Virus record (IMG/VR): IMGVR_UViG_3300032331_003609 | Span: 180,851 to 244,850 of that record | Direction: 5' to 3' (one strand) | Length of the DNA stretch: 64,000 bases | In this document: positions 1 through 64,000 of the stretch, piece after piece | How positions within the stretch are numbered: the first letter of the stretch is position 1 | How the letters are laid out: each line of letters begins with the position of its first letter | The notes under the pieces: model-generated | What the model was told of the DNA's origin: nothing | The model's database searches: none | What the model saw: only the letters and a program-made list of their open reading frames with translations | Made by a program: the position numbers and the translations under genes

Positions 1-618
1 CCTAGTTATGGCCACGGAACAGAAAAGCAATGCCCGGAAACAGAAGATGAATTAAAAGAGATAGCATTTGGATCTTCCAACAAAATAGAATGGGTGACAG
101 TAGATGCTGGTAATGAAGGAAATCACCGGGCATTAGCATTTACCAATGCATCTGAATATGATATCATGCTAACTCTAGATACCGATGAGGTTTGGGAGTC
201 TACTTCTTTAGAAAGATGTATTCAAGAAGCATATGACGGAGAAGCATGGAGAAGAAATATTTCCGGATTTATTCATTTTTGGAAATCTTTCAATTGGGCA
301 TGTCAAGATGGTTTTGAGCCTGCTAGAATTTTTAATCTAAAAAGAAAAAATAATTTAGAGGTTCCAATTAACGGTACAATCTATCATTTTGGGTATGCTC
401 AATCTAAAAAAATAATGGATTACAAGTTTGATATTCACGGACACAAGAATGAACTTAAAGAAGGATGGTTAGAAAATACATACTATGGATGGGAACCTGG
501 AAAACTAGATCTTCATCCAACATGTGGGGTTTGGCCAGAAGCTAAACTGTTTGATAAAAACACACTCCCTGATATTTTAAAATCACATCCAAATTTTGAT
601 AAAGAAATAATTTCATGA
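1..618 (+). CDS. Glycosyltransferase family 2-like protein (5'-truncated by window edge)
   Basis: Frame 1 is open from base 1, so the GTG at 94 is internal. LTLDTDEVW gives a DxDE metal-binding motif, and an IYHFGY motif follows. First gene of the sugar cluster. Confidence 0.7.
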   Translation, partial: PSYGHGTEKQCPETEDELKEIAFGSSNKIEWVTVDAGNEGNHRALAFTNASEYDIMLTLDTDEVWESTSLERCIQEAYDGEAWRRNISGFIHFWKSFNWACQDGFEPARIFNLKRKNNLEVPINGTIYHFGYAQSKKIMDYKFDIHGHKNELKEGWLENTYYGWEPGKLDLHPTCGVWPEAKLFDKNTLPDILKSHPNFDKEIIS

Positions 619-1550
619 GAAAAAAGCTTTTATACATTCCTTTAGATTATTGTAGACATGCTGAGAGTGATTCAATATTTAACTCCATGTTATCTGGATT
701 TAATACCCAATTTGAAGCTCGTGTTTTTAAAAATATGGAGGAATCTATTTTATTTAATCCGGACCTTGTTTATATGCACGGTAATGCCATTTCGATTGAA
801 GAATGTCATTTGCTTAAAAAATCAACTAATGCTTTTTTTACCATATGGGTAGGTGACGTTAGATATGCACCTTTACCCGAGGCAATGAGCATGATTGATG
901 TTGCAAATCTCTATTTATTTCCATTTAAAGGAGAACAATTAAAATCTTTTTCCCGAATCCTTAATACACCTTGTGAATATCTTTTTGAGGTATTTGATGA
1001 TAGGCAGATTAGAGATGTAAAGGAGATATCTTCTGGAAGAATAGTATTTGTTGGCAATGTTTATGAGCATTTTCCAGGGGGTGAAGAAAGAATATCTCTC
1101 GTAAAATTTATTGGGAAACATGCTCCTGAATTAGAGTATTATGGATCATTCCCATATGAGAGTAATTCAGCAAAAGGGGGAATAGATTTCTCAAATGTTC
1201 CAGACTTATATAATTCATCATATTTAACTATTGCACATAATAATAGAAATGATATAGATGGGTATTTTACTCACCGTAACTTAATAGCGCTAGCATCAGG
1301 CTCATGTGTATTGATGAAATATTTTCCTGGTATAGAGGAATTCTTTATTAATTGGGAGCATTGCGTTTATTATAAAACAAATTATGAATTATTGGATGTA
1401 ATTGAATTTTTAAAAAGAAACCCAGACATAAGAAATAAAATTGCTAAAAGCGGAAATACATATGTTAGGGAAAATTATCTAAATGCTAATTTTGCCTATA
1501 AGTATAATGAAATTTTAAATAAAATAAAAAAGCTAAATCATGAAAGATAA
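615..1550 (+). CDS. Glycosyltransferase, CgeB/Glyco_trans_1_2-like (GT-B)
   Basis: Motifs IVFVGNVY, LYNSSYLTIAHN, HRNLIALASGSCVLMKYFPGIEEFF, EHCVYY and RNKIAKSG...VRENY match the CgeB-like C-terminal domain. Confidence 0.8.
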   Translation: MRKKLLYIPLDYCRHAESDSIFNSMLSGFNTQFEARVFKNMEESILFNPDLVYMHGNAISIEECHLLKKSTNAFFTIWVGDVRYAPLPEAMSMIDVANLYLFPFKGEQLKSFSRILNTPCEYLFEVFDDRQIRDVKEISSGRIVFVGNVYEHFPGGEERISLVKFIGKHAPELEYYGSFPYESNSAKGGIDFSNVPDLYNSSYLTIAHNNRNDIDGYFTHRNLIALASGSCVLMKYFPGIEEFFINWEHCVYYKTNYELLDVIEFLKRNPDIRNKIAKSGNTYVRENYLNANFAYKYNEILNKIKKLNHER

Positions 1551-2067
1551 AATAAAAAAATATTCTCTCCATTGGGCTTTAGGTGGAAATGATGCGAACG
1601 GAGGACTGGAACAAAATGCTTATGAACTTGAAAAGCTTTGTGAATTTATAAAGGAAAAAAATATTAAAACCTACACAGAGATAGGGTGTGCTGCTGGACA
1701 GCTCCTAAGATTTATGAGGGATGAATTTGAACTTGATACAACGGGAATTACTTTAGAACCAAGGGATACTCATAAAGATCTACCCATAATACACGGAAGT
1801 TCCAGAGATCCTGAAATAATAAAAACTGCAAAGCCGTGTGATCTTTATTTCATAGACGGAGATCATTCTTATTTAGGAGTTAAATCTGATTATTTGAATT
1901 ATAAAGGTCTTTGTAAATACATGGCATTTCACGACATATTAGGGCAAAGAGACTGTGAAGGGGTTTCCCAATTTTGGAATGAAATAAGAAATGAATATGA
2001 ATTTATAGAATTTATAGATCCTAATAGGGATATAGCTAGTGGAATCGGAATTATTAAAATAATATAA
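1540..2067 (+). CDS. Class I SAM-dependent methyltransferase (Methyltransf_24-like)
   Basis: Motifs YTEIGCAAG, DLYFIDGDHSYLGVKSDY and MAFHDI. Confidence 0.85.
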   Translation: MKDKIKKYSLHWALGGNDANGGLEQNAYELEKLCEFIKEKNIKTYTEIGCAAGQLLRFMRDEFELDTTGITLEPRDTHKDLPIIHGSSRDPEIIKTAKPCDLYFIDGDHSYLGVKSDYLNYKGLCKYMAFHDILGQRDCEGVSQFWNEIRNEYEFIEFIDPNRDIASGIGIIKII

Positions 2068-2069
2068 AA

Positions 2070-3104
2070 ATGGAAACTGTAATTATAACCGGATCCTGTG
2101 GATTAATTGGAAGTGAAGCTGTTAAATTCTTTCATACACAAGGATTTAAAATAATTGGAATTGATGATGATTCTCGAGCTAAATTTTTTGGAAAAGAAGC
2201 AAGTACAAATGGGATGCTTTCTCAATTAAAAGAACTTAAAAATTACCAGCATCTTTCAATTAATATTTCATCTTATCAAGATCTACAGACTAGTTTATCC
2301 AGCATTAAAGATTTAAAGATGATTATTCATACAGCTGCTCAACCTTCTCATGATTGGGCAGCAACAAATCCGTTTGCAGATTTTAATGCAAATGCACTTG
2401 GTACCTTAAACATGCTAGAAATAACAAGAAATTATTTTCCAGAGGTAGTTTTTATCTTTACTTCTACTAATAAAGTTTATGGAGATTTACCTAATACTAT
2501 AACAGAATACACAGAATCTAATTCTAGATTTAATCCGGTTAATTCTGATTTTATAGAAAAAGGAATTAACGAAAACCTATCAATAGATCAATGTAAGCAT
2601 TCTTTATTTGGTGTATCAAAAGCTTACGGGGATTTAATAACACAGGAATATGGAAAATACTTTGGATTAAAAACTGGCACATTCAGAGGTGGATGCTTAA
2701 CTGGACAAAATCATTCAGGTGTTAAGGCTCATGGATTTTTATCTTATCTAGTAAAATGTGCAATGACAGGAGAAAAATATTACATTAATGGATACAAAGG
2801 AAAACAAGTTAGAGATAACATACACTCTAGTGATGTTGTCTCCGCCTTTTATGAATTTTATAAAAATCCTAATCCCGGTGAAGTCTATAATATAGGAGGA
2901 GGAAATCTTTCAAACTGCTCAATTCTAGAAGCTATTGAATTAATTCATGAAATATCAGGTAAAAGAGTAGACTATGAATTACTTGAAACACCAAGAGAAG
3001 GCGACCATATTTGGTATATTAGTGATATGACAAAATTTAGAAATGATTATCCAAATTGGATTCAAAAATATGACCTAAGAAAAATAATAAAAGAAATGAT
3101 ATGA
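2070..3104 (+). CDS. rfbE: NAD-dependent epimerase/dehydratase, CDP-paratose 2-epimerase (CDP-tyvelose epimerase)-like
   Basis: ITGSCGLIG Rossmann motif, HTAAQPSHD, FTSTNKVYG, SLFGVSK, FRGGCLTG, GKQVRDNIH and GDHIWYISD are typical of the RfbE subfamily. Confidence 0.85.
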   Translation: METVIITGSCGLIGSEAVKFFHTQGFKIIGIDDDSRAKFFGKEASTNGMLSQLKELKNYQHLSINISSYQDLQTSLSSIKDLKMIIHTAAQPSHDWAATNPFADFNANALGTLNMLEITRNYFPEVVFIFTSTNKVYGDLPNTITEYTESNSRFNPVNSDFIEKGINENLSIDQCKHSLFGVSKAYGDLITQEYGKYFGLKTGTFRGGCLTGQNHSGVKAHGFLSYLVKCAMTGEKYYINGYKGKQVRDNIHSSDVVSAFYEFYKNPNPGEVYNIGGGNLSNCSILEAIELIHEISGKRVDYELLETPREGDHIWYISDMTKFRNDYPNWIQKYDLRKIIKEMI

Positions 3105-3730
3105 TTAGTATAGTTTTTCCCCACGCTATGAACAAAGAGAATGATGCGGTTCTCCAATTGAAATTAAAAATGTTAGAAGAGAATTCCACTTACCCCTATG
3201 AGGTTATGGTTTTATCCAACACAGGAAGACCTGATTTAGTTTATGAATCATGGGATTGGATGATGAGAAGAGCTAAATATGACCTGGTTCTATGGGATAA
3301 TTCAGATATAACATATGCTCCAAAATTCATGGATAATATTATCAAACACAAAGATGATGCAGATTGGTTAGGACTCGAATTAATTGAATGTGGAGCCATA
3401 GGAGTGGCTGCAACCAACATCCATCAAGATTTTGGAAGAACAGCAAATTCTTTCAATAGATCAGAATTTGAAAAATGGGTGGAAGAATATTCTAAAGATC
3501 GCCCATCAATAAGAGAAGGATTTTGCTGGTACTCTCCTTCAGTTTGGAAGAAAGAATGGTACATTAAAATAGGTGGTTTTAACTTCTCAAAGCCATTTCC
3601 TCACCCGAATGATTCTGAGTTTAGAGAGAAGTGTATAGCAGCAGGATCAACATTTGCTGTTGTTAATTCTTTTGCATATCATTTTCAAAGAGCAGGAGAA
3701 AATAGGGGAGAAAAACCAGAAAGAGAATAA
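3101..3730 (+). CDS. Glycosyltransferase family 2-like protein
   Basis: AKYDLVLWDNSDITYAPKF, GGF...D.EF and AYHFQ follow the GT-A pattern. Confidence 0.65.
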   Translation: MISIVFPHAMNKENDAVLQLKLKMLEENSTYPYEVMVLSNTGRPDLVYESWDWMMRRAKYDLVLWDNSDITYAPKFMDNIIKHKDDADWLGLELIECGAIGVAATNIHQDFGRTANSFNRSEFEKWVEEYSKDRPSIREGFCWYSPSVWKKEWYIKIGGFNFSKPFPHPNDSEFREKCIAAGSTFAVVNSFAYHFQRAGENRGEKPERE

Positions 3731-3740
3731 TCAATGATAT

Positions 3741-4676
3741 ATGAAAAAAAATATTGCAATATTTGGATCAACAGGATTAGTTGGTTCTAACATTCTTAAA
3801 AAAATAGACACCGAAAAATATAAGGTTTATGCTCCTTCGAGAAAGGAGCTAGATCTTTTCGATCAGGAAAAGGTCCTAGATTGGTTCTTTGAAAATAAAA
3901 TGGAATATGTAATCATTGCAGCTGCTAGGGTTGGAGGAATAGTTGCTAATTCAACATACCCTACAGAATTCTTGCATGAGAATCTCACAATCCAAAATAA
4001 TATTATAATGTCTGCTTTAAAGAGCGATGTCAAAAATCTTATATTTCTAGGATCTTCTTGCATTTATCCGAGAGAATGCCCACAACCAATTAAGGAAGAA
4101 TATCTACTAACTGGTCCTTTAGAGAAGACAAATAAATCCTATGCCTTGGCAAAGATTGCTGGTATTCAATTATGTGATTCGATCAAAGAACAATACGGAA
4201 ATAATTACTATTCTTTAATGCCGTGTAATCTTTATGGTCCGGGTGATAATTTTGATCTAGAAGCTTCCCATGTTATTCCGGGAATGATTAGAAAAATTGA
4301 AAGCGCTAGAGACAACAATCAACCAACGCTTAAACTACTCGGAACAGGAAGACCCCTTAGAGAATTTCTTTATGTGGAAGATCTAGCAGAAGCTGTAATA
4401 TTCATGTTAGAAAACTATAACGGAAAAGATGGTTTAATTAACGTTGGAAGCGGTTCTGAAATCACGATAAAAGATCTAGCAAATATAATTTCACGTGTCA
4501 TAGGATATAAAGGTGAAATTCTTTTTGATACTGAGGGATTAGACGGAACACCCAGAAAGGTAATGGACAATTCTAAAATAGAATCGCTTGGATGGAAACC
4601 CCAAATGACATTAGAAACAGGAATAACCGAAACAGTAAAATGGTATTGGGACAATAAGGATAAAATTAGAAAATGA
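3741..4676 (+). CDS. fcl: GDP-L-fucose synthase
   Basis: GSTGLVG, AAARVGGIVAN, FLGSSCIYP, YALAK, MPCNLYGPGDNF, SHVIPG, GTGRPLREFLYVEDLA and DGTPRK. Confidence 0.96.
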   Translation: MKKNIAIFGSTGLVGSNILKKIDTEKYKVYAPSRKELDLFDQEKVLDWFFENKMEYVIIAAARVGGIVANSTYPTEFLHENLTIQNNIIMSALKSDVKNLIFLGSSCIYPRECPQPIKEEYLLTGPLEKTNKSYALAKIAGIQLCDSIKEQYGNNYYSLMPCNLYGPGDNFDLEASHVIPGMIRKIESARDNNQPTLKLLGTGRPLREFLYVEDLAEAVIFMLENYNGKDGLINVGSGSEITIKDLANIISRVIGYKGEILFDTEGLDGTPRKVMDNSKIESLGWKPQMTLETGITETVKWYWDNKDKIRK

Positions 4677-5680
4677 AAATAGCATTAATAACAGGAGTAA
4701 ATGGACAGGATGGGTCATATTTAGCAGAGTTGCTTCTTGACAAGGGATATATGGTTCATGGAACAATTAGAAGGTCTTCTTCTTTTAACTCGGGAAGAAT
4801 AGAACACTTTAGAGAGCATTCAAATTTCAAGAGACACTATATGGATCTAACTGATCCAGGAAGTGTATCCCACGTAATTTCTGAATTAAAGCCTGACGAG
4901 ATTTATAATTTAGCTGCTCAGAGCCATGTAAAAATTTCTTTTGAAATTCCAAACTATACCGGACAGGTAGATGCTATGGGTACATTAAATGTTCTGGAAG
5001 CAATTCGTGTTCATTCACCAAATTCTAAATTATACCAAGCATCAACCTCCGAGCTTTATGGAAAAGTTCAGGAAACACCTCAGACTGAAACGACCCCATT
5101 CTATCCAAGATCTCCATACGGAGTTGCAAAACTATATGGATATTGGATTGTTAAAAACTACAGGGAGTCTTATAATCTATTTGCATGTAACGGAATTCTT
5201 TTTAATCACACCTCTCCGAGAAGAGGTGAAAACTTTGTTGAGAAGAAAATTATAGATTCCCTATGTCAAATTAAAAAAGGAAAGACAGATATACTAACTC
5301 TTGGAAATCTTTCTGCTAGAAGGGATATAGGACACGCAAAAGAATACGTTGAAGGTATGTGGAGAATGCTTCAATTAGAATCCCCCGAAGATTTCGTACT
5401 AGCAACAGGCAAGACTCACTCTATTAAAGAAATGGTTGATATGGTTTGTCAAAAATTAGATATTGATATAGATTGGAAGGGCGGGGGTGAAAGAGAAATT
5501 GCAATTGATAAATCCTCTGGAGGAATTATTATAGGAATAGATCCTAAGTATTATAGACCAGCTGAAGTAGAGCTTTTACAAGGTGATTCAGCTAAAGCTA
5601 AAAAAGTATTAGGATGGGAACCAAAACTATCTCTGTCAGAAATATTTGATGAGATGATAGCAGAATCACTAAAGGATTAG
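4673..5680 (+). CDS. gmd: GDP-mannose 4,6-dehydratase
   Basis: ALITGVNGQDGSYLAE, NLAAQSHV, YQASTSELYG, FYPRSPYGVAKLY, NGILFNH, RDIGHAKEYV and YYRPAEVELL. Confidence 0.97.
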   Translation: MKIALITGVNGQDGSYLAELLLDKGYMVHGTIRRSSSFNSGRIEHFREHSNFKRHYMDLTDPGSVSHVISELKPDEIYNLAAQSHVKISFEIPNYTGQVDAMGTLNVLEAIRVHSPNSKLYQASTSELYGKVQETPQTETTPFYPRSPYGVAKLYGYWIVKNYRESYNLFACNGILFNHTSPRRGENFVEKKIIDSLCQIKKGKTDILTLGNLSARRDIGHAKEYVEGMWRMLQLESPEDFVLATGKTHSIKEMVDMVCQKLDIDIDWKGGGEREIAIDKSSGGIIIGIDPKYYRPAEVELLQGDSAKAKKVLGWEPKLSLSEIFDEMIAESLKD

Positions 5681-5910
5681 TGATTAGTGTTTGATACGAT
5701 TTCATTGGCTTTCAAAAGATCTTCTACTGTTTTAACTGTGTATATTGTTTGGCCAGGTACACCCCAGTCTTTTTGTTCACCCCAATTGATAAATCCTTGA
5801 TGTGTGATATGGTTTCCTGAATTATAAGAAAAATCGTGATGTCCTTCTTTCGAAGACGCCTGTTCAAACTCATCCCTAGATGAAATATTTTTATATCCGT
5901 ATTTTTCCAT
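5677..5910 (-). CDS. Hypothetical protein (77 aa)
   Basis: Coupled to the upstream minus-strand gene by a TAATG overlap. Its stop overlaps the gmd stop. Confidence 0.55.
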   Translation of the reverse strand: MEKYGYKNISSRDEFEQASSKEGHHDFSYNSGNHITHQGFINWGEQKDWGVPGQTIYTVKTVEDLLKANEIVSNTNH

Positions 5911-6488
5911 TATTTCTTTTTCTTTCTTAAGTTAGCTTTTGCCTGCTTGTAAAGTGCCTTATCTCCCATTTTAGATGTCTTACCCCCTGTAACAAACGAG
6001 TTAACCCTAGCCATTGCCCATTGTTGAGGATTAGTTCCTGGTATATGTCCTATTTTCCAAGCAGCATATCCTCTTTTCCACACTTTTTTTAAAATACCTA
6101 ATGGGAATCTAGTTTTTTCGGATTTCTTTTTAAGTGCTTTATTTACTGGGCTAGAAACAGAATCTACACCCTCATTAAGATTGTCCAGGTTATGCTCCTC
6201 TTTTAGTTCATTAAAAACCTCCCAGGTTGCAATCTCTACTGCTTCATTGAATCCTTCAAAACCTAATATTTTGCTGTTTTTATTTTCTCCAAACATTTTC
6301 TTGTATTTATTTGTGTATTGGCTAGTTTTTGTGCCAACTTTTTTACCTTTGCCTGCCTTTCCTGATTTATAATCTGCATCCCATTCAGTGTATGCTGAGG
6401 GATCATTATCAGCCTTATCCTTATTATCTTTAATCTCCCTTTTCATTATTCGGGGATTTTTGGTGAGATATTTCTTAGGTACTTTCAT
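5910..6488 (-). CDS. Hypothetical viral protein with DUF5824-like C-terminal domain; start revised from 6602 to ATG at 6488
   Basis: The C-terminus KKSEKT...ILKKVWKRGYAAWKIGHIPGTNPQQWAMARVNSFVTGGKT resembles the DUF5824-type viral domain (recalled, not searched). A promoter-like motif and an A-rich leader lie directly upstream of 6488. Confidence 0.7.
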   Translation of the reverse strand: MKVPKKYLTKNPRIMKREIKDNKDKADNDPSAYTEWDADYKSGKAGKGKKVGTKTSQYTNKYKKMFGENKNSKILGFEGFNEAVEIATWEVFNELKEEHNLDNLNEGVDSVSSPVNKALKKKSEKTRFPLGILKKVWKRGYAAWKIGHIPGTNPQQWAMARVNSFVTGGKTSKMGDKALYKQAKANLRKKKK

Positions 6489-6496
6489 AATTGTTT

Positions 6497-6505
6497 TTAT
6501 ATATC
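6497..6505 (-). promoter_or_regulatory. Putative late promoter GATATATAA
   Basis: The + strand reads ttatatatc. It lies 8 nt upstream of the minus-strand ATG at 6488 and matches the motif seen upstream of many other genes. Confidence 0.65.
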
Positions 6506-6605
6506 CTGAAATAAATGCTTTTAATCTTCTATAATAAACTGGAAGAAAGAAAATAAAAGCCTTCATGGCCGCATGTTCAAAAAACTCAAGAAAATAATAC
6601 AAATT

Positions 6606-7196
6606 ATGACAGATAAGGATATTTCCGAATTGAGGGAAGAATATTCCGTTTTTTCGTATCAGTGGATAAAAGGGGATAATATTTCACAAACCCAACATTT
6701 TGAAGATTTAATAGAGGAAGGTGGAAGAAAATACATCTTATTTTCGGATAAATCTAGAATAGCATTAGATCTATTAGATGAGTATATGATTAAGGTTGAA
6801 AGGGGGTTTGAAGAAATAATTCCAACATCCGATGTTAAGCTAGTATCCCAAACAGATCTTTCCCAAAACAAGGGGGTAAAAAAGAGGGATGCTCAGGAAA
6901 TTAAAACCCAAGCCGTAGAAGGAAATCCTATTTTTGCTCTTTTATCAAAGCAAAAAGAAAACTGGGTAGATGTTGATCTAAAGCTCAGTATTAATCTGCC
7001 TCCTAGAAGTTTATGGGACGTTTTAATGGGTTCGTTTGATGAAGCGGAAAAGGATATTTTAGAGTACGTTACTAAAGACCTTGATATAGAGGTAGTCCGC
7101 CAATCTCTGAGGGAATCTATAAAGGATATATATAAAAAGCAAAAAACAATTACATCTCAAAAAAATGTCAGATCCCAAGATTCTATTCCAGAATAA
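6606..7196 (+). CDS. Hypothetical protein (likely start MTDKDI at 6606)
   Basis: Long ORF with an A-rich leader before the ATG at 6606. No recognisable motif. Confidence 0.65.
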   Translation: MTDKDISELREEYSVFSYQWIKGDNISQTQHFEDLIEEGGRKYILFSDKSRIALDLLDEYMIKVERGFEEIIPTSDVKLVSQTDLSQNKGVKKRDAQEIKTQAVEGNPIFALLSKQKENWVDVDLKLSINLPPRSLWDVLMGSFDEAEKDILEYVTKDLDIEVVRQSLRESIKDIYKKQKTITSQKNVRSQDSIPE

Positions 7197-7683
7197 TTAT
7201 ATCCAGGTGATAGAAAACAAAGGAAGGGTTGGAATTAAACAAAAAAACCCATCAGTAATGATTCTTCCCTATACTATAGACGAGAACGGAAATCCTAAAT
7301 CGATAGGACTTATTTCTGAACCCTCTGATATAAGAGAGGAAAGAATGATTAAGACAGTTATAACGGGATCACCAGAAAAATCTGATGTCGATATTCTAGC
7401 GACAGCAAAAAGAGAATTAACAGAGGAATCTGGATATGTCGTTGATGACACTGAAAAATGGGATTTCTTAGGTAATATCCAATCATCCAAACTGGTAGTA
7501 AACGGTAATCCCGCATTTGGCGTGGATGTTACTGGATTAGAAAGGGAAGATAAACTTGGTGATGGATCCGAAGGTGAAAAAAATAGTAAATTTTCTCTTG
7601 TTTCTTTAAATGATGCCTTAAATATAGACGATGCCTTAATATCCTGTCTATTTCTAAAAATATTTCAAAACAAACTAATTTAA
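7165..7683 (+). CDS. Nudix hydrolase
   Basis: Nudix box variant GSPEKSDVDILATAKRELTEESGY. The upstream VMILPY strand resembles ADP-ribose pyrophosphatases. Confidence 0.85.
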   Translation: MSDPKILFQNNYIQVIENKGRVGIKQKNPSVMILPYTIDENGNPKSIGLISEPSDIREERMIKTVITGSPEKSDVDILATAKRELTEESGYVVDDTEKWDFLGNIQSSKLVVNGNPAFGVDVTGLEREDKLGDGSEGEKNSKFSLVSLNDALNIDDALISCLFLKIFQNKLI

Positions 7684-7690
7684 ACATTAT

Positions 7691-7972
7691 ATGAATTTTC
7701 CTTCAAGAAGAGAAAGACGCGCAATGGTCAAGTCAATGGGTCTAATAAAGAAAAGAGAAACTCTAGTACAAATGTCGGAGAGGTTTAAAAGATCTAATGA
7801 ATTTGGAAAAATGATACACCTACAGCACTTACAAAATTTAGAAAACAATAGGATCAATTCAGAAAAAATCGAAGACGTCGAAGAAACCCAGCCCTTGGCA
7901 CCATCTAATTCTCCAGATTGGGGGTTAGAAGACTTCAAACAACAAATTATAAGTGGAGAAAATCCAGAATAA
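7691..7972 (+). CDS. Hypothetical protein
   Basis: ORF in a co-directional run; begins with basic SRRERRAM. Confidence 0.6.
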   Translation: MNFPSRRERRAMVKSMGLIKKRETLVQMSERFKRSNEFGKMIHLQHLQNLENNRINSEKIEDVEETQPLAPSNSPDWGLEDFKQQIISGENPE

Positions 7973-8291
7973 GAAACCCCCAGTAAAAATACATCTTACT
8001 TCTCTTAGCTTCCGTGAAATTAAAAAGTCACTGCCAGATAACGAGAAAGTGTCCTATATAGATGTAACTAAGATTATCTCTGAAAGCTTCGGCGATAAAG
8101 ATCTTAGTGATATCCAATATTGGATATTAAACCAGATGATAGTTAAGAAAATAGAGTCTTTTAAGACTACTAATCCTTCAAAAATCTTTATAACTATCAA
8201 AGAACCATCTAAAAATTCAATCAAATCCTTTAAGGATCTTCTCTCAGAGTTTAAACTGGGACCTGCCCAAATAGAGATATACAGCATTTAA
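7953..8291 (+). CDS. Hypothetical protein
   Basis: GTG-start ORF overlapping the previous gene and filling the gap. Confidence 0.55.
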   Translation: MEKIQNKKPPVKIHLTSLSFREIKKSLPDNEKVSYIDVTKIISESFGDKDLSDIQYWILNQMIVKKIESFKTTNPSKIFITIKEPSKNSIKSFKDLLSEFKLGPAQIEIYSI

Positions 8292-8313
8292 TTTAAGAGT
8301 ATCCCGTTTTGGG

Positions 8314-8322
8314 AATATATAA
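8314..8322 (+). promoter_or_regulatory. Putative late promoter AATATATAA
   Basis: Recurring motif, 21 nt upstream of the first tail-module gene (8344). Confidence 0.6.
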
Positions 8323-8343
8323 CTTAAATAATAATTGTAAGTC

Positions 8344-10212
8344 GTGGGATTAGGAGATTCTGTATCAAACATTAGGGGTGAGGCACTCATAAAAGCCACA
8401 TCAATAACTAATATTATTTCTAGTACAGGGAGTTTTAAGGAGAGTGTTGCAGATAGATCCGAGGCTGTTAAGAAGAACATTTATAGCTTCAATTCCGATA
8501 AAGAATACGGTGTTTTTGAAAATCAGAGCGATGCAGTTACTAGATTGCCATCCTCTTTATTTTACGAAGCCCAGTCATCAGAAGATGGTAGATTAGGACT
8601 ATTCAATTATCATGTTATAGGAGACTTAAAATCTAGTGAAGGCGGTGGAGGAAAAATGAGCTATATTAAATCTGAAACGTATGCTAACAATCAGAGAGTA
8701 ACCCCAGAAGTAAGTAGAAACCCGACTGCTCAAGCCATAATTAAAACAACCACATCTAGCGGAGCTTATTTAAAACCAAATAGCCCGTACGTCTCACAGC
8801 CCTATAACGTGAAAGACTTCATTTTTTGCAAGCACTACGGAGTTATTCCTAATAATAGAATGATAACACTAAGAAGATTTCCAACGCCCGTAATGGACAA
8901 CCTAAGGGTGCCTACCAGTGCACCTAGAATTGAAGCAGCTCAAGATGGAGATACTATTAAAGGGAACTTTGTCCAAAACGGAGGCCTTAATAGTGAACAA
9001 ATGATAAAAGATGGTGCAGCTCTCCCTATTGCGCAGGCAGTTACATATTTCGGAGGGGACACCGGAAATAGTTTAGATTCAATACTAAATGTAGAAACTG
9101 GATTAAAATGGGAATCAAAGGGACAAAAGACCAAAATGTCAGCTGAAGGTAATGATAAAGGATTTTTATCAAGTACCTATGGAAAATACATTGAATCAAT
9201 AATAGGTGCTCAGGCGTTTGGTACAACTCAGAATATAAGTAATGGCATAGGTGTAGTAACGGATCCCGATAATAGAGAATTACAAATAAGAAGGCAACTG
9301 CTAGAAAAATTAACAACAGGGGATGGTCCCTTAAGTCAAAGAATATTCGTTGACGTTAACACAGTGAATAGCATGTATGTCAGAGGAGTTGGCTTTACTG
9401 GGGGAGAACAAACATTTAATTTAAAATTTACTTACAGTTTAACCAGTGTTGGAGAGGTAAACAGTAGAATGATGTTTATTGACCTTTTTGCTAACTTATT
9501 AGCAATAGGTAGTGACTATGGAAAATTTCTAGCTCCCCAACTTTTAGTTAATTCAAACAGGCAAGGAATAGGATTTCCGGGAGGATCAAAAGGATATGTT
9601 AAACACTTAACAAATCCTGTTGAGTTTTTAAATGATATGATGAAGATGAAATTCGGGGAGGAAGTGAAAAAGAAAATAAAGGGGTTAGAGGGAACTCTTG
9701 CAAAAGCACAGACTGAACTTTCTGGCTTAAGTAACGGTAAACCGCTATCTAAAAATGGCCAATTATATAAAACACTTACTGTTATGCTAACCAGTGATCT
9801 GCTTAATAATTTATATTATGAGCCTATTATGCTTTCTGGATATCCAACAGGCGAATGGCATATTGTTGTAGGTAATCCTTTAAATCCTATTGCAATGATG
9901 GGAAATTTAATCTGTGAAAAAGTTAAGATTAATTTCAATAACACATTAGGCCCTGATGATTTTCCAACAGAGATGACCGCATCCTTTTCAATGAAAGCTG
10001 CAAGAACAAAACACAGAGGAGACTTTGAAAGCATGTTTAATAGAGGTAATGGTAGACTTTATCTTGGTAAATTCCCGATTTCGGATGCCTCTAAAAATGC
10101 ACAGGTTGGTGCAGCAACAGGATCTGACATTCAAGGAAATTTAGGAACTAATAATGCTAGAGATGCGGCACTGGGCCAAGCAGGAAACTTCGGGGCGCTA
10201 TTAGGATTATAA
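8344..10212 (+). CDS. Putative baseplate/tail-tube-initiator-type structural protein
   Basis: First gene of the baseplate module. FNLKFTYSL and GNLICEKVKINFNNTLGPDDFPTEMTASFSMK resemble tube-fold proteins (gp48/gp54 class). The assignment is tentative. Confidence 0.45.
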   Translation: MGLGDSVSNIRGEALIKATSITNIISSTGSFKESVADRSEAVKKNIYSFNSDKEYGVFENQSDAVTRLPSSLFYEAQSSEDGRLGLFNYHVIGDLKSSEGGGGKMSYIKSETYANNQRVTPEVSRNPTAQAIIKTTTSSGAYLKPNSPYVSQPYNVKDFIFCKHYGVIPNNRMITLRRFPTPVMDNLRVPTSAPRIEAAQDGDTIKGNFVQNGGLNSEQMIKDGAALPIAQAVTYFGGDTGNSLDSILNVETGLKWESKGQKTKMSAEGNDKGFLSSTYGKYIESIIGAQAFGTTQNISNGIGVVTDPDNRELQIRRQLLEKLTTGDGPLSQRIFVDVNTVNSMYVRGVGFTGGEQTFNLKFTYSLTSVGEVNSRMMFIDLFANLLAIGSDYGKFLAPQLLVNSNRQGIGFPGGSKGYVKHLTNPVEFLNDMMKMKFGEEVKKKIKGLEGTLAKAQTELSGLSNGKPLSKNGQLYKTLTVMLTSDLLNNLYYEPIMLSGYPTGEWHIVVGNPLNPIAMMGNLICEKVKINFNNTLGPDDFPTEMTASFSMKAARTKHRGDFESMFNRGNGRLYLGKFPISDASKNAQVGAATGSDIQGNLGTNNARDAALGQAGNFGALLGL

Positions 10213-10221
10213 AAATAGAAT

Positions 10222-10818
10222 ATGATTGATATAGACATCTTAGAAAATAAACCAGAAGTTATAATTAATGGCCAGACTATTATGGACATAACTGCTAGAT
10301 CTATAGACCCCGACGTTGTTCCTGGTTTTTCCAAATTTATTTTTACCAACGAAGAGATGGTAATGAGACCAGACCTTGCTGCACATATGCTTTGTGGAAG
10401 TCATAATAGAATGGGAACTTTATTAAAACTAAACTCAATAGGAAATCCATTCTCTTTAAATTCTAATGAATTCTTATTTGTTCCAGATACTGAGACCATT
10501 AATAAATTAGGTAGAAGACCTCAGGCAGAAGAACCTCAAGACATTAGAAAATCTTTCAGAAAACAATTACAAGATAGAATATCTAAAGTATCTGAAACAA
10601 GAAAAGAATATCTAAATGCAGTTAATATAAGTGAGGCTGCAACCCAATTTCCTCTTCCTCCTAATGTTACCCAAGACGGAGCTGAGCAATTCAGAGTTGA
10701 AGATGGTAAATTGATATTTGGATCCGATATAGGTGTATGTAGAACCAGAATTCAACAGAATAAATCACTAGCAACAATTAAATCAAGATTTGCTCAGAGA
10801 CAAATTTTTGAATCATGA
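10222..10818 (+). CDS. gp53: Baseplate wedge protein, T4 gp53-like (LysM-like)
   Basis: MRPDLAAHMLCGSHNRMGTLLKLNSIGNPFSLNSNEFLFVPD fits the gp53/LysM-like pattern, and it precedes the hub gene. Confidence 0.7.
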   Translation: MIDIDILENKPEVIINGQTIMDITARSIDPDVVPGFSKFIFTNEEMVMRPDLAAHMLCGSHNRMGTLLKLNSIGNPFSLNSNEFLFVPDTETINKLGRRPQAEEPQDIRKSFRKQLQDRISKVSETRKEYLNAVNISEAATQFPLPPNVTQDGAEQFRVEDGKLIFGSDIGVCRTRIQQNKSLATIKSRFAQRQIFES

Positions 10819-12338
10819 TAGACAGCAAAAAAACAATTCTTCAGCTAGATAAAGAGACAATAGTTCTTGACGAGCTTTCTATTATAGATGAGATTAATCA
10901 TAAGGATAAGCAGAAGGTAGAAAGAGTAGGAAGTAAAACCGAAACCGAAACAGGATTTGGAATTCCTATGATTATGATCAATAATTATCTTGTTAGGGAT
11001 CTTAGTTTTTTTAGACTGGATTTAACAGACAAAATCCCCCAATTAATATTCAGATTTACGCCTCAGGATGAATCATTCTTATATACTTCGTATCCAAAAG
11101 ATGGGGATTTAGTTTCTTTGTATATTAGATCTACTTCAGAACTTTACAAGCCTATTAGAATTGATTTATTAGTCACGGAGGTTTTAAGTCAATTCACAAT
11201 GCTTGAAGAAAAACACATGGGTGAAGAGAATAGAGCTAATGGAAAAAATGCTTCCTTTACTATTAAATCCCAGATGAGAATACCTGGAATATTTCAGCAC
11301 GTATCAAAATCTTTCAAGGATAAGACAGCATTTGAAGTATTAAGACAGATTGCAAAGGACCTAGGTCTAGGGTTTGCTTCAAACGAAAAAAACACAGACG
11401 ACAAGATGAATTGGCTTTGTCCTTCTAAAACACTTTATAAATTTATAAATGATGTCTGTGAATCATCATGGAAAGGTGAAGAAGATTTTTTTGATTGGTG
11501 GATTGATCAGTACTATGTTTTAAATTTCGTTAATTTAAAAAAACAATTACTTGAAAAAAGCAAGGATGATACGAGAGTCCTGCAGGCAATAGGAACAGAG
11601 AACGATCTATCAAGTGGTTTAGATGGAAATGTTAAACCTGCTGAAGTAAAACTTCCCCTATTTTTCACCAACGATTTTTTTTATAAAAAATACCCATTTT
11701 TCATAAATGCATATTCTGTTAAAAATTCATCAGGATTTATAGCAAATAATTTTGGATATTCTAGAGATCTTCAATTTTACGATACTAAATTAGTTAGTGA
11801 TAAACCCCTTAATAAATTTGTAAAGTATAAGGTTGAATATGTGACTCAGAAAAACCTAGATTATAGTAGCATATTATTTAAGGGCAGGGTAAACGAAGAC
11901 GTTTACAAAAAAGAGACTAAAAAAACATGGGTTGGAACACAATATGGTGAAAATCAGCATAAAAATCTTCAACAAGCATTAATTCAGAACAAATTAAATA
12001 AGTATGAAAACTTTAAGGTTTATCTCGAAGCTCAGATGCATTCTTTTGTTCCCTGGGTCTATAGGGGTCAAACAGTTCCTACAAGAATAGTTCATGCAGG
12101 GTCAACCCAAGCTAGAGTAAATTCACAGGAGAGTAGTAAACAACCTCCTATAGATAGCGAACAGCACGAGATAGGCAAAAAAGTAGACAATAAGTTTTTA
12201 AGCGGAGTTTATATGATCATGGGATCCTATGTTGAGTATATAGATGGTAAAATCAAGCAATCATTCCTGCTTGGAAAAAGAGAATGGTTAATTAATGATG
12301 GTAGAGGATCGGATCCTGAACCAGCAGTAACTAAATAA
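10815..12338 (+). CDS. Baseplate hub protein (gp27/GpD-like)
   Basis: KSFKDKTAFEVLRQIAKDLGLGF...MNWLCP, FFDWWIDQYYVLNF and the C-terminal FLSGVYMIMG...YIDG. Synteny gp53-hub-spike supports the call. Confidence 0.65.
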   Translation: MIDSKKTILQLDKETIVLDELSIIDEINHKDKQKVERVGSKTETETGFGIPMIMINNYLVRDLSFFRLDLTDKIPQLIFRFTPQDESFLYTSYPKDGDLVSLYIRSTSELYKPIRIDLLVTEVLSQFTMLEEKHMGEENRANGKNASFTIKSQMRIPGIFQHVSKSFKDKTAFEVLRQIAKDLGLGFASNEKNTDDKMNWLCPSKTLYKFINDVCESSWKGEEDFFDWWIDQYYVLNFVNLKKQLLEKSKDDTRVLQAIGTENDLSSGLDGNVKPAEVKLPLFFTNDFFYKKYPFFINAYSVKNSSGFIANNFGYSRDLQFYDTKLVSDKPLNKFVKYKVEYVTQKNLDYSSILFKGRVNEDVYKKETKKTWVGTQYGENQHKNLQQALIQNKLNKYENFKVYLEAQMHSFVPWVYRGQTVPTRIVHAGSTQARVNSQESSKQPPIDSEQHEIGKKVDNKFLSGVYMIMGSYVEYIDGKIKQSFLLGKREWLINDGRGSDPEPAVTK

Positions 12339-12341
12339 GAG

Positions 12342-14534
12342 ATGGCAAATTTTTTAAACGAGCTTAAAGACAATTTTAGCAGTATAACTGATCCAAATCA
12401 GATATTGAATAAAGGTGTGGATAAGCAAAGAACCGCTTTTTTAAAAGGATTAAAATCTACTTCATCGGGGCAAAAAGAAGACCCAACTTACACCGGTTTT
12501 AGAATTATGTTTGATTTTGGATATGGCGGTCTAGTTGATCCTTCAACGTTTCTTCCTATCAGCCCTTTACTTTCAAAAGGAAAATTCAATGACGGGAAAA
12601 CTATGAAGAATGACGGTGCTACAGATTTCTTTCACCTTTCCAGACAAAAAATGAATATAGGAGAATATCCTAACTACACAGAAGCAATGCATTATATGAC
12701 TGCTGAAGGATTTCTAAGGGAAAGAAGAAGCGCCAGTGAAAATGGAGAAAACGGGGGAAGTGTAGATAATACAGGAAAGATAATAACTGGAGGGGATTTC
12801 GATAGATTTCAATCTGGTATTTCTCATAGAGCTGCTGCACTATCATCTTTTAGAAATTTACTTTCTAGTATAAATGAAAAAAGCCCATGGTTTATTCAAT
12901 CTATTGCAGGTTTAGATAAAGTTCTTGGGGTAGATCAGCAGAGACAAATTGAGGGAGCAAAAGGTAGAGAACAAAGATCCGGTGTTTTGACTTTTGAGTG
13001 TATTGATTCAATAGATCTTAGAATTAATGCAATGGCTGAGTTATACAGAAAAGCAACATATGATTATCAATATCATAGGCAGCTTATTCCTGATAACCTT
13101 CGCAAGTTTAGAATGTATATAATTGTTACAGAGATAAGACAGATTGACCTCCAAAAGAATCTAGCTGATGTTCTAAACCCTTTTAATTTTCCGGGAGTTA
13201 GAAATGCAGTTGATTCTATTAGAGACATTGCACAATCTGCCGGTATATTAAAAACAACTTCTCCGGAATCAACAAACGCTAAAACAGATCTTGAATCCTT
13301 TGTAAAATCATTTGAAAGAATGGAGCCTTACATTTTGATTTATCAATTAGATTTATGTGAGTTCAATTTTGATCAATCATATCCCTTTACAACACTAAAC
13401 AATTCAGTTGGCCCAGGGGCAGCAGCTGTTAAAAATACCTTTAAGGTACACGTTGGAGCAGCAAAAGAATATAAGCTTCAATATAATATTCTTTCGGATC
13501 TTATAAAAAATGAATCTACATTTTCACCTATATTGATTCAGGATAGTTGGAATTTAGTAGGATCTCATATGTTACAATCGGGAGGAGGAATTAACAATAA
13601 CTTAAATGTATTCAAAAAGCTAGCAAGCAATTTTATTACAAACTCTGTTGCTTCCGTTGTCCAACAACAGGTATCACCGATAGTTACTAAACAGTTACTA
13701 GGAAATGCCTATGGGTTTAGATTAAGCGATGCTGTTAGATCCTTAAATTCTGTTCAGGATCTTGTTAGTGGTATTAAAGAAATGAAAGATCCACTTGGAG
13801 ATTATAGGCCTCAATCAAGAGGACTAGGAGGTCCTAATGAAAGACAATATCCAACAGTAAAGGACGATGTTTACCCAAATAATAATCCTAATAATTCTAT
13901 AGGATCTGCACAAGGAAATGTTTTTCCGAAGCCGGTATCACCCGGAATTTCAGGATCAACAGCCTCTGATGATGTTTATTTAAATAGTCCTGGAAAAGAT
14001 CTTGGATTACCTTCTAGGGTTTATCCAAATGTAAAAGATGATGAATACAGACATGTTGGAGGGGATACTGATAATAACGATCTTGGTGTTCCTGATAGGA
14101 TATACCCTACCATAAAAGAAGATGTCTATTCTAAAACACCAGGCGAAGATTTAGGATTACCTAAAAGAATCTATAATACGACTAAAGATGATCTATATTC
14201 TCAGTCACCAGGAAATGATCTTGGTGTTCCTGATAGAAAATACACATCCATTAAAGATGATGTATATCCAAATAACGACATCAAATATACATCTATAGAA
14301 GAAAAAGTTTACGCGCCAGATCAAAAAATAGCTGAAGATCTAAAGGATGATGTTTATCCAAATACCGGAATAGAATATGGTGCTATTAAAGAAACGGTAT
14401 ATTCTATTGGTCAAACAAATCCAGAAAATCTTTCCAATCAAGACATCTATAAAGAAAGCCCAGGGAAAGACCTTGGATTACCAAAAAGATCATATCCTGC
14501 TATTAAAGATAATGCCTATAAAAAGAGATCTTAA
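12342..14534 (+). CDS. Putative tube-fold baseplate protein with C-terminal ~23-aa repeats
   Basis: The N-terminal half (PWFIQSIAGLD, LTFECIDSIDLRI, FRMYIIVTEIR) resembles tail-tube-type folds. The C-terminus is repetitive. Confidence 0.55.
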   Translation: MANFLNELKDNFSSITDPNQILNKGVDKQRTAFLKGLKSTSSGQKEDPTYTGFRIMFDFGYGGLVDPSTFLPISPLLSKGKFNDGKTMKNDGATDFFHLSRQKMNIGEYPNYTEAMHYMTAEGFLRERRSASENGENGGSVDNTGKIITGGDFDRFQSGISHRAAALSSFRNLLSSINEKSPWFIQSIAGLDKVLGVDQQRQIEGAKGREQRSGVLTFECIDSIDLRINAMAELYRKATYDYQYHRQLIPDNLRKFRMYIIVTEIRQIDLQKNLADVLNPFNFPGVRNAVDSIRDIAQSAGILKTTSPESTNAKTDLESFVKSFERMEPYILIYQLDLCEFNFDQSYPFTTLNNSVGPGAAAVKNTFKVHVGAAKEYKLQYNILSDLIKNESTFSPILIQDSWNLVGSHMLQSGGGINNNLNVFKKLASNFITNSVASVVQQQVSPIVTKQLLGNAYGFRLSDAVRSLNSVQDLVSGIKEMKDPLGDYRPQSRGLGGPNERQYPTVKDDVYPNNNPNNSIGSAQGNVFPKPVSPGISGSTASDDVYLNSPGKDLGLPSRVYPNVKDDEYRHVGGDTDNNDLGVPDRIYPTIKEDVYSKTPGEDLGLPKRIYNTTKDDLYSQSPGNDLGVPDRKYTSIKDDVYPNNDIKYTSIEEKVYAPDQKIAEDLKDDVYPNTGIEYGAIKETVYSIGQTNPENLSNQDIYKESPGKDLGLPKRSYPAIKDNAYKKRS
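13821..14520 (+). repeat. Intragenic repeat DLGxPxRxYxxxK(D/E)DxY, about 6 copies plus partials
   Basis: Visible in the translation. gatcttggtgttcctgatag occurs twice exactly. Confidence 0.85.
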
Positions 14535-14541
14535 AAACAAG

Positions 14542-14550
14542 GATAGATAA
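14542..14550 (+). promoter_or_regulatory. Putative late promoter variant GATAGATAA
   Basis: One mismatch to GATATATAA; 17 nt upstream of the spike gene. Confidence 0.5.
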
Positions 14551-14567
14551 GAGAAAATCCTGTTTGT

Positions 14568-15350
14568 ATGTCTTTACAAAATAATTTACAAGAATCTAAT
14601 ATAGAAAGGGCTCAGCACTTTCTGGGTGTTGTTGTGGATAACAAAGATCCAGAATTCAGAGCAAGATGTAAGGTTAGGGTTTTTGGTATTTTTGACGATG
14701 TTAAGGACGAGGATTTACCCTGGGCTTTTCAAAGATTTGATATTTCGTTTGGTGACGGCGGAGGATCGGGGAGAGTTAGTATACCAAAGCTTGGTTGTAT
14801 AGTCCATGTTCAATTCAATAACGGAAATTATTATTCACCCGAATACAAAGCAGTACAGGAACTTTCTAAAGATTTAATAACAGAAATAAGCGCATCCTAT
14901 GAAGGTGCGCATTCTTTAATATACGACGGAATAGAAAAACTAAAAATCTATTACACTGTTGCGAAAGGATTGGTTATAGATTTAAAAGAATCAACAGTTG
15001 TCATATCCAATGACAATTCTATAACAATAACACACGCAGGACAAACATCAACCCTTGAATTTAGAGGAGGAAAAATAACTGAATTTGCTAATTCTGAAAT
15101 TGAAAGTACTGCTACAACTAGAATTAAACAAAGTAGCAACGAAGTATGGGTAGATGGAAAAACAACGAAACTAGGACATGCTCCGGTATACTCTGCAATT
15201 CTTGCAGAACCCCTGTGGATGTTTTTAAAACAACTTGCAGCTGCAGTAGATGCTAAACTACCATCAACCCCAGGTACAATGACAAGTCTAGCTGAAAGCT
15301 ATGAACAACTTTCAACTTCTGATGTGGTTAAAGTAACAAAGTCTAATTAA
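14568..15350 (+). CDS. gp5: Baseplate central spike, gp5/gpV-like OB-fold (no lysozyme domain)
   Basis: FLGVVVDNKDPEFRARCKVRVFGIFDDVKDEDLPWA and SIPKLGCIVHVQF form the OB-fold, followed by beta-helix-like repeats. Confidence 0.85.
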   Translation: MSLQNNLQESNIERAQHFLGVVVDNKDPEFRARCKVRVFGIFDDVKDEDLPWAFQRFDISFGDGGGSGRVSIPKLGCIVHVQFNNGNYYSPEYKAVQELSKDLITEISASYEGAHSLIYDGIEKLKIYYTVAKGLVIDLKESTVVISNDNSITITHAGQTSTLEFRGGKITEFANSEIESTATTRIKQSSNEVWVDGKTTKLGHAPVYSAILAEPLWMFLKQLAAAVDAKLPSTPGTMTSLAESYEQLSTSDVVKVTKSN

Positions 15351-15355
15351 GATAA

Positions 15356-18300
15356 ATGGATTTTAATTTTAATAAACTTCAAGATATAAGTGATAGAATC
15401 TCCAGCGGGGAGCTTAAACCTGAGGATGTTCTGAGTGAATTTGGTGGATTTACCGATGACCTTCCTAGTGATGAGGAAATAATTAGCAATGCCGAGGAGC
15501 TTGAAAAATCAATAGATCCTGTTCCTATGATATTAACAGACGACGAGATTAATGATCTTATCTGTGCATATGAAGGAGAGGAGCTTGCTAATAGAATTTT
15601 TTGGGAGATATTAAGAAAGCAAAACTATTTAGACAGAATAACAGAAAGACCTGATTTTTTAAGAAATAGATATTTTGATAAATTCATGGATGATAACGAT
15701 TTATCTGATAGACTATTAAGTGCTAAAGAAATGGTATCTGACAGTTTAGATCTTGATTTACTTGGAATAAAATTTACAGGATCTAATAAAAAAATTAGGA
15801 AATTTAAAATAGGTCCGTTTGGATTTGAAATACATGTTATAACACACAAGGGAGTTCCCCTGTTTTTTCACGTTGCTCCAAAAAAAATGTCTATTCAATT
15901 TATAAGGGATCAGCTAAAAAAGAAAGGTAAAAAAGGAAAAGCAAAGAAATGCTCGGATGATATTTATAACAAATATGGATCTGGCGCAGGGCCAGCAACT
16001 TCTAACAATGGAGACTTTGGTGCAGGAACAGGATCGGAAGCTGGTTCAGATTCAGGATTTGGGGCTAATAATATAGATCCCGAAAATCTTGTATCTCTTC
16101 TAGATAATATTTTAGAGAGGGAATCTTCGGAAAGAAATTCAAATAATGCTTTTGATGTATCTGATATAGTAGATCAGGTTTTTTGTGAGCCCGATTTTCC
16201 TATTAATCCTGAAACAGGGGAACCCTTATTTACAAAGGATGATTTAAAATCTTTCATAGAAGAAATTTGTCTTCCAGAGAACGAATCTGCAATACCGGAG
16301 GTCTTACCAGAAGGCGGAATTGAGGACGTCGGCGAAAAAATAAACAAATGTCTTAGCCAAGCTAAAGATATTTTTAAAGATATAAGAGAAAATAACGAGC
16401 TTAGATCTAGATACGAAAAGGCAGAAAAAGATCTGGAAGAAATTCTTTATCACTATAAAATAATTAAAAATTATTATAACGGTCTTTCTAAAGCATTTGA
16501 GGCAAAAGCAAAATCTGGGAAGAAAGGAAATCCATTAAAGCTAATTCTTGGTTTAGTTCTAGCAACGTCGGATGCTAATAAATTCCTAGACGAGGTTAAG
16601 AATTTTTCTGGTAGATTTAAAGATACTAAAAAACAATCAACACCTGGTAAAAAAGGATATGTTGGTATTAAATTTAATCTGTCTTTTCCCCACGGACTTA
16701 AAAAAGAAATACCCTACGAAACAGTTAAACCTGAAGCTACTTCAGATCTTTTATCAACTAATTATGAAAGGGTAGATATCACACAATTACAGTTAGGGAT
16801 GGAATTTTCAAGTAAAGGTATCTTAGGATCAGGTAATTCGTCCTTTCTTAAATCATACGAGGACTTTATTATTTTTAAAGACGATAATCCTAAACTTGAC
16901 GTTCCTTTTTATAACTTTATTCAGGATATAGAAGGATCTAATAAATCTAAAGATGCTATTATAAAAGATATAGAAAAAAATCATGGATTTCTTTATTCTA
17001 CTCTTTTAGAGATATCTGCTAGTCCTTGGTTATTTTTTACCGAAGAAGAAAGAGGTGATAATAATGCAAGAAAATCTTCTGATATTAAACCTAAAAGTAC
17101 AAACAGCGAGGGAGAGCCTAATCAATCTTTTTATGATTTTTGGGGAAATTTTAAAAAATCTTTTGATGTTAAGTATACTGCTAGAAAGAAAATAGTTGAA
17201 GATAAAATAAAATCAATAAAAGTTTTATCCGACAAATTTGTTGATTCACTTGCTGATTATTATTTCACGGTAAACATGAGTTCAGCTTCGGATAACAGTA
17301 AGTTATTAAAAGATGTATCAGATAAAGCAGATAAAAATGTTGGGTATATTGAGGATCTTTTATTGATGATAGCTCAAAAAATTCAAGAATTGGACCAACA
17401 AAATTCTCCCGAAGTTTTACAAGCAAGAGCTGAATCAATAGATTGTTTTGGATCAGCGGACAATGGAAATGGAACAGGTGGATCAACATCCAGTGGTATT
17501 TCAGTAAATCTAGATGCAAACGGTGGTATAAAAAATTCTGGCGGAGATACAATAAAGGCAGCATGTCCTCCAGATTGCTGTGGATCACCGGGTCAAGCAT
17601 TCTCTGGAGGAAATATACTAGATGGATTAAACTCTCCAGATTGCCCTAATCTTTTTACTACATGCTATTGGAAAGAATTTGCAAAAAAAGCTACCACTGT
17701 TGGAATTCTTCCTTTACCGAATGGATTACCCCCAATAGAAAATCCCGCAGGATTTCTACCTAATATTGGATTAAAGTATTGGCCGGTGGGGTATCTTCCT
17801 CCATCTTTTATTCCATTGCCTCCTCCTTTAGTTAATCCTTTAGATGGAATGCCTTTTATAAGAATCCCAATGCCAATGATATGGACAGTGATTCCTCCTA
17901 TAGTTATACCTTTACCGATAGGGGTTATTGTAATATTCATTCCTTTCATTGGAGGATTTATGCCTAGCCCTTTAGTTTTCTTTCATGATTTTTTAACAGG
18001 AAATTCTATATTCCTTTTAGGAATTAGAGGGTTTAGATTTATTCCAAGAAAATCAGATCCCGTTATACCGGATCCTTTAGTTAGATTAAAACAATTTTTA
18101 TCCCTAGGAGTTCCTAATTATCTTTTTCCTTTTCCAAATTTAGGAAAAGATAATGTAGATGATCCTAAAAGAATAAAGAAAGATATACTAGCAAATCTTA
18201 AAAAAAGATTAGCAAATGCTAAGGTTAATATAGATTTTTCTAAAATACAAAAAGTACAAGACGATCTAGCAAAAAAGAAAAAAGATCTAGAAGATCAAAT

Positions 18301-19888
18301 CTTAGATCTGAAAAGAAAATCTCCTTTGGACGGATCTGATCCAAAGCAAAAGATAAAAGAACTTTCAGAGTTGGCTGCTTCTTTTGATTCGCAAAAGATA
18401 GAAGCAATTAAATCAGTAATGAAGGATTATTTAAAAACAGCAATTGTTGTTCCTGATATACAATTCCCTAAGCAATCAAAAAACCTAATTGCTGACATAC
18501 CTTCTCCTATAAAAATTATAAGAGATATTAACGCTAAAATAAAAATAGGAGCAATACCACAAGTACCTTCTACTGGGAGAAAAGTTAATTTAAAATCTAG
18601 AATTTTAGATTCTGTTAAGAATATAGAATTCAAAACATCATCAAAATACGCAGATCTAAATAAAGATTTACCCAAGGGATCAAGAATAGTTGCTGTTTTA
18701 AATTCTCCAATAGGAGAGATAGGAAAAAATCCGGAAGATCTAGAATCTTTAAAGGGATTAATCTCTGATGGTATAGGCCAGATCTTTAGTGGAGATAAGT
18801 CTCCTTTAAGCAATAAATCGCTCTTAACATTTAAACCTAAGTTAAAAAAAATTCCAAGGATTCCTGGAGCCAATTTACCAGCACCCGGATCTATAATAGC
18901 TACACCAAATCCGATTGTTAATTCAGTTAAAGGGTTTATTACAAAAAATCTAAACGTAAACGTTCAGGATCTTACCAAGCTTGCTGAAAGAACATCAATA
19001 GGGGGTAACAAAGTATTAAGAGAAAAAGACATTCAATTGATGATTAAAAATTCTTTGGATAAAACATTGAGTAAATTTCCAATCGATCTAAAGAATGTTA
19101 ATTTTCCTAATATTGCTAGTGCTGGTGATGTTGCCCAGGAGTATTCTAAATTCTCTTCGTCATTAGAACTACCAGCATTCCCTCCAAAGAAAAGTGGAAA
19201 CCCTGCAGTTCCTATAGGGATCGGGGGTATTCCTCCTATAATAATTCCTGGTTCTGTTATTGCAAGCTTTATAGTAGACGGAGCTTCATCATCAATAGAT
19301 TCAGTGGATGTTTCTAAAATTATGCCTGGGGGATTAGCTTCGTTTGATAATCTTTCTGCAGACGATATTAAAGTAATGGGAAATAATATAGCAGTTTCTT
19401 TTTTAAATAAGATTAGTATACCTGCATTAGATAATTTACCTCCTATACCATTAGAAGCAAGACCTCAAGATTATGTTGAACTTGTTATGAGTTTTCTTCC
19501 TGTTCACCCCTTTGCTGATATTGCGTTCACCTTACTGTGGACTAAATATAAAAGTCCACCCAGAATTCCAATACCTTCAGATATAATAGAACAGCTTCTA
19601 AATCTACAAAAAGCGATAGTTTACAAACTTCCTTGGCCGATAGTTGTTTTACTCGGGAGAAATGTTATTAACATTCTAAATCCTCTCTATACTAGGGAAG
19701 ATATTCCAAGATGGGATAGGATGTCTTTAAAAAATCCATTTTTTGTTGTTTTTCTTGATGAATTCATAAGATCTGCAGCAGATATTTCCGGAGGATTTAA
19801 ATTCTTTATAGGAGCGGGAAAATTATTTTATCCTCTCCCAACTCTCGAAATTAATTTGGGGTTTGGTACTAAAATTAACATAAACTAA
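15356..19888 (+). CDS. Large hypothetical virion protein with Cys cluster and Pro/Ile-rich hydrophobic segments
   Basis: 1510-aa ORF immediately after the spike gene; no family recognised. Confidence 0.6.
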   Translation: MDFNFNKLQDISDRISSGELKPEDVLSEFGGFTDDLPSDEEIISNAEELEKSIDPVPMILTDDEINDLICAYEGEELANRIFWEILRKQNYLDRITERPDFLRNRYFDKFMDDNDLSDRLLSAKEMVSDSLDLDLLGIKFTGSNKKIRKFKIGPFGFEIHVITHKGVPLFFHVAPKKMSIQFIRDQLKKKGKKGKAKKCSDDIYNKYGSGAGPATSNNGDFGAGTGSEAGSDSGFGANNIDPENLVSLLDNILERESSERNSNNAFDVSDIVDQVFCEPDFPINPETGEPLFTKDDLKSFIEEICLPENESAIPEVLPEGGIEDVGEKINKCLSQAKDIFKDIRENNELRSRYEKAEKDLEEILYHYKIIKNYYNGLSKAFEAKAKSGKKGNPLKLILGLVLATSDANKFLDEVKNFSGRFKDTKKQSTPGKKGYVGIKFNLSFPHGLKKEIPYETVKPEATSDLLSTNYERVDITQLQLGMEFSSKGILGSGNSSFLKSYEDFIIFKDDNPKLDVPFYNFIQDIEGSNKSKDAIIKDIEKNHGFLYSTLLEISASPWLFFTEEERGDNNARKSSDIKPKSTNSEGEPNQSFYDFWGNFKKSFDVKYTARKKIVEDKIKSIKVLSDKFVDSLADYYFTVNMSSASDNSKLLKDVSDKADKNVGYIEDLLLMIAQKIQELDQQNSPEVLQARAESIDCFGSADNGNGTGGSTSSGISVNLDANGGIKNSGGDTIKAACPPDCCGSPGQAFSGGNILDGLNSPDCPNLFTTCYWKEFAKKATTVGILPLPNGLPPIENPAGFLPNIGLKYWPVGYLPPSFIPLPPPLVNPLDGMPFIRIPMPMIWTVIPPIVIPLPIGVIVIFIPFIGGFMPSPLVFFHDFLTGNSIFLLGIRGFRFIPRKSDPVIPDPLVRLKQFLSLGVPNYLFPFPNLGKDNVDDPKRIKKDILANLKKRLANAKVNIDFSKIQKVQDDLAKKKKDLEDQILDLKRKSPLDGSDPKQKIKELSELAASFDSQKIEAIKSVMKDYLKTAIVVPDIQFPKQSKNLIADIPSPIKIIRDINAKIKIGAIPQVPSTGRKVNLKSRILDSVKNIEFKTSSKYADLNKDLPKGSRIVAVLNSPIGEIGKNPEDLESLKGLISDGIGQIFSGDKSPLSNKSLLTFKPKLKKIPRIPGANLPAPGSIIATPNPIVNSVKGFITKNLNVNVQDLTKLAERTSIGGNKVLREKDIQLMIKNSLDKTLSKFPIDLKNVNFPNIASAGDVAQEYSKFSSSLELPAFPPKKSGNPAVPIGIGGIPPIIIPGSVIASFIVDGASSSIDSVDVSKIMPGGLASFDNLSADDIKVMGNNIAVSFLNKISIPALDNLPPIPLEARPQDYVELVMSFLPVHPFADIAFTLLWTKYKSPPRIPIPSDIIEQLLNLQKAIVYKLPWPIVVLLGRNVINILNPLYTREDIPRWDRMSLKNPFFVVFLDEFIRSAADISGGFKFFIGAGKLFYPLPTLEINLGFGTKININ

Positions 19889-19910
19889 AAATCATTTAAA
19901 AACAAAAAAA

Positions 19911-21035
19911 ATGGCTAACAAAAGACAATACACAAGGGACGAGTATTCTCCGGAAGAAAGGGCTGTTATGGACGAACTTTACGAAGGTCACTTTAGAGTA
20001 ACTTTTGCAGACAACCCATCTCAATCATATTCTAAAGAGCTGGAAGAAAACCAAGTTCTAAGTGTAAGAATTACACAAATCAGAGGAACAAATGCAATAG
20101 GGGAAACCTCAGTGGGTCAATCCGTTGCAATAGATTTAATGAAGGAAGAAAAAGCAATCAAAAGATTGGGATTCCCTGCACTTGATGTACAGGAAGGATC
20201 ACAATTGGATGTTGTTATATTCAAAGATAAATCTGGAATGTACAACGGATCTCTAGCAGCGGGATACGAAAATTCATTAAAGACTGATCTATTGAATTCC
20301 ATTAAAGATGAGAAATCAGCATACACAGTAAGAATTGATTCAACATGCCCAGGTGGATTTATGGTGAACCTTTCTGGTATCAAGTGTTTCTTGCCTGGAT
20401 CTTTAGCAGCTGCTAATAGAATCATAGACTTCCAATCATTTGTTGGAAAAACAATCAATATTATGATTGAGACCTATGACGAAAGAAGAGACATCTTCGT
20501 TGTTTCCTTTAAGAAATATCTTAAACACGTTATTAATGCTAAGGTTGAAGAACTTTCTCTCACCCAAAAATATACGGGAACGGTTACAGGAGCATCAAAT
20601 GCTGGTGTATTTGTAGAGTGGGATCAGTATTACACTGGCTTAATCCCTGCTGAAGAATTTGATAATGCAGGTATTAAAATGGATTTAAGTTCAGGAGGAA
20701 GCGTATCATTCTATGTTTCTGATTTTAGAAATCCGAACAGAATTGTACTAAGATTAAATCCACCGGAAGGGAAAGATAAGGATTTACAAGAGCTTAGAGA
20801 CATTTCTTTATCAGAAGATAAAGAAAATAAAATATATAGAGGGACAGTGACAAAGGTGAAGAATTTCGGTGTTTTTGTAAAACTTGAAAATAACATCGTT
20901 GGCCTTGTTGAAAAGGACTATTTGGCTGGAAATCCAAAAGATTATGAGGTAGGATCTGAAATATCTTGCACCATTATGGACGTAGAGCTACAGAGTTCAA
21001 AACTCTATCTAAAGCAAAAAATTGAAAATACTTGA
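19911..21035 (+). CDS. rpsA: Ribosomal protein bS1 homolog (about 4 S1 domains)
   Basis: GGFMVNLSGIKCFLPGS matches bS1 D2 (GGxxVxxxGIxAFLPGS). YTGTVTGASNAGVFVE...TGLI and YRGTVTKVKNFGVFVKLENNIVGLV are canonical S1 repeats. Confidence 0.85.
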   Translation: MANKRQYTRDEYSPEERAVMDELYEGHFRVTFADNPSQSYSKELEENQVLSVRITQIRGTNAIGETSVGQSVAIDLMKEEKAIKRLGFPALDVQEGSQLDVVIFKDKSGMYNGSLAAGYENSLKTDLLNSIKDEKSAYTVRIDSTCPGGFMVNLSGIKCFLPGSLAAANRIIDFQSFVGKTINIMIETYDERRDIFVVSFKKYLKHVINAKVEELSLTQKYTGTVTGASNAGVFVEWDQYYTGLIPAEEFDNAGIKMDLSSGGSVSFYVSDFRNPNRIVLRLNPPEGKDKDLQELRDISLSEDKENKIYRGTVTKVKNFGVFVKLENNIVGLVEKDYLAGNPKDYEVGSEISCTIMDVELQSSKLYLKQKIENT

Positions 21036-22482
21036 TCAAAATTTTTATTACGCAGCTAAAATTGGATTCGAATTTGAATTCATGTCTTCTTTTTCAAGAA
21101 AAGAAATAGCTGAAAAAATTGGGGAAGATTTAGGGAAACAGGTAAAGGTCTTTAGAAAATACCACTCTAAATTTTCCCCAACTCGTGATATTTTTAAACT
21201 AGAGCCTGATTTTTCTGGTGGTCTTAAAATGGTTGAATTAATAACTGGGCCGATGGATTACTTTGAGGCAATACCGGTTTTAATTAGAATCTTAAAATGG
21301 ATAGACGAAAATGGGTATACCAGCGAAAGATGCGCATTACAATTCGGTCTAAGTTTTGATAGAGTAAAATACCCAACCCTTATAGATTTTACCCAATTAA
21401 ACCCTTTGAAATTTGTTCTTGGGTTTGATGAAGAATTCATATGGAATAAATTTCCAGAAAGAAGAGGATCATTATATGCCAAATCTATTAAAAGAATATC
21501 CCCATCTAATAGATTTATAAGAGGACACAAGGATATTTTAGGAGACAGAAATTCTTACACTGTTTATACTGAAAAAAATATGGGTGTCAATCTAACTAAA
21601 TTACAAGATGGTTACATGGAAGTTAGATACCTGGGGGGTACAGATTATCAAAAAAAGTATACAGACATTAAAGAAATTATGGATTATATAATAACCCATA
21701 CATTTAATTGCCTTTTACACAATGATACTCTGACTCAAAAAGAGACTTCAACACTCAGTGAATTAATATCTAAGGTTTATAAAGAAACTGAAAGTTTTAT
21801 AGATCCTGAGTCATTTATGAAGAACTATCCCAATCTTCATGTTACTGTTGACTTAAGAGAAGATTTACAAATAATTAAAACATATTTCAATGAAGTAAAA
21901 AACTTCCTTTATAGTTTAATTGTTGATAATGGGATTACAGAGGGATTTTTAAACTACGACACGCAAATTGCTAAGTATCAATTAAAAGACGGAAGGACAA
22001 AAAGAGCTAATTTATTAAAAGATTTAGATCTAATAGAATGCGATATTGAAGGAAACATAGCAGGGTGTAGAATATTTGGGTGTAAATTAAATAGCTGTCA
22101 AATAGAAGATTCACAATTTGTTATGAATAATGACATAAAAGATTCTAAAATTCTTGACTGCGATTTAAGCTTTAGCAATAATGTTATTAATTCTTATATA
22201 GATTCTAAAGAAAGAGAGATTAGCTGTGAGATTGAAGGTGGAGTTATTAGATCTGGTTATATAACAAAATTGGCAGTTATCTCAGATTCGACTGAGATTA
22301 TTAGTAATAGCGCAGATGCTAAAGGTAAGGACAAGGGTAAGGGTAAAGGGGGAAAAATGATAAAGTCTACCGTCTTCCCAGATAGAAACTACGAAGATAT
22401 TACGAAACCGCAGCCATTTGAAGATCTGAATAAGAGAAGACCTGCTTTTTCAGTGAACAAACTATACAAAAATAACAACTAA
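21022..22482 (+). CDS. Putative amidoligase (COOH-NH2 ligase, Amidoligase_2-like) with C-terminal beta-helix-like region
   Basis: KIGFEFEF, LEPDFSGG..VELITGP, CALQFGLS and KNMGVN...MEVRYLGG. TTG start overlaps the S1 gene stop. Confidence 0.7.
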   Translation: MKILDQNFYYAAKIGFEFEFMSSFSRKEIAEKIGEDLGKQVKVFRKYHSKFSPTRDIFKLEPDFSGGLKMVELITGPMDYFEAIPVLIRILKWIDENGYTSERCALQFGLSFDRVKYPTLIDFTQLNPLKFVLGFDEEFIWNKFPERRGSLYAKSIKRISPSNRFIRGHKDILGDRNSYTVYTEKNMGVNLTKLQDGYMEVRYLGGTDYQKKYTDIKEIMDYIITHTFNCLLHNDTLTQKETSTLSELISKVYKETESFIDPESFMKNYPNLHVTVDLREDLQIIKTYFNEVKNFLYSLIVDNGITEGFLNYDTQIAKYQLKDGRTKRANLLKDLDLIECDIEGNIAGCRIFGCKLNSCQIEDSQFVMNNDIKDSKILDCDLSFSNNVINSYIDSKEREISCEIEGGVIRSGYITKLAVISDSTEIISNSADAKGKDKGKGKGGKMIKSTVFPDRNYEDITKPQPFEDLNKRRPAFSVNKLYKNNN

Positions 22483-22484
22483 GA

Positions 22485-23255
22485 ATGACTACATCAGAAG
22501 AGGCATTAATACAGGAGGTAAAGGACGACATATCTCATTCTTGCGCATTACCATATGCATTAAACGACCAAGAGATAAAAAGAATTATTAAAAGGGCTAA
22601 GGCTTATTTTTATGATAATTATCAATATGCAGTAGAAGATAAAATATTAGTATTGCCATCCCAGGTATTTTCAAATGCTCAGTTTAAAGCGACAAGGCAA
22701 GTTCAATTGCCTGACTGCGTTATAAGTGTTTGGGATGTAAGAGAAGTGGGGGGTGCAGGAATGATAGGTACTCCTGATAGAGATTTTGGAGACTCCAAAC
22801 TTTTAGGATCTGAGCTTATGCTAAGCCCATTTATAGGGGACAATTTAGTCTATAGAACTGTATTATATTCATTCTTCGATCTTGCTAAAGCTTTTCTTTT
22901 AGAGACTTTTGCATTCGGATACAATAAAAATACTAAAAGGCTAACTATAAATGGACGTGATCCTAGTAGAACAACATCATCGGGTCTTACTATTGGGGGT
23001 AAAGATGTGGGGGTAAGAGCATTTATAGCCATCCCTGATGAAAACCTTTATTCTGATGAGCTTTTTGTTAGATATGTTCTAGCAGAAGCAAAAATTAACA
23101 TAGGCAGGCTTTTAGGCACTTTTGGCTATCAATTGCCGGGCGGAGTGACCATAAATGCAGCTGCTATTCAAGGAATTGGACAGGCAGAAAAAACTGAAGT
23201 TATGGAAATGATTAAATCAGAAAATACCCCAAGTTACTTCCTACAGTGGAATTAA
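22485..23255 (+). CDS. gp13: Neck protein, T4 gp13-like
   Basis: IKRAKAYFYDNY at the N-terminus and FVRYVLAEAKINIGRLLGTFGYQLPGGVTINA at the C-terminus. Confidence 0.8.
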   Translation: MTTSEEALIQEVKDDISHSCALPYALNDQEIKRIIKRAKAYFYDNYQYAVEDKILVLPSQVFSNAQFKATRQVQLPDCVISVWDVREVGGAGMIGTPDRDFGDSKLLGSELMLSPFIGDNLVYRTVLYSFFDLAKAFLLETFAFGYNKNTKRLTINGRDPSRTTSSGLTIGGKDVGVRAFIAIPDENLYSDELFVRYVLAEAKINIGRLLGTFGYQLPGGVTINAAAIQGIGQAEKTEVMEMIKSENTPSYFLQWN

Positions 23256-23287
23256 TATCCGTAATTATCTTCTGTCTATATTTTCTA

Positions 23288-23296
23288 AATATATAA
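23288..23296 (+). promoter_or_regulatory. Putative late promoter AATATATAA
   Basis: Recurring motif, 7 nt upstream of the gp25-like ATG. Confidence 0.6.
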
Positions 23297-23303
23297 GGGA
23301 GAT

Positions 23304-23675
23304 ATGATCAAAATCTCGGACATATACCCAAGAAATCCTGACGACCCTCATTATGAGGCAGACAAGCTGGAAACGGATGATGTTGTTGAATCAACCATAG
23401 GTATGATAAAACAAATCATGCTTACCAAGCCTGGGACTGTTTTGGGTGATCCTTATTTTGGCATCGATCTAGAATCAATGATATTTGATTTTGAGGTTTC
23501 TCAAAGTGAATTGGAGGAGGCTATTTCTTTACAGCTTTACACCTATTGTACTTTTGCTAGAGGAATCTTAAATATCGATTTTCAGTTAGGGTTTTTTGAA
23601 GGCGAAACAAGAGATACGTGTGTAATAGAGTTTGCAATCAAGGGTAACCCAGTTCTAGGAATAAAGGTAATTTAA
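23304..23675 (+). CDS. gp25: Baseplate wedge protein gp25-like
   Basis: IKQIMLTKPGTVLGDPYFGIDLESMIFD is the gp25/GPW motif. Confidence 0.85.
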   Translation: MIKISDIYPRNPDDPHYEADKLETDDVVESTIGMIKQIMLTKPGTVLGDPYFGIDLESMIFDFEVSQSELEEAISLQLYTYCTFARGILNIDFQLGFFEGETRDTCVIEFAIKGNPVLGIKVI

Positions 23676-23678
23676 AAG

Positions 23679-25403
23679 ATGGATTTATTTAAAAAAAATC
23701 GTGCCAAGATACAAGACCTATTACAGGATACTCTTGAGCTAATACAAAAAAGGTATAACCAAGCAAATCAGTTATTTACTGTTGCTTCTGCATGGGGACA
23801 AATTCTATTTGTTTTACAGAACCTGTCTCAGCTTATATTATTCTTTATAGAAGATTCTATAACTGAACTTGATATCAAAAAAGCAAGTAGAGAAAGCTCT
23901 GTGTATGGATTAGCAGCGTTAACTGGGCATAATGCTACAAGAAGTGGTTGTGCAAGAGGCCAAATAGATATTACATGGAATGGACAGGATTCTACCAGTG
24001 TTGGTGGTAGTGCTATTTTAATTCCAAAATATTCAACTATAAAATTCCAAAATGGTGGTGTTGGTTATCTTTTAAATCTTCCGCAGGATTATGCTAGATT
24101 AAATCTAACCCCTTCCAGTAAAATATCATGCGAGATAATGGAAGGAAGTATAAAGGCATCTACGTTTACTGGTAGCGGAACTGTATTACAAAGTTATAAC
24201 GTATCCGACAGGGTAACTTCAACTGTTGATAATTTTGAGGTTAAAGTATTTGTTGATAGCGAAGAATGGAAAATTTATGAATCATTATATGATATACCTT
24301 TTAATTATAAAGGATGTTTAATTAAAACTGGAATTAATAACGGTATAGACGTTATCTTTGGTAATATTAATTTTGGAAAAATACCTCCTCTTGGATCAAC
24401 TATTCAGGTTCAATATGTAGAAACCATAGGAATTGCGGGAAATATAAATTCTTTAGAACCTGGAAAAATTGTATTTGAATTTGATGATGATGGTACAGAT
24501 GCATTTGGCAATCCTGTTTCATTGAAGGATTATTTAAAAATAAATTGTGTTACCGCTCCCCAACTTGGTACCGACAAAGAATCAATACAGCTTACTAGAA
24601 TTTTAGCTCCTAAAACATCAAGATCTTTCGTATTAGCAAATGCTGAAACGTATATTACATATTTTGAAAAATTTGGTACCTTTTCTATAATTGAAGCATT
24701 TTCAACATTTGATGATCAATATTTAGACGATGATAACATTATTTATGTTTTATTAGTACCTGACATAACACAAAAGCTTAAAACAAATGAAACATATTTT
24801 GATATAAAAGAAACTGAATTTATATTAACAGATTATCAGAAGAAAAGATTATTAAAGGTAATAGATGATAGTGGACAAAAAATAGTAACCACTGAGGTTA
24901 AAATATTAGATCCTAAAATTTCAAGATATGTGATTAATGTTTTAATTAGCATTTTTGAGGGATATGATCCTGATACGGTTCGAGGTCAAATTGTTGATTC
25001 AATAAGTTCATATTTTATAGGAATAAGAAGAAGAGATAAAATTCCAAGATCTGATTTAATCGCTATATTAGAATCTATAGCAGGAGTTGATTCTGTTACC
25101 TTGTTTTTTGTTAGTGAGAAAAATGAAAAATATGCTATAAGTGTTGAAGGACTTCCTGATAATGATCCTAAGAAAAATATTGTTTTAGGATTAGATGAAT
25201 TTGGCGATATAGTATTTGGTAAAGATGAGATAGCAATCATAACTGGTGGATGGGGTGATAGAGCAGGTCTTTATTATGATAAAGGTGCAGATTACAATAA
25301 AATATCTTCTATTAATATTGATATTAGAGCTACTGTTCCCGTAACATATAACACAGAGATCAATAATAAGAATAAGGCATTCTTAAAAAATAACAATCAA
25401 TAA
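23679..25403 (+). CDS. gp6: Baseplate wedge protein gp6/baseplate J-like
   Basis: SVYGLAALTGHNATR, KTGINNGIDVIFGNINFGKIP, ESIQLTR...VLANAETY and ISSYF...SDLIAILESIAGVDSV. It follows gp25. Confidence 0.85.
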   Translation: MDLFKKNRAKIQDLLQDTLELIQKRYNQANQLFTVASAWGQILFVLQNLSQLILFFIEDSITELDIKKASRESSVYGLAALTGHNATRSGCARGQIDITWNGQDSTSVGGSAILIPKYSTIKFQNGGVGYLLNLPQDYARLNLTPSSKISCEIMEGSIKASTFTGSGTVLQSYNVSDRVTSTVDNFEVKVFVDSEEWKIYESLYDIPFNYKGCLIKTGINNGIDVIFGNINFGKIPPLGSTIQVQYVETIGIAGNINSLEPGKIVFEFDDDGTDAFGNPVSLKDYLKINCVTAPQLGTDKESIQLTRILAPKTSRSFVLANAETYITYFEKFGTFSIIEAFSTFDDQYLDDDNIIYVLLVPDITQKLKTNETYFDIKETEFILTDYQKKRLLKVIDDSGQKIVTTEVKILDPKISRYVINVLISIFEGYDPDTVRGQIVDSISSYFIGIRRRDKIPRSDLIAILESIAGVDSVTLFFVSEKNEKYAISVEGLPDNDPKKNIVLGLDEFGDIVFGKDEIAIITGGWGDRAGLYYDKGADYNKISSINIDIRATVPVTYNTEINNKNKAFLKNNNQ

Positions 25404-25657
25404 TGTTTAACACAGAAAGAAAGAGCTATTACGAATATATTGAAACAACGGAAGACAGAAGAACAAATGTAGGTTTTGAGTACGAGGGAAGAATATTTGA
25501 AAAAACACTTTCTTCTATAACTCTTGGGGGAGACAATAACAGAAAAAGTATATTGAATTCTATCGAAAAAGTTGTTTTTAGATTAATTGAAACAACAAAG
25601 AATATTAGAAATTTTGTTAACTATAGAGTTCCTAAAAATAATAAGTATGTTCGATAA
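25403..25657 (+). CDS. Small hypothetical baseplate-associated protein
   Basis: Translationally coupled (TAATG) on both sides, between the gp6-like and gp7-like genes. Confidence 0.65.
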   Translation: MFNTERKSYYEYIETTEDRRTNVGFEYEGRIFEKTLSSITLGGDNNRKSILNSIEKVVFRLIETTKNIRNFVNYRVPKNNKYVR

Positions 25658-28600
25658 TGAGTTATAAAAATCTTATATTTTTTAATAAATCTGGGCATCA
25701 GACAAATCTAATCTGGAATGGGGATTTTTGGGAAGCAAGATTAATGCTACCCAGGGTCTCTGTTGACCTATTTGAAATAGAGCATTTCTTTATTGTAGAA
25801 AAATTTTTAGACCTTAACGGTAAAACAGTTTATGGATATCCGCATATAACACCAGATATAACAGCAACCACAACAGCTTCTGGAATATATGGAAATTTTA
25901 CAGCTGGATCTAATGTAATAAAAACAGATAATGCTCCTCTAGCTGATTATATAGGAGCGAAAGTTTTTACTGATCAATTTCCTCAAGGAAATGAAGTAGT
26001 TTCAGTTGACCTATTGCTAAATAGAATAACATTAAAAGATTCTGCAACCATAACAGAAAATGATGTTCCATTAATATTTAATCTTTGGAAGTCATCTTTC
26101 GAAACTACAAGAAACGTTTTAGATTTTGATACCTTTGATTCTTTTAAGGGTGATATAATTAAGGGAACTGATTATATCACAACATCTTCTGATTTGTCTA
26201 AAATTAAAAGCAGCGGAGATTATTTAACTTTATTAGGTAATGGCGTTCCAAAAAATGCTAGAATAACAAGTATAGTTGGAAATAAGATTTATCTAAATAA
26301 AATATGTAATGTTAATATTACAAATACATCAATATTTGTATATCCAGTTGAAGAAAAAAATGATGTATCTGATTATATTTTTCAGTATGAAGTTTTTGAA
26401 GATAAAACTTTAGATGCTCCGGTATTAAACAAACTACAGAATTCTTATATTAAGGTTGGATACGACGGAACGGAATCTTTCCAAAATGACATAAGAACCA
26501 GTGATTATATTGATTCATCAAGTATTACTATTAACATAGCTTTGAATTCACCAGATGAAGGAATATTTGGAAGAACCCTTGTTATAGAGGATTATTCTTT
26601 GGGATATCCTAAGATCATAGCAAGAATTGAAATACACGGGGAGACAATAGGGGAAGACGAAAGATATAAAACTTTATTAAGTAACTTCGGAAGAAAATTA
26701 AACTCTGAAGATGCTTACATTTTAAGACCAAGTGATCCTAAAGAACCGTATACTGATTATGAAATAATAAATGCCAAAAGAAAAGAACTTTTATTGGAAG
26801 GCCATGAAATATTTTCATATCTTGGATCATACAAGGGATTAATAAATGCAATAAGATTTTTTGGATATCAGGATTTAAGGGTTAAAGAATATTGGTTAAA
26901 TGTAAAAAAATCAGATACCGCAGTAGGTGCTCTTAAGGAGAATTCTGATTTTATGAACAAATTAAAAGCAAAGCCCCAGAGTCAGAGCACCCTAATAGGA
27001 AATCTTTTAGATGATGAGAATGCTGGTAGTTATAAACAAGTAGAAATATACGGTAAGAAAAATGACGGAACATACGGATTAAAATCATCAATGGAGGAAT
27101 TATTTCCATCCTCTAGTTATAAAAAAACTGCACTGTTTGGACTTTTCTATGATATTAATGTTGTAGTTGATGAAGCTTACGATGAATTTGGATATCCTAT
27201 TACAAAAAATGCAGATGTATTTTCACCTGATGAGGTTTTAATTAAACTATTTGGATTAAAGGAAAAACTTAAGAAAGATTATCTTCCATTAAATGCTAGG
27301 ATTATAGATATTACTGGTGAAGGTGTTTATTTTGGAATTTATAAAAACAGATTGTGGATAGACAATTTAAAAATAGACGAGTTACATCAAGGAATAGATC
27401 TAGATCTTGCTTTTACTCCAGATTATGGATACGTTGAAGATTTAAGACCTTTCTATCTTAGACCTAATAAATACATTCCGTTTGTTCCTTTTGTTGGAGA
27501 AAACCTTTCTTCATACAAATACACAACCTACGGCAATCATGTAGAACCTAAAGCAACAAATCCGATATTCACTGGGACTGAATCTAAAAAATTAGCAGAT
27601 TCTATTAAGCTGTTTTATGAAAGAAGAAACAAAGGAGAAATAAAGTATAGATTAGGAGACGGAGATAGTAAGAATAATGGTTACTTTAAATTGTTTGATG
27701 GACAAAAATATGAAGTACCTGCAGGATTTCCTACAGTTTTAGAAGTCACAACATTCAATATAAGTTGGGATGAAGTAGGTAATCATTGGGATGCATTAGA
27801 AAATAATTTTGCAACATACTCAACGTCATTATCTTCTTGGAATGATACTGGTTATACGGGAGATGGATTAATAAATTCTTCTTTAAGCTACACTTTTGAT
27901 ACTGCAACAGGATTTGGTACGCTATTTAGTATAACGTTACCTACTGGATTAAATTTCCTACATCCTAGTATGGGATCAGTCCAATTGAAATTCACTTCAA
28001 CGGATGATAGTTCTTTTCAGTTTCTTTGCGAGGTAGAGAATGGCACAACACCCGGAACGTATTACGACGCAACATCCGGTGTAACCCCCTTAAAACTTTT
28101 ATGGTCAAAGGGGGATGGAATAATGGACACCTGGAAGGTTGAGCTGGTTAATACATTCAAAGATCTTTTAAGCGTTGAGTATTATGATTATTCATTTAAT
28201 CCTGGGGGATTCTATTCGTGGGACAATCTTAGATTTGCTGGATTCTATGAAATAGAATGGACAGTAATTAAAAGAGGTGAAGTACCCTTCTATTACGAAT
28301 TTAGGGGCGCTATAAGCGACTATTATAAATTACCAATTGTACTACCGTATGACGGAATATACTCCGTTAAATGCAGAGTATGGGATGGATTCAATGATAT
28401 TTGCACCGTTAACTATGAAAATTGTATAGAGGTTAAGAAAAGGGACATAGAATTAACCAATATTGCCAGATTTAGAGAGACCGAAGTTTATACATGGGAG
28501 AATACCAAACAAAACTGGGACGATTATATTTCTATGTGGTTATTCCCGGTAGAGAAAGGAAGAGATCCTGGTATTATTTCAAATCAGATACTAAATCCAG

Positions 28601-31600
28601 CAGAATACGGCAATCAATTTAATGAAGGTCAAGAATGTAAGGTTTTAAAAAAATACGAAGAAACAATAGGATCTGGGACATGTCAATTTGGATTACAAAC
28701 TATTCAGGTTAATACTATAAGTAGTGATTATCCGGGAGGAGGTAAAGGACCTGCTATTGTCACGATAGATCCCGCATACTTACCCCATAATTTTTCAGCA
28801 GGTGATGATGTACTTTTAATAGATAATTATAATCAGCATATACAATCATCTTCAACTAGCACATTTACTTTAGGTCAGGGGGGAACATTAACAGTTAATA
28901 CTGGATTGGATTTTATAGCAGGAAAAGAAGTTAGAATATCACACAATTACGGGAAGTACCAGATCAGTGAAATAATATCATATAATCCAGTAACCGGAAT
29001 TCTTGTTTTTAATACTCCAACAAAAGTATCAGGAAGAGGAGCAAAAACGTTTACTGCGGTAGCTGGGTTTAACTTTTTCGTATTCCCGTATAGAATTGGA
29101 TATGTTGAGGTTTTGATCAACAATGTTGTAACATCACCTTCAAACTACACTGCAACCGATGGTGCAGTTGTATTCTTAAATTCTGGATATTCTGTGGGGG
29201 ATTCTGTTAAAATAAGAGAAATAATAGGTCCGTATAATCAATGGGAGGTATCTTCTCAAAATTATTCTGGAAATTATACAATATCGTCTGTAACAAATGA
29301 TGGATTTTACATTCCGTTAATAATGGATGGAGCTGTTAATCCTGCCAATTTTAGTCTAGTTGAAATAGGATCTATTACTATTAACTATGAAGGTAAAAGA
29401 TTTACAAAGGTTGATTTTAACGGAAGACTAGATACCACTTTAGGTAATCTAATGAGTAAATTTAATAATTCAAAAAAAGATCCAGCATTTGCAATTGATA
29501 CCATATTTAATGATTCGGATATCGTTAATGTATTGGTTCAAGAATGGAAAGATGTCGCATTTAAAGCACCAATAGGATCTGGAAATTCATTCAATGGAAA
29601 ATATCTAGATATTATTACTACCGGTGGATTATTTTTATATGACGGGCAAAGTCCTGTACAATCTCTAAGTGTTGAAATAAACGGAGGAGTTAATCAATAT
29701 AGCGATTATGTTGATTATTCTTTTAATGGCGATCTACCTGTTGAAAACATTAGATACTATGGAACAAAAAAATTGGACTGGGATGCATTTGATATTTTAG
29801 AATGGGATAATCTATATGCTCAAACCTGGCAGTTTTATGACTATCATAATGATTGGTTAGGAGGATTTTCTTTATACAATCTTCAAGCGGGGGATAAGAT
29901 TAAAGTTGGATCCAGCACAAAAGGAATAGTTTTAGGAAATGATACTGATGATAATAGTCCTGGATATTTAGATTTAAGGGAAGCTTGCAATCAATTAAAT
30001 GCTTCTAAGGATAAAGGAATATCTAAATTCTACTATGAGGTTAGAGGATTTTCTAAACTTCCTGGAAAGTTTGATATTCAAGGTAATCCCGAAAATTCTC
30101 CTTTAACTTGTTTAGCAATCCCTTACAACGAAGAGACCGAATCTTATGATCTTCAAGAAAATCCTAATGTTATAGAAGGGCCAACATCTATAGTTCAGGA
30201 TAAAAATGGTGATATTATAATGGGGGGTGAATCATCAGTTAAGTTATTTAGATCTCCAAACGACATAGACGTTTTTGATATTGCATCAAGATTTCCAGGA
30301 TCAACCCCAAGAAAGGTTATAACAGACGAGTATAATAACTGGTGGTGTTATGGGGATTATGCTGATATACCTTTATTAATATTTGATAGAGAGAATCCTG
30401 AAAATACTAAAATATTTACTTCTCAACCAATTGCTGATTTTGCTAGGCCAGATTTAAATTTTATAGTACCAGTTCCTGATGATCAATTTCAAGTCATATC
30501 TTTAGCAGTTGATAATTTAACAGAAAACTTTGTAATGTATATTAAATACTTCCAAAGTTATAGTGTATCATTACCAGATTCAGTTTTCAGACTAATAGAA
30601 TATAATGCAGGATCTCAAGAATTTAATACGATATCAACAGTAGGACCAGTTTGGAATGTTAATAAAATATATGATCAGGGAAGTATAGTAAGTTATCTTG
30701 GTGATTCATATCTTTCTTTATTAAGCTCGAATCAACAAAGAAATCCTACAGCATATTCAAACTATTGGGAAAAAATATATCAACCTAATCCAGGTGTTGT
30801 TGATTTAACTCTTTATTACATCAGACAGATGAAGTACAATTATGTTGGAAAAAAATCTGAGTTATGGATAGCAACTAATGATGGAATTAAAATCTATGAT
30901 GGAATTAAGATCAAGACTATCAATACGGATAATTCAGGACTTCATTCTAAAGATGTATATTCTATAACATTTGATGAGGTGGGCGGGAAATGGATAGGAA
31001 CAAGTAATGGAATAGCATATTATGATAATGGAAGATGGGGATGCTGGACGCCTTCGTCAAATCCAGAATTACCAATAGGTAGATCTAGAAATATAGTTAA
31101 TTTAGGAAACGGAAGAATATTCTTCATGCTTCAGTATGGGTCCGGACTTTATAAGTTAATCTATTTTAATGGAATTAACTTTATTGTTTATGATAATAAT
31201 CCAGGAACATCACAAGGATTTTCCCCGGGGTCTGGTGCAGATAACGATTATGAAGATCTATATTTAGTATTAAACAAAACTAAATTCATTGATGGTAAAT
31301 TTACCAGATATGTGAATGATCTATTTTACCTAGGTGATTCCTATAGAGGTGGTGACCCTTATGTCGATCCTTCTTATTGGGATATAACATATGTCGGATA
31401 TTTCTCAAACGGAAATAATGTATTTCTAAATAAGATAAATTATCTTGTTCCTTATGTTCACGCTTCTTCAAAATCACCAGGAATGCTAGGATGGGAATTT
31501 ATTTACCACCTTTCCTTTAGACCTTTTGCAGATCCTATTTATGTGAAGAATAGAGGACTAGGTGATGTTGAAATTAACTTTAACCTAATTGTAGGTCCGT

Positions 31601-33633
31601 TATATACTTCTTCTATAAATATAGGTAAAGATCCTCAACTTCCTTATGTTGATAGAACAAGTTGGAAGTTACCAGAATGGATTAAGTATGATTTTAATGA
31701 TATTATAGATTCTCACCCCGGAATTGATAAGGATGATTTATTCTTAGATGCTCCTTTGAGAGATATTATTTCAGGAAAAGCTAAAACTGAAACCTATTGG
31801 AGAAATTCAAATGTTATAAGAAGTGCAGCAAGGGATACCGGAAATTTAATTGATAGTTTTGAATGGGTAATTAAAATAGGTGATTCTTCTGATGACAGAG
31901 GAACTAAAATATTTATAGATACAGAAGGGTATGTTTATGCAACTGGATATTTTAATCAAAATGCATACTTTGGTGCTAAAAATAATTTACCAACTGGAGC
32001 AAATACAACTCTTTCATCACCGAACAATCAATCTATATTTGTTGTTAAGTATAATCAATATGGGGTTGTCCAATGGGCCAGAAAACATGGTGGAACAGAT
32101 TCGGTAACATCTTCTTCTGATTCTATCAATGATTATTCATATACACCAACCGGTATAAAAGTAGATCACCTAGGAAATGTAATAGTTATTGGATATAAGA
32201 CAAAGACTAGAAATAATACCACTAACGAAAAACCTACAAATATATTTTTAAAGTGGGATTTTAATGCTCAACCTTTAACTTCGTCTACCCTTTTTGAACC
32301 TTCTAGTAATACTGCCGATGATACTATTAAGGATCTTGCTATTGATAGAGTAGGTAACACTTATATAACGGGTGTTTATAAAGGAACCTTAACTTCTGGA
32401 TTAAATTCAATAACATCTTCCAATGATAATTATGAAGTATTCATTGCTAGAGTAGAAAATGATGGTTATATAAAATGGCTTTATAAAGCAGGAACAGGAG
32501 GCAACGAAACAAATCCTTCTATCCAAATTGGAAATGCATTCGAAGACCTTTATTTAGCATTCAATACTACAGACGGATCATCACAAAAAATAGTTCTAAA
32601 TAGATATTCTAGTTATGACTTTAATATACAATGGAGTAAAGATTTGATTAATACTAACTATAGTGGAAATCCTACATCTCCTAGAATTAAAGTATCATCA
32701 AATGGTGAAATAGCATTGGGTGCTACATTCTCAGGATCCTTATCATCAAACGGGAATAGTGTTGATTCAAACGGTGATTCTGATATTGCTATATTTAAAT
32801 TTAATGGATACAGAACAATGTGGGCTAAGAATGTAGGATCATCTTCTACGGATTACTGTCAGGATGTTGATATAGATTCGGAAGGAAGTATATTCATATT
32901 AGGATCTTATGGAGCTAAATTAATAGCATCTCCTGAAATATCATCTCCTAACTATTACCCTTCTCCAAAGGGAAATCTTGATTTAATAATGTTTAAGTAT
33001 TCTAACGGAGGAACACTTCTTGATGTAGTAGATGCTGGGGGAATAGCTAAAGACGAAGGAATTTCTCTTTCAATAGATAAAGATGATAATATTTATTTAA
33101 CAGGTTATATTTCAGGCCAATCCCAATTCTCTAATTGGATAACATCGCCTAGCGGAGGAGAAGATGCTTTTGTTGGAAAAATATCTAATTTAAGATACCA
33201 AAAGGGAAATAAGAACGGGAATATATTTTCTTGGTTTGGATCAGGATCTTGGCAAGCAGGTGAATCAAAAATATTCAAAGAAGAATTTGAAATTCCAATA
33301 GGAACAACAGTGGTATTCAATCCGATAGATTCTTTAATACCCGGCAAGAAAAATCACGTATGGAAATTAATATATGACGGGGATGGATCAGAAATTATAA
33401 ATATAAGAGATGCTCAATCTTTTATATGGACATTCAATCAGCCAGGATTTTATACCATTTATTCTTCAGTTGAAGATAGTAACGGAAACGTTTCGATTCA
33501 CAATAAAAACGGATACATTAGGGTTATAGATCATAAAAACCCTCCTCCCGGAGAATCAGTCCTGTCAGTAACTAGCGATACTTTTAGAAAAAGATCAATT
33601 TATGAATTAGATTCTAATCCTCAGTTAATCTAA
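25657..33633 (+). CDS. Giant gp7-like baseplate wedge protein with PKD-like, CBM5/12-like, Reg_prop and SBBP beta-propeller modules
   Basis: LGSYKGLINAIRFFGY is the gp7/baseplate-I-type helix. Other motifs: WNVNKIYDQGSIVSY..YW (CBM5/12-like); LWIATNDG...NSGL..DVYSITFDEVGGKWIGT (Reg_prop); several D..GNxYITG repeats (SBBP); C-terminal WTFNQPGFYTI (PKD). Confidence 0.7.
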   Translation: MSYKNLIFFNKSGHQTNLIWNGDFWEARLMLPRVSVDLFEIEHFFIVEKFLDLNGKTVYGYPHITPDITATTTASGIYGNFTAGSNVIKTDNAPLADYIGAKVFTDQFPQGNEVVSVDLLLNRITLKDSATITENDVPLIFNLWKSSFETTRNVLDFDTFDSFKGDIIKGTDYITTSSDLSKIKSSGDYLTLLGNGVPKNARITSIVGNKIYLNKICNVNITNTSIFVYPVEEKNDVSDYIFQYEVFEDKTLDAPVLNKLQNSYIKVGYDGTESFQNDIRTSDYIDSSSITINIALNSPDEGIFGRTLVIEDYSLGYPKIIARIEIHGETIGEDERYKTLLSNFGRKLNSEDAYILRPSDPKEPYTDYEIINAKRKELLLEGHEIFSYLGSYKGLINAIRFFGYQDLRVKEYWLNVKKSDTAVGALKENSDFMNKLKAKPQSQSTLIGNLLDDENAGSYKQVEIYGKKNDGTYGLKSSMEELFPSSSYKKTALFGLFYDINVVVDEAYDEFGYPITKNADVFSPDEVLIKLFGLKEKLKKDYLPLNARIIDITGEGVYFGIYKNRLWIDNLKIDELHQGIDLDLAFTPDYGYVEDLRPFYLRPNKYIPFVPFVGENLSSYKYTTYGNHVEPKATNPIFTGTESKKLADSIKLFYERRNKGEIKYRLGDGDSKNNGYFKLFDGQKYEVPAGFPTVLEVTTFNISWDEVGNHWDALENNFATYSTSLSSWNDTGYTGDGLINSSLSYTFDTATGFGTLFSITLPTGLNFLHPSMGSVQLKFTSTDDSSFQFLCEVENGTTPGTYYDATSGVTPLKLLWSKGDGIMDTWKVELVNTFKDLLSVEYYDYSFNPGGFYSWDNLRFAGFYEIEWTVIKRGEVPFYYEFRGAISDYYKLPIVLPYDGIYSVKCRVWDGFNDICTVNYENCIEVKKRDIELTNIARFRETEVYTWENTKQNWDDYISMWLFPVEKGRDPGIISNQILNPAEYGNQFNEGQECKVLKKYEETIGSGTCQFGLQTIQVNTISSDYPGGGKGPAIVTIDPAYLPHNFSAGDDVLLIDNYNQHIQSSSTSTFTLGQGGTLTVNTGLDFIAGKEVRISHNYGKYQISEIISYNPVTGILVFNTPTKVSGRGAKTFTAVAGFNFFVFPYRIGYVEVLINNVVTSPSNYTATDGAVVFLNSGYSVGDSVKIREIIGPYNQWEVSSQNYSGNYTISSVTNDGFYIPLIMDGAVNPANFSLVEIGSITINYEGKRFTKVDFNGRLDTTLGNLMSKFNNSKKDPAFAIDTIFNDSDIVNVLVQEWKDVAFKAPIGSGNSFNGKYLDIITTGGLFLYDGQSPVQSLSVEINGGVNQYSDYVDYSFNGDLPVENIRYYGTKKLDWDAFDILEWDNLYAQTWQFYDYHNDWLGGFSLYNLQAGDKIKVGSSTKGIVLGNDTDDNSPGYLDLREACNQLNASKDKGISKFYYEVRGFSKLPGKFDIQGNPENSPLTCLAIPYNEETESYDLQENPNVIEGPTSIVQDKNGDIIMGGESSVKLFRSPNDIDVFDIASRFPGSTPRKVITDEYNNWWCYGDYADIPLLIFDRENPENTKIFTSQPIADFARPDLNFIVPVPDDQFQVISLAVDNLTENFVMYIKYFQSYSVSLPDSVFRLIEYNAGSQEFNTISTVGPVWNVNKIYDQGSIVSYLGDSYLSLLSSNQQRNPTAYSNYWEKIYQPNPGVVDLTLYYIRQMKYNYVGKKSELWIATNDGIKIYDGIKIKTINTDNSGLHSKDVYSITFDEVGGKWIGTSNGIAYYDNGRWGCWTPSSNPELPIGRSRNIVNLGNGRIFFMLQYGSGLYKLIYFNGINFIVYDNNPGTSQGFSPGSGADNDYEDLYLVLNKTKFIDGKFTRYVNDLFYLGDSYRGGDPYVDPSYWDITYVGYFSNGNNVFLNKINYLVPYVHASSKSPGMLGWEFIYHLSFRPFADPIYVKNRGLGDVEINFNLIVGPLYTSSINIGKDPQLPYVDRTSWKLPEWIKYDFNDIIDSHPGIDKDDLFLDAPLRDIISGKAKTETYWRNSNVIRSAARDTGNLIDSFEWVIKIGDSSDDRGTKIFIDTEGYVYATGYFNQNAYFGAKNNLPTGANTTLSSPNNQSIFVVKYNQYGVVQWARKHGGTDSVTSSSDSINDYSYTPTGIKVDHLGNVIVIGYKTKTRNNTTNEKPTNIFLKWDFNAQPLTSSTLFEPSSNTADDTIKDLAIDRVGNTYITGVYKGTLTSGLNSITSSNDNYEVFIARVENDGYIKWLYKAGTGGNETNPSIQIGNAFEDLYLAFNTTDGSSQKIVLNRYSSYDFNIQWSKDLINTNYSGNPTSPRIKVSSNGEIALGATFSGSLSSNGNSVDSNGDSDIAIFKFNGYRTMWAKNVGSSSTDYCQDVDIDSEGSIFILGSYGAKLIASPEISSPNYYPSPKGNLDLIMFKYSNGGTLLDVVDAGGIAKDEGISLSIDKDDNIYLTGYISGQSQFSNWITSPSGGEDAFVGKISNLRYQKGNKNGNIFSWFGSGSWQAGESKIFKEEFEIPIGTTVVFNPIDSLIPGKKNHVWKLIYDGDGSEIINIRDAQSFIWTFNQPGFYTIYSSVEDSNGNVSIHNKNGYIRVIDHKNPPPGESVLSVTSDTFRKRSIYELDSNPQLI

Positions 33634-34314
33634 TTATCTGTCGTTGTATTCGGTGTAAATTGAAAGTATTTCAGGAACGATAGGATGTCTATGATTTTTC
33701 TTAAGAGAAATAATTTGAACACCGGGTACTCTAGCAGCAACTGTATTCAGAAAATCAAGCCCTGAATCTTTTTTAGCTTTAAGATCAATCTGCGAAATAT
33801 CACCGCATATCATAATCTTTGATGCTACCCCAAGTCTACCTAAAACCATCTCCATTTGATTATTGGTCACATTTTGTGCCTCGTCCAAAATAACGCACGA
33901 ATTAAGAAAGGTTCTACCCCTCATAAAAGGAAAGGGAAGTATTTCTATAACATTATTTTCTACTAATTTGTCTATCTTTTCTTTGTCATAAAGCATATAA
34001 AGATTGGAATAAATTGGGGCTAGCCAAGGGTCCATTTTTTCTTTAAGATCCCCAGGTAAAAACCCGATGTCTTCTTTTGCTACTGTTGGTCTAGTAATTA
34101 TTATTTTTTCAGCTTCCCTATTAAAAAGTAGGTCTAAAGCAATTTGACAAGCCAATAGGGTCTTTCCTGAACCTGCCATTCCCCTTATTACTGTGACTGG
34201 ATTCTCTAAAATAAGCGATTTTGCTTCTTTTTGTTCTTCGTTTAATTGAATTTGGAACTTAATAGGGCCTTTAACTTTCCCTTTCATAGGTTGCTCTTTG
34301 GATTCTCTTTCCAT
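33634..34314 (-). CDS. phoH: PhoH family ATPase
   Basis: GMAGSGKT Walker A, IGFLPGDLKEKMDPW, FMRGRTF, ILDEAQN, GDISQIDL and HRHPIV. Confidence 0.96.
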   Translation of the reverse strand: MERESKEQPMKGKVKGPIKFQIQLNEEQKEAKSLILENPVTVIRGMAGSGKTLLACQIALDLLFNREAEKIIITRPTVAKEDIGFLPGDLKEKMDPWLAPIYSNLYMLYDKEKIDKLVENNVIEILPFPFMRGRTFLNSCVILDEAQNVTNNQMEMVLGRLGVASKIMICGDISQIDLKAKKDSGLDFLNTVAARVPGVQIISLKKNHRHPIVPEILSIYTEYNDR

Positions 34315-34404
34315 AAATGTTTTGGGTTTTTTTGACAGAAACTAATATACGTTTTAGTGTATGATCTATGCATGAAGGATTTATTTCTTCGTTCAAGCTT
34401 ATTT

Positions 34405-34414
34405 GATATATATA
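34405..34414 (+). promoter_or_regulatory. Putative late promoter GATATATATA
   Basis: ATATATA core in the divergent intergenic region, about 20 nt upstream of 34435. Confidence 0.55.
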
Positions 34415-34434
34415 TTCAGAATAAAAAATAGCAA

Positions 34435-35400
34435 ATGATTACTATACAGGAGATCTTAGGAACAGATTCGATTGCAGCTTCGAGACTGACCATTAATTCA
34501 AATTTTCTATTGGTTGAGAATGAAATCAACGATATAGAGAACATTTTTAATATTAATGTGGTTACGGGAGCCATGGATATTTCCCAGGCAACTAGCGGAC
34601 AGTTTAAAGCTAAGACAGTTTATGCAAACCAGGCAGCCTTTCCAGCATCAGGAACACCTACCGTAAATATTTATGGAACAGGTGCAAGTGCAGGTAATGC
34701 TTCATTTTCTGGAACTGTTTCAGCAACACAATTAATCCTGTCTGCAACAGGTTCATTCAATCAAATAAATGCATCGGGTCCAGCTGTTTTTGGCTCTACG
34801 GCTAGATATGATGGAGCAGTTACCTTTAACTCATCAGTTACTAACGGCCCAACTGGTTCTTATATTGAAAAGAATGCTACAGGAGCATCGGGTTCAACCA
34901 ATGCATTCATTTCACCTCTTAGCGGAGGCGGAGGGGGTATTACTGGTACTTTTAGCAATCCCTATGCTTTAGCTTTAAACGAGAGTGTAGTTTATGTTGA
35001 TGCTGGTTACGTTAGCTCAGCTGGAGGGGATTCTGGCTTTAATACCGGATTTTTCTTCTATGTTGCTACAGGAACTGCACCATCAGGAACCCCGCCTTCT
35101 ATTCCACAAGGATTTAGATTAACGTTAATCAATACTAGCGGAGCAGGTGGAAGAATCGCTACCGGTGTGACTGGACCAACAGGAAGCACATATTACACAG
35201 GATTTAATACATCAGCAAACGGCGGAGCATGGGCTTCTAAAGCAGTATTGGTTCCTTCATCACTTCCTTATAAAACATCTGTTACTCTTCAATGGGAAAA
35301 CAGAATAGGAAAAGGTGGTACATCACAAAACGGATCCTGGGTGGTTATATCTTCTTCAGGATACGTTGGAACAGATTTTAGCGCAGGAACTGGAGCATAA
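34435..35400 (+). CDS. Gly/Ser/Thr-rich fibre-like virion protein
   Basis: The N-terminus (I.I..I...D......INSNF) resembles a fibre anchor; the body is small-residue-rich and beta-like. Confidence 0.6.
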   Translation: MITIQEILGTDSIAASRLTINSNFLLVENEINDIENIFNINVVTGAMDISQATSGQFKAKTVYANQAAFPASGTPTVNIYGTGASAGNASFSGTVSATQLILSATGSFNQINASGPAVFGSTARYDGAVTFNSSVTNGPTGSYIEKNATGASGSTNAFISPLSGGGGGITGTFSNPYALALNESVVYVDAGYVSSAGGDSGFNTGFFFYVATGTAPSGTPPSIPQGFRLTLINTSGAGGRIATGVTGPTGSTYYTGFNTSANGGAWASKAVLVPSSLPYKTSVTLQWENRIGKGGTSQNGSWVVISSSGYVGTDFSAGTGA

Positions 35401-35421
35401 TATTTAATAAAATAAAATCGA

Positions 35422-37605
35422 ATGGCGAAAACCCCATTTATTAGGCCCTTACAAGTACAGGGTGGAACTTTTTACACATTTAGTTCTGCTGCAGAGGATC
35501 TTGCGTTAACATTTAATAATACAGTAAATAAATTTAGATTTTCGAAATACGTTCTTTTGAACATTCCTGAATTTAGAGAGCCTCTGTATGGGGAAAATAC
35601 TATTTTATTTAATACCACTGATTCTTCATTTTTAGACGTTGCAGAGGAATCTTTTACTATAGTAGATCCTAATAATCTTAGTCCTAATTTAGAAATATCA
35701 TTTCAGAATTACTGTTTAAATTTAGAAGCATCTTTAGCTTCCAGCGAAAATTATAATCCCACACTAAAAAGAAATGTGTCGGAAAGAGTTTTTTGGAAGT
35801 GGATGAAAGAAATGGGTGCTATTAGATTTAGACCTGCAAATTCAAATGAGGTTATTCCAACACTAGATCAAAACTACACAGGTCTTTCTGGGGGATTTCC
35901 GTATTCAGATAAAAGATGGACTGAAGAGGATGATTATTTTACAGGAAACGGAAGTTCAATTCCGAGATACTCTAGAATGGTTAAATATATTGGAGAGTGC
36001 GATATTGTTAACTCTGTACAGCATAAAAACAATTCTTACTCAGAAGTTTATATACACGTTCCGACAAGTGATGGACATACGCCATTGGTTATGTTTAAAA
36101 CCAAAGCTGATGAAAACTATTATCCTGGACAAATATTAACTCATACCCCTAACGATCCTTTGGATACAGAATATCTACAGGGGAGAAGTCATAGTATTGG
36201 AACATATGGTCCTAATGGATTTCCTACACTTGCAATTTTTGACCAGGATGTTATAGGTCAACCGGGTGTAACAGGAACCGATGCATCAGGAAATCAATTT
36301 GTTCATCAATGGTATTATCCTAGAAATGTAGCTAATTCATATTATACGGATTCTTCTTTTTTCAGTTCAGACACCGATACAATAACCAAGTATTTAAAAA
36401 ATGGAACATATGAGGTAGGATATAAAAGAAATAGATTAGATGGTATTCAATTAGATTTTAATGCGGATAATTATAAACCTATAGTTGATAATCCTTCTAT
36501 TAGCACAATAGACGAATTCAACGGGACAATGGATTCTGCTTCTTTCGAATTTAATTCAATACTTCTTTATTATGATGTTTACGATCCTAATAATCCGGAA
36601 GATGCAGAAACAAATCTTTACGGTATTTTATTCCTTGAAGATATTGAACCAATTTCAAATTCTGCAGGAAGAATTCCCTCTTTCAAAAAATACAAACCAG
36701 ATCCGATAACTAAGCTTAATGGTAATTCATACGGCTTAAAGATAAATCTTAAATTTGATACTGATGTAGATAGCACAGGTGTTGAACTAGCAGTTAATGA
36801 TTATTCATCATTCTCTCTTTCAATGTTTATGGATGCAGCTAATGTGCTTCAGGAGGCTTCTAGAACACTTAATGATCAATCGCTTGAAATGATAGGCGTT
36901 GCTAATAGAGTGACTGTTTTGGAGGATCTAGTTGTCACTATGGATGATAATACCTCTATAGGAGCAAGATTAACATCGTTGGAAAATGCAATGGTTGCTA
37001 ATCAGGCATTATTTAAAAATACCCAGGATATTTTAGGATTAATAGAAAGAAATTATTCATTAACTAATGATCTTTTAAACGGAAGAACTAATATTAAGCT
37101 TTCCTATGATCTTGATCTTATTAAAAGCGGGGAAGGCATTAATGTTGATAGATCAGTACAAAATAGATTGATACTTAATAACACCGTACAGCATTATAAT
37201 ATTACAGAAGATACTAATTATAATTTTACAATAAACGAAACTAGTGGTAACACATTAGTATTAAATCCTTTTAACAATTATTACAAGCATAGCAATTTTG
37301 GATTAACTATCACATTGACCAATGATGTTATCATAAGAATCGATGACACAAACAGTCAATGGAAAAAAGGCCAAACTATTAGATTGGTTTTTGATGACAA
37401 AATAGTACTTGCTGGTAATAATATTCTTATGTATACAGATACAAAAGGAGTATATCCGTTGAGCTCACCATCAGGGGTTGCTTATAGCAAGCTAGTTGGG
37501 GGTTTCACACAAAGCATATTTGATTCTGCAGGCAATAAACCTATCTTTGATATAGTTTGTGTCGACGAAAAGAATTTAGCTTTCGAAATAGATCAAATAA
37601 GATAA
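35422..37605 (+). CDS. Putative virion structural protein
   Basis: 727-aa ORF in the structural operon, with an internal coiled coil (VTVLEDL...LTSLENA). Confidence 0.55.
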   Translation: MAKTPFIRPLQVQGGTFYTFSSAAEDLALTFNNTVNKFRFSKYVLLNIPEFREPLYGENTILFNTTDSSFLDVAEESFTIVDPNNLSPNLEISFQNYCLNLEASLASSENYNPTLKRNVSERVFWKWMKEMGAIRFRPANSNEVIPTLDQNYTGLSGGFPYSDKRWTEEDDYFTGNGSSIPRYSRMVKYIGECDIVNSVQHKNNSYSEVYIHVPTSDGHTPLVMFKTKADENYYPGQILTHTPNDPLDTEYLQGRSHSIGTYGPNGFPTLAIFDQDVIGQPGVTGTDASGNQFVHQWYYPRNVANSYYTDSSFFSSDTDTITKYLKNGTYEVGYKRNRLDGIQLDFNADNYKPIVDNPSISTIDEFNGTMDSASFEFNSILLYYDVYDPNNPEDAETNLYGILFLEDIEPISNSAGRIPSFKKYKPDPITKLNGNSYGLKINLKFDTDVDSTGVELAVNDYSSFSLSMFMDAANVLQEASRTLNDQSLEMIGVANRVTVLEDLVVTMDDNTSIGARLTSLENAMVANQALFKNTQDILGLIERNYSLTNDLLNGRTNIKLSYDLDLIKSGEGINVDRSVQNRLILNNTVQHYNITEDTNYNFTINETSGNTLVLNPFNNYYKHSNFGLTITLTNDVIIRIDDTNSQWKKGQTIRLVFDDKIVLAGNNILMYTDTKGVYPLSSPSGVAYSKLVGGFTQSIFDSAGNKPIFDIVCVDEKNLAFEIDQIR

Positions 37606-37606
37606 A

Positions 37607-40600
37607 ATGGCAGGTACCAAAAATTCAATAAGTTCTTTATTAGCTCAGTTTTTGAGACTTCAGAAAAATTCTCTGGAGATTATTAATAAGCTAAGCAATG
37701 CTACTACTTCTAAGCAAGACACAGTTAATGTGGAATTTCTTGATGATAATAATGTTACAAGCATTATTCCAATTCCTTCTTGGGGTTACATTACAAACGA
37801 GATTAAGAGATTAGATTCTAATATTAAGACTTTAAGTGGATTAGATGATGGAAATGCAAATGTTAGAAATGCAGACGGTACAGTTTCCAGAATTTACCAA
37901 ACAAAGCCTTTATTAGATCCTGTAGCTCCTAGTAATTTACAGGTTCCTTCTAATTTTAAATTTAGAAGTAATCACTTTTTTGAAAGTTTTTTAAATCCAC
38001 TTCTTTTTGTATCATTCAGTTTAGATGGTCAAGTTGATGCTGGTACTAAAAGAGTTTTTATAAAAAGAATAATTGCTAATACAACAACAGATTCCCAAAA
38101 GAATTATTTTGATACCAACCTAAAGGGAAGAAACGATATTTCAGATTCTGATTTTATGAATGCCCTTTACAATCAGGGGATAACGTATACAATAGATGAA
38201 AATCCAGAGGATCTTCCTTTACAGGTTATAAGATATAGCGGAACATTTTCAGTACTTAGAGTTTTTGATACAACACTTCCAGTAACTGTTAGTGGTCAAA
38301 TTATTAGTCAAACTGTTAGAAAATATAAATTAGATATAATTACATACAAAGATCTAATTTCGAGCTCATTAAATGCAGACCGTCAGCTTAAAACAGGAGA
38401 CGTATTAATGACAACAGGAGGAAGTAAATTTGAAATTACAAATGTGGATCTTTCTGAGTCTACTGTAGTTTTAAAAAGACTTAATGGATATGAGCCAGTT
38501 CCAATTGGAAACAATGCTCTTGTTTTAGCATCCGAAATGCTTTCGCCATTGCAGGTTAATGTTAATATAGGTCATGATGAGAGACAAGCTATTTTTATTA
38601 AATCAATAAATGATGAAAAGCATGTAACAGGATCATCATATAGTAGAGGTGTTGTTTTTCATTCTAATGAAATGATGATTAACACATCAGAAGGAACAAT
38701 GACCCTTGATGAATTTTATAAAAATCAAGTAGCAGATTTTGGATCTCAATTCTTAGCTAACACTAAAGAAAAAACAATACCTTCTGTTTACGGATTAACC
38801 CCAAATTCGCCAACTGTAGATTCTGCTAATTTCAAGGTTGTACAGATCAATAAACAAATAACCCAGACGAATACATCCGATAAATTTTCAAGTACAGTAC
38901 AAACAAAGGTTAAACTACAGAATGAAATAGATGCACTTAATAAATCAATAGATCAAGCTAGAAATGAGGTTGCTCAGCTAGTTACAACGTCTGTTACATC
39001 TTCTAATACTTCTAGTAGAGAAAGCTTAATAACAAAGATCGATAGTTTAACAAGAGAAAAATCAACAAAGACCTCATTACTACAAACAGTAATTCAGGAT
39101 TTAAATAATATATCTTCTACATCTCCGGAAATCTCAGAAACACCAAAATACAGAGTTAGAGGATTTTGGCCTATACCTTCACCAATAACTGATGGTAAAA
39201 CCGGAAACCAAGATGTTATTCAATTTAGGGTTAGATATAGATATTTAACTAAGCAAGGAAATTCTACAGCATCCGATGAAATTAAGTTTAAGGACAACGA
39301 CGGAACGGAAAGAAGAGCAACGTATAGTAACTGGGTAGAATTTAAAACCGATATCAGAAAGAAAGGTTATAATACAACAACTAAGAAATACTACTGGTTA
39401 GATGAGGATGTTCAGAATGCTGATGTTCCTAATATTAACCAATTAGATATTCCTATAACAGCGGGTGAAAAAGTCGAAATTAAAGTTGCTTCTGTCTCAG
39501 AAGCTGGGTGGCCTACCAATCCGTTAGAATCTGATTTTTCAACCCCAATCACTGTTGGATTTCCTGAAGAATTAACTACAGCAAGTGGAAACGAGCAATA
39601 TGTCAAGCAAAATGCTAATGATCAGATATTAGTTTCTTTACAACAAGATTTATCTGCTAAAGGCTTAGATTCTCACTTATCTACTGCTTTTAATAGTGGA
39701 GACAAATATTATGCACACGTTTCTGATACAATATCTTCAGGATTTTTTGATGGAACAACAGGTAAAGCTTTAGATCTTTATCAAAAGATACTTTCAATGG
39801 ATCAAGAAATTGCATCACTTAAAGCTTTAATTGCTGTTGCTAAGGGTGTACTTTCAGTTTATGTTACATACGGTACAGGAGCTAATTCTACATCAATCAG
39901 TGTTAAAAGAGGATCTTTGGTAGAATTATTCGCTGGATATTATAGTGAATTATTAGATCTTACTACTGATAATAGTAAATGGGGAAAAATAATTTCTACT
40001 TTATACACAATAGAATTGAGAAACGATACGGCTTCTCCCTTAGAATTATCTTCCACTATACCAGGAGGACAGAGTATCATAGCTCTTTCAAGCGGAGCAA
40101 CTGGAGACGGAAGTGCAGATTATAAAAACTTCAGGAAGTACGATCTAACCCCGATATCATTAACTGGTGTTAAATCGTCTGATGTAACTGTTGGATTAAG
40201 CGGAATTTCATCTTTTATTCATGCAGCTCCTTACCAATCTGCTAATTCAAATTCTCAATTTGTTTATACAAGATACAAATCGGTTGGATATGATGAAGAT
40301 TTATTTTTCCAACCAGTAACTGGGGTATCATGGAACGAAGATTCAGGTATTGCTGGACAGCCTGTACATTTTGGAACTATACTTCCTTTTAATCCGACAG
40401 GATCTACTACACCTGGATCATCCAATGCAAGTGTCTGGGCAGGTACATATTCGGGTGGAGTACCATTAGGCAGCGGAAAATTAAATGAATTCTGTGTTCA
40501 TATAAGTCATCCTACTGTTGTTTACGAAGCAGCCCAGGGATCTCCAAAAACATTTAAACAACTAGTTAAACCTACTCAGCCTTCTCCTGGATCTAAAGGA

Positions 40601-41167
40601 TTTGTATATCCGGAATTTAGACATGCAGCTGGATTTGAAACAGCAATAACGGATGTTAACTATCTGTATCCTTCAAATCAGTCAAAACCGTATCAACAAT
40701 TAGGATACACACAGATTACAAATAATATTTATGGAACAGGCGGTGATAATCACTCTTACCCAGAAAAATTAGGATTTTCAACTAATGATGAGTATCTAGT
40801 AGGAAAATATTCATGTGGTTCTTATTTATTTATGGCACCATCAAGTCACGCTCCTATTCAAGTTGAAGGATCAACTTCTTTAGCAACCAAAGTACTTTCA
40901 CCAGGATCACAAAATGCAATAGTTATACCAGTTTTATTCCAAATGAGATGTCAGGACAAACTAGGATATATTGGAGGATTTAGAAATACCGGAACGATTA
41001 GAAATATTACCTACACTAAAAAGATAGGGATAGATATAAAGGTAAGTAACGAAGAGATATTCTCTTTTGACCTATCAGTTTCAGGAAGCTATACTAAATC
41101 TGCTTTAGCTTCTCCTACTTATTCAAGTTTCAAGGATACGTTAGGAGTTAAGAGATTTAACAACTAA
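37607..41167 (+). CDS. Putative virion structural protein
   Basis: 1186-aa Ser/Thr-rich ORF with coiled-coil segments, tightly packed in the structural operon. Confidence 0.55.
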   Translation: MAGTKNSISSLLAQFLRLQKNSLEIINKLSNATTSKQDTVNVEFLDDNNVTSIIPIPSWGYITNEIKRLDSNIKTLSGLDDGNANVRNADGTVSRIYQTKPLLDPVAPSNLQVPSNFKFRSNHFFESFLNPLLFVSFSLDGQVDAGTKRVFIKRIIANTTTDSQKNYFDTNLKGRNDISDSDFMNALYNQGITYTIDENPEDLPLQVIRYSGTFSVLRVFDTTLPVTVSGQIISQTVRKYKLDIITYKDLISSSLNADRQLKTGDVLMTTGGSKFEITNVDLSESTVVLKRLNGYEPVPIGNNALVLASEMLSPLQVNVNIGHDERQAIFIKSINDEKHVTGSSYSRGVVFHSNEMMINTSEGTMTLDEFYKNQVADFGSQFLANTKEKTIPSVYGLTPNSPTVDSANFKVVQINKQITQTNTSDKFSSTVQTKVKLQNEIDALNKSIDQARNEVAQLVTTSVTSSNTSSRESLITKIDSLTREKSTKTSLLQTVIQDLNNISSTSPEISETPKYRVRGFWPIPSPITDGKTGNQDVIQFRVRYRYLTKQGNSTASDEIKFKDNDGTERRATYSNWVEFKTDIRKKGYNTTTKKYYWLDEDVQNADVPNINQLDIPITAGEKVEIKVASVSEAGWPTNPLESDFSTPITVGFPEELTTASGNEQYVKQNANDQILVSLQQDLSAKGLDSHLSTAFNSGDKYYAHVSDTISSGFFDGTTGKALDLYQKILSMDQEIASLKALIAVAKGVLSVYVTYGTGANSTSISVKRGSLVELFAGYYSELLDLTTDNSKWGKIISTLYTIELRNDTASPLELSSTIPGGQSIIALSSGATGDGSADYKNFRKYDLTPISLTGVKSSDVTVGLSGISSFIHAAPYQSANSNSQFVYTRYKSVGYDEDLFFQPVTGVSWNEDSGIAGQPVHFGTILPFNPTGSTTPGSSNASVWAGTYSGGVPLGSGKLNEFCVHISHPTVVYEAAQGSPKTFKQLVKPTQPSPGSKGFVYPEFRHAAGFETAITDVNYLYPSNQSKPYQQLGYTQITNNIYGTGGDNHSYPEKLGFSTNDEYLVGKYSCGSYLFMAPSSHAPIQVEGSTSLATKVLSPGSQNAIVIPVLFQMRCQDKLGYIGGFRNTGTIRNITYTKKIGIDIKVSNEEIFSFDLSVSGSYTKSALASPTYSSFKDTLGVKRFNN

Positions 41168-41182
41168 AAAGGATAACTAAGA

Positions 41183-44100
41183 ATGGCAGAGAAAAAAGAC
41201 AAGTATAAATCTTCCTTCGGTATTATAAGGGCTAACCCTAGAATATCAGGTAATCTTAAGCTTAGCGTAGATTCGTCAGAAAATATATGGCTGAATTCGA
41301 TTGATTCAAATGATGAGATGTCTAAGAATCAATACAAAGGGTATAGATTATCTTCTGATGGTGATTTTGCGCATGACGTATACTCTTTTTTCAATAACGG
41401 AAAAACCCCAACTAATTTTATATTCGGTGTAAAGGGGGAAGAAACTATCAAGGAAAATTTTGTTTCTACATTAGTTGACCAATATGATGGATTTTATCAT
41501 ACAGGTGTAACCCCTTTAGTTTCTGATGTATATAGTGAAAATTTTTCATATTTAGCTCCCTTGTGGCTTGGTAAAGATATACCAAAATATTTTGTTATTT
41601 TCAGAATAGATGACCCTATAGATTTTTCATATGTTATAAAAGTAACAGCACTGGAGGTTGGAAAAAATTATAAGGTCCTTGAAGATTACGGGATTGATAC
41701 AACGACAGCAGCATATCAAAAATATAAAATAAAAACTGATGGCAATGAATATTTATCAGGAAGTATATTTACTGCAACATCAACAGATTTTACGACAATA
41801 GCTGGATTAGGAAGTGTTGTATTATTAGATGCTAACTATAACGTTCCTAATATAGGAAATATACAAACACATTTTATAGAAAATATACTTCCTAAGTCTT
41901 CTATCGTTTCTACTTTTTCTTTACAGAAAGATAGTAAGATAGGAAAATATATTAGAAATATACAAAACAATTCCGGATATAGCCAATCATTAATTGATGT
42001 TAGATTTGAAAAAAACTCTTTAAGCACATACAATGGGGTTTCTGTATCTGATGGGGTATATTGTAAGAAGGGTGAATATTTAAATTCTCTTTTTACTAGT
42101 GATTCTACTATGATAGAATTTGATCAGATTATCACTGACGGATTTAAAAGAAATGATGTTATATCATACAACCTCCTAAATCTAGAATTTTTATTTGATG
42201 ATAATGATGCAGATCTTTATACCATTAATAGGTATTACGGATTATATGTGGATGATATTCCGACCGGGAAATTCCAATTATCTGGGGATCTTTTTTATAA
42301 TAAATCTACAGAGAAAGGAAATTTTCCCGAGCCCAAGTCTTCTTTACAGATTTCTAAACAAATGCTTAATTCTTTTTATCAGAGCAATAATAACGGGATT
42401 AGACTTTTTGTAGACAGCGATTCTAAATGGGGGCACATACCATCTTCTAAAAATATACAAGTTGACGATAGACTTAAATATTTTTATATAAAAGACAAGA
42501 ACAATAAATTCTATTCATACAAGCAGTCAAAGAATTATATAACCGATACGACAACCTCTAATAAATGGGGGGAAAACACAGATCAGGATGATTTAATAAT
42601 TTTAAAGAACAGAATTTTAGATATTTCAGATTTTGCTGGTATAGACAAAACTAAAACTAAAGAGTACAAAGGGATATTAGCAAAAACTGGTGGCAGATCT
42701 TATATGGTTATTAAGATAACTAACGAATTACTTCCTAATGATGCTATCGTATTATATCATCCTTTTGGTGAAAATAAAATAGGTAACGAAAGATATGATT
42801 ATTTTGTTGCGTCAGAATTAACATATGCTATAAGCGGATGGGGTCCAGGCAGTTATATTGATGATAGTGGAGCATATTATTTCCATCCATTCGGTACTAA
42901 TGAAGAAATAGCTAAAGCATTAGCTGGAGCTATTAATAGCGTTAATTATAAATCATATAAGGCTTTTAATATAGGGGATGAAGTTATTATAAGATCCGAA
43001 GGAAGTGATCATAGAAATGATGATGTTTTTTCAATTTTTGTTTATAAAGATTTTTACGCTAAAGAAAAATTTAATAGAAGAGAAAAAATATATCTTAATG
43101 GAGTTGATGGTGTAGATCTTACTAATTATTTAAATTTTACAGGCGGATCAGAGCATAAGAATACAAGGGTCAAAATAAAAGCAGAAGATGCAAACAAGCT
43201 ATCTACTGAAACAAGTTACATCAGAACAAATTTTGGATTATCTAAGGTTAAATTCGTAGGAAAATTTATAGACGAGACAGAAGATGAATTATCATATCAT
43301 ACTATTAAAGACTATACAAGTCATGCAATAGTAGAAATTGAAGACAATACACACACTATATTATTAGGAACAAGTAACACTATTATAGTTGAAGAGCTTG
43401 TTCAGATAGAAACTGGTGTATTTTCTATGTACAGTGTTAAGGATCTTGATATAGATTTTTGGTCAAGTACGTATGGCAAAACTCCAACAGAAGAATATTA
43501 TAGATATATTGATATACAGCCGGATGGAATATCTACAATTTATCCCGGAATAGATTATGCAGTAGCTGCAGGAACAAGCATTGAATATAACGGTACGACA
43601 TACGGACCTAATTCTGATTTTATTTTTAGAGGAGTATCAGGATCAACAAGTTATAAACTTCTTGAGCAATCTAATAATGCAAGATTTAATGTTGTTCCTA
43701 CCGTGTATGTAAATTCTCCTTTGGGAATATCCGCGGGTAATAATGATCCGCATATAGATCTTGATAAATTTCCGGGATTTCTAGGTATTCAGGATATTAA
43801 ATTTCTTGATGATGCTTCTTCTATTTATACTAAGAAAGATCAAATGAATTTTGGTAAGGTGGATAATGAATATGAGGTCTTAAAAGAGAACTATTTAAGA
43901 AATCTTGTTACCGTATCTAGAATAACACCGTATATTACTAAATGGGTTTATAATGGCGGCATAGATGTAAGAGGTAATGATTATAGACTTAACTCTAGTC
44001 CTGCATTTACCCCTTTAAATTTTTCTCCTAGTTTCTTTGGACAAAATAGGGATCCTTTATATTTTACTAACGAATGGTATTTATTGGAAAACCCTCCAAT

Positions 44101-46858
44101 AGATTCACCTGCTAATCTTTTAAAGAATAGTTCGAGCTATTGTGCTGGAAGTATTAATATAGAATCTATTAAAAACGCGGATCCTTCTTTGGAAGACTAT
44201 TTTGTAAATTACTTTACCATTGACGGGGAAGATTTTTACAATTTGGATAATGTTAAGTTTAGTGATGTAAGAAATAGAAATTCCGATCAATTATACACAT
44301 ATTTTTCTTACGATTCAGCTTCGGGATTTTCAGATACTCTTTTTAGGGGGATTAAAGTTAGGATCAAAGAAAGAACCGATGCTTCTCTTGAAACGAAAGA
44401 AAAAAATCTTTTTAAACTAAATGATTCAAAATTTAATGGATATAAATTTTCTTGCGTATTAAAATCAGTGGATGATCCTGATCCGTATCATGTAACATCT
44501 CCATTAACTTTTAATATTCATCATAATGATCAATTCAAGACTGTTACACTTATAATAACTATTGTTAACAACGATCTTAGATTTGTAGATCCTGTAAAAT
44601 TCAGAGGTATTATTCATAATTCAAACAGTGATGCAAATAAAGTTTTTGAAACTGCTACGGGTTCTTGGTTTTACAACCCTACAGGAATATACGGAGGTGT
44701 TGATTATTTTGGTTTATATTCAGTAAGCAATAAGTACAGACATAGTGTTACTCTAGGATCAGGAAGTACGGAATATGCTAAATTGAATAATGGGGGATAT
44801 ACCTCATCTATTATAGGAAATGTAAAATTAACTTCTGCATTAAACGTAACAAGAAAAGCAACTATAGGGTTTTCTTCTTTAGTTGATGAAACAACAACAT
44901 TAGGATCAGGAATTGTTGCAATTGCAGTTAATCCTGATTATGATACAGATTTACGCGAGGAAGTTAAATTCTATGATCCAACAACCCCGGTTGTTGGAAC
45001 AGGTTCAAGAGCTAGCACGTTTAAATCCCCATATACATTATTCTCGCCAAGATCAGATGTTAATGGGGGATACTGGTTTAGAACACCATGGATTACCGGA
45101 GTTGGGAAGAATTATGTTAATTATAACGAAGTTAATTATACAAGCGGTGTTGGATATTTCTTCGATTTTACTAGCTTAGGATATCCATATGCTAATGGAT
45201 ACACAAAAGTTCCTATTGGTGCTTCATATAATTCAATGAAAGACAGAGCTGTTTATCAATTTGCATCAGGAGAGAATTATTGGGAAGCTTTATTAAATAA
45301 AATAACATTCTCGGAAATTTATAGAACATTTATTGAAGACAATAACTATATAAACTATACCAAATCTACGTGGGATGAAGCAAACCAAACAACTATAGTA
45401 ACTGATAGCACGTTTATTCTTGAATTCATAAAGCCATCATCATTTGTACAAGATGCTAGAAAAATCCCTATAGAAGAAGATTATAAACCAGAATCATATT
45501 CAAATACTAACGTAGGCTATAAATTAGTAGAGCAAAGTGCTATTACCGAATTCTTTAGGTATGGCGGGGGATACGTTCCTAAGTTTAAAGATGTTTTAAT
45601 GTTTGATAATATAAAGAACGATAGACTATCTACTGATAAAAATCCATCAACTTCCCAAAATCCAAATGTATTAGACGTTTCAGTAAGTCTACAATTAAAA
45701 ACCCTAACTTCAAAATATTATGGAATAGGATCGGAATATGAGATATTAATAGACGGCTTTACAAGAAAGAAATTAAGATTAGTTAAAGGAAATTCTTATA
45801 ATTTTATATTTGAAAATTTTTCAAGACTTTCTTCTTCTAATTCAGGTCTTAAGAAAAACTTTGTTATATCTTATGTTGTAGATTCTGGAGAATCATACAA
45901 CCTTTATACTGACGGGTTTTCTTACACTAGTGATACAACAGCTTTATTTGTTGTACCTCAAGATTCACCCGGTAAAATATATTATGAAATAGAGAGCGAA
46001 AATTTTGCTGGTGATGCGGTGTTAGTTGTTGAGACTATCGAATATAAAAATACAACACTTGGAGTAAATAAGGATTCATTTGCTAAAGTAAAGAATCTTA
46101 ATTTTTATAAGTATGCGAAGAATAATCCATTTGGAATAGATCCTCAATCCGGATATAAACCACAATATCCATTAATAGGAGAAACCCCTATTGATAGAAG
46201 AGACATGTTTATTTTTGAAAGTACATGGGATGCTGGAAGATACAGAGAATACTATGCACCTACGACATATCAATATGTTCCTGGAGTGAAGAACATGCTA
46301 GAGCAAAAATCTTTCTTTGGTAGTAAGGTTATGAAGACCCCAAATCTTATAAAGCAACCAATACAATTAAAGTATCCTTCTACATTAAGTGATGTTTTTA
46401 ATATTAATACAGATCTTTATCCTAAATATGAAATTCTATGGGAAGAAACTGATACAGAGATAAAGGCATTATTGTTAGTAGATAGGACAGCGGTTAAACA
46501 TTTTCAAGATGGAGGAATAGATAAGAAATTCTCGGAACTTCTAATTTCTGAATTTGGTGTGGGAAATGAAACGATTTTAACCGACGATGCTGATGAGTAC
46601 ATTAAAAATAACATATTGCCACAGTACGAAGCCAAAGAAATATTGGTTTTTGTAAAGAAGATTAAGGTAACATCAGGGGTAGATCTTCAGCCGATAATAA
46701 CGGATTTGACTGATTATCAGAAGATATCTACAGGGTTTATCAAATCTGCTAATAATGATATTAAAAAGAGAGGTTCTCTTGCATACGAATATAAATTACA
46801 AAAAGACCCTTCCTTTGACTACTCGGTAGCGTTCTCTTTTGTAGTCGGAAAAATATAA
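41183..46858 (+). CDS. Large putative virion structural (tail/baseplate-associated) protein
   Basis: 1891-aa ORF. LRLVKGNSYNF...FVVPQDSPGKIYY resembles cupredoxin-like modules of phage fibres. Confidence 0.55.
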   Translation: MAEKKDKYKSSFGIIRANPRISGNLKLSVDSSENIWLNSIDSNDEMSKNQYKGYRLSSDGDFAHDVYSFFNNGKTPTNFIFGVKGEETIKENFVSTLVDQYDGFYHTGVTPLVSDVYSENFSYLAPLWLGKDIPKYFVIFRIDDPIDFSYVIKVTALEVGKNYKVLEDYGIDTTTAAYQKYKIKTDGNEYLSGSIFTATSTDFTTIAGLGSVVLLDANYNVPNIGNIQTHFIENILPKSSIVSTFSLQKDSKIGKYIRNIQNNSGYSQSLIDVRFEKNSLSTYNGVSVSDGVYCKKGEYLNSLFTSDSTMIEFDQIITDGFKRNDVISYNLLNLEFLFDDNDADLYTINRYYGLYVDDIPTGKFQLSGDLFYNKSTEKGNFPEPKSSLQISKQMLNSFYQSNNNGIRLFVDSDSKWGHIPSSKNIQVDDRLKYFYIKDKNNKFYSYKQSKNYITDTTTSNKWGENTDQDDLIILKNRILDISDFAGIDKTKTKEYKGILAKTGGRSYMVIKITNELLPNDAIVLYHPFGENKIGNERYDYFVASELTYAISGWGPGSYIDDSGAYYFHPFGTNEEIAKALAGAINSVNYKSYKAFNIGDEVIIRSEGSDHRNDDVFSIFVYKDFYAKEKFNRREKIYLNGVDGVDLTNYLNFTGGSEHKNTRVKIKAEDANKLSTETSYIRTNFGLSKVKFVGKFIDETEDELSYHTIKDYTSHAIVEIEDNTHTILLGTSNTIIVEELVQIETGVFSMYSVKDLDIDFWSSTYGKTPTEEYYRYIDIQPDGISTIYPGIDYAVAAGTSIEYNGTTYGPNSDFIFRGVSGSTSYKLLEQSNNARFNVVPTVYVNSPLGISAGNNDPHIDLDKFPGFLGIQDIKFLDDASSIYTKKDQMNFGKVDNEYEVLKENYLRNLVTVSRITPYITKWVYNGGIDVRGNDYRLNSSPAFTPLNFSPSFFGQNRDPLYFTNEWYLLENPPIDSPANLLKNSSSYCAGSINIESIKNADPSLEDYFVNYFTIDGEDFYNLDNVKFSDVRNRNSDQLYTYFSYDSASGFSDTLFRGIKVRIKERTDASLETKEKNLFKLNDSKFNGYKFSCVLKSVDDPDPYHVTSPLTFNIHHNDQFKTVTLIITIVNNDLRFVDPVKFRGIIHNSNSDANKVFETATGSWFYNPTGIYGGVDYFGLYSVSNKYRHSVTLGSGSTEYAKLNNGGYTSSIIGNVKLTSALNVTRKATIGFSSLVDETTTLGSGIVAIAVNPDYDTDLREEVKFYDPTTPVVGTGSRASTFKSPYTLFSPRSDVNGGYWFRTPWITGVGKNYVNYNEVNYTSGVGYFFDFTSLGYPYANGYTKVPIGASYNSMKDRAVYQFASGENYWEALLNKITFSEIYRTFIEDNNYINYTKSTWDEANQTTIVTDSTFILEFIKPSSFVQDARKIPIEEDYKPESYSNTNVGYKLVEQSAITEFFRYGGGYVPKFKDVLMFDNIKNDRLSTDKNPSTSQNPNVLDVSVSLQLKTLTSKYYGIGSEYEILIDGFTRKKLRLVKGNSYNFIFENFSRLSSSNSGLKKNFVISYVVDSGESYNLYTDGFSYTSDTTALFVVPQDSPGKIYYEIESENFAGDAVLVVETIEYKNTTLGVNKDSFAKVKNLNFYKYAKNNPFGIDPQSGYKPQYPLIGETPIDRRDMFIFESTWDAGRYREYYAPTTYQYVPGVKNMLEQKSFFGSKVMKTPNLIKQPIQLKYPSTLSDVFNINTDLYPKYEILWEETDTEIKALLLVDRTAVKHFQDGGIDKKFSELLISEFGVGNETILTDDADEYIKNNILPQYEAKEILVFVKKIKVTSGVDLQPIITDLTDYQKISTGFIKSANNDIKKRGSLAYEYKLQKDPSFDYSVAFSFVVGKI

Positions 46859-46862
46859 GGGA

Positions 46863-46873
46863 GATATATATAA
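46863..46873 (+). promoter_or_regulatory. Putative late promoter GATATATATAA
   Basis: Recurring motif, 16 nt upstream of 46890. Confidence 0.55.
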
Positions 46874-46889
46874 AAAGTAATACTTAGAG

Positions 46890-49088
46890 ATGCCGAAAAT
46901 AAACATATTAAATATTCTTGCTGGGGATCAACAAGCAATACTTGTAGACAAAGTAAACTACAATTTTGACCAGATTTTAACAGCGGGCGGCGGACCACAG
47001 GGACCTCAGGGCATTAGAGGTGCTACCGGACCTATAGGGCCGCAAGGAATACAGGGTCCAACCGGACCACAGGGATTAAAAGGATCAAGATGGTATGTTC
47101 AGGTAACCGCTCCAACATCTGAAAATATTTTTCATACACCCTGGGGAGAGCCTGAACTTGGAGATTATTGGTTAGCAGGAGCAGATGATGCTAATCCATA
47201 TGGAATTTATGTTTATAATGAAACTGTACCAGGAGCTTTAAATTGGGAGTACTCTGGAGTTTTCTTTGCTAATACATCAGCATTTACCCCGGTAGATGAC
47301 ATAAATCAGACGGATGAAAGAGCTTTAATACACGATACATTATTCAGTAATAGGTATTCTTTAGTCCTAAGTGATTACGGAGTTACCGGGTCAGAAACAG
47401 GATTTAAATATAGGGATTTTAATAAATTTGGAATTAATGGGGAAAGATCTAAGCTTAAAATAGCTACTGATTTTAATTCACCATTTTTATCCCTTTTATC
47501 TTTTGGTAGAGCAAACTTAGATGACGGAAATAGAGCAAACACAGCATATAGTTTAAATAGAAATCCTAGATTTAGATGGAAGAATTTAACAGGCAGTGAT
47601 TATCATATAGAATTCTTTTCTCCAACGGGTGATTATTATGTAAGCACTCCTAAATTTGTTATAGGGGGAACTTCTTCTAATTTTTCAGTAACAGGTTATA
47701 ATGCTACCGGCGACATGTTCCGCCTTACAACAAGTTCAACAGCTGCTGTAAATCCTAGCAAATATTTTTTTGGGTTTGACTCCGCTGGATATGTAACAAA
47801 AGGATTACCGTACAATCCAACAATAAGTGCAGGTATTCTTTCCTCTGATGCAAATAATTTAGATTATTACGAAGAGGGGGATTTAAAAGGAATACTTCAA
47901 TTAAAAACCTATTGCAATACTACAGAATGGAACGGAACGCCTGATTCTACATATAATAATGTAAAGGCAAGATATACGAGAATTGGTAATTTGGTTCATG
48001 TTGATTTTACAATTAAAATAGCAGGACTAGGAGCTACAGTTCCTCAGTATTTAGACAATGGTGGTACCTTATTTATTAAAGGATTTCCCTACGACCCTGA
48101 TTTCTCTGCCATTAAAGCAGGAGAAGACACTACAAGTATCACAAGACCAGCAATGCCTGTGATACCTATTAAGGCATCCATAGGAAATTCAACATTGAGG
48201 GATTATTCTGGTGCATTTGTTTATTACACAAATACAGGGGAATCAAGATTTATTCTTTATAATAATTCGGGGGGTTTATTTGATGTTAGTAGTTTACCTA
48301 CAGCAGCATCTTATTTATATGGAAGTTTCAGCTACACAACACAAAGTGCTACTAGAATTAGCACTATAGTTACACCTGCTGGATATTGTACAGGAACTTT
48401 ACCTGCACCAACACCAGCACCAACGCCAGCACCAACGCCAGCACCGACCCCAGCTCCTGATTACGATTTTGCTTGGGATTATGCTAATTATGTTGCAGGA
48501 CCAACACCAGCTCCAACACCTGCGCCTACGCCAGCTCCGACGCCAGCACCAACGCCAGCACCAACACCTGCGCCTACGCCAGCACCAACACCTGCGCCTA
48601 CGCCAGCACCAACACCTGCGCCTACGCCAGCACCAACACCTGCGCCTACGCCAGCACCAACGCCAGCACCAGCAAGCTGTAACATAAGTAATCCTAGCTA
48701 TGTGACAGTTAATACACCTACTGCTTATGGAACGATTTACATCTCAACGGATAGAAATATTACTTTATCAGCATTTGGGGGAGCAGCATTTGGAAGCCAT
48801 ACTAGCGCTAATATTAGCGTAACTGGATATAATGGAACAGCTACACCGTATCCAAGTTCTGCATATGTTTATGCAGGAAGTTATATTACTGCGGCTAACG
48901 ATCTTGCATTACCTGCTGGTTACTACAATTTCTACCTAACAAGTAGCTACCAAGGAAGTAATGGAAATAACGCTGGAATATCTTGTGGTACTGTCATAAC
49001 ATATACGCCAACACCTAGTCCAACTCCTAGCCCAGGAACTAGCGGAGGCGGCGGTGGAGGTGGAGGCGGAATGTCAGGAATAGGATAG
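46890..49088 (+). CDS. Tail fibre-like protein with collagen repeat, PAPT repeats and C-terminal poly-Gly
   Basis: N-terminal anchor, about 10 Gly-X-Y triplets, the LDYYEEG fibre motif, PAPT tracts and a terminal SG8MSGIG. Confidence 0.75.
46992..47081 (+). repeat. Collagen-like Gly-X-Y repeat (about 10 triplets)
   Basis: [30 protein letters not shown]. Confidence 0.9.
48402..48673 (+). repeat. PAPT tetrapeptide tandem repeats in two blocks (48402-48458 and 48501-48673)
   Basis: 12-nt period, with four exact 24-nt units ccagcaccaacacctgcgcctacg at 48555-48650. Confidence 0.95.
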
Positions 49089-49111
49089 AATTAAACTAAT
49101 AAATTAAAAAC

Positions 49112-49744
49112 ATGGATAGAGAGATAATATCGGGTGAAGATTTTTTATATCAAAGAGGGACAATTTCAACAGTCTACTCTTGGTATAGACCATCTTATGA
49201 CTATGTTAAAGATTATTTACAATACCTGAAAGACGAGACAACTGTTTTTGATGAATTTGAAATTTATTTAGCAGGAGGTATACTATACGATTTTGATAGC
49301 ACATGGGACGTTGATATATTTCTAGTAGGTGGTTTGGAAAGCGATGCAAAGATAGAAGAGCAATTAAATCTTATGACAGACATTGCATTGAATAAATTTT
49401 TCATGCTAGTAGATATAGCATGGATGGAAAGAAGACCTTCGAATATTACTTATTCGCAAATGGAAGAAAATAATTTTCTTCAAGAGGATATAGCATATAA
49501 AAAGATAGGGCATTTTAAAAAGAAAATGGGGACAGAATCCTGGGAATACAATATGAAAGATAATCCTGGTGTTGAACCTTTGAGCGAATACTTAATTAAA
49601 AGCAGTTTTGGTGGATTCAAACACACTGACAAAATGATAGACAAGGTTAGGAATCATCCTAAGCAAAATGTGATAACCACATTTAGTGCGGAAGAATTTC
49701 TATTGAATGATAGAAATTATTTTTTAAGTAATACTAATAGATAA
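49112..49744 (+). CDS. Pol-beta superfamily nucleotidyltransferase-like protein
   Basis: [21 protein letters not shown] fits hG[GS]x(9-13)DhDh, and a third Asp lies in MLVDIAW. Confidence 0.7.
49736..49744 (+). promoter_or_regulatory. Putative late promoter variant AATAGATAA
   Basis: Motif variant overlapping the NTase stop, 8 nt upstream of 49753. Confidence 0.4.
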
Positions 49745-49752
49745 GATATAAA

Positions 49753-51093
49753 ATGGCAAGTGTAAATATAAAATTCTCATCAGCAGGAAACGTTACGAGT
49801 CAATCGTATGAGATATCTGCAAGCGCAACAGAAAATGGGAGTTATAGTGTAATTAGTACTATATCAAGAGCAACACTTCTTGCCGGAACTTATATTACTG
49901 TTCCAGATGATTCTACGTGGATTAAAGGCGATAATGTTACAGTGGGAGCACCAGCTGGTATATCCCACAAAATACAAATATCGGGTCTTCCAGCACCAAC
50001 GCCAGCACCAACACCAGCACCAACACCTGCGCCTACGCCAGCTCCAACACCTGCGCCTACACCAGCACCAACACCAGCACCAACACCTGCTCCAACACCT
50101 GAGCCTACGCCAGCACCAACACCTGCTCCAACACCTGAGCCTACGCCAGCACCAACGCCAGCACCAACACCAGCACCAACACCAGCACCAACGCCAGCAC
50201 CAAATTACGGAGGAACAGTTTATGTAGTTAACACCAATTCGGGAACTGCAGCTGATGCTTGTAACGTATCTGGATTATACATTAGTTTAGGAGTTACTGG
50301 TAATGCAACAACGTTCTGTGCATCTACAATTTTCACGTCAACCACATGGCTATCACAGTTTACGAGCGAAAATTATTATATTTCTGATGCTACAGGGGGT
50401 TCAGGTTATATGACGGTTTATCATGCATCTGGTGATAATTTTGCAACAGTAACCAGCGGAGGTTGTACAGCATGCCCAGGAGCACCAACACCTGCACCAA
50501 CGCCAGCACCAACACCTGCACCAACGCCAGCACCAACACCAACACCAGGTCCTAGTGGCGGAGGCGGAGGAGGCGGATGTCTAGTCTATGGAACACTGAT
50601 TAGTATGGCAGACGGATCATACAAACCTGTTGAAGAAATAGTAATAGGCGATCTTATTAAAACTGTATCAATAGACGGATTGGATAGCAGCGACGAAGAT
50701 GCATGGAAGGTATACACATCTACATCATTCTCTTCAACCCCTATGATATCTACAGTAATGGCTATAATGGATGATAATTGGATCGAATACTATACGATTA
50801 ATGAATCTTTAAATATCACATTTGAACACCCTGTATTTGTTAAGAGAGACATTGATTATCTATTTACTAGAGTAGTTGATCTAATGCTAGGAGACTTTAT
50901 CCTAGATGAGACCGGAAATTGGGTAGAAGTAACCACGATAGATAAAATAGAATTAAACGTTCAAACCATTAATATAAACGTTGAAGATAGCGATCTTTAT
51001 TTCGCTAATGGATTACTAGTTCACAATCTAAATAACGTAGATAAATCTCCTTCAGGGGGAGCGGGAGGAGGACAACCCCCATTTAATCTATAA
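49753..51093 (+). CDS. PAPT-repeat virion protein with poly-Gly linker and C-terminal Hint (intein-like) domain
   Basis: Hint spans 50578-51027. It has N1 [25 protein letters not shown], block B TFEHP and C-terminal [15 protein letters not shown]. The +1 residue is Leu. Confidence 0.88.
49990..50202 (+). repeat. PAPT/PEPT tandem repeats (about 18 units); a shorter block follows at about 50481-50546
   Basis: 12-nt period. Contains the same 24-nt unit as the upstream gene, at 50014-50037. Confidence 0.95.
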
Positions 51094-51096
51094 TAT

Positions 51097-51384
51097 ATGA
51101 AGTTAACAAAAACTGAAATATCACAGATAGGATCGATAATGAATAGTTATCGATCCATCCATGAAAGCCTAAATTTTTACGAAAAGAATTTGGTCCTAAT
51201 GGAGAAAGGAAATATAGAAAAATCCGGGGATGAAATAACATCTCTTGGAATAAAAATAAAAGATAGCATATCAAAACTCCAACAGGAACGAGCTAAGGAA
51301 AAAGATTTCTTTGGTTTTCTAGAACAGAAATACGGACCTGGACAATTTGATACAGAAACTTTTGAATATAAAACAACAAAATGA
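51097..51384 (+). CDS. Hypothetical coiled-coil protein
   Basis: 95-aa ORF with a helical pattern; overlaps the next gene by ATGA. Confidence 0.6.
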   Translation: MKLTKTEISQIGSIMNSYRSIHESLNFYEKNLVLMEKGNIEKSGDEITSLGIKIKDSISKLQQERAKEKDFFGFLEQKYGPGQFDTETFEYKTTK

Positions 51385-52124
51385 AACAAGTAGAAAAACA
51401 GGTAGAAGTTGTAAGGGAGTTTAAAAACAATAATAAGAAGTTACTTATAGTAGCAGGACTTATAATATTGGCATTTTTAATCTACGGAACATTTAACAAC
51501 AGCTACCATGCTAAAGAGATAAAAGCACTTGAAACTGAGATTGGTGTGGTTCAAAAAAAGTTTGATGCAGCAATAGAGGAAAAAGAAAAATTAAAGGATT
51601 CTTCTTTAATCTATGAAACAATGGCTGAACAAGCAGGTGCTGAGGCCGACGTATTTAGAACAAAAGCAGAAAAGGAAAAAAAGGCTAAGGAACTGGCATT
51701 ATCAGCGTTGCAAAATTTACCTAAAGATGTAATTGATACATTCTTTGTTAAAAGGTATGTAGATGTTCCTAAATCGGATATTGGATTAGAATTGGACAAG
51801 AATGTCGGAAATGCAATAGTGATAGAATTGGTTGAAAAAGATCATTTAGTTGGTCAATTAGCAACACAAGAGAACCTAACAACCACCCTTACCACACAGG
51901 TAAACACCCTACAAACTTCATTAGGTTTCTCTAAATTGGCTCTTGTTAGTGCAGATTCAGCAATTGTAGCTAGATCAAAGCAATTTGAATTACAACAACA
52001 AGTAAGTGACTTATTAAAGCAAGACTTAAAAACGGCTAAGAAAAAAGCTTTTTGGAACAAACTTAAAGGAACTGCAGTAGGTATTGTTGTAGGCTTTACC
52101 GTTGGTATTATTGCAGTAAAGTAA
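51381..52124 (+). CDS. Membrane-anchored coiled-coil protein (spanin-like candidate)
   Basis: N-terminal TM segment KLLIVAGLIILAFLIYGTF, a long coiled coil, and a C-terminal hydrophobic GTAVGIVVGFTVGIIAV. Confidence 0.5.
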   Translation: MKQVEKQVEVVREFKNNNKKLLIVAGLIILAFLIYGTFNNSYHAKEIKALETEIGVVQKKFDAAIEEKEKLKDSSLIYETMAEQAGAEADVFRTKAEKEKKAKELALSALQNLPKDVIDTFFVKRYVDVPKSDIGLELDKNVGNAIVIELVEKDHLVGQLATQENLTTTLTTQVNTLQTSLGFSKLALVSADSAIVARSKQFELQQQVSDLLKQDLKTAKKKAFWNKLKGTAVGIVVGFTVGIIAVK

Positions 52125-52160
52125 TTCTTAATCGTGATATTATCTCTCTCTAAAAAACTT

Positions 52161-52169
52161 GATATATAA
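52161..52169 (+). promoter_or_regulatory. Putative late promoter GATATATAA
   Basis: Exact motif, 5 nt upstream of 52175. Confidence 0.6.
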
Positions 52170-52174
52170 GGGAT

Positions 52175-54598
52175 ATGTCAAGCTTCACCTATACCAGTAA
52201 ATTTTTCAGTCTTGCTCCATATTTACTTATGGAGTACAGATATGGTACACAGCCTAATCCTGAGAATCATTCAGTGTTATATGGCCTTAATGCCATCGGT
52301 TTTGAAAAGATGTCCAATGGATATTTCAATGGGACAGTGCAAATTACCAATAGAAATCAAGACACTGAAGCAACTGGTAATGTAAGAGATAGAAGTTCTG
52401 TACAAACATCACAAAACACGTTTGTTAGATTAGATATTGATCGTTTAGAACAATATCTGGATTATGACGACAAGCTAACAGATATTAGCAATCTTCCTAT
52501 TGTATTTGAAAACAATATTAATGTCTATTATGACACCGTAAGATACCACTTTTTAAGTGGATATAATTTCGGAACAAAGGATGGCGCTATCATGCAAATC
52601 CAATTTCAGGAAAGAAACGGTAAGAAAGCTACTATTTCTCAAATAACATATGAGAAGGGGGATATAAATATTACAACACCTAACCCTAGTCCAATTTATT
52701 TTAATGCTGGAATATATGATCATTTTATAGAAGTTAAGATTCCTTCTTATGCTTCTATTACATATGACTATGACACCCAAGCAGTAAATGGATTAGCTGA
52801 TCAAACTATTGCATCTAAGATTAGTTCCGATGGACAAGGATTTATAAGAAATCAACCATTTAATATTTCTCTTTATGAGATAGAATCCACACAAAGTATT
52901 AATGGGTTTTACTATTATCAAACTGCTTTAAATACGATAGCAACAATTACTCCTTCCGATGAGTATGCAGATCTTGCAGGTGTTATAACTGAAAATACAG
53001 ATTTTGATTATTTTGAATATTATCCTTCTTGGCAAGGAAATTTTATAGAGGATTTCATTTATGCTGAAAGCTCTTTAGGAAACATCTATTATATTATTCA
53101 TGACATTGAACTAATGGAACAAATAGGTCTAAGAAGAGTTTCCACCCAAAAGATTCAATTGCTTCAAGATAAAGATTTTAATGGTCCTTATCTTTACAGA
53201 CCTGTTGTTATGAATCCTAAGGCAACTAGCTTCTCAATTAATTATTCAATGAGACTAGTTAATAAGAATAGTAACGTTTCTATACTAAGAGTATCAACAG
53301 TAACAAGTACTGAGGTTGACAAATACGGACCAGGCGTTAAAAGAATAAATTTATTACATCAGCCATATCCACAAAAGGTTTACAATAAGGTAGTTGAGCC
53401 GGTTGTTTCTAAGGCATACACATTGAATGTAAATCCAATAGAAAGAGTTATTACTAAATATGTTCCAGCTTTCTTTGAGAGAGAAAATGTAAATATATCA
53501 GAAGAAGATTTAACCATAGACAATCTTGGGGGTTTAACACAATCAGCAACTGTTGATGCTTCAATAGCATTTGGACAAGGAAAATCTAAGATTGTAATTA
53601 ATCCTTATGATAACTATTATAAGTTTAGGGTTTTTGTAAAAAATGACGGGAAAGAAAATACCTTATTAGATCTTGGATCTAATTCAGATTTTTATTTAGT
53701 ATTTGAAGGTGGAGATAACAAAACAGTAAAAATATCTAGTTTAATAAATAGCACATTCCAGAATCCTAGTAAAGGAGAATTGGTATTTAGAGTTGTTGAA
53801 TCAGATTCTAAAAAAGTAACAGCATTTATGGAAAGAGATTTTCATATAGTTGCAAGAACTAATAATGGAATAGAAACATCGATCTATCATGGATATTGGA
53901 TTTTACCTAGTGAAAGAGATCAGAAGCCTGTTGCGGTAACCCCGGCAACACCAGCTCCTATGCCTGCACCTGTAGTGATTTCACCAGTTCAAGCAACAGC
54001 AGCACCTGCGCCAATGCAAGTTGCAACCCCAACAGCAACGCCTGTTCCTGCTGCTATAGAAACACCTGCACCAACACCTTCTACACCAACGGTTGATATA
54101 ATACCGCAACAGCCTAAAGAATACTTTGACATTAAAACTGATCCTGTGATACTAAATGTTGAACCGGCAGTTATGACAAAAGTAGTTGTTGAAGAACCAG
54201 TTATTGTTAAGAAGATACCTATTAAGGCAGACATTGACACGCTAGCAAACCTAATCAAGATGGATGAAAATGCGGGTAAATCGGTTCCTGAAGTTTGTGA
54301 TTACTATACGGTTCCTGGAAATCCTGGAAATCTTCTTTATGAAGGTATCACAGTCAGATTCTTTTTAAATGCTGTTAGATTAGTCCATCCAGATACATTC
54401 GGTAGAAGAAGCGATGAATTTGCAATGTATGCAAATTACCTAGGTGAAATTTACAATCCATATGAGAATCAGAAATATCCATCAGGTGGTGGAGGTGGAG
54501 CTGGTGGTGGGTATATTGGAGGCGGGGGAGTAGGGTACAACATCTACGACAAGATACAAGACAAAAGTGAAACGATGGGTCAAACCTTCTTTCTATAA
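52175..54598 (+). CDS. Putative virion structural protein with Pro/Ala/Thr-rich linker and Gly-rich tail
   Basis: 807 aa with a beta-rich N-terminus, a TPATPAPMPAP...PAPTPSTP linker and a C-terminal PSGGGGGAGGGYIGGGG. Confidence 0.6.
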   Translation: MSSFTYTSKFFSLAPYLLMEYRYGTQPNPENHSVLYGLNAIGFEKMSNGYFNGTVQITNRNQDTEATGNVRDRSSVQTSQNTFVRLDIDRLEQYLDYDDKLTDISNLPIVFENNINVYYDTVRYHFLSGYNFGTKDGAIMQIQFQERNGKKATISQITYEKGDINITTPNPSPIYFNAGIYDHFIEVKIPSYASITYDYDTQAVNGLADQTIASKISSDGQGFIRNQPFNISLYEIESTQSINGFYYYQTALNTIATITPSDEYADLAGVITENTDFDYFEYYPSWQGNFIEDFIYAESSLGNIYYIIHDIELMEQIGLRRVSTQKIQLLQDKDFNGPYLYRPVVMNPKATSFSINYSMRLVNKNSNVSILRVSTVTSTEVDKYGPGVKRINLLHQPYPQKVYNKVVEPVVSKAYTLNVNPIERVITKYVPAFFERENVNISEEDLTIDNLGGLTQSATVDASIAFGQGKSKIVINPYDNYYKFRVFVKNDGKENTLLDLGSNSDFYLVFEGGDNKTVKISSLINSTFQNPSKGELVFRVVESDSKKVTAFMERDFHIVARTNNGIETSIYHGYWILPSERDQKPVAVTPATPAPMPAPVVISPVQATAAPAPMQVATPTATPVPAAIETPAPTPSTPTVDIIPQQPKEYFDIKTDPVILNVEPAVMTKVVVEEPVIVKKIPIKADIDTLANLIKMDENAGKSVPEVCDYYTVPGNPGNLLYEGITVRFFLNAVRLVHPDTFGRRSDEFAMYANYLGEIYNPYENQKYPSGGGGGAGGGYIGGGGVGYNIYDKIQDKSETMGQTFFL

Positions 54599-54608
54599 TC
54601 AATAGACT

Positions 54609-55160
54609 ATGTTATTAAACTCCAGGCAGAATGGTTTTATATTTAATTTTCCAAAGGGATTTTTCTCTAAAGCTTTGGAAACTAAGTATCATGCGTATGT
54701 GAAGAGAATGCCAATACCTTATGACAATCTAAAAGATTTCATGAATTCAACAATTCAACAGGTTTCATTTCCAACATTCCAATCTATAGATCATGTTGAA
54801 CAAACAAGACCTGGTGGATATAGACAGAACTACAAGAGTGCAACTAATATACAAAATCTTATTAGAAGAGATTTTAATGTCACATTTAAATTAGGGGAAG
54901 GACTTATTAACTATTGGATCATGTATGAAAGCATGATTAATTTCTTAGACTTTAATAATGCAGAGCAGGTTCTTCCTGATCTAACACTTAGATTATTAGA
55001 TCATGAAGGGGTTATTATGTCAACTATTGAATTTCAACAACCGATATATACATCATTATCGGAGACCCAATTAAACTATTCTAGCACGACTCCTCAGTTT
55101 TCCACTTTCAGTGTGGGCTTCCGCTGTAATTACGTAAACATAAAATTAGAAATTGGCTAA
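54609..55160 (+). CDS. gp3: Tail tube terminator/tail completion protein, T4 gp3-like
   Basis: IQQVSFP, FNVTFKLGEGLINY, DLTLRLLD...IEF...TSLSETQL and FSTFSVGF follow the gp3/gp19 tube-fold pattern. Confidence 0.7.
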   Translation: MLLNSRQNGFIFNFPKGFFSKALETKYHAYVKRMPIPYDNLKDFMNSTIQQVSFPTFQSIDHVEQTRPGGYRQNYKSATNIQNLIRRDFNVTFKLGEGLINYWIMYESMINFLDFNNAEQVLPDLTLRLLDHEGVIMSTIEFQQPIYTSLSETQLNYSSTTPQFSTFSVGFRCNYVNIKLEIG

Positions 55161-55821
55161 ACGAATTCTCGGAGTGGATTTCAGTTTAAATTCCCCGGCT
55201 TGGTGCTTATTAGCAGAGGGTGAATCTAAATGGGGATCTTTTCACCGCACAACAAAGAAGATAGTACCGATGATGACCAAAGAGGCATCACCGTTCAAGG
55301 TATTCTCAGAAATACCAAATTTCTCTCTGAAGATCATTGAGAAGGAAAGAGCTGACGGTGAATATTGGGAAGTAGAGAGAAAAAAGATTGAAAACTTCCT
55401 TGTGATAGCTGATTCCTTTATAGAAATGGTCAAACCCCATATAGACGATCAGACTGTAGTTTTTATGGAGGGTATATCATTTGGCAGCTCTGGAAATTCC
55501 CTAATAGATATTTCTATGTGTACTGCCCTTATTAGGGAAAGACTAGTAAATATAGTAGGCTTTGGGAGATTAAACATCTATTCCCCGACAGCTATTAAAA
55601 AATTTGCATGCAAAGGAAATGCAAAAAAAGACGAACTTTATCAAGCGCTTTTAGATAAATACAGTGAGGACAACCTTCTAAGTCCTCTTATCAGACCGCT
55701 GAAACAAAATCAGGATCTATGGATAAAAAAAAGCAAGGAAGTAGAAACACCTTGTTCAGATATTATAGATGCTACTTGGATTAGCCTTTATGGTAAACAA
55801 ATTTTAGGGGAAACTTTTTGA
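55153..55821 (+). CDS. RuvC-like Holliday junction resolvase
   Basis: ILGVDFSLNSPAW, VFMEGISFGS, YSPTAIKK...GNAKKDEL and DIIDATWI carry the RNase H-fold catalytic residues. Confidence 0.8.
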   Translation: MAKRILGVDFSLNSPAWCLLAEGESKWGSFHRTTKKIVPMMTKEASPFKVFSEIPNFSLKIIEKERADGEYWEVERKKIENFLVIADSFIEMVKPHIDDQTVVFMEGISFGSSGNSLIDISMCTALIRERLVNIVGFGRLNIYSPTAIKKFACKGNAKKDELYQALLDKYSEDNLLSPLIRPLKQNQDLWIKKSKEVETPCSDIIDATWISLYGKQILGETF

Positions 55822-55879
55822 ACAACTTAGGGTATAACTTAGGAATCAATTTTAGTTAATTTAAAAAAATTTAGAAAAC

Positions 55880-56860
55880 ATGGACAATTTAGACATTTTC
55901 AGTCTGGACAACGAGGACTTTTTAAAGCCCGAACCAGCAACCACAGGAAGCGGAGACGCTAACATTTACAAGCCTTATCCAGAATTAGGCAAAGACGGTG
56001 TTTACAAAGCACTTATCAGATTTCTACCTAACGTAGCAAATCCAAAAAAATCAAAAATCCATAAGTATTATGTTTGGTTAAAAGACCCAATAGACAATAG
56101 CAATTTTGTTGCAGATTGTCCTTCTACTGTTGGCAAGAAATCAATATTGAAAGATATCTTTTGGAAATTAAAAAACTCCCCGTCTGCAAAAGATCAGGAG
56201 TTAGCAAAATCATTTGCTAGAAAAGAAGATTACTATTCTTTAGTTCAAATAGTAAAAGATCCTAACCATGCTGAATTAGAAGGTAAGGTTATGGTATTTA
56301 AATTCGGTAAAAAAGTTGCAGATTTAATCGAGCAACAAATTAAACCAGAATATGGTAATCCGTGTAACCCTTATGATTTATTCGAAGGTAAGAACTTTGG
56401 TATTCATGTAAGAAAGGTTGGGGATTGGAATAACTACGATCTTTGCCAATTCGTTGGTGAGAAAGGACCAATCTCAATTGATGGAACAGCGGTTGAAAAA
56501 TCCGACAGTGATCAAAAAAGAATTGTTGAGTATTTAAAGAAAGGTCCGCAAGACTTAGTAGATAAATATGACTACAAAGAATGGACCGATGAAGATCGTG
56601 ATAAAATCACATCTATTATTAGAAACATCGTACCAGACGGAAGAATGGTAGCAGAGATTCTTTCAGGATCACCAGATTCTAAACCTTCTACCAACACAAG
56701 TAATCCACTTAAAAACGAAGCTAAGAAAACTCCAGAAGCAGCAGATGATTTCTTTGGCGATTCTAAATCTCTTGATGAGGTTGAGGAAGCACCAAAGGCA
56801 GCTCCTAAAAAACCGGCATCATCTTCAGGCAGTTTAGATGATTTGTATAACGATCTCTAA
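55880..56860 (+). CDS. gp32: Single-stranded DNA-binding protein, T4 gp32-like
   Basis: ALIRFLP, CPSTVGK, YYSLVQIVKDP, EGKVMVFKFGKKV, PYDLFEGKNF, NYD and an acidic C-terminal tail. Confidence 0.9.
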   Translation: MDNLDIFSLDNEDFLKPEPATTGSGDANIYKPYPELGKDGVYKALIRFLPNVANPKKSKIHKYYVWLKDPIDNSNFVADCPSTVGKKSILKDIFWKLKNSPSAKDQELAKSFARKEDYYSLVQIVKDPNHAELEGKVMVFKFGKKVADLIEQQIKPEYGNPCNPYDLFEGKNFGIHVRKVGDWNNYDLCQFVGEKGPISIDGTAVEKSDSDQKRIVEYLKKGPQDLVDKYDYKEWTDEDRDKITSIIRNIVPDGRMVAEILSGSPDSKPSTNTSNPLKNEAKKTPEAADDFFGDSKSLDEVEEAPKAAPKKPASSSGSLDDLYNDL

Positions 56861-56880
56861 GATAATAAATATGAGATTTT

Positions 56881-57933
56881 ATGCAAAAGCTAGGACTAGA
56901 ACAGGTAAAGAACCTTGTAACTAAGGTTCTACAAAAATCCTTTCCGGGTAATTCTGGGAAGCAACAGATTTATACCTCTCAGAATAGATTAAATTTTTCT
57001 TGTCCTTATTGCGGAGATTCAAATGATCCTAGAAAAAAGAGAGGCAATCTATATTTAGATAGCCTCTCTTTTAAGTGTTACAACGGAGGTTGTGGACAGT
57101 TCAGGGATTTAATTGGACTACTGTTTGATCATGACTTAAATCGTGAATTAACGCTAGAACAACTGGATGAAGCGAAGAATACTATTTCGCTTAAAAAATC
57201 ATCTAGAAGAATCAGTGCTAATGTTGACGTTTTCATCCTAGAGAATTACAAGGATGTTTTAGTTTACAGAGAAGACTACAAGCAAAAACTTAAGTTGATA
57301 GAAATACCCAGACCGATTAAAGAGTATCTTCTATCAAGGAATCAGATAGCAGACGAAAAGTACTTGTATTGCCCGGTTAAGAAGTCAATACACATCTTAA
57401 ATCTAACATCTGATGGTAAGTATATTCTAGGATTACAGCTCAGAAATATGAATAAGAATGCCGTTAACAAGTATTTTACTTATAAACTTAGTGGCATACA
57501 TAAAAATCTACTAAGGAACTTTAATCCTGAAATTATTGCAAAAGCTGAGGAACTAGATCCTATCTCTTTAGTGTTTGGATTTTCCACTGTTAATCTTGAT
57601 GAGACAGTTACTATTTTTGAAGGTCCACTGGATTCTTTTCTTTTCCCAAATGCTGTTGCGCTTTGCTCGATCAACAATCCTTTCCCGTTTGACATACCTA
57701 ATAAAAGATGGTTTTACGATGGCGATGAAGCTGGACGCGATGCACTTAGGAAAAAAATAGCTGTTGGAGACACAGTTTTTCTATGGGACAAATTCATAAA
57801 AGAGAATGATTTACCCGAAAGAGATAAATGGGATTTAAATGATTTAGTAAATTATCTTAGAGAATCTGGAAAGAAGATAAAAAGGTTAGAAAAATATTTT
57901 AGTAGTGAACAATGGGATTTAATTGGAATTTAA
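56881..57933 (+). CDS. gp61: DNA primase, T4 gp61-like
   Basis: Zn finger FSCPYCGDS...FKCYNGGC; Toprim VTIFEGPLDSFLF and YDGDEAG; C-terminal KWDLND. Confidence 0.9.
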   Translation: MQKLGLEQVKNLVTKVLQKSFPGNSGKQQIYTSQNRLNFSCPYCGDSNDPRKKRGNLYLDSLSFKCYNGGCGQFRDLIGLLFDHDLNRELTLEQLDEAKNTISLKKSSRRISANVDVFILENYKDVLVYREDYKQKLKLIEIPRPIKEYLLSRNQIADEKYLYCPVKKSIHILNLTSDGKYILGLQLRNMNKNAVNKYFTYKLSGIHKNLLRNFNPEIIAKAEELDPISLVFGFSTVNLDETVTIFEGPLDSFLFPNAVALCSINNPFPFDIPNKRWFYDGDEAGRDALRKKIAVGDTVFLWDKFIKENDLPERDKWDLNDLVNYLRESGKKIKRLEKYFSSEQWDLIGI

Positions 57934-58139
57934 CAAAAGAAGAACTTGAAGAAATAGATCGTAAAAGATCATTACTGAAAGTTCCTATAGCATATAAAGT
58001 AGACGACTCTTTGGAAGTGCCGGATCTTAGTGATAATTTCACACCAAAGAAAGAGAAAGCAATTAAGAAGATTAAAACTGAGGTTGTAGATATAAAGATT
58101 AAAAAGACAAAGAATAAAAGCAATAAATTGTATGAGTGA
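57912..58139 (+). CDS. Hypothetical Lys-rich protein
   Basis: Fills the gap between primase and UvsY, overlapping both. Confidence 0.55.
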   Translation: MGFNWNLTKEELEEIDRKRSLLKVPIAYKVDDSLEVPDLSDNFTPKKEKAIKKIKTEVVDIKIKKTKNKSNKLYE

Positions 58140-58572
58140 CCAATCTCAAGATTTTGAAGAACAATTTTCCACAGAAAGATCTGAATGGACGGAAAGAATA
58201 AGAGAACTTTCAATCAGAATGAGGAATATTAGGGAAATTGCAGAAGTTCAGGTTGAGTTGTATTCAGATAGACAAAAATTACTTGAATATGCTTATAAAT
58301 TAGGTCAGATTCTAACAAAGCTAAATGCAAAGTTCAGATCTGATCGTAGAACTAAAATGGTTTATTATTCGGAAGAACATAATACAAGATATGGTGCAAA
58401 CGAAAAGACTGCATTAATAGATGGTGATTTAAGCGAGATAAAAAGAAAAATAGATGTCGTTGACAATCAAATGTCTTTCCTGAATGAGACCGTAAAAACT
58501 GTAGATCATTTTCTATACGGGGTAAAGAGTAGAATCTCCCTAGAAGAGTTTATGAGAGGCAGTTCAAAATAA
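58132..58572 (+). CDS. uvsY: Recombination mediator UvsY-like
   Basis: About 146 aa, helical. The C-terminus IDGDLSE...FLNETVKTVDHFLYGVKSRISLEEF resembles UvsY, and the gene is adjacent to uvsW. Confidence 0.7.
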   Translation: MSDQSQDFEEQFSTERSEWTERIRELSIRMRNIREIAEVQVELYSDRQKLLEYAYKLGQILTKLNAKFRSDRRTKMVYYSEEHNTRYGANEKTALIDGDLSEIKRKIDVVDNQMSFLNETVKTVDHFLYGVKSRISLEEFMRGSSK

Positions 58573-58583
58573 GAAAAATTTGA

Positions 58584-60125
58584 ATGCTAAAATTTATAGT
58601 ATCTGAAGATCTTCAATGGCTACTTTTACAAGACTATGATGAAGAGGTTGACAGAAAGCAACTTGAAATATCTTTAACCCGAAAAATACACAACTATTTT
58701 TTTCATCCATTGGTTAAGAAAAAACATTGGGACGGAGCAATTTGCTTTGTAGATAAGCGTGGACCATTATGGAGAATTCCAAGTGGGCTATGGAGCGAGG
58801 TTTTTGAAATAGGGGAAAAGTACAAGATCGAGGTTGAAGTAATAGGATTAGAAAGAATAGTAGACGGAGATCTAACATTAGAAGAATTCACTGAATGGGC
58901 TAATGAATTTTTTGCTGATAAAGAAATGAAGCCAAGAGATTATCAAATCGAAGCTGCTTGGAGAATTGTTAAGTTTAGATTCTCATGTTTGGAAATTGCA
59001 ACATCCTCAGGTAAGACTCTAATTGCATTTATTGTTCTTGCCTATCTAAAGAATATAAGAGGCATTAATAAGTTCCTAATGATTGTTCCTAATACAACAT
59101 TAATTATACAGGGATCAGAAGACTTTGAAGAATATGGTTTAAAAGAATTAGATAACTGTGACATTCAATTAATACATGGGGGGAATAAAAATAAGATCTC
59201 TGGGGGATTAATGATAGGAACATATCAATCATTAGTCAAGCAAGATGATGATTTCTTTGATGGAGTAGAAGCCATCTTTGTCGATGAATCACATCAGTCT
59301 CATTCTAAATCTATTAAAGAGGTTATTTCTAAATGTAAAGACTCTAGATATAGATTTGGTCTTTCGGGTACTTTGACTAATAGAAATACTGCAGAGCACC
59401 TAACCATCCAACAATATTTAGGTCCATTAACAATGGAGATTAGTCCTAAGTTTTTATTTGATAATAAGTACGCCACCCCCGTCGCTATTAAAATAGTTAA
59501 GATGGATTGGTTGGACGAAAATCTGAAACAAAAATTATATGAATTAAGAACCAATAAGAATAATAAAGACACTGAGAAGCTGGAAGGAAGTGAAATATTT
59601 GGCGTTGAGAGAAAGCTAGTTATCTCCTCGGAAAAGAGATTAAAATATATTGTTGATTTTATTGCTAAAACCAGCAAAAACTCTTTGGTTCTTTTTCAAT
59701 CAGTCGGAGAAGGATATGGTAAAAGGATATACGAGAACTTAAGAGAGATCCAAGCAGATAAAGAAGTTTTTTATATTGACGGGGACACTGATCCTGAAAG
59801 AAGAGATTATTATAAGACCAAATTAGAAGAAGGTGTGAATAAAGTGATGGTAGCCAGCTTTGGAACTCTTAGTACTGGGGTATCTGTTAAGAACATTCAT
59901 AATATATTTTTAGTTGAATCTTATAAATCGGAGGTTCTAATTAAACAAAGTCTAGGAAGGGGAATGAGACTTTACGAAGGGAAAGAAAAGGTCAATATTA
60001 TTGATTTTGTGGACGATTTTTCCTACAACGGGTCAATGAACTATCTAATGAAGCATTCCCTAGAAAGAATTGAGATTTACAAAAGGGAGAAATTCGAATA
60101 TAAGACCTACGAGATTACTCTCTAG
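58584..60125 (+). CDS. uvsW: SF2 DNA helicase UvsW
   Basis: PRDYQ, ATSSGKT, IVPNTTL, TYQSL, VDESH, FGLSGT, SFGTLSTGVS, QSLGRGMR and IDFVDD. Confidence 0.93.
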   Translation: MLKFIVSEDLQWLLLQDYDEEVDRKQLEISLTRKIHNYFFHPLVKKKHWDGAICFVDKRGPLWRIPSGLWSEVFEIGEKYKIEVEVIGLERIVDGDLTLEEFTEWANEFFADKEMKPRDYQIEAAWRIVKFRFSCLEIATSSGKTLIAFIVLAYLKNIRGINKFLMIVPNTTLIIQGSEDFEEYGLKELDNCDIQLIHGGNKNKISGGLMIGTYQSLVKQDDDFFDGVEAIFVDESHQSHSKSIKEVISKCKDSRYRFGLSGTLTNRNTAEHLTIQQYLGPLTMEISPKFLFDNKYATPVAIKIVKMDWLDENLKQKLYELRTNKNNKDTEKLEGSEIFGVERKLVISSEKRLKYIVDFIAKTSKNSLVLFQSVGEGYGKRIYENLREIQADKEVFYIDGDTDPERRDYYKTKLEEGVNKVMVASFGTLSTGVSVKNIHNIFLVESYKSEVLIKQSLGRGMRLYEGKEKVNIIDFVDDFSYNGSMNYLMKHSLERIEIYKREKFEYKTYEITL

Positions 60126-60133
60126 CAGCTTTG

Positions 60134-60142
60134 GATATATAA
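60134..60142 (+). promoter_or_regulatory. Putative late promoter GATATATAA
   Basis: Exact motif, 10 nt upstream of 60153. Confidence 0.6.
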
Positions 60143-60152
60143 AATAAAAAAG

Positions 60153-60821
60153 ATGAAACATCTTCAATCATACGAATTATTAGAAAGCAGCGACAAGTAC
60201 GTTAAGTCGTATAGCCCTCAGAAATACAAAAAAATCACGGGCAATGACTCTGCCCCTGGATTTACTGGGTGGATCTATAATATTTTCACTTCCTTGAAGA
60301 ATAATTTCGAGAATATGGATGGGTTCTTCAAGAGCAATGTGTATATGAAGGATATCCACGGAAATGCAATAGACACGGGAATGGGCTGGCTAATTGGGCA
60401 AGCAGGATCTTTGGCTACCTCTGTTGCAGCTAAGATATTTGAACCTAGCGAGTTTGTTAGTACAAATTGGAAATCATCCGATGGATCTATGTTACAAGCA
60501 CCAACATCTGATAAAGATGTTAAAACAGAGCATCTTAGATTGTTCAATGATAATTTTGCAAAAAAAGATATGCCTAACATTAAAAATGATGAAGATATGA
60601 AATCATGGATTACTGGATTTTACAAAAAAGCAGGTACTTCTCCGGGAAAGGTAAAATGGGCGGACGATGCAGTATCAACTGCTTCTAATACTTACTTTAA
60701 TAAGTCAAGGGGAATGGGAAGAACAGCAGCAGCAGGAACAGAGATAGTAGCAGGTGCAGAAGGAGCTGGTATTTTAGGAACTGCTGGAGAATTAGCAGCT
60801 GCTGTTCCGATGGTTCCTTAA
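60153..60821 (+). CDS. Hypothetical protein (possible head-internal protein)
   Basis: N-terminus MKHLQSYELLES; Ala/Gly-rich C-terminus; late motif upstream. Confidence 0.65.
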   Translation: MKHLQSYELLESSDKYVKSYSPQKYKKITGNDSAPGFTGWIYNIFTSLKNNFENMDGFFKSNVYMKDIHGNAIDTGMGWLIGQAGSLATSVAAKIFEPSEFVSTNWKSSDGSMLQAPTSDKDVKTEHLRLFNDNFAKKDMPNIKNDEDMKSWITGFYKKAGTSPGKVKWADDAVSTASNTYFNKSRGMGRTAAAGTEIVAGAEGAGILGTAGELAAAVPMVP

Positions 60822-60843
60822 AAAAATATAAAATAAAAACAAG

Positions 60844-61110
60844 ATGAAAAAAGTATCACAAATTCAGGAAAGCTTAAAGGTACAAAAAGCTACTGCAATC
60901 TCTAAATTAGATGAGACAAATAAGTACCTGACTTTTGCTAAGACATACTATAAGAAGCACGGAGTTTCTGGCCCTTTTGATGAGAAGTTCAAGGGCAATA
61001 AAAAAGCTCAAGAAAAATTCATGGAAGAATTAGGAAAAGCATGGGCTGATTACAAGAAAGAAAAAGGAATTGAAACAAAGTCTTCTAGTAAACCTTGGGC
61101 TAAAAAATAG
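60844..61110 (+). CDS. Hypothetical basic protein
   Basis: 88-aa ORF with an A-rich leader. Confidence 0.65.
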   Translation: MKKVSQIQESLKVQKATAISKLDETNKYLTFAKTYYKKHGVSGPFDEKFKGNKKAQEKFMEELGKAWADYKKEKGIETKSSSKPWAKK

Positions 61111-61126
61111 GAATAAAATCCAAACC

Positions 61127-61555
61127 ATGTACGATATATTTTTCCCTATTATTGAACATTACACAGGAACACTCGTGTCAAAAGTAAGGAGGATTGATGA
61201 ATCAATTCTTTTTAAAACAATTTCGGGACAAGCTGGAAAGATAGAAAGAAATATAGAAGGAGATTGGGATTTACTTGTTGAAGAGGAAAAAGTAGCAGAA
61301 ATAGAAGATGGTTTATTTTCTATCTTTTGCGAATCTAGGGATCAACCTCCGATAGACAAGTATTATAATGAATTATTAAGGTTAAAAAGAAGAAGTGTAT
61401 TAAATTATAAATCCAATATTCTAGTTGATCAACTAATAACATCCATAGAATTTTTAATTCTGCATATGGACGTTCAATTAGAAGATGCTATAAAAATAGG
61501 ACCATTTTACACATTCAATCATAATGGAACTAAACACGTTTTAGTATTAAATTAA
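61127..61555 (+). CDS. Hypothetical protein (likely start MYDIFF at 61127)
   Basis: ATG after an A-rich leader and after the previous stop; no motif recognised. Confidence 0.6.
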   Translation: MYDIFFPIIEHYTGTLVSKVRRIDESILFKTISGQAGKIERNIEGDWDLLVEEEKVAEIEDGLFSIFCESRDQPPIDKYYNELLRLKRRSVLNYKSNILVDQLITSIEFLILHMDVQLEDAIKIGPFYTFNHNGTKHVLVLN

Positions 61556-61559
61556 AAAT

Positions 61560-63530
61560 ATGGCAGGGATAAAACATTTGAGTGAAATTTATAAAAAGCA
61601 AGGAGCAGAATTCCTTGACGATTTATTTGGGAAGGAATTGATAGTTTCTGAAAAATTGAATGGTATGAACTTCTCTTTTGAGAAGAGTATCTTTGATGGT
61701 TCTTTATCATTTTATAAAAGAGATCAGGTTAATCCTATTTCTAAGATTGATCGGGTACTAATGAAGTATTATGAATCTCCAATTTCACATATACAAGAAT
61801 TACCTACATTAACATTAGACGAGGTACCTAGCGGATGGAGATTCGGTATGGAATTTTTTATTAATCCAAGTCCAGTCTTAATATCTTATCAAAGAATACC
61901 TAGAAATGGCCTAGTACTAACCCACATCATAGTTAAGAATCAATTTGGTGATATAGAAAGAACTATAGTGGAAAAAGAGGAATTGGATTATTGGGCAGAT
62001 CTTTTAGGGGTTGAGAAAGCACCTATTATTTTTCAGGGTAAATTATCAGACGATCAAAAAGTATCTATTAACGATTTTGTTAATTCTGCTCATGATAATC
62101 TAAAAACAGATCACGGAACTAACAGCTTTGCTAAATATCTACTTAGTATATTAAATCCAGAATTAAATAAAACATTTTTAAATAATTCTTTAGAAGAACC
62201 AATAGAAGGTGTAGTTTTCAGATTTGGATCAATTGATGGAACCGGTGAATCTTTCACTGCCAAAATATTAGATCCTGTTTTTGAAGACATCACTAGACAG
62301 AACAATGTTAAAAAAGTAAGCTACTTTCCAAGTGACATCTACGGTATAACAATATTGGAAGTAATGAACTACATCTTGGACAAAGGAATAGATTCATTCT
62401 CTTTTGAGGGCGAAGATCCACAGGACAAGTACATTTCTTTTGTATGTTCTGTTTTTAATTCTTTCACGGATGAATATGGAGAAAAATATTTAGGTCTTGA
62501 TTTTCAAGAGCCAGAATTTTTAAAGCAAGAAGGATTCCAACCAAATCATGATCTAATTAAAGATGAAAAAACAAAATCATTAATCTCTGATGATGAAAGT
62601 TATGAATCTCTTTTCAAATTAATTCTTTCTGCTTTTAGAAAAATTAAGAAAAGACCAGGAGGATTTTTCACACAAGGAGCTATTGAGCAGTTCAATTTGC
62701 TTGTTAGAGAAATATCAGAATACCTAAACAATAATTCTATTGTTGTTGAATCGATGATTCCAACTTTTGACCAATTTAGAAAAGTAAAAAAACCATTTAT
62801 TCCTCAAGAAGAAGAGGGCGAGGAAGATATCGAAGATGAGGTTGAAGAAATTCCTAAGGAGAAGATAATAGAAGAACCAGTAGAAGAACCAGAGATAGAA
62901 ATTGAAATAGAAGAAGATCCAATAGGGGATGAGGTAGTGATGGATCCAGAAGTTGTTGATCAAATAAAAACAGCACTTGGACAAAGCGAACCTATTTCTA
63001 AATCTGGATTCGATGATGATGCTATAAAAGTAAACATAGTTATAGGAAAATTCCAACCTTTTAATAATGGTCATTTAAAAATGATTAAAAAGGCAAATCA
63101 AAATAACGGATTACCAGTTGCTGTGTTTGTTGTTAAACCTGGACCTCATAGCTTTATTGATGATCAGACAATGGATAAAATGATGGGAATAGTATCTAAT
63201 GATCTTTCAGGTATAATAGAGTCAATTCATTACATTGACGATGATCTTTTATCAACAGTAGTTCATACACTTGGTAAAAAATATGATCCAAAAACTTTAA
63301 CAGTTGGTAAGAAAAGACTTGATAACTATTTACTTCAAACAAGATCCCTAAAGAAGAGAAAAAAATTAGATCCAGCCTTTCAAATTCAAACATCACCAGA
63401 ATGGATTAATTCGGAGGATGTTTCCAGAACTATCCAAGAAAAAAATTATATGGAATTTAAAAAGAACGTGCCAAAATCACTTTCTGGCCTTTGGGAAGAA
63501 TTAACAAGATGTTACGATTCCTCTAAATAA
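61560..63530 (+). CDS. Fusion of an RNA ligase-like nucleotidyltransferase domain, an acidic linker and a HIGH-superfamily cytidylyltransferase-like domain
   Basis: Ligase motifs SEKLNGMNF (I), GMEF (III), EGVVFR (IV) and AKILD (V). C-terminal VIGKFQPFNNGHLKMI. Confidence 0.75.
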   Translation: MAGIKHLSEIYKKQGAEFLDDLFGKELIVSEKLNGMNFSFEKSIFDGSLSFYKRDQVNPISKIDRVLMKYYESPISHIQELPTLTLDEVPSGWRFGMEFFINPSPVLISYQRIPRNGLVLTHIIVKNQFGDIERTIVEKEELDYWADLLGVEKAPIIFQGKLSDDQKVSINDFVNSAHDNLKTDHGTNSFAKYLLSILNPELNKTFLNNSLEEPIEGVVFRFGSIDGTGESFTAKILDPVFEDITRQNNVKKVSYFPSDIYGITILEVMNYILDKGIDSFSFEGEDPQDKYISFVCSVFNSFTDEYGEKYLGLDFQEPEFLKQEGFQPNHDLIKDEKTKSLISDDESYESLFKLILSAFRKIKKRPGGFFTQGAIEQFNLLVREISEYLNNNSIVVESMIPTFDQFRKVKKPFIPQEEEGEEDIEDEVEEIPKEKIIEEPVEEPEIEIEIEEDPIGDEVVMDPEVVDQIKTALGQSEPISKSGFDDDAIKVNIVIGKFQPFNNGHLKMIKKANQNNGLPVAVFVVKPGPHSFIDDQTMDKMMGIVSNDLSGIIESIHYIDDDLLSTVVHTLGKKYDPKTLTVGKKRLDNYLLQTRSLKKRKKLDPAFQIQTSPEWINSEDVSRTIQEKNYMEFKKNVPKSLSGLWEELTRCYDSSK

Positions 63531-63536
63531 CAAATG

Positions 63537-63561
63537 AATCCTGCCAACGCAGGATTTTTTT
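63537..63561 (+). terminator. Rho-independent terminator
   Basis: Perfect 8-bp stem AATCCTGC-CAAC-GCAGGATT followed by a T run, just after the stop at 63530. Confidence 0.85.
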
Positions 63562-63583
63562 GCGGGGATGTATAGTATATTTG

Positions 63584-63592
63584 AATATATAA
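63584..63592 (+). promoter_or_regulatory. Putative late promoter AATATATAA
   Basis: Motif downstream of the terminator and 16 nt upstream of the ATG at 63609. Confidence 0.6.
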
Positions 63593-63608
63593 AACAAAAA
63601 ACACAGGA

Positions 63609-64000
63609 ATGTCTAAATTAGTAAAATGGAAGGATTATAGCAAAATTTACGAAGATGCTAATTCCGATTCAGGTATTGACGATGTAGCCGCTAAAAAAAT
63701 ACAAAAATGCCAGATTATGCTCTTAACTAAAGCTGGATTTTTCGGTCAGCTTTGTATGAATCTAAAATTTATAGAAGATAGAAATTTAAGATTCAAAACG
63801 ATGGCGACTGACGGAATGAATATTTATTACGATCCAGGTTTTGTTAACGGCCACACTGATGAAGAAATTAGATGGGTAATATGCCACGAGATCTTACACT
63901 GCTCTCTGCATCATTTTTTAAGAAAGCAAGCAAATCCTAGTATTTGGAATATGGCAGCTGATTATGAGATTAATCAATTAATAGATCCTAAGAATTATTC
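63609..64000 (+). CDS. DUF2201-like HExxH metallopeptidase domain protein (3'-truncated; absent from ORF track)
   Basis: Translated by hand: MSKLVKW...FFGQLCMNL...TMATDGMNIYYDPGF...VICHEILHCSLHHFLR...WNMAADYEINQ. Confidence 0.85.
   Translation, partial: MSKLVKWKDYSKIYEDANSDSGIDDVAAKKIQKCQIMLLTKAGFFGQLCMNLKFIEDRNLRFKTMATDGMNIYYDPGFVNGHTDEEIRWVICHEILHCSLHHFLRKQANPSIWNMAADYEINQLIDPKNY

What the first reader, a model, noticed from the sequence alone, without database searches (positions are those of the whole stretch)
19911..21035. Phage-encoded ribosomal protein S1 inside the baseplate operon
Seen: about four S1 repeats, including a bS1-like N-terminal helix and D1/D2 ribosome-binding region, so it is shorter than the six-domain host bS1. 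Its leader is A-rich (aaaaacaaaaaaaATG) and it has no late-promoter motif. Known: bS1 homologs have been reported in huge phages, and Bacteroidota initiate translation largely without Shine-Dalgarno pairing. Inference: it replaces host bS1 to bias ribosomes toward A/U-rich phage leaders. Its placement among structural genes suggests a late translational takeover.
Basis: partly seen in the sequence, partly recalled or inferred. Interest (0 to 1): 0.65.

Follow-up and report, generated by a model that had tools for sequence, protein, structure and literature searches.

The report
Phage short S1 protein in baseplate operon
A freshwater jumbo phage that probably infects Bacteroidota carries a shortened copy of ribosomal protein S1 that keeps the ribosome-docking end. 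Every related phage I could check keeps this gene at the same spot among its tail-baseplate genes, so it probably redirects host ribosomes, though nobody has tested this.

Summary
Window 19911-21035 (+) is a real 374-aa gene. Its product has an N-terminal helix and four S1/OB domains.

It is a bS1 derivative, not a Tex, PNPase or RNase-type S1 protein:
- rpsA models and solved bS1 chains are the best matches.
- Domain 2 matches only bS1 domain 2.
- The N-terminal helix carries the motif of Bacteroidota bS1.
- A fold of residues 1-136 with a Bacteroidota uS2 scored 0.72 against 0.01 for the best control, on the surfaces E. coli bS1 uses. This may reflect the model's memory of solved complexes.

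It is not a canonical rpsA. It scores 84 bits, against 520-626 for real Bacteroidota rpsA. It lacks two C-terminal domains and the uS8-contact helix.

New here: about 380-aa "short S1" proteins form one long-stemmed clade. In 9 of 9 informative loci the gene sits between the baseplate hub and a T4 gp13-like neck gene.

The genome avoids Shine-Dalgarno sites. It also encodes bS21, a tmRNA and 13 tRNAs.

The A-rich leader is the genome's norm. Ribosome replacement and bias toward phage mRNAs remain inference. Phage S1 homologs were already reported in 2020.

The parts
19911..21035 (+). Gene for the 374-aa short S1-like protein (P0001)
   Evidence: ORF, translation. Pfam S1 E 1.8e-16. rpsA models are the best NCBIfam hits, at 84 bits. 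388 relatives of about 370 aa.
19889..19910 (+). 22-nt A-rich intergenic leader, with no SD site and no promoter-like motif
   Evidence: Sequence. A stands at -3, -6, -12 and -13, which is true of 17 of 215 genes. SD sites are depleted genome-wide.
19950..20003 (+). N-terminal helix (residues 14-31) carrying the Bacteroidota bS1 motif EYS..E....L..LYEG.F; predicted uS2 contact
   Evidence: AF2 helix. hhalign of the helix alone against 32 Bacteroidota-phylum bS1: probability 95%, E 3.3e-8. Interface residues 20-31.
20052..20252 (+). Domain 1 (residues 48-114): an OB fold whose sequence is too diverged to match bS1 D1 on its own
   Evidence: AF2. Foldseek match to bS1 NTD+D1+D2, chain 9guq_B, TM 0.70. 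No sequence hit on its own. Loop 63-73 lies in the predicted uS2 interface.
20322..20507 (+). Domain 2 (residues 138-199): counterpart of bS1 OB2, and the best-conserved part of the family
   Evidence: The D2 HMM hits only bS1 D2, at 28-31 bits. The motif GGF.V.L.GI..FLPGSL is shared with E. coli bS1. F150 and F160 align with E. coli F120 and F130. D2 and D3 hold all but one of the positions conserved across the superfamily.
20568..20753 (+). Domain 3 (residues 220-281): an S1 domain with a partly eroded RNA-binding signature in this subfamily
   Evidence: AF2. Weak best match to bS1 D5. Alignment. Superfamily consensus fGiFvEf..TGl.h against AGVFVEW..TGLIP here.
20835..21014 (+). Domain 4 (residues 309-368): a canonical S1 domain (FGVFV, GLVE)
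   Evidence: Best Pfam S1 stretch at 303-363. Best match to bS1 D5 at 24-31 bits, against 15-16 for Tex and PNPase.
8315..8322 (+). Nearest upstream promoter-like motif ATATATAA; putative start of the transcription unit 8344-23255 that contains the S1 gene
   Evidence: All 7 + strand copies in the window lie 5-29 nt before a gene start. The same motif lies 24 nt before the tmRNA.
23289..23296 (+). Next promoter-like motif, 7 nt before the gp25-sized gene; marks the likely start of the next unit
14568..15350 (+). Baseplate hub protein with a gp5/gp27-type OB domain, conserved upstream of S1 in all relatives
   Evidence: phrog_430 and phrog_37871. PF04717 Phage_base_V.
15356..19888 (+). 1510-aa ORF in the variable slot between the hub and S1
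   Evidence: The slot holds 150-1710 aa or two small ORFs in relatives.
21022..22482 (+). Conserved protein of about 486 aa, function unknown, that follows S1 in relatives (the true start may be the ATG at 21082)
   Evidence: 26-60% identity in 7 loci.
22485..23255 (+). T4 gp13-like neck protein
   Evidence: PF26809 on the homologs. phrog_211.
23679..25403 (+). Baseplate wedge protein (gp6/Baseplate_J-like)
   Evidence: phrog_219 E 3e-21. PF26079, a faint hit, on homologs.

Best explanation
The gene encodes a truncated paralogue of Bacteroidota-type ribosomal protein bS1 that belongs to a phage lineage. It keeps the uS2-docking N-terminal helix, OB1, OB2 and two S1 domains. It lacks D5, D6 and the Bacteroidia uS8-contact helix.

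Shown: the homology, the domain architecture, the conserved gene position, and the genome's lack of SD sites.

Inferred:
1. It is transcribed with the baseplate and neck genes, from the promoter-like motif at 8315.
2. The helix and OB1 seat it on host uS2 at the mRNA exit platform, in place of host bS1 or on vacant sites.
3. OB2 to D4 hold SD-less, A-rich phage mRNAs there, possibly together with the phage's own bS21.
4. This sustains or favours phage protein synthesis.
For: bS1 identity:
- The top NCBIfam hits are all rpsA models and are collinear.
- A PDB profile search puts bS1 chains at the top (1.4e-28).
- The top Foldseek matches are ribosome-bound E. coli bS1: 9gut_B at 3e-23, and NTD+D1+D2 (9guq_B) with TM 0.70 and rmsd 4.4.
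- hhalign against 32 Bacteroidota-phylum bS1 gives probability 99.8%, E 6e-29, over 333 collinear columns from the N-helix to D4.
- The D2 HMM hits only bS1 D2.

Docking:
- The helix motif is shared with Bacteroidota bS1.
- The fold with Flavipsychrobacter uS2 scored ipSAE 0.72 (runs 0.71-0.73), best of 3 controls 0.01. That mark was reached by 58 of 80 solved complexes and 2 of 110 mismatched pairs. The runs agree in at least 80% of their contacts, and the partner's pLDDT is at least 77.
- The contacts fall on uS2 12-24, 30-47 and 205-211. These correspond to the E. coli bS1 contact sites at uS2 H18, F32 and N203-D205 (PMC10123108).
- Five of the 6 invariant residues within 1-75 lie in that interface (p = 0.025).

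Context:
- SD motifs are depleted: GGAG occurs in 1 of 216 leaders, against a 5.5% background.
- The phage encodes bS21. Its best 80 matches in bacterial genomes are all but one named as Bacteroidota.
- The family is under strong conservation: 59% mean column identity over 60 sequences.
Against: - There is no experimental or expression evidence. No RNA run holds this DNA.
- The complex score may come from the model's memory of solved bS1-uS2 structures.
- D1 has no detectable sequence similarity to bS1 D1.
- No counterpart of E. coli Lys43 was established.
- The conserved His of the S1 RNA-binding signature is replaced in both D3 (Pro) and D4 (Glu), and D3 also lacks the first aromatic residue.
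- Hosts in Bacteroidia also use A-rich, SD-less leaders, so no discriminating signal for phage mRNAs was found.
- The fixed position in a virion gene block also fits rival roles.
Confidence: 0.5

Rival explanations
1. It is an RNA-binding protein that acts off the ribosome. This bS1-derived OB array would serve as an mRNA chaperone or stabiliser, a translational regulator of the structural operon, or a cofactor for a phage enzyme. Host S1 serves T4 RegB, Q-beta replicase and lambda Beta in that way.
For: D3 and D4 are generic RNA-binding-type S1 domains. Host bS1 is known to be recruited off the ribosome by phages (summarised in PMC13157829). Al-Shayeb et al. left open a role 'on or off the ribosome' (PMC7162821).
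Against: An off-ribosome role alone does not explain retention of the uS2-type N-terminal helix, OB1 and OB2, or the concentration of invariant residues in the predicted uS2 interface. Q-beta replicase does, however, also bind S1 through D1-D2.
Confidence: 0.2
2. It is a virion-associated protein. It would be made late, then packaged or attached near the baseplate or neck, and delivered with the DNA so that it acts on host ribosomes at the very start of the next infection. Alternatively it serves as an assembly factor for the tail.
For: The gene sits between the baseplate hub and the gp13-like neck gene in 9 of 9 informative loci, down to 24-33% identity and including the most basal family member. 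It has no promoter-like motif of its own. The same idea was raised for phage bS21, which also lies among structural genes (PMC9723584).
Against: It matches no structural PHROG or Pfam family. Its sequence is clearly of bS1 type. In the Mahaphage-like and Lak genomes the S1 homolog is not next to homologs of these structural genes. No proteomic data exist.
Confidence: 0.15
3. It is a dominant-negative shut-off factor. It would occupy uS2 and displace host bS1. Because it lacks D5-D6, it would fail to support host mRNAs, while phage mRNAs with very short leaders still initiate.
For: The docking module is kept while two C-terminal domains are lost. The promoter-like motif lies only 3-35 nt before many ATGs, which implies very short leaders.
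Against: The S1 gene itself and most genes of its operon are internal cistrons that need ordinary initiation. Transcription start sites were not mapped. The two retained S1 domains suggest it keeps mRNA binding.
Confidence: 0.1
4. It is a recently captured host rpsA fragment, or bacterial contamination of the contig.
For: It has been annotated as '30S ribosomal protein S1' in databases.
Against: It scores 84 bits on TIGR00717, against 520-626 for Bacteroidota rpsA. The 53 short S1 proteins form one clade on a stem of 2.08 substitutions per site, apart from 32 cellular bS1. No relative was found among the GTDB species genomes. The phage synteny is conserved.
Confidence: 0.02

Closest known systems
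Bacterial ribosomal protein bS1 (rpsA) of Bacteroidota, for example the F. johnsoniae bS1 described in PMC13000457
   Same: It shares the N-terminal helix motif (EYS..E....L..LYEG), and the domains OB1-OB4 align in the same order. The OB2 motif GGF.V.L.GI..FLPGSL is shared, including the two aromatic residues equivalent to E. coli F120 and F130. The predicted uS2 contact surfaces are the same.
   Different: It has 374 aa and four domains, against roughly 560-625 aa and six domains. It lacks the 'FNW' helix that contacts uS8. OB1 is diverged beyond sequence recognition. It scores 84 bits, against 520-626 on TIGR00717. It is encoded in a phage baseplate operon, and it sits on a stem of 2.08 substitutions per site.
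Putative rpS1 proteins of huge phages (Al-Shayeb et al. 2020, PMC7162821), including LR756500 and the 634-735 kb and Lak genomes
   Same: These are multi-S1-domain proteins in large phages whose genomes rarely show SD sites. The S1 gene of LR756500 lies in the same place as here (26% identity). Three of the five genomes checked also carry bS21.
   Different: That paper did not resolve whether they are 'true' rpS1 proteins. It described neither the docking helix nor the fixed baseplate position. In LR745206, LR756501, LR756502, LR756504 and Lak-A2 the gene is not beside homologs of these structural genes.
Phage-encoded bS21 of freshwater Bacteroidetes phages (Chen et al. 2022, PMC9723584)
   Same: It is a ribosomal protein of the mRNA-exit platform, encoded among structural genes of large freshwater phages predicted to infect Bacteroidetes. 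That paper proposes that it substitutes into host ribosomes late in infection. The present genome also has a bS21 gene.
   Different: It is a different protein. Those phages were reported to lack other ribosomal protein genes. Their bS21 lies near the capsid and terminase genes on the opposite strand. Here bS21 lies about 180 kb away from the S1 gene.
bS1 of cyanophage PhiMa05 (PMC13157829)
   Same: It is a bS1 homolog in a jumbo phage.
   Different: The PhiMa05 gene groups with cellular (Vampirovibrio-like) bS1 and lies beside other ribosomal protein genes, which suggests recent capture. The present family is an old clade within one phage lineage, sitting in a tail gene block.

Membership tests
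Ribosomal protein bS1 (rpsA) | N-terminal helix that docks on uS2 | tested here: met
   hhalign of the helix alone against Bacteroidota-phylum bS1: probability 95%, E 3.3e-8. The predicted complex places residues 20-31 on the uS2 F32/F34 region, score 0.72 against 0.01 for the best control. This is in silico only.
Ribosomal protein bS1 (rpsA) | OB1 domain with a loop entering the acidic pocket of uS2 (E. coli Lys43) | tested here: inconclusive
   The OB fold is present, and loop 63-73 is predicted to touch uS2 205-211, the NDD pocket. There is no sequence similarity to bS1 D1, and no Lys in that loop. Invariant K42 lies before the domain.
Ribosomal protein bS1 (rpsA) | OB2 domain with the conserved aromatic pocket | tested here: met
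   The D2 HMM scores 28-31 bits on bS1 D2 only. F150 and F160 align with E. coli F120 and F130 (PMC10123108).
Ribosomal protein bS1 (rpsA) | Four further RNA-binding S1 domains (six in all in Bacteroidota and Proteobacteria) | tested here: not met
   Only two further domains are present. The alignment ends at template column 364 of 621.
Ribosomal protein bS1 (rpsA) | Score above the curated equivalog cut-off | tested here: not met
   83.9 bits against a cut-off of 577. Forty-five Bacteroidota-phylum genomes score 520-626.
Ribosomal protein bS1 (rpsA) | Bacteroidia-specific first helix (FLANFNWHNF type) contacting uS8 | tested here: not met
   It is absent from the phage N-terminus. It is present in the Bacteroidales, Dokdonia, Tenacibaculum, Chitinophagales and Flavipsychrobacter bS1 (PMC13000457).
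Ribosomal protein bS1 (rpsA) | Physical component of the 30S subunit | not testable with these tools
   This needs ribosome fractionation with mass spectrometry, or cryo-EM.
Phage-encoded rpS1-like proteins of huge phages | Multi-S1-domain protein encoded in a large phage genome that lacks SD sites | tested here: met
   The record is a 244,850-bp virus record. Four domains are present. SD sites are depleted. It is homologous to the proteins of LR756500-504, LR745206 and the Lak phages.
Tex, PNPase, RNase R/II and RNase E S1-domain proteins | A single S1 domain attached to a catalytic or other core domain | tested here: not met
   No other domain was found. D4 scores 15-16 bits on the Tex and PNPase S1 domains, against 24-31 on bS1 D5. 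D2 does not match them.
Baseplate or tail structural proteins | Homology to a known virion protein family | tested here: not met
   No PHROG hit. Fold matches are to bS1 and not to tail proteins. Presence in the virion itself cannot be tested here.

The most novel reading that the evidence does not exclude
The short S1 is a functional part of the virion programme of a whole clade of jumbo phages. It would be made with the baseplate and neck proteins, carried in or on the particle, and delivered with the DNA. The incoming phage would then bring its own mRNA-recruiting ribosomal protein, perhaps paired with phage bS21, and reprogramme Bacteroidota ribosomes before any phage gene is expressed.
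Probability: 0.12. Interest if true: 0.85.

Novelty: new member of a known kind. Interest (0 to 1): 0.55.

Why it matters
Bacteroidota start translation without Shine-Dalgarno pairing. Recent work on F. johnsoniae points to an interplay between bS1 and bS21 on the ribosome's mRNA-exit platform (PMC13000457). A phage lineage has kept a minimal bS1 (docking helix, OB1, OB2 and two S1 domains) over a long evolutionary span. This genome, and 3 of the 5 other S1-encoding huge phages checked, also carry their own bS21.

That minimal form is a natural dissection of which parts of bS1 matter for SD-independent initiation. It also gives a concrete candidate for ribosome reprogramming by a virus, and this can be tested in existing F. 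johnsoniae in-vitro systems.

The fixed position inside the baseplate and neck gene block is unexplained. I found no report of it in the papers searched. It suggests that the timing or location of the protein is tied to virion production.

Tried and rejected
- PHROGs gave no family for the protein.
- A megablast search of the region against deposited phages found nothing.
- PDB sequence searches with the N-terminus plus D1 alone found nothing even at E 10, whether as a single sequence or as a profile. The homology of that part rests on the profile-profile alignment to Bacteroidota bS1 and on the fold.
- A scan of one genome per prokaryote species with the family alignment found no relative. 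The family is therefore not a cellular gene in those genomes.
- Relatives cannot be drawn for a virus record.
- Cluster look-ups gave no organism names that help to assign a host.
- The search of sequencing runs found only DNA holders, in freshwater metagenomes from 12 studies, and no RNA. Expression could not be examined, and I did not use read laying.
- Synteny with the baseplate genes was looked for and not found in LR745206, LR756501, LR756502, LR756504 and Lak-A2, by tblastn and by profile HMMs.
- No uS2 gene is present in the phage.
- 'The A-rich leader is special' is rejected: it is the genome's norm.
- 'Recent host capture' is rejected.
- The collinear D3-to-D3 and D4-to-D4 equivalence is not firm. 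By HMM score both phage domains resemble bS1 D5 most.
- The donor phylum could not be tested by a tree, because Acinetobacter was the only bS1 from outside Bacteroidota at hand.

Full report
1. THE OBSERVATION

Window 19911-21035 (+) is an open frame of 374 codons with an ATG start. A 22-nt A-rich spacer separates it from the stop codon of the upstream gene.

Pfam finds S1 domains at E 1.8e-16, in two stretches. PHROGs has no family for the protein. The best NCBIfam hits are all rpsA models and are collinear, for example residues 77-368 onto positions 40-341 of the 516 in TIGR00717. The score is only 84 bits against a cut-off of 577.

An AlphaFold2 model built on 60 relatives has a mean pLDDT of 81.7. 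It shows a helix at 14-31 and four OB/S1 domains at 48-114, 138-199, 220-281 and 309-368.

2. THE GENOME

- The window is the last 64 kb of a 244,850-bp virus record, estimated 86% complete, with 34.4% G+C.
- Near-identical DNA occurs in freshwater metagenomes from 12 studies. No RNA run holds it.
- Leaders avoid SD motifs. GGAG occurs in 1 of 216 leaders, against a 5.5% background. Positions -15 to -1 are 50-60% A.
- The A-rich leader of the S1 gene is good but not exceptional. Twenty-six of 215 genes are at least as A-rich, and 17 of 215 also have A at -3, -6, -12 and -13.
- The genome also carries a tmRNA, 13 tRNAs and a 64-aa bS21 gene, but no uS2 gene.
- The best 80 matches to the bS21 in species genomes are 48-65% identical. 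All but one are named as Bacteroidota, including Chitinophagales, Flavipsychrobacter, Bacteroidales, Saprospiraceae and Dokdonia. The search patterns came from the query itself, which biases this result.
- Together with the leader style, this makes a Bacteroidota host likely.

3. IS IT bS1?

Evidence that it is a bS1 derivative:
- A profile of the family hits solved bS1 chains first (1.4e-28). They share the OB2 motif GGF.V.L.GI..FLPGSL.
- The top Foldseek matches are ribosome-bound E. coli bS1. The N-terminal helix with D1 and D2 superposes on chain 9guq_B with TM 0.70.
- I fetched rpsA from 45 Bacteroidota-phylum genomes, which score 520-626 bits on TIGR00717.
- A profile-profile alignment of the phage family against 32 of these gives probability 99.8% and E 6e-29. 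It is collinear from the N-terminal helix to the fourth domain and ends at column 364 of 621.
- The helix alone aligns at probability 95% and E 3.3e-8. The phage reads EYSPEERAVMDELYEGHF, and one bacterial example reads EYSESEYEELKKLYEGTL.

Domain by domain:
- D2 matches only bS1 D2, at 28-31 bits.
- D1 matches nothing by sequence.
- D3 and D4 match bS1 D5 best. D4 scores 24-31 bits there, against 15-16 for the Tex and PNPase S1 domains.

The protein is nevertheless not a canonical rpsA. Two domains are missing. The Bacteroidia 'FNW' helix that contacts uS8 (PMC13000457) is missing. The conserved His of the S1 RNA-binding signature is replaced in both D3 and D4.

4. DOCKING

I folded residues 1-136, with their alignment, together with residues 1-245 of Flavipsychrobacter uS2.
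- The score was ipSAE 0.72 (runs 0.71-0.73). The best of 3 controls scored 0.01.
- That mark was reached by 58 of 80 solved complexes and by 2 of 110 mismatched pairs.
- The runs agree in at least 80% of their contacts, and the partner's pLDDT is at least 77.
- The contacts involve phage residues 5-9, 20-31, 40-43 and 55-73.
- On uS2 they involve 12-24, 30-47 and 205-211. In that uS2 these segments hold H17/H20, F32/F34 and N205-D207.
- These correspond to the E. coli bS1 contact sites at uS2 H18, F32 and N203-D205 (PMC10123108).
- Five of the six invariant residues in positions 1-75 lie in this interface (p = 0.025).

Because bS1-uS2 complexes have been solved, this pass shows likeness and does not show binding.

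5. FAMILY AND POSITION

- The word search found 388 relatives of about 370 aa, on contigs of up to 453 kb.
- The exhaustive profile search found 169 cluster representatives at E <= 1e-30. Nearly all are 340-430 aa long, and none of the best 150 has the length of a canonical bS1.
- In a tree, 53 such proteins form one clade (SH-aLRT 100, stem 2.08 substitutions per site). They stand apart from 32 Bacteroidota-phylum bS1 (SH-aLRT 97).
- Acinetobacter was the only bS1 from outside Bacteroidota, so the donor lineage is not tested.
- No relative was found among the GTDB species genomes.

In every locus with enough flanking DNA, the gene order is:
baseplate hub (Phage_base_V) - a variable slot - S1 - a protein of 410-540 aa - T4 gp13-like - a 112-123-aa protein - a Baseplate_J-like protein of about 550-580 aa - a protein of about 80 aa - a large protein.

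- In several relatives extra genes are inserted. L016 has small ORFs between S1 and the 539-aa protein, and L001, L015-L018 have one to several genes around the gp13-like gene.
- This order holds in the window and in L001, L003, LR756500, L015, L016, L017, L018 and L141. S1 identity to the window ranges from 24% to 60%, and L141 holds the most basal family member.
- S1 diverges about as fast as its neighbours, or a little faster.
- In LR745206, LR756501, LR756502, LR756504 and Lak-A2 the S1 homolog is not next to homologs of these genes.

6. EXPRESSION SIGNALS

The motif (G/A)ATATATAA is enriched in intergenic DNA. It lies 3-35 nt before start codons across the genome and 24 nt before the tmRNA. 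In the window it occurs on the + strand at 7128, 8315, 23289, 46866, 52162, 60135 and 63585.

The S1 gene therefore lies inside a putative unit running from 8344 to 23255. The timing of that unit is inferred from its content and was not measured.

7. INTERPRETATION

Most likely (0.5): the protein is a phage-lineage bS1 paralogue that seats on host uS2 and helps recruit SD-less phage mRNAs during production of the virion, possibly together with phage bS21. F. johnsoniae data link bS1 stimulation of SD-less initiation to intact bS21 (PMC13000457).

Rivals:
- an RNA-binding role off the ribosome (0.2);
- virion association or delivery, or a role in tail assembly (0.15);
- dominant-negative shut-off of host translation (0.1);
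- recent host capture or contamination (0.02).

8. NOVELTY

- Phage rpS1-like proteins, and their link with SD-poor genomes, were reported in 2020 (PMC7162821). A bS1 was reported in cyanophage PhiMa05 in 2026 (PMC13157829).
- The same family of about 380 aa is already in UniProt viral entries, named 'S1 motif domain-containing protein' or '30S ribosomal protein S1'.
- I did not find the following in the papers searched:
  - the minimal architecture with a Bacteroidota-type docking helix;
  - the monophyly and age of the family;
  - its fixed position in the baseplate and neck block.
- I file it as a new member of a known kind, of moderate interest.

Noticed in passing
G000:C1:80042-95637 (outside the window): The phage carries a tmRNA (tag peptide ARQEIGASIINMAFANAPVALAA) and 13 tRNA genes in a cluster. 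The promoter-like motif ATATATAA lies 24 nt before the tmRNA.
   Followed up: partly
G000:C1:18962-19114 (L014:1486-1680): A 64-aa bS21 gene (PF01165, 47.8 bits) lies next to a carbamoyltransferase-like ORF. Its best 80 matches in bacterial genomes are all but one named as Bacteroidota. bS21 is also present in LR745206, LR756501 and LR756502, but not in LR756500 or Lak-A2.
   Followed up: yes
window 7128, 8315, 23289, 46866, 52162, 60135, 63585 (+ strand); 38 copies on the + strand of the whole genome: The motif (G/A)ATATATAA lies 3-35 nt before start codons. If it works like a -10-type late promoter, many transcripts would have very short leaders or none.
   Followed up: partly
window 15356-19888: The slot between the hub and S1 is highly variable. 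It holds 1510 aa here, 1323-1710 aa in three relatives, 803 aa in L016 and 424 aa in LR756500. It holds two small ORFs in L017 and L018, and 150 aa in L141.
   Followed up: partly
window 2070-5680: Three of the four genes in this stretch (2070-3104, 3741-4676, 4673-5680) are nucleotide-sugar epimerase-like (phrog_540, E down to 4e-93). This suggests a sugar-modification module.
   Followed up: no
window 25657-33633, 37607-41167 and 41183-46858: Three very large ORFs of 2658, 1186 and 1891 aa follow the baseplate genes. The first has SBBP beta-propeller repeats. The second matches phrog_29329 at 2e-145.
   Followed up: no
window 55880-57933: A gp32-like single-strand DNA-binding protein (phrog_224) and a DNA primase (phrog_47) follow the tail genes. 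The gap before the SSB gene has no ATATATAA motif, which hints at a second class of promoter.
   Followed up: no
L001:13348-14022 and L018:1-684: Mobile elements lie inside the conserved module in relatives. L001 has a GIY-YIG homing endonuclease just upstream of the gp13-like gene. L018 has an IS605 OrfB/TnpB-type gene.
   Followed up: no
L140 (G001:C38:19224-19874): The uS2 gene of the Chitinophagales MAG closest to the phage bS21 reads with 12 in-frame stop codons. These are probably assembly errors, so I used the Flavipsychrobacter uS2 instead.
   Followed up: no

What the first reader, a model, noticed from the sequence alone, without database searches (positions are those of the whole stretch)
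48402..54150. Thr-rich mucin-like PAPT stalks as probable substrates of the phage's own glycosylation cluster
Seen: three late genes (46890, 49753, 52175) carry Pro/Ala/Thr linkers totalling dozens of Thr, and the same window encodes GTs and GDP-fucose synthesis. Known: Pro/Thr-rich linkers are typical O-glycosylation sites, and virion glycosylation is documented in some mycobacteriophages and giant viruses. Inference: a glycosylated, mucin-like virion coat that may provide protease shielding, stiffening or host-surface mimicry.
Basis: inference. Interest (0 to 1): 0.6.

Follow-up and report, generated by a model that had tools for sequence, protein, structure and literature searches.

The report
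Pro-Thr stalks in phage tail fibres
Three tail-fibre or baseplate proteins of a freshwater jumbo phage carry real Pro-Ala-Thr repeat linkers, and the phage has a large fucose-sugar operon that is probably expressed late, but nothing in the sequence shows that the sugars go onto these linkers.

Summary
ORF1 (46890-49088), ORF2 (49753-51093) and ORF3 (52175-54598) hold 246 linker residues with 54 Thr. In ORF1 and ORF2 they are encoded by 12/24-nt tandem repeats.

It is an 11-gene operon of soluble enzymes that starts 3.4 kb upstream of the window: Gmd, Fcl, a GT10 fucosyltransferase, further GT-like proteins and a weak methyltransferase match. It sits between head and baseplate genes. It follows the same promoter-like motif (RATATATAR) as the sheath, head protease and ORF3 genes.

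The substrate link is untested.
- In close relatives the linkers keep their position but change unit (PAPT, PT, PAPPT, PSPT) and length.
- They sit exactly at the seams where distal modules are swapped.
- Six Gmd-carrying viruses outside the clade have no such repeats.
- One PAPT-bearing contig has no Gmd-type gene.
- One relative keeps a PT linker but lacks Gmd/Fcl at the syntenic site.

Best reading: the linkers are extended spacers and module seams in tail fibres. Glycosylation is possible (about 0.25-0.3) but not shown.

The parts
46890..49088 (+). ORF1, 732 aa: collagen-like tail fibre. It has a conserved N-terminal part, two PAPT arrays, a variable distal beta-sandwich tip, a TPTPSP segment and a poly-Gly tail.
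   Evidence: ORF. The GXY region hits PHROG tail-fibre families. Orthologues in L005-L012 carry an extra insert that I recognise by eye as a tail-collar-like motif, not confirmed by any tool. AF2 model.
46992..47090 (+). Collagen-like GXY run in ORF1 (11 triplets, aa 35-67).
   Evidence: Nearly invariant in all nine orthologues.
48402..48458 (+). ORF1 PAPT array a (19 aa, 4 Thr).
48492..48674 (+). ORF1 PAPT array b (61 aa, 14 Thr). It contains exact 24-nt higher-order units.
   Evidence: Contigs break here and indels are seen in other runs.
48675..49004 (+). ORF1 distal tip module (aa 596-705), bracketed by Cys residues. Predicted 7-strand beta sandwich.
   Evidence: pLDDT 61-78 over aa 611-702. 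Only 55-59% identical to relatives whose N-terminal part is 79-82% identical.
49005..49085 (+). ORF1 C-terminal [10 protein letters not shown] segment followed by a G9 tail.
   Evidence: A 15-nt in-frame insertion is seen at 49034 in another run.
49112..49744 (+). ORFx, 210 aa: possible minimal nucleotidyltransferase-fold protein between ORF1 and ORF2. Its role is unknown.
   Evidence: No Pfam or PHROG hit. The Atlas feature search points to NTP_transf_2-like clusters, a lead only. Found only in relatives that also have ORF2.
49753..51093 (+). ORF2, 446 aa: an N-terminal module, a PAPT array, a swappable middle module, a second PAPT array, G7, a Hint domain and a 21-aa tail.
49990..50202 (+). 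ORF2 PAPT/PEPT array (71 aa, 17 Thr).
   Evidence: A 9-nt deletion and a 15-nt insertion are seen in another run.
50203..50475 (+). ORF2 middle module (aa 151-241). It is replaced by an unrelated module in close relatives.
   Evidence: 14% identity where the flanking modules are 86-93% identical.
50476..50556 (+). ORF2 second PAPT array (27 aa, 6 Thr).
50578..51027 (+). Hint / bacterial-intein-like domain of ORF2. Cys276 follows G7, TFEH lies at aa 356-359, and HN at aa 424-425 is followed by Leu.
   Evidence: Pfam PT-HINT and Intein_splicing match below their cut-offs. PDB BIL domain 2lwy aligns block B and the C-terminal VHN. tblastn hits genes annotated as virion structural proteins in Erwinia jumbo phages.
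52161..52169 (+). Promoter-like motif GATATATAA, 6 nt before the ORF3 start.
   Evidence: The motif class is 33-fold enriched upstream of genes and mapped. It is conserved 14 nt before ORF3 in all relatives.
52175..54598 (+). ORF3, 807 aa: conserved structural protein with a 582-aa N-terminal domain, a P/A/T/V linker and a 167-aa C-terminal domain that includes a Gly-rich stretch.
   Evidence: The homologue in Flavobacterium phage MaF61 lies between annotated baseplate genes.
53921..54094 (+). ORF3 linker (58 aa, 10 Thr). It is 43-62 aa in close relatives and 17-18 aa in more distant ones.
1..5680 (+). Window part of the 11-gene sugar operon, which starts at G000 177490, 3.4 kb upstream of the window. 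Genes in the window: end of a weak GT2-like protein (1-618), GT-B Glyco_trans_1_2 (615-1550), methyltransferase-like (1540-2067), CDP-tyvelose-2-epimerase-like SDR (2070-3104), a 209-aa protein that looks GT-A-like by eye (3101-3730), Fcl (3741-4676) and Gmd (4673-5680).

Best explanation
The PAPT runs are extended, low-complexity interdomain spacers ('stalks') in three tail-fibre or baseplate-periphery proteins of a freshwater jumbo phage. The host is probably a Bacteroidota bacterium.

In ORF1 and ORF2 the runs arise and change length by slippage of 12/24-nt tandem repeats. The linkers hold small, Cys-bracketed, fast-evolving modules, most likely receptor-binding tips, away from conserved shaft or anchor domains. 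In ORF1 and ORF2 they also mark the seams at which those modules are exchanged between related phages. ORF2 additionally ends in a Hint domain placed directly after a G7 run. This domain most likely cuts itself off and releases the 275-residue stalk protein.

Shown by sequence and comparison:
- the repeats and their conserved positions;
- unit and length variation among relatives;
- module swapping at the seams;
- predicted disorder of the linkers, with a folded tip in ORF1.

Inferred:
- the spacer and reach function;
- receptor binding by the tips;
- Hint self-cleavage.

Whether the Thr residues carry sugars is left open. The phage's sugar operon, probably late, could decorate these or other virion parts.
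For: - Arrays and composition.
- Same position but a different unit in relatives: PAPT in L003/L004, (PT)n in L005 and L008-L011, PSPTPTP in L006/L007, PAPPT in P0001. L012 has only a 13-residue remnant, so the fibre tolerates its loss.
- The ORF3 linker ranges from 17 to 62 aa, and in L004 it is mostly PA rather than PT.
- In-frame indels of 3, 9 and 15 nt occur inside the arrays in other lake metagenomes.
- The ORF2 middle module is 14% identical where the flanks are 86-93% identical. The ORF1 tip is 55-59% identical against 79-82% for the shaft.
- AF2 predicts disordered linkers and a beta-sandwich tip with pLDDT 61-78. Foldseek hits to reovirus and adenovirus fibre knobs are weak.
- Fibre identity: collagen GXY region with PHROG tail-fibre hits, and baseplate neighbours of the ORF3 homologue.
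- PAPT-type linkers occur in thousands of unrelated proteins from all domains of life and in more than 118 viral contigs. They are therefore a generic linker class.
- Hint motifs.
Against: - A plain spacer does not need Thr, yet every ORF1 and ORF2 variant keeps a hydroxyl residue after Pro ([25 protein letters not shown]). That fits selection for an O-glycosylation site as well as it fits the generic PT-linker class.
- The phage invests 11 genes, probably late, in glycan synthesis without any membrane component. This calls for an acceptor, and the linkers are an obvious candidate.
- The structure models are poor overall (pLDDT 35 and 43).
- No virion proteomics exist for this uncultured phage.
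Confidence: 0.6

Rival explanations
1. The linker Thr residues are O-glycosylated in the cytoplasm by the phage's own late sugar operon (GDP-fucose supply, GT10 fucosyltransferase, several GT-A/GT-B enzymes, possibly a methyltransferase). This would give stiff, protease-shielded, mucin-like stalks on the fibres.
For: - The operon has 11 genes, all without membrane segments, and no flippase, polymerase or priming transferase.
- It lies between the head genes and the baseplate/fibre genes. It is preceded by the RATATATAR motif that also precedes the sheath, head protease, collagen fibre and ORF3 genes. The motif is conserved there in relatives.
- A sugar operon is present in all 6 clade relatives whose contig covers the region.
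- A hydroxyl residue is retained in all ORF1 and ORF2 linker variants.
- Precedents: mycobacteriophage capsid glycosylation (PMC11256854, citing Freeman et al. 2023) and chlorovirus capsid glycans made with virus-encoded GMD/GMER and soluble GTs (PMC9614988).
Against: - No GT here matches a known polypeptide-O-glycosyltransferase family. GT10 enzymes fucosylate glycans, not peptides (established knowledge).
- Six Gmd-positive viruses outside the clade lack PxPT repeats.
- One PAPT-positive contig lacks a Gmd-type gene.
- G007 has a PS/PT linker but no Gmd/Fcl at the syntenic site.
- The ORF3 linker in L004 is largely PA with few Thr.
- L012 has almost no linker.
- Operon content differs even between the closest relatives that share the PAPT unit.
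Confidence: 0.27
2. The sugar operon has nothing to do with the linkers. It remodels a host glycan (LPS, capsule or the Bacteroidota O-glycan precursor) by adding fucose and other residues to host lipid-linked intermediates. Possible purposes are blocking superinfection or stopping progeny from sticking to debris.
For: - Soluble GTs without a priming transferase, flippase or polymerase are also what an add-on to a host pathway would look like.
- Similar Gmd-Fcl-fucosyltransferase/GT/methyltransferase cassettes sit among auxiliary metabolic genes (pstS, talC, tRNAs) in cyanophages S-SKS1, P-SSM2 and ACG-2014f. In the cyanophage literature, as I recall it, such genes are usually interpreted as cell-surface modification.
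- The mosaic content of the operon among close relatives resembles O-antigen loci.
Against: - The operon follows the promoter-like motif shared with structural genes and sits inside the structural region.
- Late expression in a lytic cycle leaves little time to export a changed surface polymer (inference).
Confidence: 0.3
3. The operon glycosylates virion parts other than the PAPT linkers. Candidates are the capsid or a decoration protein, or the second collagen-like fibre (G000 81123-83612), whose GTS/GSS triplets resemble the Thr-rich collagen-like region of the glycosylated Bacillus exosporium protein BclA.
For: - The late-type motif and position are as in the first rival.
- The 829-aa collagen-like fibre has about 60 GXY triplets rich in Ser/Thr and also follows the motif.
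- In known cases (mycobacteriophages, chloroviruses) the capsid is the target (PMC11256854, PMC9614988).
Against: No direct evidence either way. The PAPT linkers are at least as exposed and as Thr-rich.
Confidence: 0.15
4. The arrays are assembly artefacts, or non-coding repeats read through by chance.
For: Contigs of all four runs laid break inside the arrays. Unrelated organisms' contigs pile up on them.
Against: - The arrays keep the reading frame.
- They recur at the same positions in independent assemblies from other samples.
- They vary by multiples of 3 nt.
- They are flanked by conserved coding sequence.
Confidence: 0.02

Closest known systems
Pro-Thr 'PT-box' interdomain linkers of secreted bacterial glycoside hydrolases and carbohydrate-binding modules (for example the Cellulomonas fimi cellulases; cellulase linkers are reviewed in PMC3490864)
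   Same: Tandem PT or PxPT low-complexity runs of about 20-70 residues join independently folded modules. They are predicted to be extended or disordered and vary in length between homologues. The best PDB sequence match to the arrays is a (PT)n linker in a multi-module protein (8zvk).
   Different: Those proteins are secreted and, where glycosylated, are modified during or after export. Phage fibres fold in the cytoplasm, so glycosylation would need a cytoplasmic enzyme. Here the linkers also coincide with module-swap seams in virion proteins.
Virion glycosylation in cluster F mycobacteriophages (Che8; Freeman et al. 2023, as cited in PMC11256854)
   Same: Phage-encoded glycosyltransferases are proposed to decorate virion proteins.
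   Different: In those phages the glycans are reported on the major capsid protein of phages infecting an actinobacterial host, and they were shown by experiment. I could not read the primary paper. Here the host is probably a Gram-negative Bacteroidota bacterium, the proposed acceptors are fibre linkers, the operon is far larger and includes nucleotide-sugar synthesis, and nothing has been shown.
Chlorovirus PBCV-1 glycosylation machinery (A118R GMD, A295L GMER, A064R, A111/114R; PMC9614988)
   Same: Virus-encoded Gmd and Fcl/GMER, several soluble glycosyltransferases including a fucosyltransferase, and methyltransferase activity. PBCV-1 uses them to build glycans on a virion protein.
   Different: PBCV-1 makes N-linked glycans on the major capsid protein of a eukaryotic-algal virus. 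There is no sequence-level orthology beyond Gmd/Fcl, and no PT stalks are involved.
Gmd-Fcl-GT cassettes of large cyanophages (S-SKS1, P-SSM2, ACG-2014f)
   Same: Gmd (58-63% identical), Fcl, a fucosyltransferase or other GTs, and methyltransferases, arranged in one co-directional cassette in an aquatic phage above 200 kb.
   Different: In cyanophages the cassette lies among auxiliary metabolic genes. Those genomes have no PxPT repeats. Here the cassette lies inside the structural region, behind a motif shared with structural genes.
BclA, the collagen-like glycoprotein of the Bacillus anthracis exosporium nap (PMC10050317, PMC6222408)
   Same: A collagen-like filament protein of a particle assembled inside a cell. 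Its Thr-rich repeat region carries deoxyhexose-containing, methylated oligosaccharides.
   Different: BclA glycans sit on the collagen triplets themselves, not on PT linkers. It is a bacterial spore protein, not a phage protein. Details of BclA beyond the cited abstracts are from my own knowledge.
Bacterial intein-like (BIL) / pretoxin-HINT domains
   Same: The ORF2 C-terminal domain has Cys1, the TxxH block and the terminal HN. It aligns to the solved BIL domain 2lwy.
   Different: Scores are below the Pfam cut-offs. The residue after HN is Leu, so it cannot splice like an intein. Only 21 residues follow it, so it releases no toxin. It sits in a phage fibre-like protein.

Membership tests
PT-type interdomain linker | Tandem low-complexity Pro/Thr(-Ala/Glu/Ser) run | tested here: met
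   Five arrays in ORF1 and ORF2, about 49-50% Pro and 23% Thr. ORF3 carries a degenerate version.
PT-type interdomain linker | Joins independently folding modules and is itself unstructured or extended | tested here: met
   AF2 predicts disordered linkers and a folded tip with pLDDT 61-78. The modules on either side evolve and swap independently. The ORF2 model was too poor to add anything.
PT-type interdomain linker | Length and unit vary among homologues while the position is kept | tested here: met
Mucin-like O-glycosylated domain | Very high Ser/Thr density over long tandem repeats | tested here: inconclusive
   Thr is 17-23% of linker residues and Ser is almost absent. The arrays are 10-71 aa, which is short and Pro-dominated compared with mucin domains.
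Mucin-like O-glycosylated domain | Dense O-glycans actually attached | not testable with these tools
   Needs glycoproteomics or lectin blots. No isolate and no proteome data are available.
Phage or virus self-encoded virion glycosylation (Che8-type, PBCV-1-type) | Virus encodes glycosyltransferases and nucleotide-sugar enzymes | tested here: met
   Gmd 9e-139, Fcl 5e-124, GT10 4e-9, Glyco_trans_1_2 1e-14, and DUF5672 6e-20 (a family of unknown function that I take to be GT-like). There are further GT-A-like leads.
Phage or virus self-encoded virion glycosylation (Che8-type, PBCV-1-type) | Enzymes are cytoplasmic and independent of lipid carriers | tested here: inconclusive
   None of the 11 products has a hydrophobic segment (maximum KD19 below 1.3). 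However, peripheral GTs that act on host lipid-linked sugars would look the same.
Phage or virus self-encoded virion glycosylation (Che8-type, PBCV-1-type) | Expressed together with the structural genes | tested here: inconclusive
   The operon shares the RATATATAR motif with the sheath, protease, fibre and ORF3 genes, and the motif is conserved in relatives. No motif lies directly before the RuvC-like, gp32, 350-aa, UvsY or helicase genes at 55153-60125. No RNA run holds the phage.
Phage or virus self-encoded virion glycosylation (Che8-type, PBCV-1-type) | Glycans demonstrated on a virion protein | not testable with these tools
   Experimental only.
Hint / bacterial intein-like domain | N-terminal Cys/Ser nucleophile, TxxH block B, C-terminal His-Asn | tested here: met
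   Cys276, TFEH 356-359, HN 424-425. Blocks align to PDB 2lwy.
Hint / bacterial intein-like domain | Profile score above the curated threshold | tested here: not met
   PT-HINT scores 24.4 bits against a cut-off of 27.7. Intein_splicing scores 25.5 against 35.8. I call it Hint-like on the basis of its motifs and do not file it as a Pfam member.
Splicing intein | Cys/Ser/Thr at the +1 position after the terminal Asn | tested here: not met
   The +1 residue is Leu here and in L003, and Tyr in P0001. It is therefore a cleaving domain, not a splicing one.
Collagen-like phage tail fibre | Uninterrupted GXY triplets plus similarity to tail-fibre families | tested here: met
   11 triplets at aa 35-67. 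PHROG tail and tail-fibre hits from 1.7e-8.

The most novel reading that the evidence does not exclude
A clade of freshwater jumbo phages, probably infecting Bacteroidota, builds fucose-containing, possibly methylated, pyruvylated or acetylated O-glycans in the cytoplasm. It would do this with a late, rapidly diversifying operon of soluble glycosyltransferases, attaching the glycans to the Pro-Thr stalks (and perhaps the collagen-like regions) of its tail fibres. That would be the first mucin-like glycoprotein fibre in a phage of a Gram-negative host. The glycan cassette and the fibre tips would then diversify together.
Probability: 0.22. Interest if true: 0.8.

Novelty: new member of a known kind. 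Interest (0 to 1): 0.45.

Why it matters
Virion glycosylation has been demonstrated in very few phages. If it were proven here, it would extend the phenomenon to large aquatic phages and to fibre stalks. It would also give a function to the widespread 'LPS-like' Gmd/Fcl/GT cassettes of aquatic phages, which is a long-standing annotation puzzle.

Even without glycosylation, the locus is a clean natural example of how tandem-repeat linkers let tail-fibre tips be lengthened, shortened and swapped. It also shows a Hint self-cleaving domain used in a virion protein.

The sugar operon, with its probably late promoter and its mosaic content, is the more unusual feature. It deserves an experiment in its own right.

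Tried and rejected
- The whole-protein homologue search for ORF2 was swamped by low-complexity PAPT matches (1643 hits). Only two were true relatives.
- megablast of 18 kb against GenBank phages found nothing.
- The AF2 model of ORF2 from a 4-sequence alignment was unusable (pLDDT 35). The ORF1 model is usable only for the tip. Foldseek hits on it (reovirus and adenovirus fibre knobs, TM by target at most 0.54) are a lead, not evidence.
- Pfam, NCBIfam and PHROGs found nothing for the single modules of ORF1-3, for ORFx or for four operon proteins.
- The primary mycobacteriophage glycosylation paper is not held. PMC13033339 turned out to concern glycan binding, not glycosylation.
- The broad co-occurrence test was limited. 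Of five long PAPT-bearing viral contigs, only one could be searched as a whole record. Five clade relatives were too short to reach the operon.
- No RNA run holds the phage, so expression timing could not be checked.
- DNA glycosylation as the operon's role was considered. I gave it low weight from general knowledge (no known GDP-fucose-dependent DNA modification) and did not test it.
- A periplasmic Bacteroidota-type O-glycosylation of these proteins was rejected, because virion proteins assemble in the cytoplasm (established knowledge).

Full report
CONTEXT

The window is the last 64 kb of a single 244,850-bp viral contig (34% GC, CheckV completeness 86%). megablast finds no near relative in GenBank phages.

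The nearest named relative at protein level is Flavobacterium phage MaF61 from Finnish lake water. Several huge metagenomic phages (LR7565xx) are also distant relatives. Ten IMG/VR contigs and two other metagenomic contigs, one without retrievable DNA, carry syntenic copies of the region at 66-92% protein identity. Near-identical DNA occurs in freshwater and lake metagenomes from 12 studies. This is therefore a freshwater jumbo phage whose host is probably a Bacteroidota bacterium; the host assignment is an inference.

THE OBSERVATION

It is correct.
- ORF1 (46890-49088, 732 aa) has PAPT arrays at aa 505-523 and 535-595, plus [10 protein letters not shown] at aa 706-715.
- ORF2 (49753-51093, 446 aa) has arrays at aa 80-150 and 242-268.
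- ORF3 (52175-54598, 807 aa) has a degenerate P/A/T/V linker at aa 583-640.

Together these make 246 linker residues with 54 Thr and 5 Ser. The ORF1 and ORF2 arrays are 12/24-nt tandem repeats with 81-95% matches, and some 24-nt units are exact copies. Their GC content is 60-67% in a 34% GC genome. They cannot be due to chance, and independent assemblies carry them at the same places. Short-read contigs break inside them, so the copy numbers in the window are not secure.

WHAT THE THREE PROTEINS ARE

ORF1 is a tail fibre.
- It has 11 collagen-type GXY triplets that hit PHROG tail-fibre families.
- Its N-terminal part is conserved in all nine orthologues.
- More distant orthologues carry an extra insert that I recognise by eye as a tail-collar-like motif; no tool confirmed it.
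- Behind the PAPT arrays sits a Cys-bracketed module (aa 596-705). AF2 predicts it as a seven-strand beta sandwich with pLDDT 61-78, while the linkers are disordered.
- Weak Foldseek matches to reovirus and adenovirus fibre knobs fit a fibre but are only a lead.

ORF2 is modular.
- It runs as an 79-aa module, a PAPT array, a 91-aa module, a second PAPT array, G7, a 150-aa Hint-like domain and a 21-aa tail.
- The Hint-like domain has Cys276, TFEH at aa 356-359 and HN at aa 424-425, followed by Leu.
- It aligns to a solved bacterial intein-like domain and to genes annotated as virion structural proteins in Erwinia jumbo phages. Its Pfam scores are below the cut-offs.
- Because the +1 residue is not a nucleophile, it should cleave rather than splice (inference).

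ORF3 is a conserved structural protein.
- Its MaF61 homologue lies between annotated baseplate genes.
- The two domains on either side of its linker are each 91-93% identical in close relatives.

HOW THE LINKERS BEHAVE IN RELATIVES

Position is conserved, but unit and length are not.
- The unit is PAPT in the closest relatives, PAPPT in P0001, (PT)n in L005 and L008-L011, and PSPTPTP in L006/L007. L012 has almost no linker.
- The ORF3 linker is 17-18 aa in distant relatives and 43-62 aa in close ones. In L004 it is mostly PA.
- Other lake runs show in-frame indels of 3, 9 and 15 nt inside the arrays.

The arrays of ORF1 and ORF2 are also seams.
- The ORF2 middle module is 14% identical where its neighbours are 86-93% identical.
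- L004 has replaced the Hint domain as well.
- The ORF1 tip is 55-59% identical against 79-82% for the shaft.

PAPT-type runs are generic. The ORF2 search pulled in over 1,600 unrelated proteins from all domains of life. A PAPTx4 coding pattern hit more than 118 viral contigs, including giant-virus bins. Contigs of unrelated organisms also pile up on the arrays.

THE SUGAR CLUSTER

It consists of eleven tightly packed + strand genes running from G000 177490 to window 5680:
- a 376-aa protein with a GT-A nucleotide-sugar-transferase-like N-domain (Atlas lead; 81 unnamed homologues);
- a GT10 fucosyltransferase;
- a 212-aa protein that looks GT-A-like by eye;
- DUF5672;
- a weak GT2-like protein;
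- a Glyco_trans_1_2 GT-B enzyme;
- a weak methyltransferase match;
- an SDR closest to CDP-tyvelose 2-epimerase;
- a 209-aa protein that looks GT-A-like by eye;
- Fcl and Gmd.

None of them has a membrane segment. No other convincing GT was found in the genome with GT1 and GT2 profiles.

The operon lies between the head genes (protease at G000 161872) and the baseplate/fibre genes.

A motif, RATATATAR, lies 4-30 nt before many start codons and is 33-fold enriched in upstream intergenic DNA.
- It precedes the tail sheath, a head-closure-like gene, the head protease, a collagen fibre, ORF3 and the first gene of the sugar operon.
- No copy lies directly before the RuvC-like, gp32, 350-aa, UvsY or helicase genes at 55153-60125.
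- It is conserved before the operon and before ORF3 in relatives.

Late co-expression with virion genes is therefore likely, but it is inferred.

The operon is mosaic. Relatives substitute pyruvyl transferases, FkbM methyltransferases, a hexapeptide acyltransferase, GT17 and a GT31/Fringe-like enzyme. The closest relative differs in four genes.

IS THE OPERON LINKED TO THE LINKERS?

Within the clade:
- All five relatives whose contig reaches far enough have Gmd.
- A sixth, G007, has a sugar operon but no Gmd/Fcl next to the DUF5824 gene. Its ORF1 nevertheless keeps a PS/PT linker.
- The other four relative contigs were too short to test.

This is one lineage, so the co-occurrence counts once.

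Outside the clade:
- MaF61 has neither feature.
- LR756501, LR756508, S-SKS1, P-SSM2, ACG-2014f and Sulfolobus filamentous virus 1 have Gmd but no PxPTPxPTP coding repeat. The own genome has 30.
- A 200-kb PAPT-bearing contig has no Gmd-family gene.
- Gmd occurs in 89 of 50,697 phage records, mostly cyanophages. In the three I inspected, the cassette sits among auxiliary metabolic genes.

The two features are therefore not generally coupled. No GT here belongs to a family known to start O-glycans on peptides, and acceptor choice cannot be read from sequence.

VERDICT

The best-supported mechanism is the ordinary one. These are slippage-generated, extended PT spacers that tether and exchange distal modules on tail fibres (confidence about 0.6).

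I put it at about 0.27. Competing acceptors are host surface glycans (0.3) or other virion parts (0.15), such as the Ser/Thr-rich collagen-like fibre at G000 81123-83612.

Known analogues for how it would work are chlorovirus capsid glycosylation (PMC9614988), mycobacteriophage capsid glycosylation (PMC11256854, citing Freeman et al. 2023) and the glycosylated collagen-like BclA of Bacillus spores (PMC10050317).

Noticed in passing
window 50578-51027 (ORF2 aa 276-425): A Hint / bacterial-intein-like self-cleaving domain with intact Cys1, TxxH and HN motifs sits directly after a G7 run, and only 21 residues follow it. Homologous domains occur in genes annotated as virion structural proteins in Erwinia jumbo phages. 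In relative L004 a different C-terminal module replaces it.
   Followed up: partly
G000 177490-186530 (L002:16640 to window 5680) and loci L154-L158: The sugar operon is mosaic among close relatives. Gmd, Fcl, GT10 and the first gene are mostly kept. The rest is exchanged for pyruvyl transferases, FkbM methyltransferases, a hexapeptide acyltransferase, GT17 or a GT31/Fringe-like enzyme. G007 lacks Gmd/Fcl at the syntenic place.
   Followed up: partly
whole genome; in the window at 8314, 23288, 52161, 60134 and 63584: A promoter-like motif RATATATAR lies 4-30 nt before start codons and is 33-fold enriched in upstream intergenic DNA. It precedes the sheath, head protease, collagen fibre, ORF3 and sugar operon genes. 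No copy lies directly before the RuvC-like, gp32, 350-aa, UvsY or helicase genes at 55153-60125.
   Followed up: partly
window 49112-49744: A 210-aa ORF between ORF1 and ORF2 has a GG...DVD motif. Atlas feature hits point to minimal nucleotidyltransferase (NTP_transf_2) clusters. It is present only in relatives that also carry ORF2.
   Followed up: partly
C-termini of ORF1 (49035-49085), ORF2 (51028-51090) and ORF3 (about 54480-54595): All three PT-bearing proteins, and their orthologues, end with a Pro/Ser segment followed by a poly-Gly run and a short tail that in ORF2, ORF3 and the ORF1 orthologues contains an aromatic residue. This could be a shared docking or processing signal.
   Followed up: no
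G000 81123-83612 (locus L019), outside the window: A second collagen-like tail fibre of 829 aa has about 650 aa of GXY triplets. They include a long GTS/GSS stretch that resembles Ser/Thr-rich collagen-like glycoproteins, so this is another candidate glycan acceptor.
   Followed up: partly
G000 87460-89067 (L028) and 126600-128327 (L029), outside the window: Two further proteins carry short PT-type linkers (PSPSPTPGPTP before a Cys-rich tail; PTPEPTPEPTPP). This makes five PT-bearing proteins in the genome.
   Followed up: no
window 51381-52124: A 247-aa protein has N- and C-terminal hydrophobic segments and a coiled-coil middle, with a weak Rz-like spanin hit. It is conserved between ORF2 and ORF3 in relatives.
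   Followed up: no
L002:9894-12811 (G000 170744-173661): An asparagine-synthase-like gene and a RimK-type ATP-grasp ligase lie just upstream of the sugar operon and are conserved in relatives. They may serve peptide or amino-acid ligation chemistry.
   Followed up: no
window 48374-48632, 50019-50163 and about 50510-50670: Contigs of all four metagenome runs laid break at the arrays. Summed contig depth rises up to hundreds-fold or more at 50065-50215 and 50518-50668, because contigs of unrelated organisms match the PAPT and poly-Gly coding DNA.
   Followed up: yes
window 55153-60125: A T4-like recombination and replication set lies directly downstream of the structural block: a RuvC-like resolvase, gp32-type SSB, a UvsY-like protein and a DEAD/ResIII helicase.
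   Followed up: no
window 14079-14267: A 69-nt tandem repeat (2.7 copies, 65% matches) lies inside the 730-aa ORF at 12342-14534.
   Followed up: no

Follow-up and report, generated by a model that had tools for sequence, protein, structure and literature searches.

When a phage fibre protein runs through a stretch of glycines straight into a Hint domain, what becomes of its C-terminus? Three ORFs in the window (the whole 64,000-nt stretch of DNA analyzed here) raise this question. All are intact and on the plus strand, and they and their features lie where the initial annotation had placed them:

46890-49088, +: ORF1, 732 aa, intact; fibre protein, collagen-like
46992-47090, +: ORF1 collagen-like GXY repeats (aa 35-67)
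48402-48458 and 48501-48674, +: ORF1 PAPT arrays (aa 505-523 and 538-595)
48678-48986, +: ORF1 Cys597-Cys699 domain
49005-49034, +: ORF1 PT/PS linker of 10 aa, upstream of S-G9
49044-49070, +: ORF1 G9 run, preceded by S and followed by MSGIG and the stop
49112-49744, +: ORF2, 210 aa, intact; Pol-beta-nucleotidyltransferase-like motif
49753-51093, +: ORF3, 446 aa, intact
49753-50577, +: ORF3 N-extein, with an N-domain (aa 1-79) at its start
49990-50202, +: ORF3 PAPT array (aa 80-150)
about 50203-50481, +: ORF3 middle domain with four cysteines (C170, C189, C238, C241)
50482-50547, +: ORF3 PT linker (aa 244-265), then GPS
50557-50577, +: ORF3 G7 run (aa 269-275)
50578-51027, +: ORF3 Hint domain, BIL-type (Cys276-Asn425, 150 aa)
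50578-50580, +: Cys1 of the Hint domain (Cys276)
50818-50829, +: block B of the Hint domain, TFEH (T356/H359)
51022-51027, +: terminal His424-Asn425 of the Hint domain
51028-51093, +: ORF3 C-flank (micro C-extein), 21 aa from Leu426, with a Gly/Pro-rich end and the stop
51043-51045, +: Lys431, after Leu426 (+1) and NNVD; candidate cis nucleophile

The C-terminal domain of ORF3

ORF3 closes the baseplate/tail-fibre module in a T4-like jumbo phage, as a modular protein of fibre or decoration type. An AF2 model of its Hint domain, made with alignment A5 (pLDDT 85, pTM 0.79), was compared with the PDB using Foldseek. There were 62 matches at E ≤ 1e-3, and among the 50 listed all were Hint domains. 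The best were BIL2 of the Tetrahymena thermophila BUBL locus (6y75/6tmm; E 5e-11, TM 0.81) and the BIL domain of C. thermocellum (2lwy; TM 0.83). A phmmer search of the PDB gave the same best matches. By both sequence and structure, BIL domains outranked inteins and Hedgehog. Identity to BIL2, the top match, is only 25%. The closest Pfam profile was the pretoxin Hint (PT-HINT, PF07591), with 21.4-24.0 bits for ORF3 against a gathering cut-off of 27.7, and ORF3 had no ubiquitin-family match in Pfam. Cys1, the Thr and His of TxxH, and the terminal His and Asn were invariant in alignments A4/A5 (29-91% identity). Fold match and invariant residues thus bear out the initial reading of a Hint domain with Cys1, TxxH, HN and Leu at +1. 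Judged by sequence and model, the C-terminal domain of ORF3 is a genuine Hint of the BIL kind, with its catalytic residues intact.

The +1 residue is non-nucleophilic, which excludes canonical splicing. A canonical intein was rejected on this ground, and because the Hint is terminal (21 aa follow) and resides in a mosaic fibre protein. The absence of a +1 nucleophile also supports the earlier expectation that a thioester, rather than a spliced product, would form at the poly-Gly C-terminus. Literature on phage Hint topics yielded reports of inteins in terminase or RNR, and general BIL reviews.

The Hedgehog Hog domain (1at0, Foldseek rank 19) shares with ORF3 the Gly|Cys junction, the C-terminal position and, as predicted for ORF3, thioester formation. 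Its structural match is weaker than that of the BIL domains, and ORF3 has no sterol-recognition region, with only a 21-aa Gly/Pro tail after the Hint. Hedgehog processing makes no use of a terminal His-Asn, whereas HN is invariant here. A Hog-type domain was therefore rejected, and Hedgehog-type transfer, which had been suggested at first, does not fit.

Hint relatives and their flanks

The query used to collect relatives left out the Gly run. This unindexed search gave 2,205 clusters (50% identity, E ≤ 1e-3), in most of which the Hint lies at the very C-terminal end of a fibre-like phage protein, and 122 viral contigs bear such relatives. In 108 representatives the Hint was terminal, with a median tail of 8 aa; the N-exteins were unrelated and ranged from 12 to 3,263 aa. 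Annotated relatives are jumbo-phage 'virion structural' or tail proteins, including one of phage NCTB (SG6|C...HN|A), and the genes are presently labeled 'hypothetical', 'virion structural protein' or 'large intein domain protein'. In the searchable literature, neither Hint domains at the C-termini of phage fibres nor a poly-Gly/Lys signature turned up. This is a large family, associated with phages, almost always C-terminal and apparently undescribed.

Position 1 was Cys in 105 representatives and Ser in 3, while +1 was Ser or Thr in 11 of the 108 and Cys in none. At least three glycines occupied positions -6 to -1 in 48/108, compared with P = 0.013 per protein from each protein's own composition. 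Hence about half of the representatives have a Gly run ahead of Cys1, which makes it common rather than universal, and its occurrence at the junction is far beyond chance.

A stronger family signal, overlooked in the initial annotation, is the near-universal lysine in the C-flank. It was found in 104/108 representatives versus 15-36 expected; random N-extein windows, used as a control, averaged 14.9 and never exceeded 25. Tails contained 10.8% Lys and 1.5% Arg. The Lys lies 1-8 residues from the C-junction, and three or fewer tail residues follow it in 70 of the 104 cases. Fifteen follow it in ORF3, unlike in most representatives, which hints at an extra role for this tail. One orthologous marine family has 14 different tails, each with a single Lys and otherwise diverged, and the close clade of ORF3 keeps the residue (VDK/VEK). 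Within tandem Hint arrays, +1 was Lys in 42 of 80 internal domains. Among Hint-less Gly tails, Lys occurred in 0/9. The tail Lys could also have other roles, such as aiding catalysis, docking the tail, or being the target of something else.

These flanks set the phage Hints apart from A-type BIL domains (Amitai 2003; Dassa 2004), among them that of C. thermocellum (2lwy). Both have the Hint fold, Cys1, TxxH, a C-terminal His-Asn and no Cys, Ser or Thr at +1; both are sited in variable, non-conserved proteins of surface type, and the ORF3 Hint has no homing endonuclease. Self-cleavage at the N- and C-termini is a predicted common property, and ligation without a nucleophile would be possible. 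Phage-fibre Hints differ in lying at the very C-terminus, with a flank of 1-20 aa (21 in ORF3, counted from Leu426), frequent poly-Gly and the C-flank Lys. Neither the poly-Gly N-flank nor the C-flank Lys was found described for BIL domains in the searchable literature.

Orthologues show how stably the domain is kept. In the marine family, every complete orthologue (N-extein identity 63-100%) retains the Hint, which argues for a functional domain rather than a selfish insertion. ORF3 itself has four orthologues with the Hint, counting the window copy (the others are in L007, P0002 and L097), and two with a different C-terminal module instead (L009, P0207). The Hint is thus dispensable for this fibre type. 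A search with the ORF3 N-domain for further Hint-less orthologues gave two proteins only. The initial annotation had spoken of swappable modules, and this is supported: the middle Cys domain of ORF3 is swapped between close relatives, as is the C-terminal module.

Processing at the poly-Gly junction

We consider it somewhat more likely than not, from sequence, model and analogy, that the ORF3 Hint and its micro C-extein excise themselves and that the reaction is resolved in cis by an amine of the flank. The last 171 residues of ORF3 would then be a self-removing cassette, made of an A-type-BIL-like Hint and the micro C-extein. After folding, Cys276 would turn the Gly275 peptide bond into a thioester by an N-S acyl shift at Gly275|Cys276, with the poly-Gly run providing a flexible, unhindered -1 region. 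Cys1, Thr356 and His359 would be the residues needed for this shift, and His424-Asn425 those needed for Asn425 cyclisation, through which the Hint would be released. The acyl group would pass in cis to an amine within the C-flank of ORF3 itself. The likeliest acceptor would be Lys431 through its epsilon-amine, yielding an isopeptide of the kind reported for BUBL BIL2. Alternatively, Asn cyclisation would free the alpha-amine of Leu426 to act as acceptor, a route proposed for A-type BIL domains, and water would be the fallback. The mature fibre would end in poly-Gly joined to a short peptide, or in free Gly, and the 150-aa Hint would be discarded.

In BUBL BIL2, the C-terminus of the N-extein is reported to become joined to a Lys epsilon-amine by an isopeptide bond, without ATP (PMC8616854), a chemistry that fits the Lys-containing C-flank of ORF3. 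The settings differ, since BUBL exteins are ubiquitin-like and from a ciliate, whereas ORF3 is a phage protein with a PAPT/Cys-domain fibre as N-extein and a short peptide as C-extein. A-type BIL domains that lack a +1 nucleophile still cleave and in some cases splice (PMC5874633, PMC7765530). The near-universal tail Lys points to cis resolution by a flank amine, not to ligation onto another virion component. The C-flank is disordered in the AF2 model (pLDDT <50 from +4 on), so the model offers no geometry to back a reach of Lys431 to Cys276. Moreover, the benefit of a branched C-terminal peptide for a fibre is not obvious, which counts against the isopeptide model.

Should cis resolution hold, a large and mostly phage-borne group of fibre or decoration proteins (the 2,205 clusters) would be matured by a BIL-type Hint, with a Lys in the micro C-extein taking over from the canonical +1 Cys, Ser or Thr. 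This would be a natural form of 'isopeptide splicing' or self-capping, which to date only the ciliate BUBL locus has been reported to perform, and a post-translational step in phage fibre assembly missed by annotation pipelines. It would also offer protein engineering compact, cofactor-free, Gly-tolerant modules for ligation or cleavage. On a minimal reading, jumbo-phage fibres would shed a 150-aa C-terminal cap, which would be useful to know for virion proteomics and fibre structures.

A simple self-cleaving pro-domain has a small but real chance of being the better description. The Hint would serve folding, solubility or assembly timing, its thioester would be hydrolysed, and the Lys would be catalytic or structural. 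The position at the fibre C-terminus and the stable retention within an orthologous family agree with this, and since Hint-less relatives have just a few residues after their poly-Gly, a mature form with a bare Gly-rich end would be viable. What it does not explain is the invariant HN, and hence Asn cyclisation, ahead of a C-flank of few residues, or the requirement for Lys and not Arg. Peptidase_S74 domains, the intramolecular chaperones found in tail spikes and fibres of phages, are likewise C-terminal, self-cleaving and discarded, but the analogy is functional only: their fold and chemistry are unrelated, and a Pfam search found no S74 homology in ORF3.

We think it improbable that an external acceptor (a second virion protein, a glycan, a lipid or an amine on the host surface) takes up the poly-Gly thioester in trans and so anchors the fibre covalently, with ORF2 supplying or modifying that acceptor. 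The thioester chemistry would be identical to that of self-removal, and a flexible arm of poly-Gly would lend itself to an intermolecular reaction. The Hint is carried by fibre or adhesin-like proteins, and BUBL BIL2 reportedly also attaches its N-extein to further proteins (PMC8616854). But the family's own conserved Lys, so close to the C-junction, is a ready cis acceptor. Ligation to a virion protein, glycan or lipid, as first proposed, is unsupported here. Pure Hedgehog-type transfer would not need the invariant terminal His-Asn, and the great diversity of the N-exteins argues against a single dedicated acceptor. Nor is there a conserved partner gene: ORF2 is missing at 78/80 viral Hint loci and occurs elsewhere without a Hint. 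Equally doubtful is a reading in which the thioester is a covalent-coupling warhead, captured on the particle or host surface by a Lys or other amine of a virion protein or envelope, with the flank Lys as default quencher. It would imply self-ligating, ATP-independent covalent fibre attachments across thousands of phage proteins.

We give little credence to a selfish or neutral intein-like insertion after Gly runs, self-splicing or self-cleaving without benefit to the phage. The patchy distribution among ORF3 orthologues (four with, two without) and Gly-tailed ends that look like 'empty sites' would suit it. Yet the Hint-less orthologues lack a precise deletion, differing instead by the whole preceding module, and retention is 100% across the diverged marine family. 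Furthermore, the Hint is a 150-aa mini-domain with no homing endonuclease and, unlike inteins, sits at the end of non-conserved proteins. That the Hint frees the 21-aa Gly/Pro tail to act as a bioactive peptide, in the way pretoxin Hints free toxins, is very improbable: PT-HINT is the best Pfam family for 19/22 relatives, but C-flanks are short and unconserved except for one Lys, and a PT-HINT toxin cassette was rejected for ORF3, which scores below 27.7 bits and has no toxin or other domain downstream.

ORF1 and the nucleotidyltransferase-like gene

ORF1 is a separate Gly-tailed fibre without Hint chemistry. It has no Hint domain, and no second copy of either the Hint (that of ORF3 being the sole one) or the NTase was found in the window. 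The initial annotation had assigned Gly runs of 7-8 to both fibre proteins, which is right for ORF3 (G7) but not for ORF1 (G9). It had also given them a shared layout; the architecture agrees, but BLASTP detected no homology between the two Cys-bracketed domains (E>1), and their relatedness was rejected. By sequence comparison, then, the common layout is architectural only. The PAPT arrays are genuine tandem repeats at the DNA level, with a period of 12/24. PHROG tail-fibre matches of ORF1 were confined to the collagen stretch, and its NCBIfam matches to collagen-like adhesin stretches. Searches of the protein atlas with the ORF1 core and with the ORF3 N-extein gave sub-threshold leads only (phage 'hypothetical', Ig-like), and no near-identical DNA to the window was found among GenBank phages. 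In L007, L009 and L097, the ORF1 homologues close with a run of G9-G11 and a further 6-7 aa that include no Lys.

ORF2 carries G55-G56, D66-x-D68 and D101, in the pattern hG[GS]...DxD...D. These five residues were invariant or nearly so in alignment A1 (12 sequences, 33-90% identity). NTP_transf_2 matched weakly in 3 of the 12 family members (best E 0.046) and not in the window protein. ORF2 itself had no match in Pfam, PHROGs or NCBIfam, none in the PDB by phmmer or profile search, and none among phages by tblastn. Its protein-atlas neighbors include NTP_transf_2/Polbeta clusters, which are leads only, and its AF2 model is poor (pLDDT 54), so that Foldseek matches from it are meaningless. The original nucleotidyltransferase label is thus a weak assignment that rests on the motif.

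The NTase/PAPT/Hint neighborhood, whose conservation had been named at the outset as a refutation test, occurred in the nearest clade only. No NTase-like gene lay within 6 kb of 78/80 viral poly-Gly-Hint loci, and one was present without any Hint in L009, L010, L011/L013, L014 and L095; for these reasons the link between NTase and Hint was dropped. The NTase idea is best abandoned, or redirected to Gly-tailed fibres of the ORF1 type. ORF2 may be a Pol-beta-fold enzyme or an accessory factor for fibres, associated with genes of the ORF1 type rather than with the Hint. By synteny, ORF2 co-occurs with the Gly-tailed fibre gene upstream of it, not with the Hint.

Gene content and setting of the three-ORF interval

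The interval contains three intact ORFs, whose coordinates and features had been placed exactly in the initial annotation, made by an earlier model from the sequence alone.

46890–49088, + strand: ORF1, collagen-like fibre gene, 732 aa; a collagen-like GXY stretch (aa 35–67), then a large core and two PAPT arrays; the C-terminal part has a domain bracketed by Cys597/Cys699, a PT/PS linker, S-G9-MSGIG and the stop
49112–49744, + strand: ORF2, NTase-motif gene, 210 aa
49753–51093, + strand: ORF3, fibre gene ending in a Hint domain, 446 aa; an N-domain of ~79 aa, a 71-aa PAPT array, a four-Cys domain, a PT linker and GPS-G7; then the Hint part with Cys276, TFEH (T356/H359) and His424-Asn425; then a tail of 21 aa starting at Leu426

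The same annotation gave both fibre proteins one shared layout with a run of seven or eight glycines. PAPT repeats, a Cys-bracketed domain and a Gly run are indeed present in both, but the Cys-bracketed domains of ORF1 and ORF3 have no detectable homology to each other, and the Gly run is G7 in ORF3 but G9 in ORF1. The PAPT arrays are genuine DNA tandem repeats of period 12/24. Artefact ORFs of this repeat occur at 48488–48685 (– strand), 48469–48687 (+) and 49880–50227 (+), out of frame or antisense (e.g. GAGV and HQRQ repeats), and also in the related loci L004 and L097. Public gene calls are broken at the PAPT arrays of ORF3 homologues: P0001 starts at about residue 140, and P0059 and L097 are split.

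The viral contig that contains the window is 244,850 bp long (L008/L015, 100% identity), and no GenBank phage is closely related to it. Genes for several giant proteins and for a gp6-like baseplate wedge protein lie 5' of the interval; those for a RuvC-like resolvase, a primase, a helicase, UvsY and a gp32-like SSB lie 3' of it. The neighbouring genes therefore place the locus at the end of the module for baseplate and fibres in a T4-like jumbo myovirus, with a G+C content of ~33%.

The ORF3 Hint domain and its family

PT-HINT of Pfam scores 21–24 bits on the ORF3 Hint, below the cut-off of 27.7. The best PDB matches by phmmer were the BIL (bacterial-intein-like) domain BIL2 of the Tetrahymena BUBL1 locus and a BIL domain of C. 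thermocellum. With 22 relatives as input, AF2 gave a confident model of the domain (pLDDT 85, pTM 0.79), and Foldseek ranked the same two structures first (E 5e-11, TM 0.81–0.83), above inteins and Hedgehog. Alignments spanning 29–91% identity have among their invariant columns Cys1, the Thr and His of block B, and the His-Asn at the domain's end; selection therefore acts on both junction chemistries. Leu at +1 rules out canonical splicing. On both the catalytic residues and the loss of canonical splicing, the initial annotation is borne out. Sequence and model together indicate that the ORF3 Hint is a real, intact domain of the BIL kind. On each feature that could be tested it agrees with an A-type BIL domain; the features of a canonical intein, a Hedgehog Hog domain and a PT-HINT toxin cassette were not found in it.

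The family is large and mostly phage-borne. A word-indexed search found 42 clusters of relatives, and an unindexed HMMER scan with the region from Cys276 to the end found 2,205 at E ≤ 1e-3 and 468 at E ≤ 1e-10. Scanning IMG/VR placed the cassette on 122 viral contigs. By tblastn, it lies at the C-terminus of proteins annotated as 'virion structural', 'tail' or 'large intein domain', carried by the Erwinia jumbo phages Alexandra and Y3, phage NCTB (SGGGGGG|C...HN|A) and others. Alexandra, Y3 and NCTB are cultured phages; the proteins with the cassette are gp112 in Alexandra and BN7874_132 in NCTB. Terminal-Hint relatives at 50% identity gave 108 representatives, whose N-exteins (the parts before the Hint) vary in length between 12 and 3,263 aa and are mutually unrelated.

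Two variants of the architecture were also seen. Metagenomic proteins P0060, P0084, P0095, P0100, P0188, P0202 and P0205 are tandem arrays of 3–9 Hint domains, with linkers consisting only of HN|K(G)0-4|C. If all domains fire, the 'exteins' would be mere K-G-G peptides, and the arrays may form a relay or polymerising splicing system. In some members of a marine family of ~2,100-aa proteins (L102, L103 and L115), Ser1 replaces Cys1, the N-flank is acidic (D/E-rich) rather than Gly-rich, and Lys is at +1 (HN|KEIT).

Hint flanks and a proposed mechanism

Flanks were counted on relatives found with a query lacking them. Position –1 is Gly in 53 of the 108 representatives, and 48 have at least three glycines in –6 to –1, against an expected P of 0.013. 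The Gly run is therefore frequent and non-random, yet not family-defining. At +1 the residue is mostly Ala, Val, Lys, Ile or Leu; Ser/Thr occurs in 11 representatives and Cys in none.

A second signature, which had gone unnoticed in the initial annotation, lies in the C-flank, the residues after the terminal Asn. Its median length is 8 aa, and it contains Lys in 104 of the 108 representatives. Composition of the N-extein or Hint predicts 21–36, in random N-extein windows matched in length the mean was 14.9 and the maximum 25 (1,000 draws), and the tails' own Lys frequency would give ~60. Lys accounts for 10.8% of tail residues and Arg for 1.5%, compared with a K:R ratio of 2:1 within the Hint. 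The first Lys falls at +1 to +8, with no more than three residues after the last one in 70 of the 104. All complete orthologues of the marine ~2,100-aa family keep the Hint, and their 14 different tails (e.g. VGGNQKQ, VILDEEKP, ASQIKE and VSAPTEKF) have diverged everywhere except for a single Lys kept in each. In the tandem-Hint proteins, 42 of the 80 internal domains have Lys at +1. None of nine Gly-rich C-termini of Hint-less relatives has a Lys. ORF3 itself has Lys431 at +6, where the close clade has VDK or VEK.

The simplest reading of a Lys-specific requirement beside a thioester-forming junction would be that Lys acts as a nucleophile. BUBL BIL2, the closest solved relative, reportedly needs no ATP to join the C-terminus of its N-extein to the epsilon-amine of a Lys (PMC8616854), and A-type BIL domains cleave, and sometimes splice, without a +1 nucleophile (PMC5874633, PMC7765530). 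From the nucleophile reading and these precedents we propose three steps. An N–S acyl shift would occur at Gly275|Cys276; the acyl group would pass to Lys431, to the alpha-amine of Leu426 once cleavage has occurred, or to water; and cyclisation of Asn425 would discard the Hint. The mature fibre would then end in poly-Gly plus a short peptide, or in free Gly. The most economical idea is that the Hint would serve as a removable C-terminal cap that governs assembly or folding and carries its own quencher of the reactive thioester.

Self-excision of the ORF3 Hint, resolved in cis, is the best explanation, and we lean towards it. Plain self-cleavage by hydrolysis, in which water alone would resolve the thioester, seems rather unlikely. 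Less probable still is the capture in trans put forward in the initial annotation, by which the fibre would be covalently attached elsewhere: it is unsupported, and the C-flank Lys now provides a competitor in cis.

A phage-fibre terminal Hint with a micro C-extein, its two flank signatures (chiefly the Lys) and the scale of the family appear to be new; no description of such a Hint or its flank signatures was found in the full-text literature searched, an absence that is not proof of novelty.

ORF2 and the modular fibre region

ORF2 is a putative nucleotidyltransferase. A GG...DxD...D pattern is invariant in ORF2 and 11 relatives, NTP_transf_2 weakly matches 3 of the 12 family members, and Pol-beta NTase clusters are among its protein-language-model neighbours; no direct test of this identity had a positive outcome.

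Gene order (ORF1-type fibre, ORF2, Hint protein, then proteins of 95, 247 and ~800 aa) is kept down to 55% ORF2 identity. By the refutation criterion that the initial annotation itself set, conservation of the neighbourhood, its NTase–Hint system is not supported: an ORF2-like gene lies within 6 kb at 2 of 80 viral poly-Gly-Hint loci, only the two closest, and no Hint is found near the more distant ORF2 homologues (L010, L011/L013, L095/L096). An ORF2-like gene is always immediately 3' of a fibre-like gene with a Gly-rich tail (the window, L007, L009, L010, L011/L013, L095/L096 and L097), with or without a Hint gene nearby. Examples of these tails are G9–G11 plus 3–7 aa, ...SGGGSGGGY, ...GGYSGGGGMSSGGGFYQSFQ and ...GGSVGGSVGGGGGGSPS. 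If ORF2 has a link at all, it is thus with ORF1-type fibres. The gene sits where a chaperone gene usually follows a fibre gene, and its product may be an assembly factor or a modifying enzyme.

The suggestion of swappable modules stands. The window and L097 share one type of middle Cys domain in ORF3, and close relatives (L007, P0002, L009 and P0207) have another, between an N-domain and a Hint that are 75–95% identical. In L009 and P0207, the ORF3 orthologue has a different C-terminal module and no Hint. At 49990–50547 in the window, the PAPT-coding repeats flank the exchanged domain and look like recombination joints.

Other ORFs of the region include one of 321 aa in the fibre/baseplate region (34435–35400), without a family match, that has an internal G5 run (34924–34938). 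A third Gly-tailed, fibre-like protein of the module is encoded by an 807-aa ORF (52175–54598) conserved in L007, L009 and L004; Pfam, PHROGs and NCBIfam gave no match to it, and it combines a linker rich in Pro/Ala with a Gly-rich C-terminal region (PSGGGGGAGGGYIGGGGVGY...). Immediately 3' of the Hint gene, ORFs of 95 aa (51097–51384) and 247 aa (51381–52124) form a pair conserved in all close relatives, the latter with hydrophobic segments at both termini, a coiled coil and a weak Rz-like spanin match.
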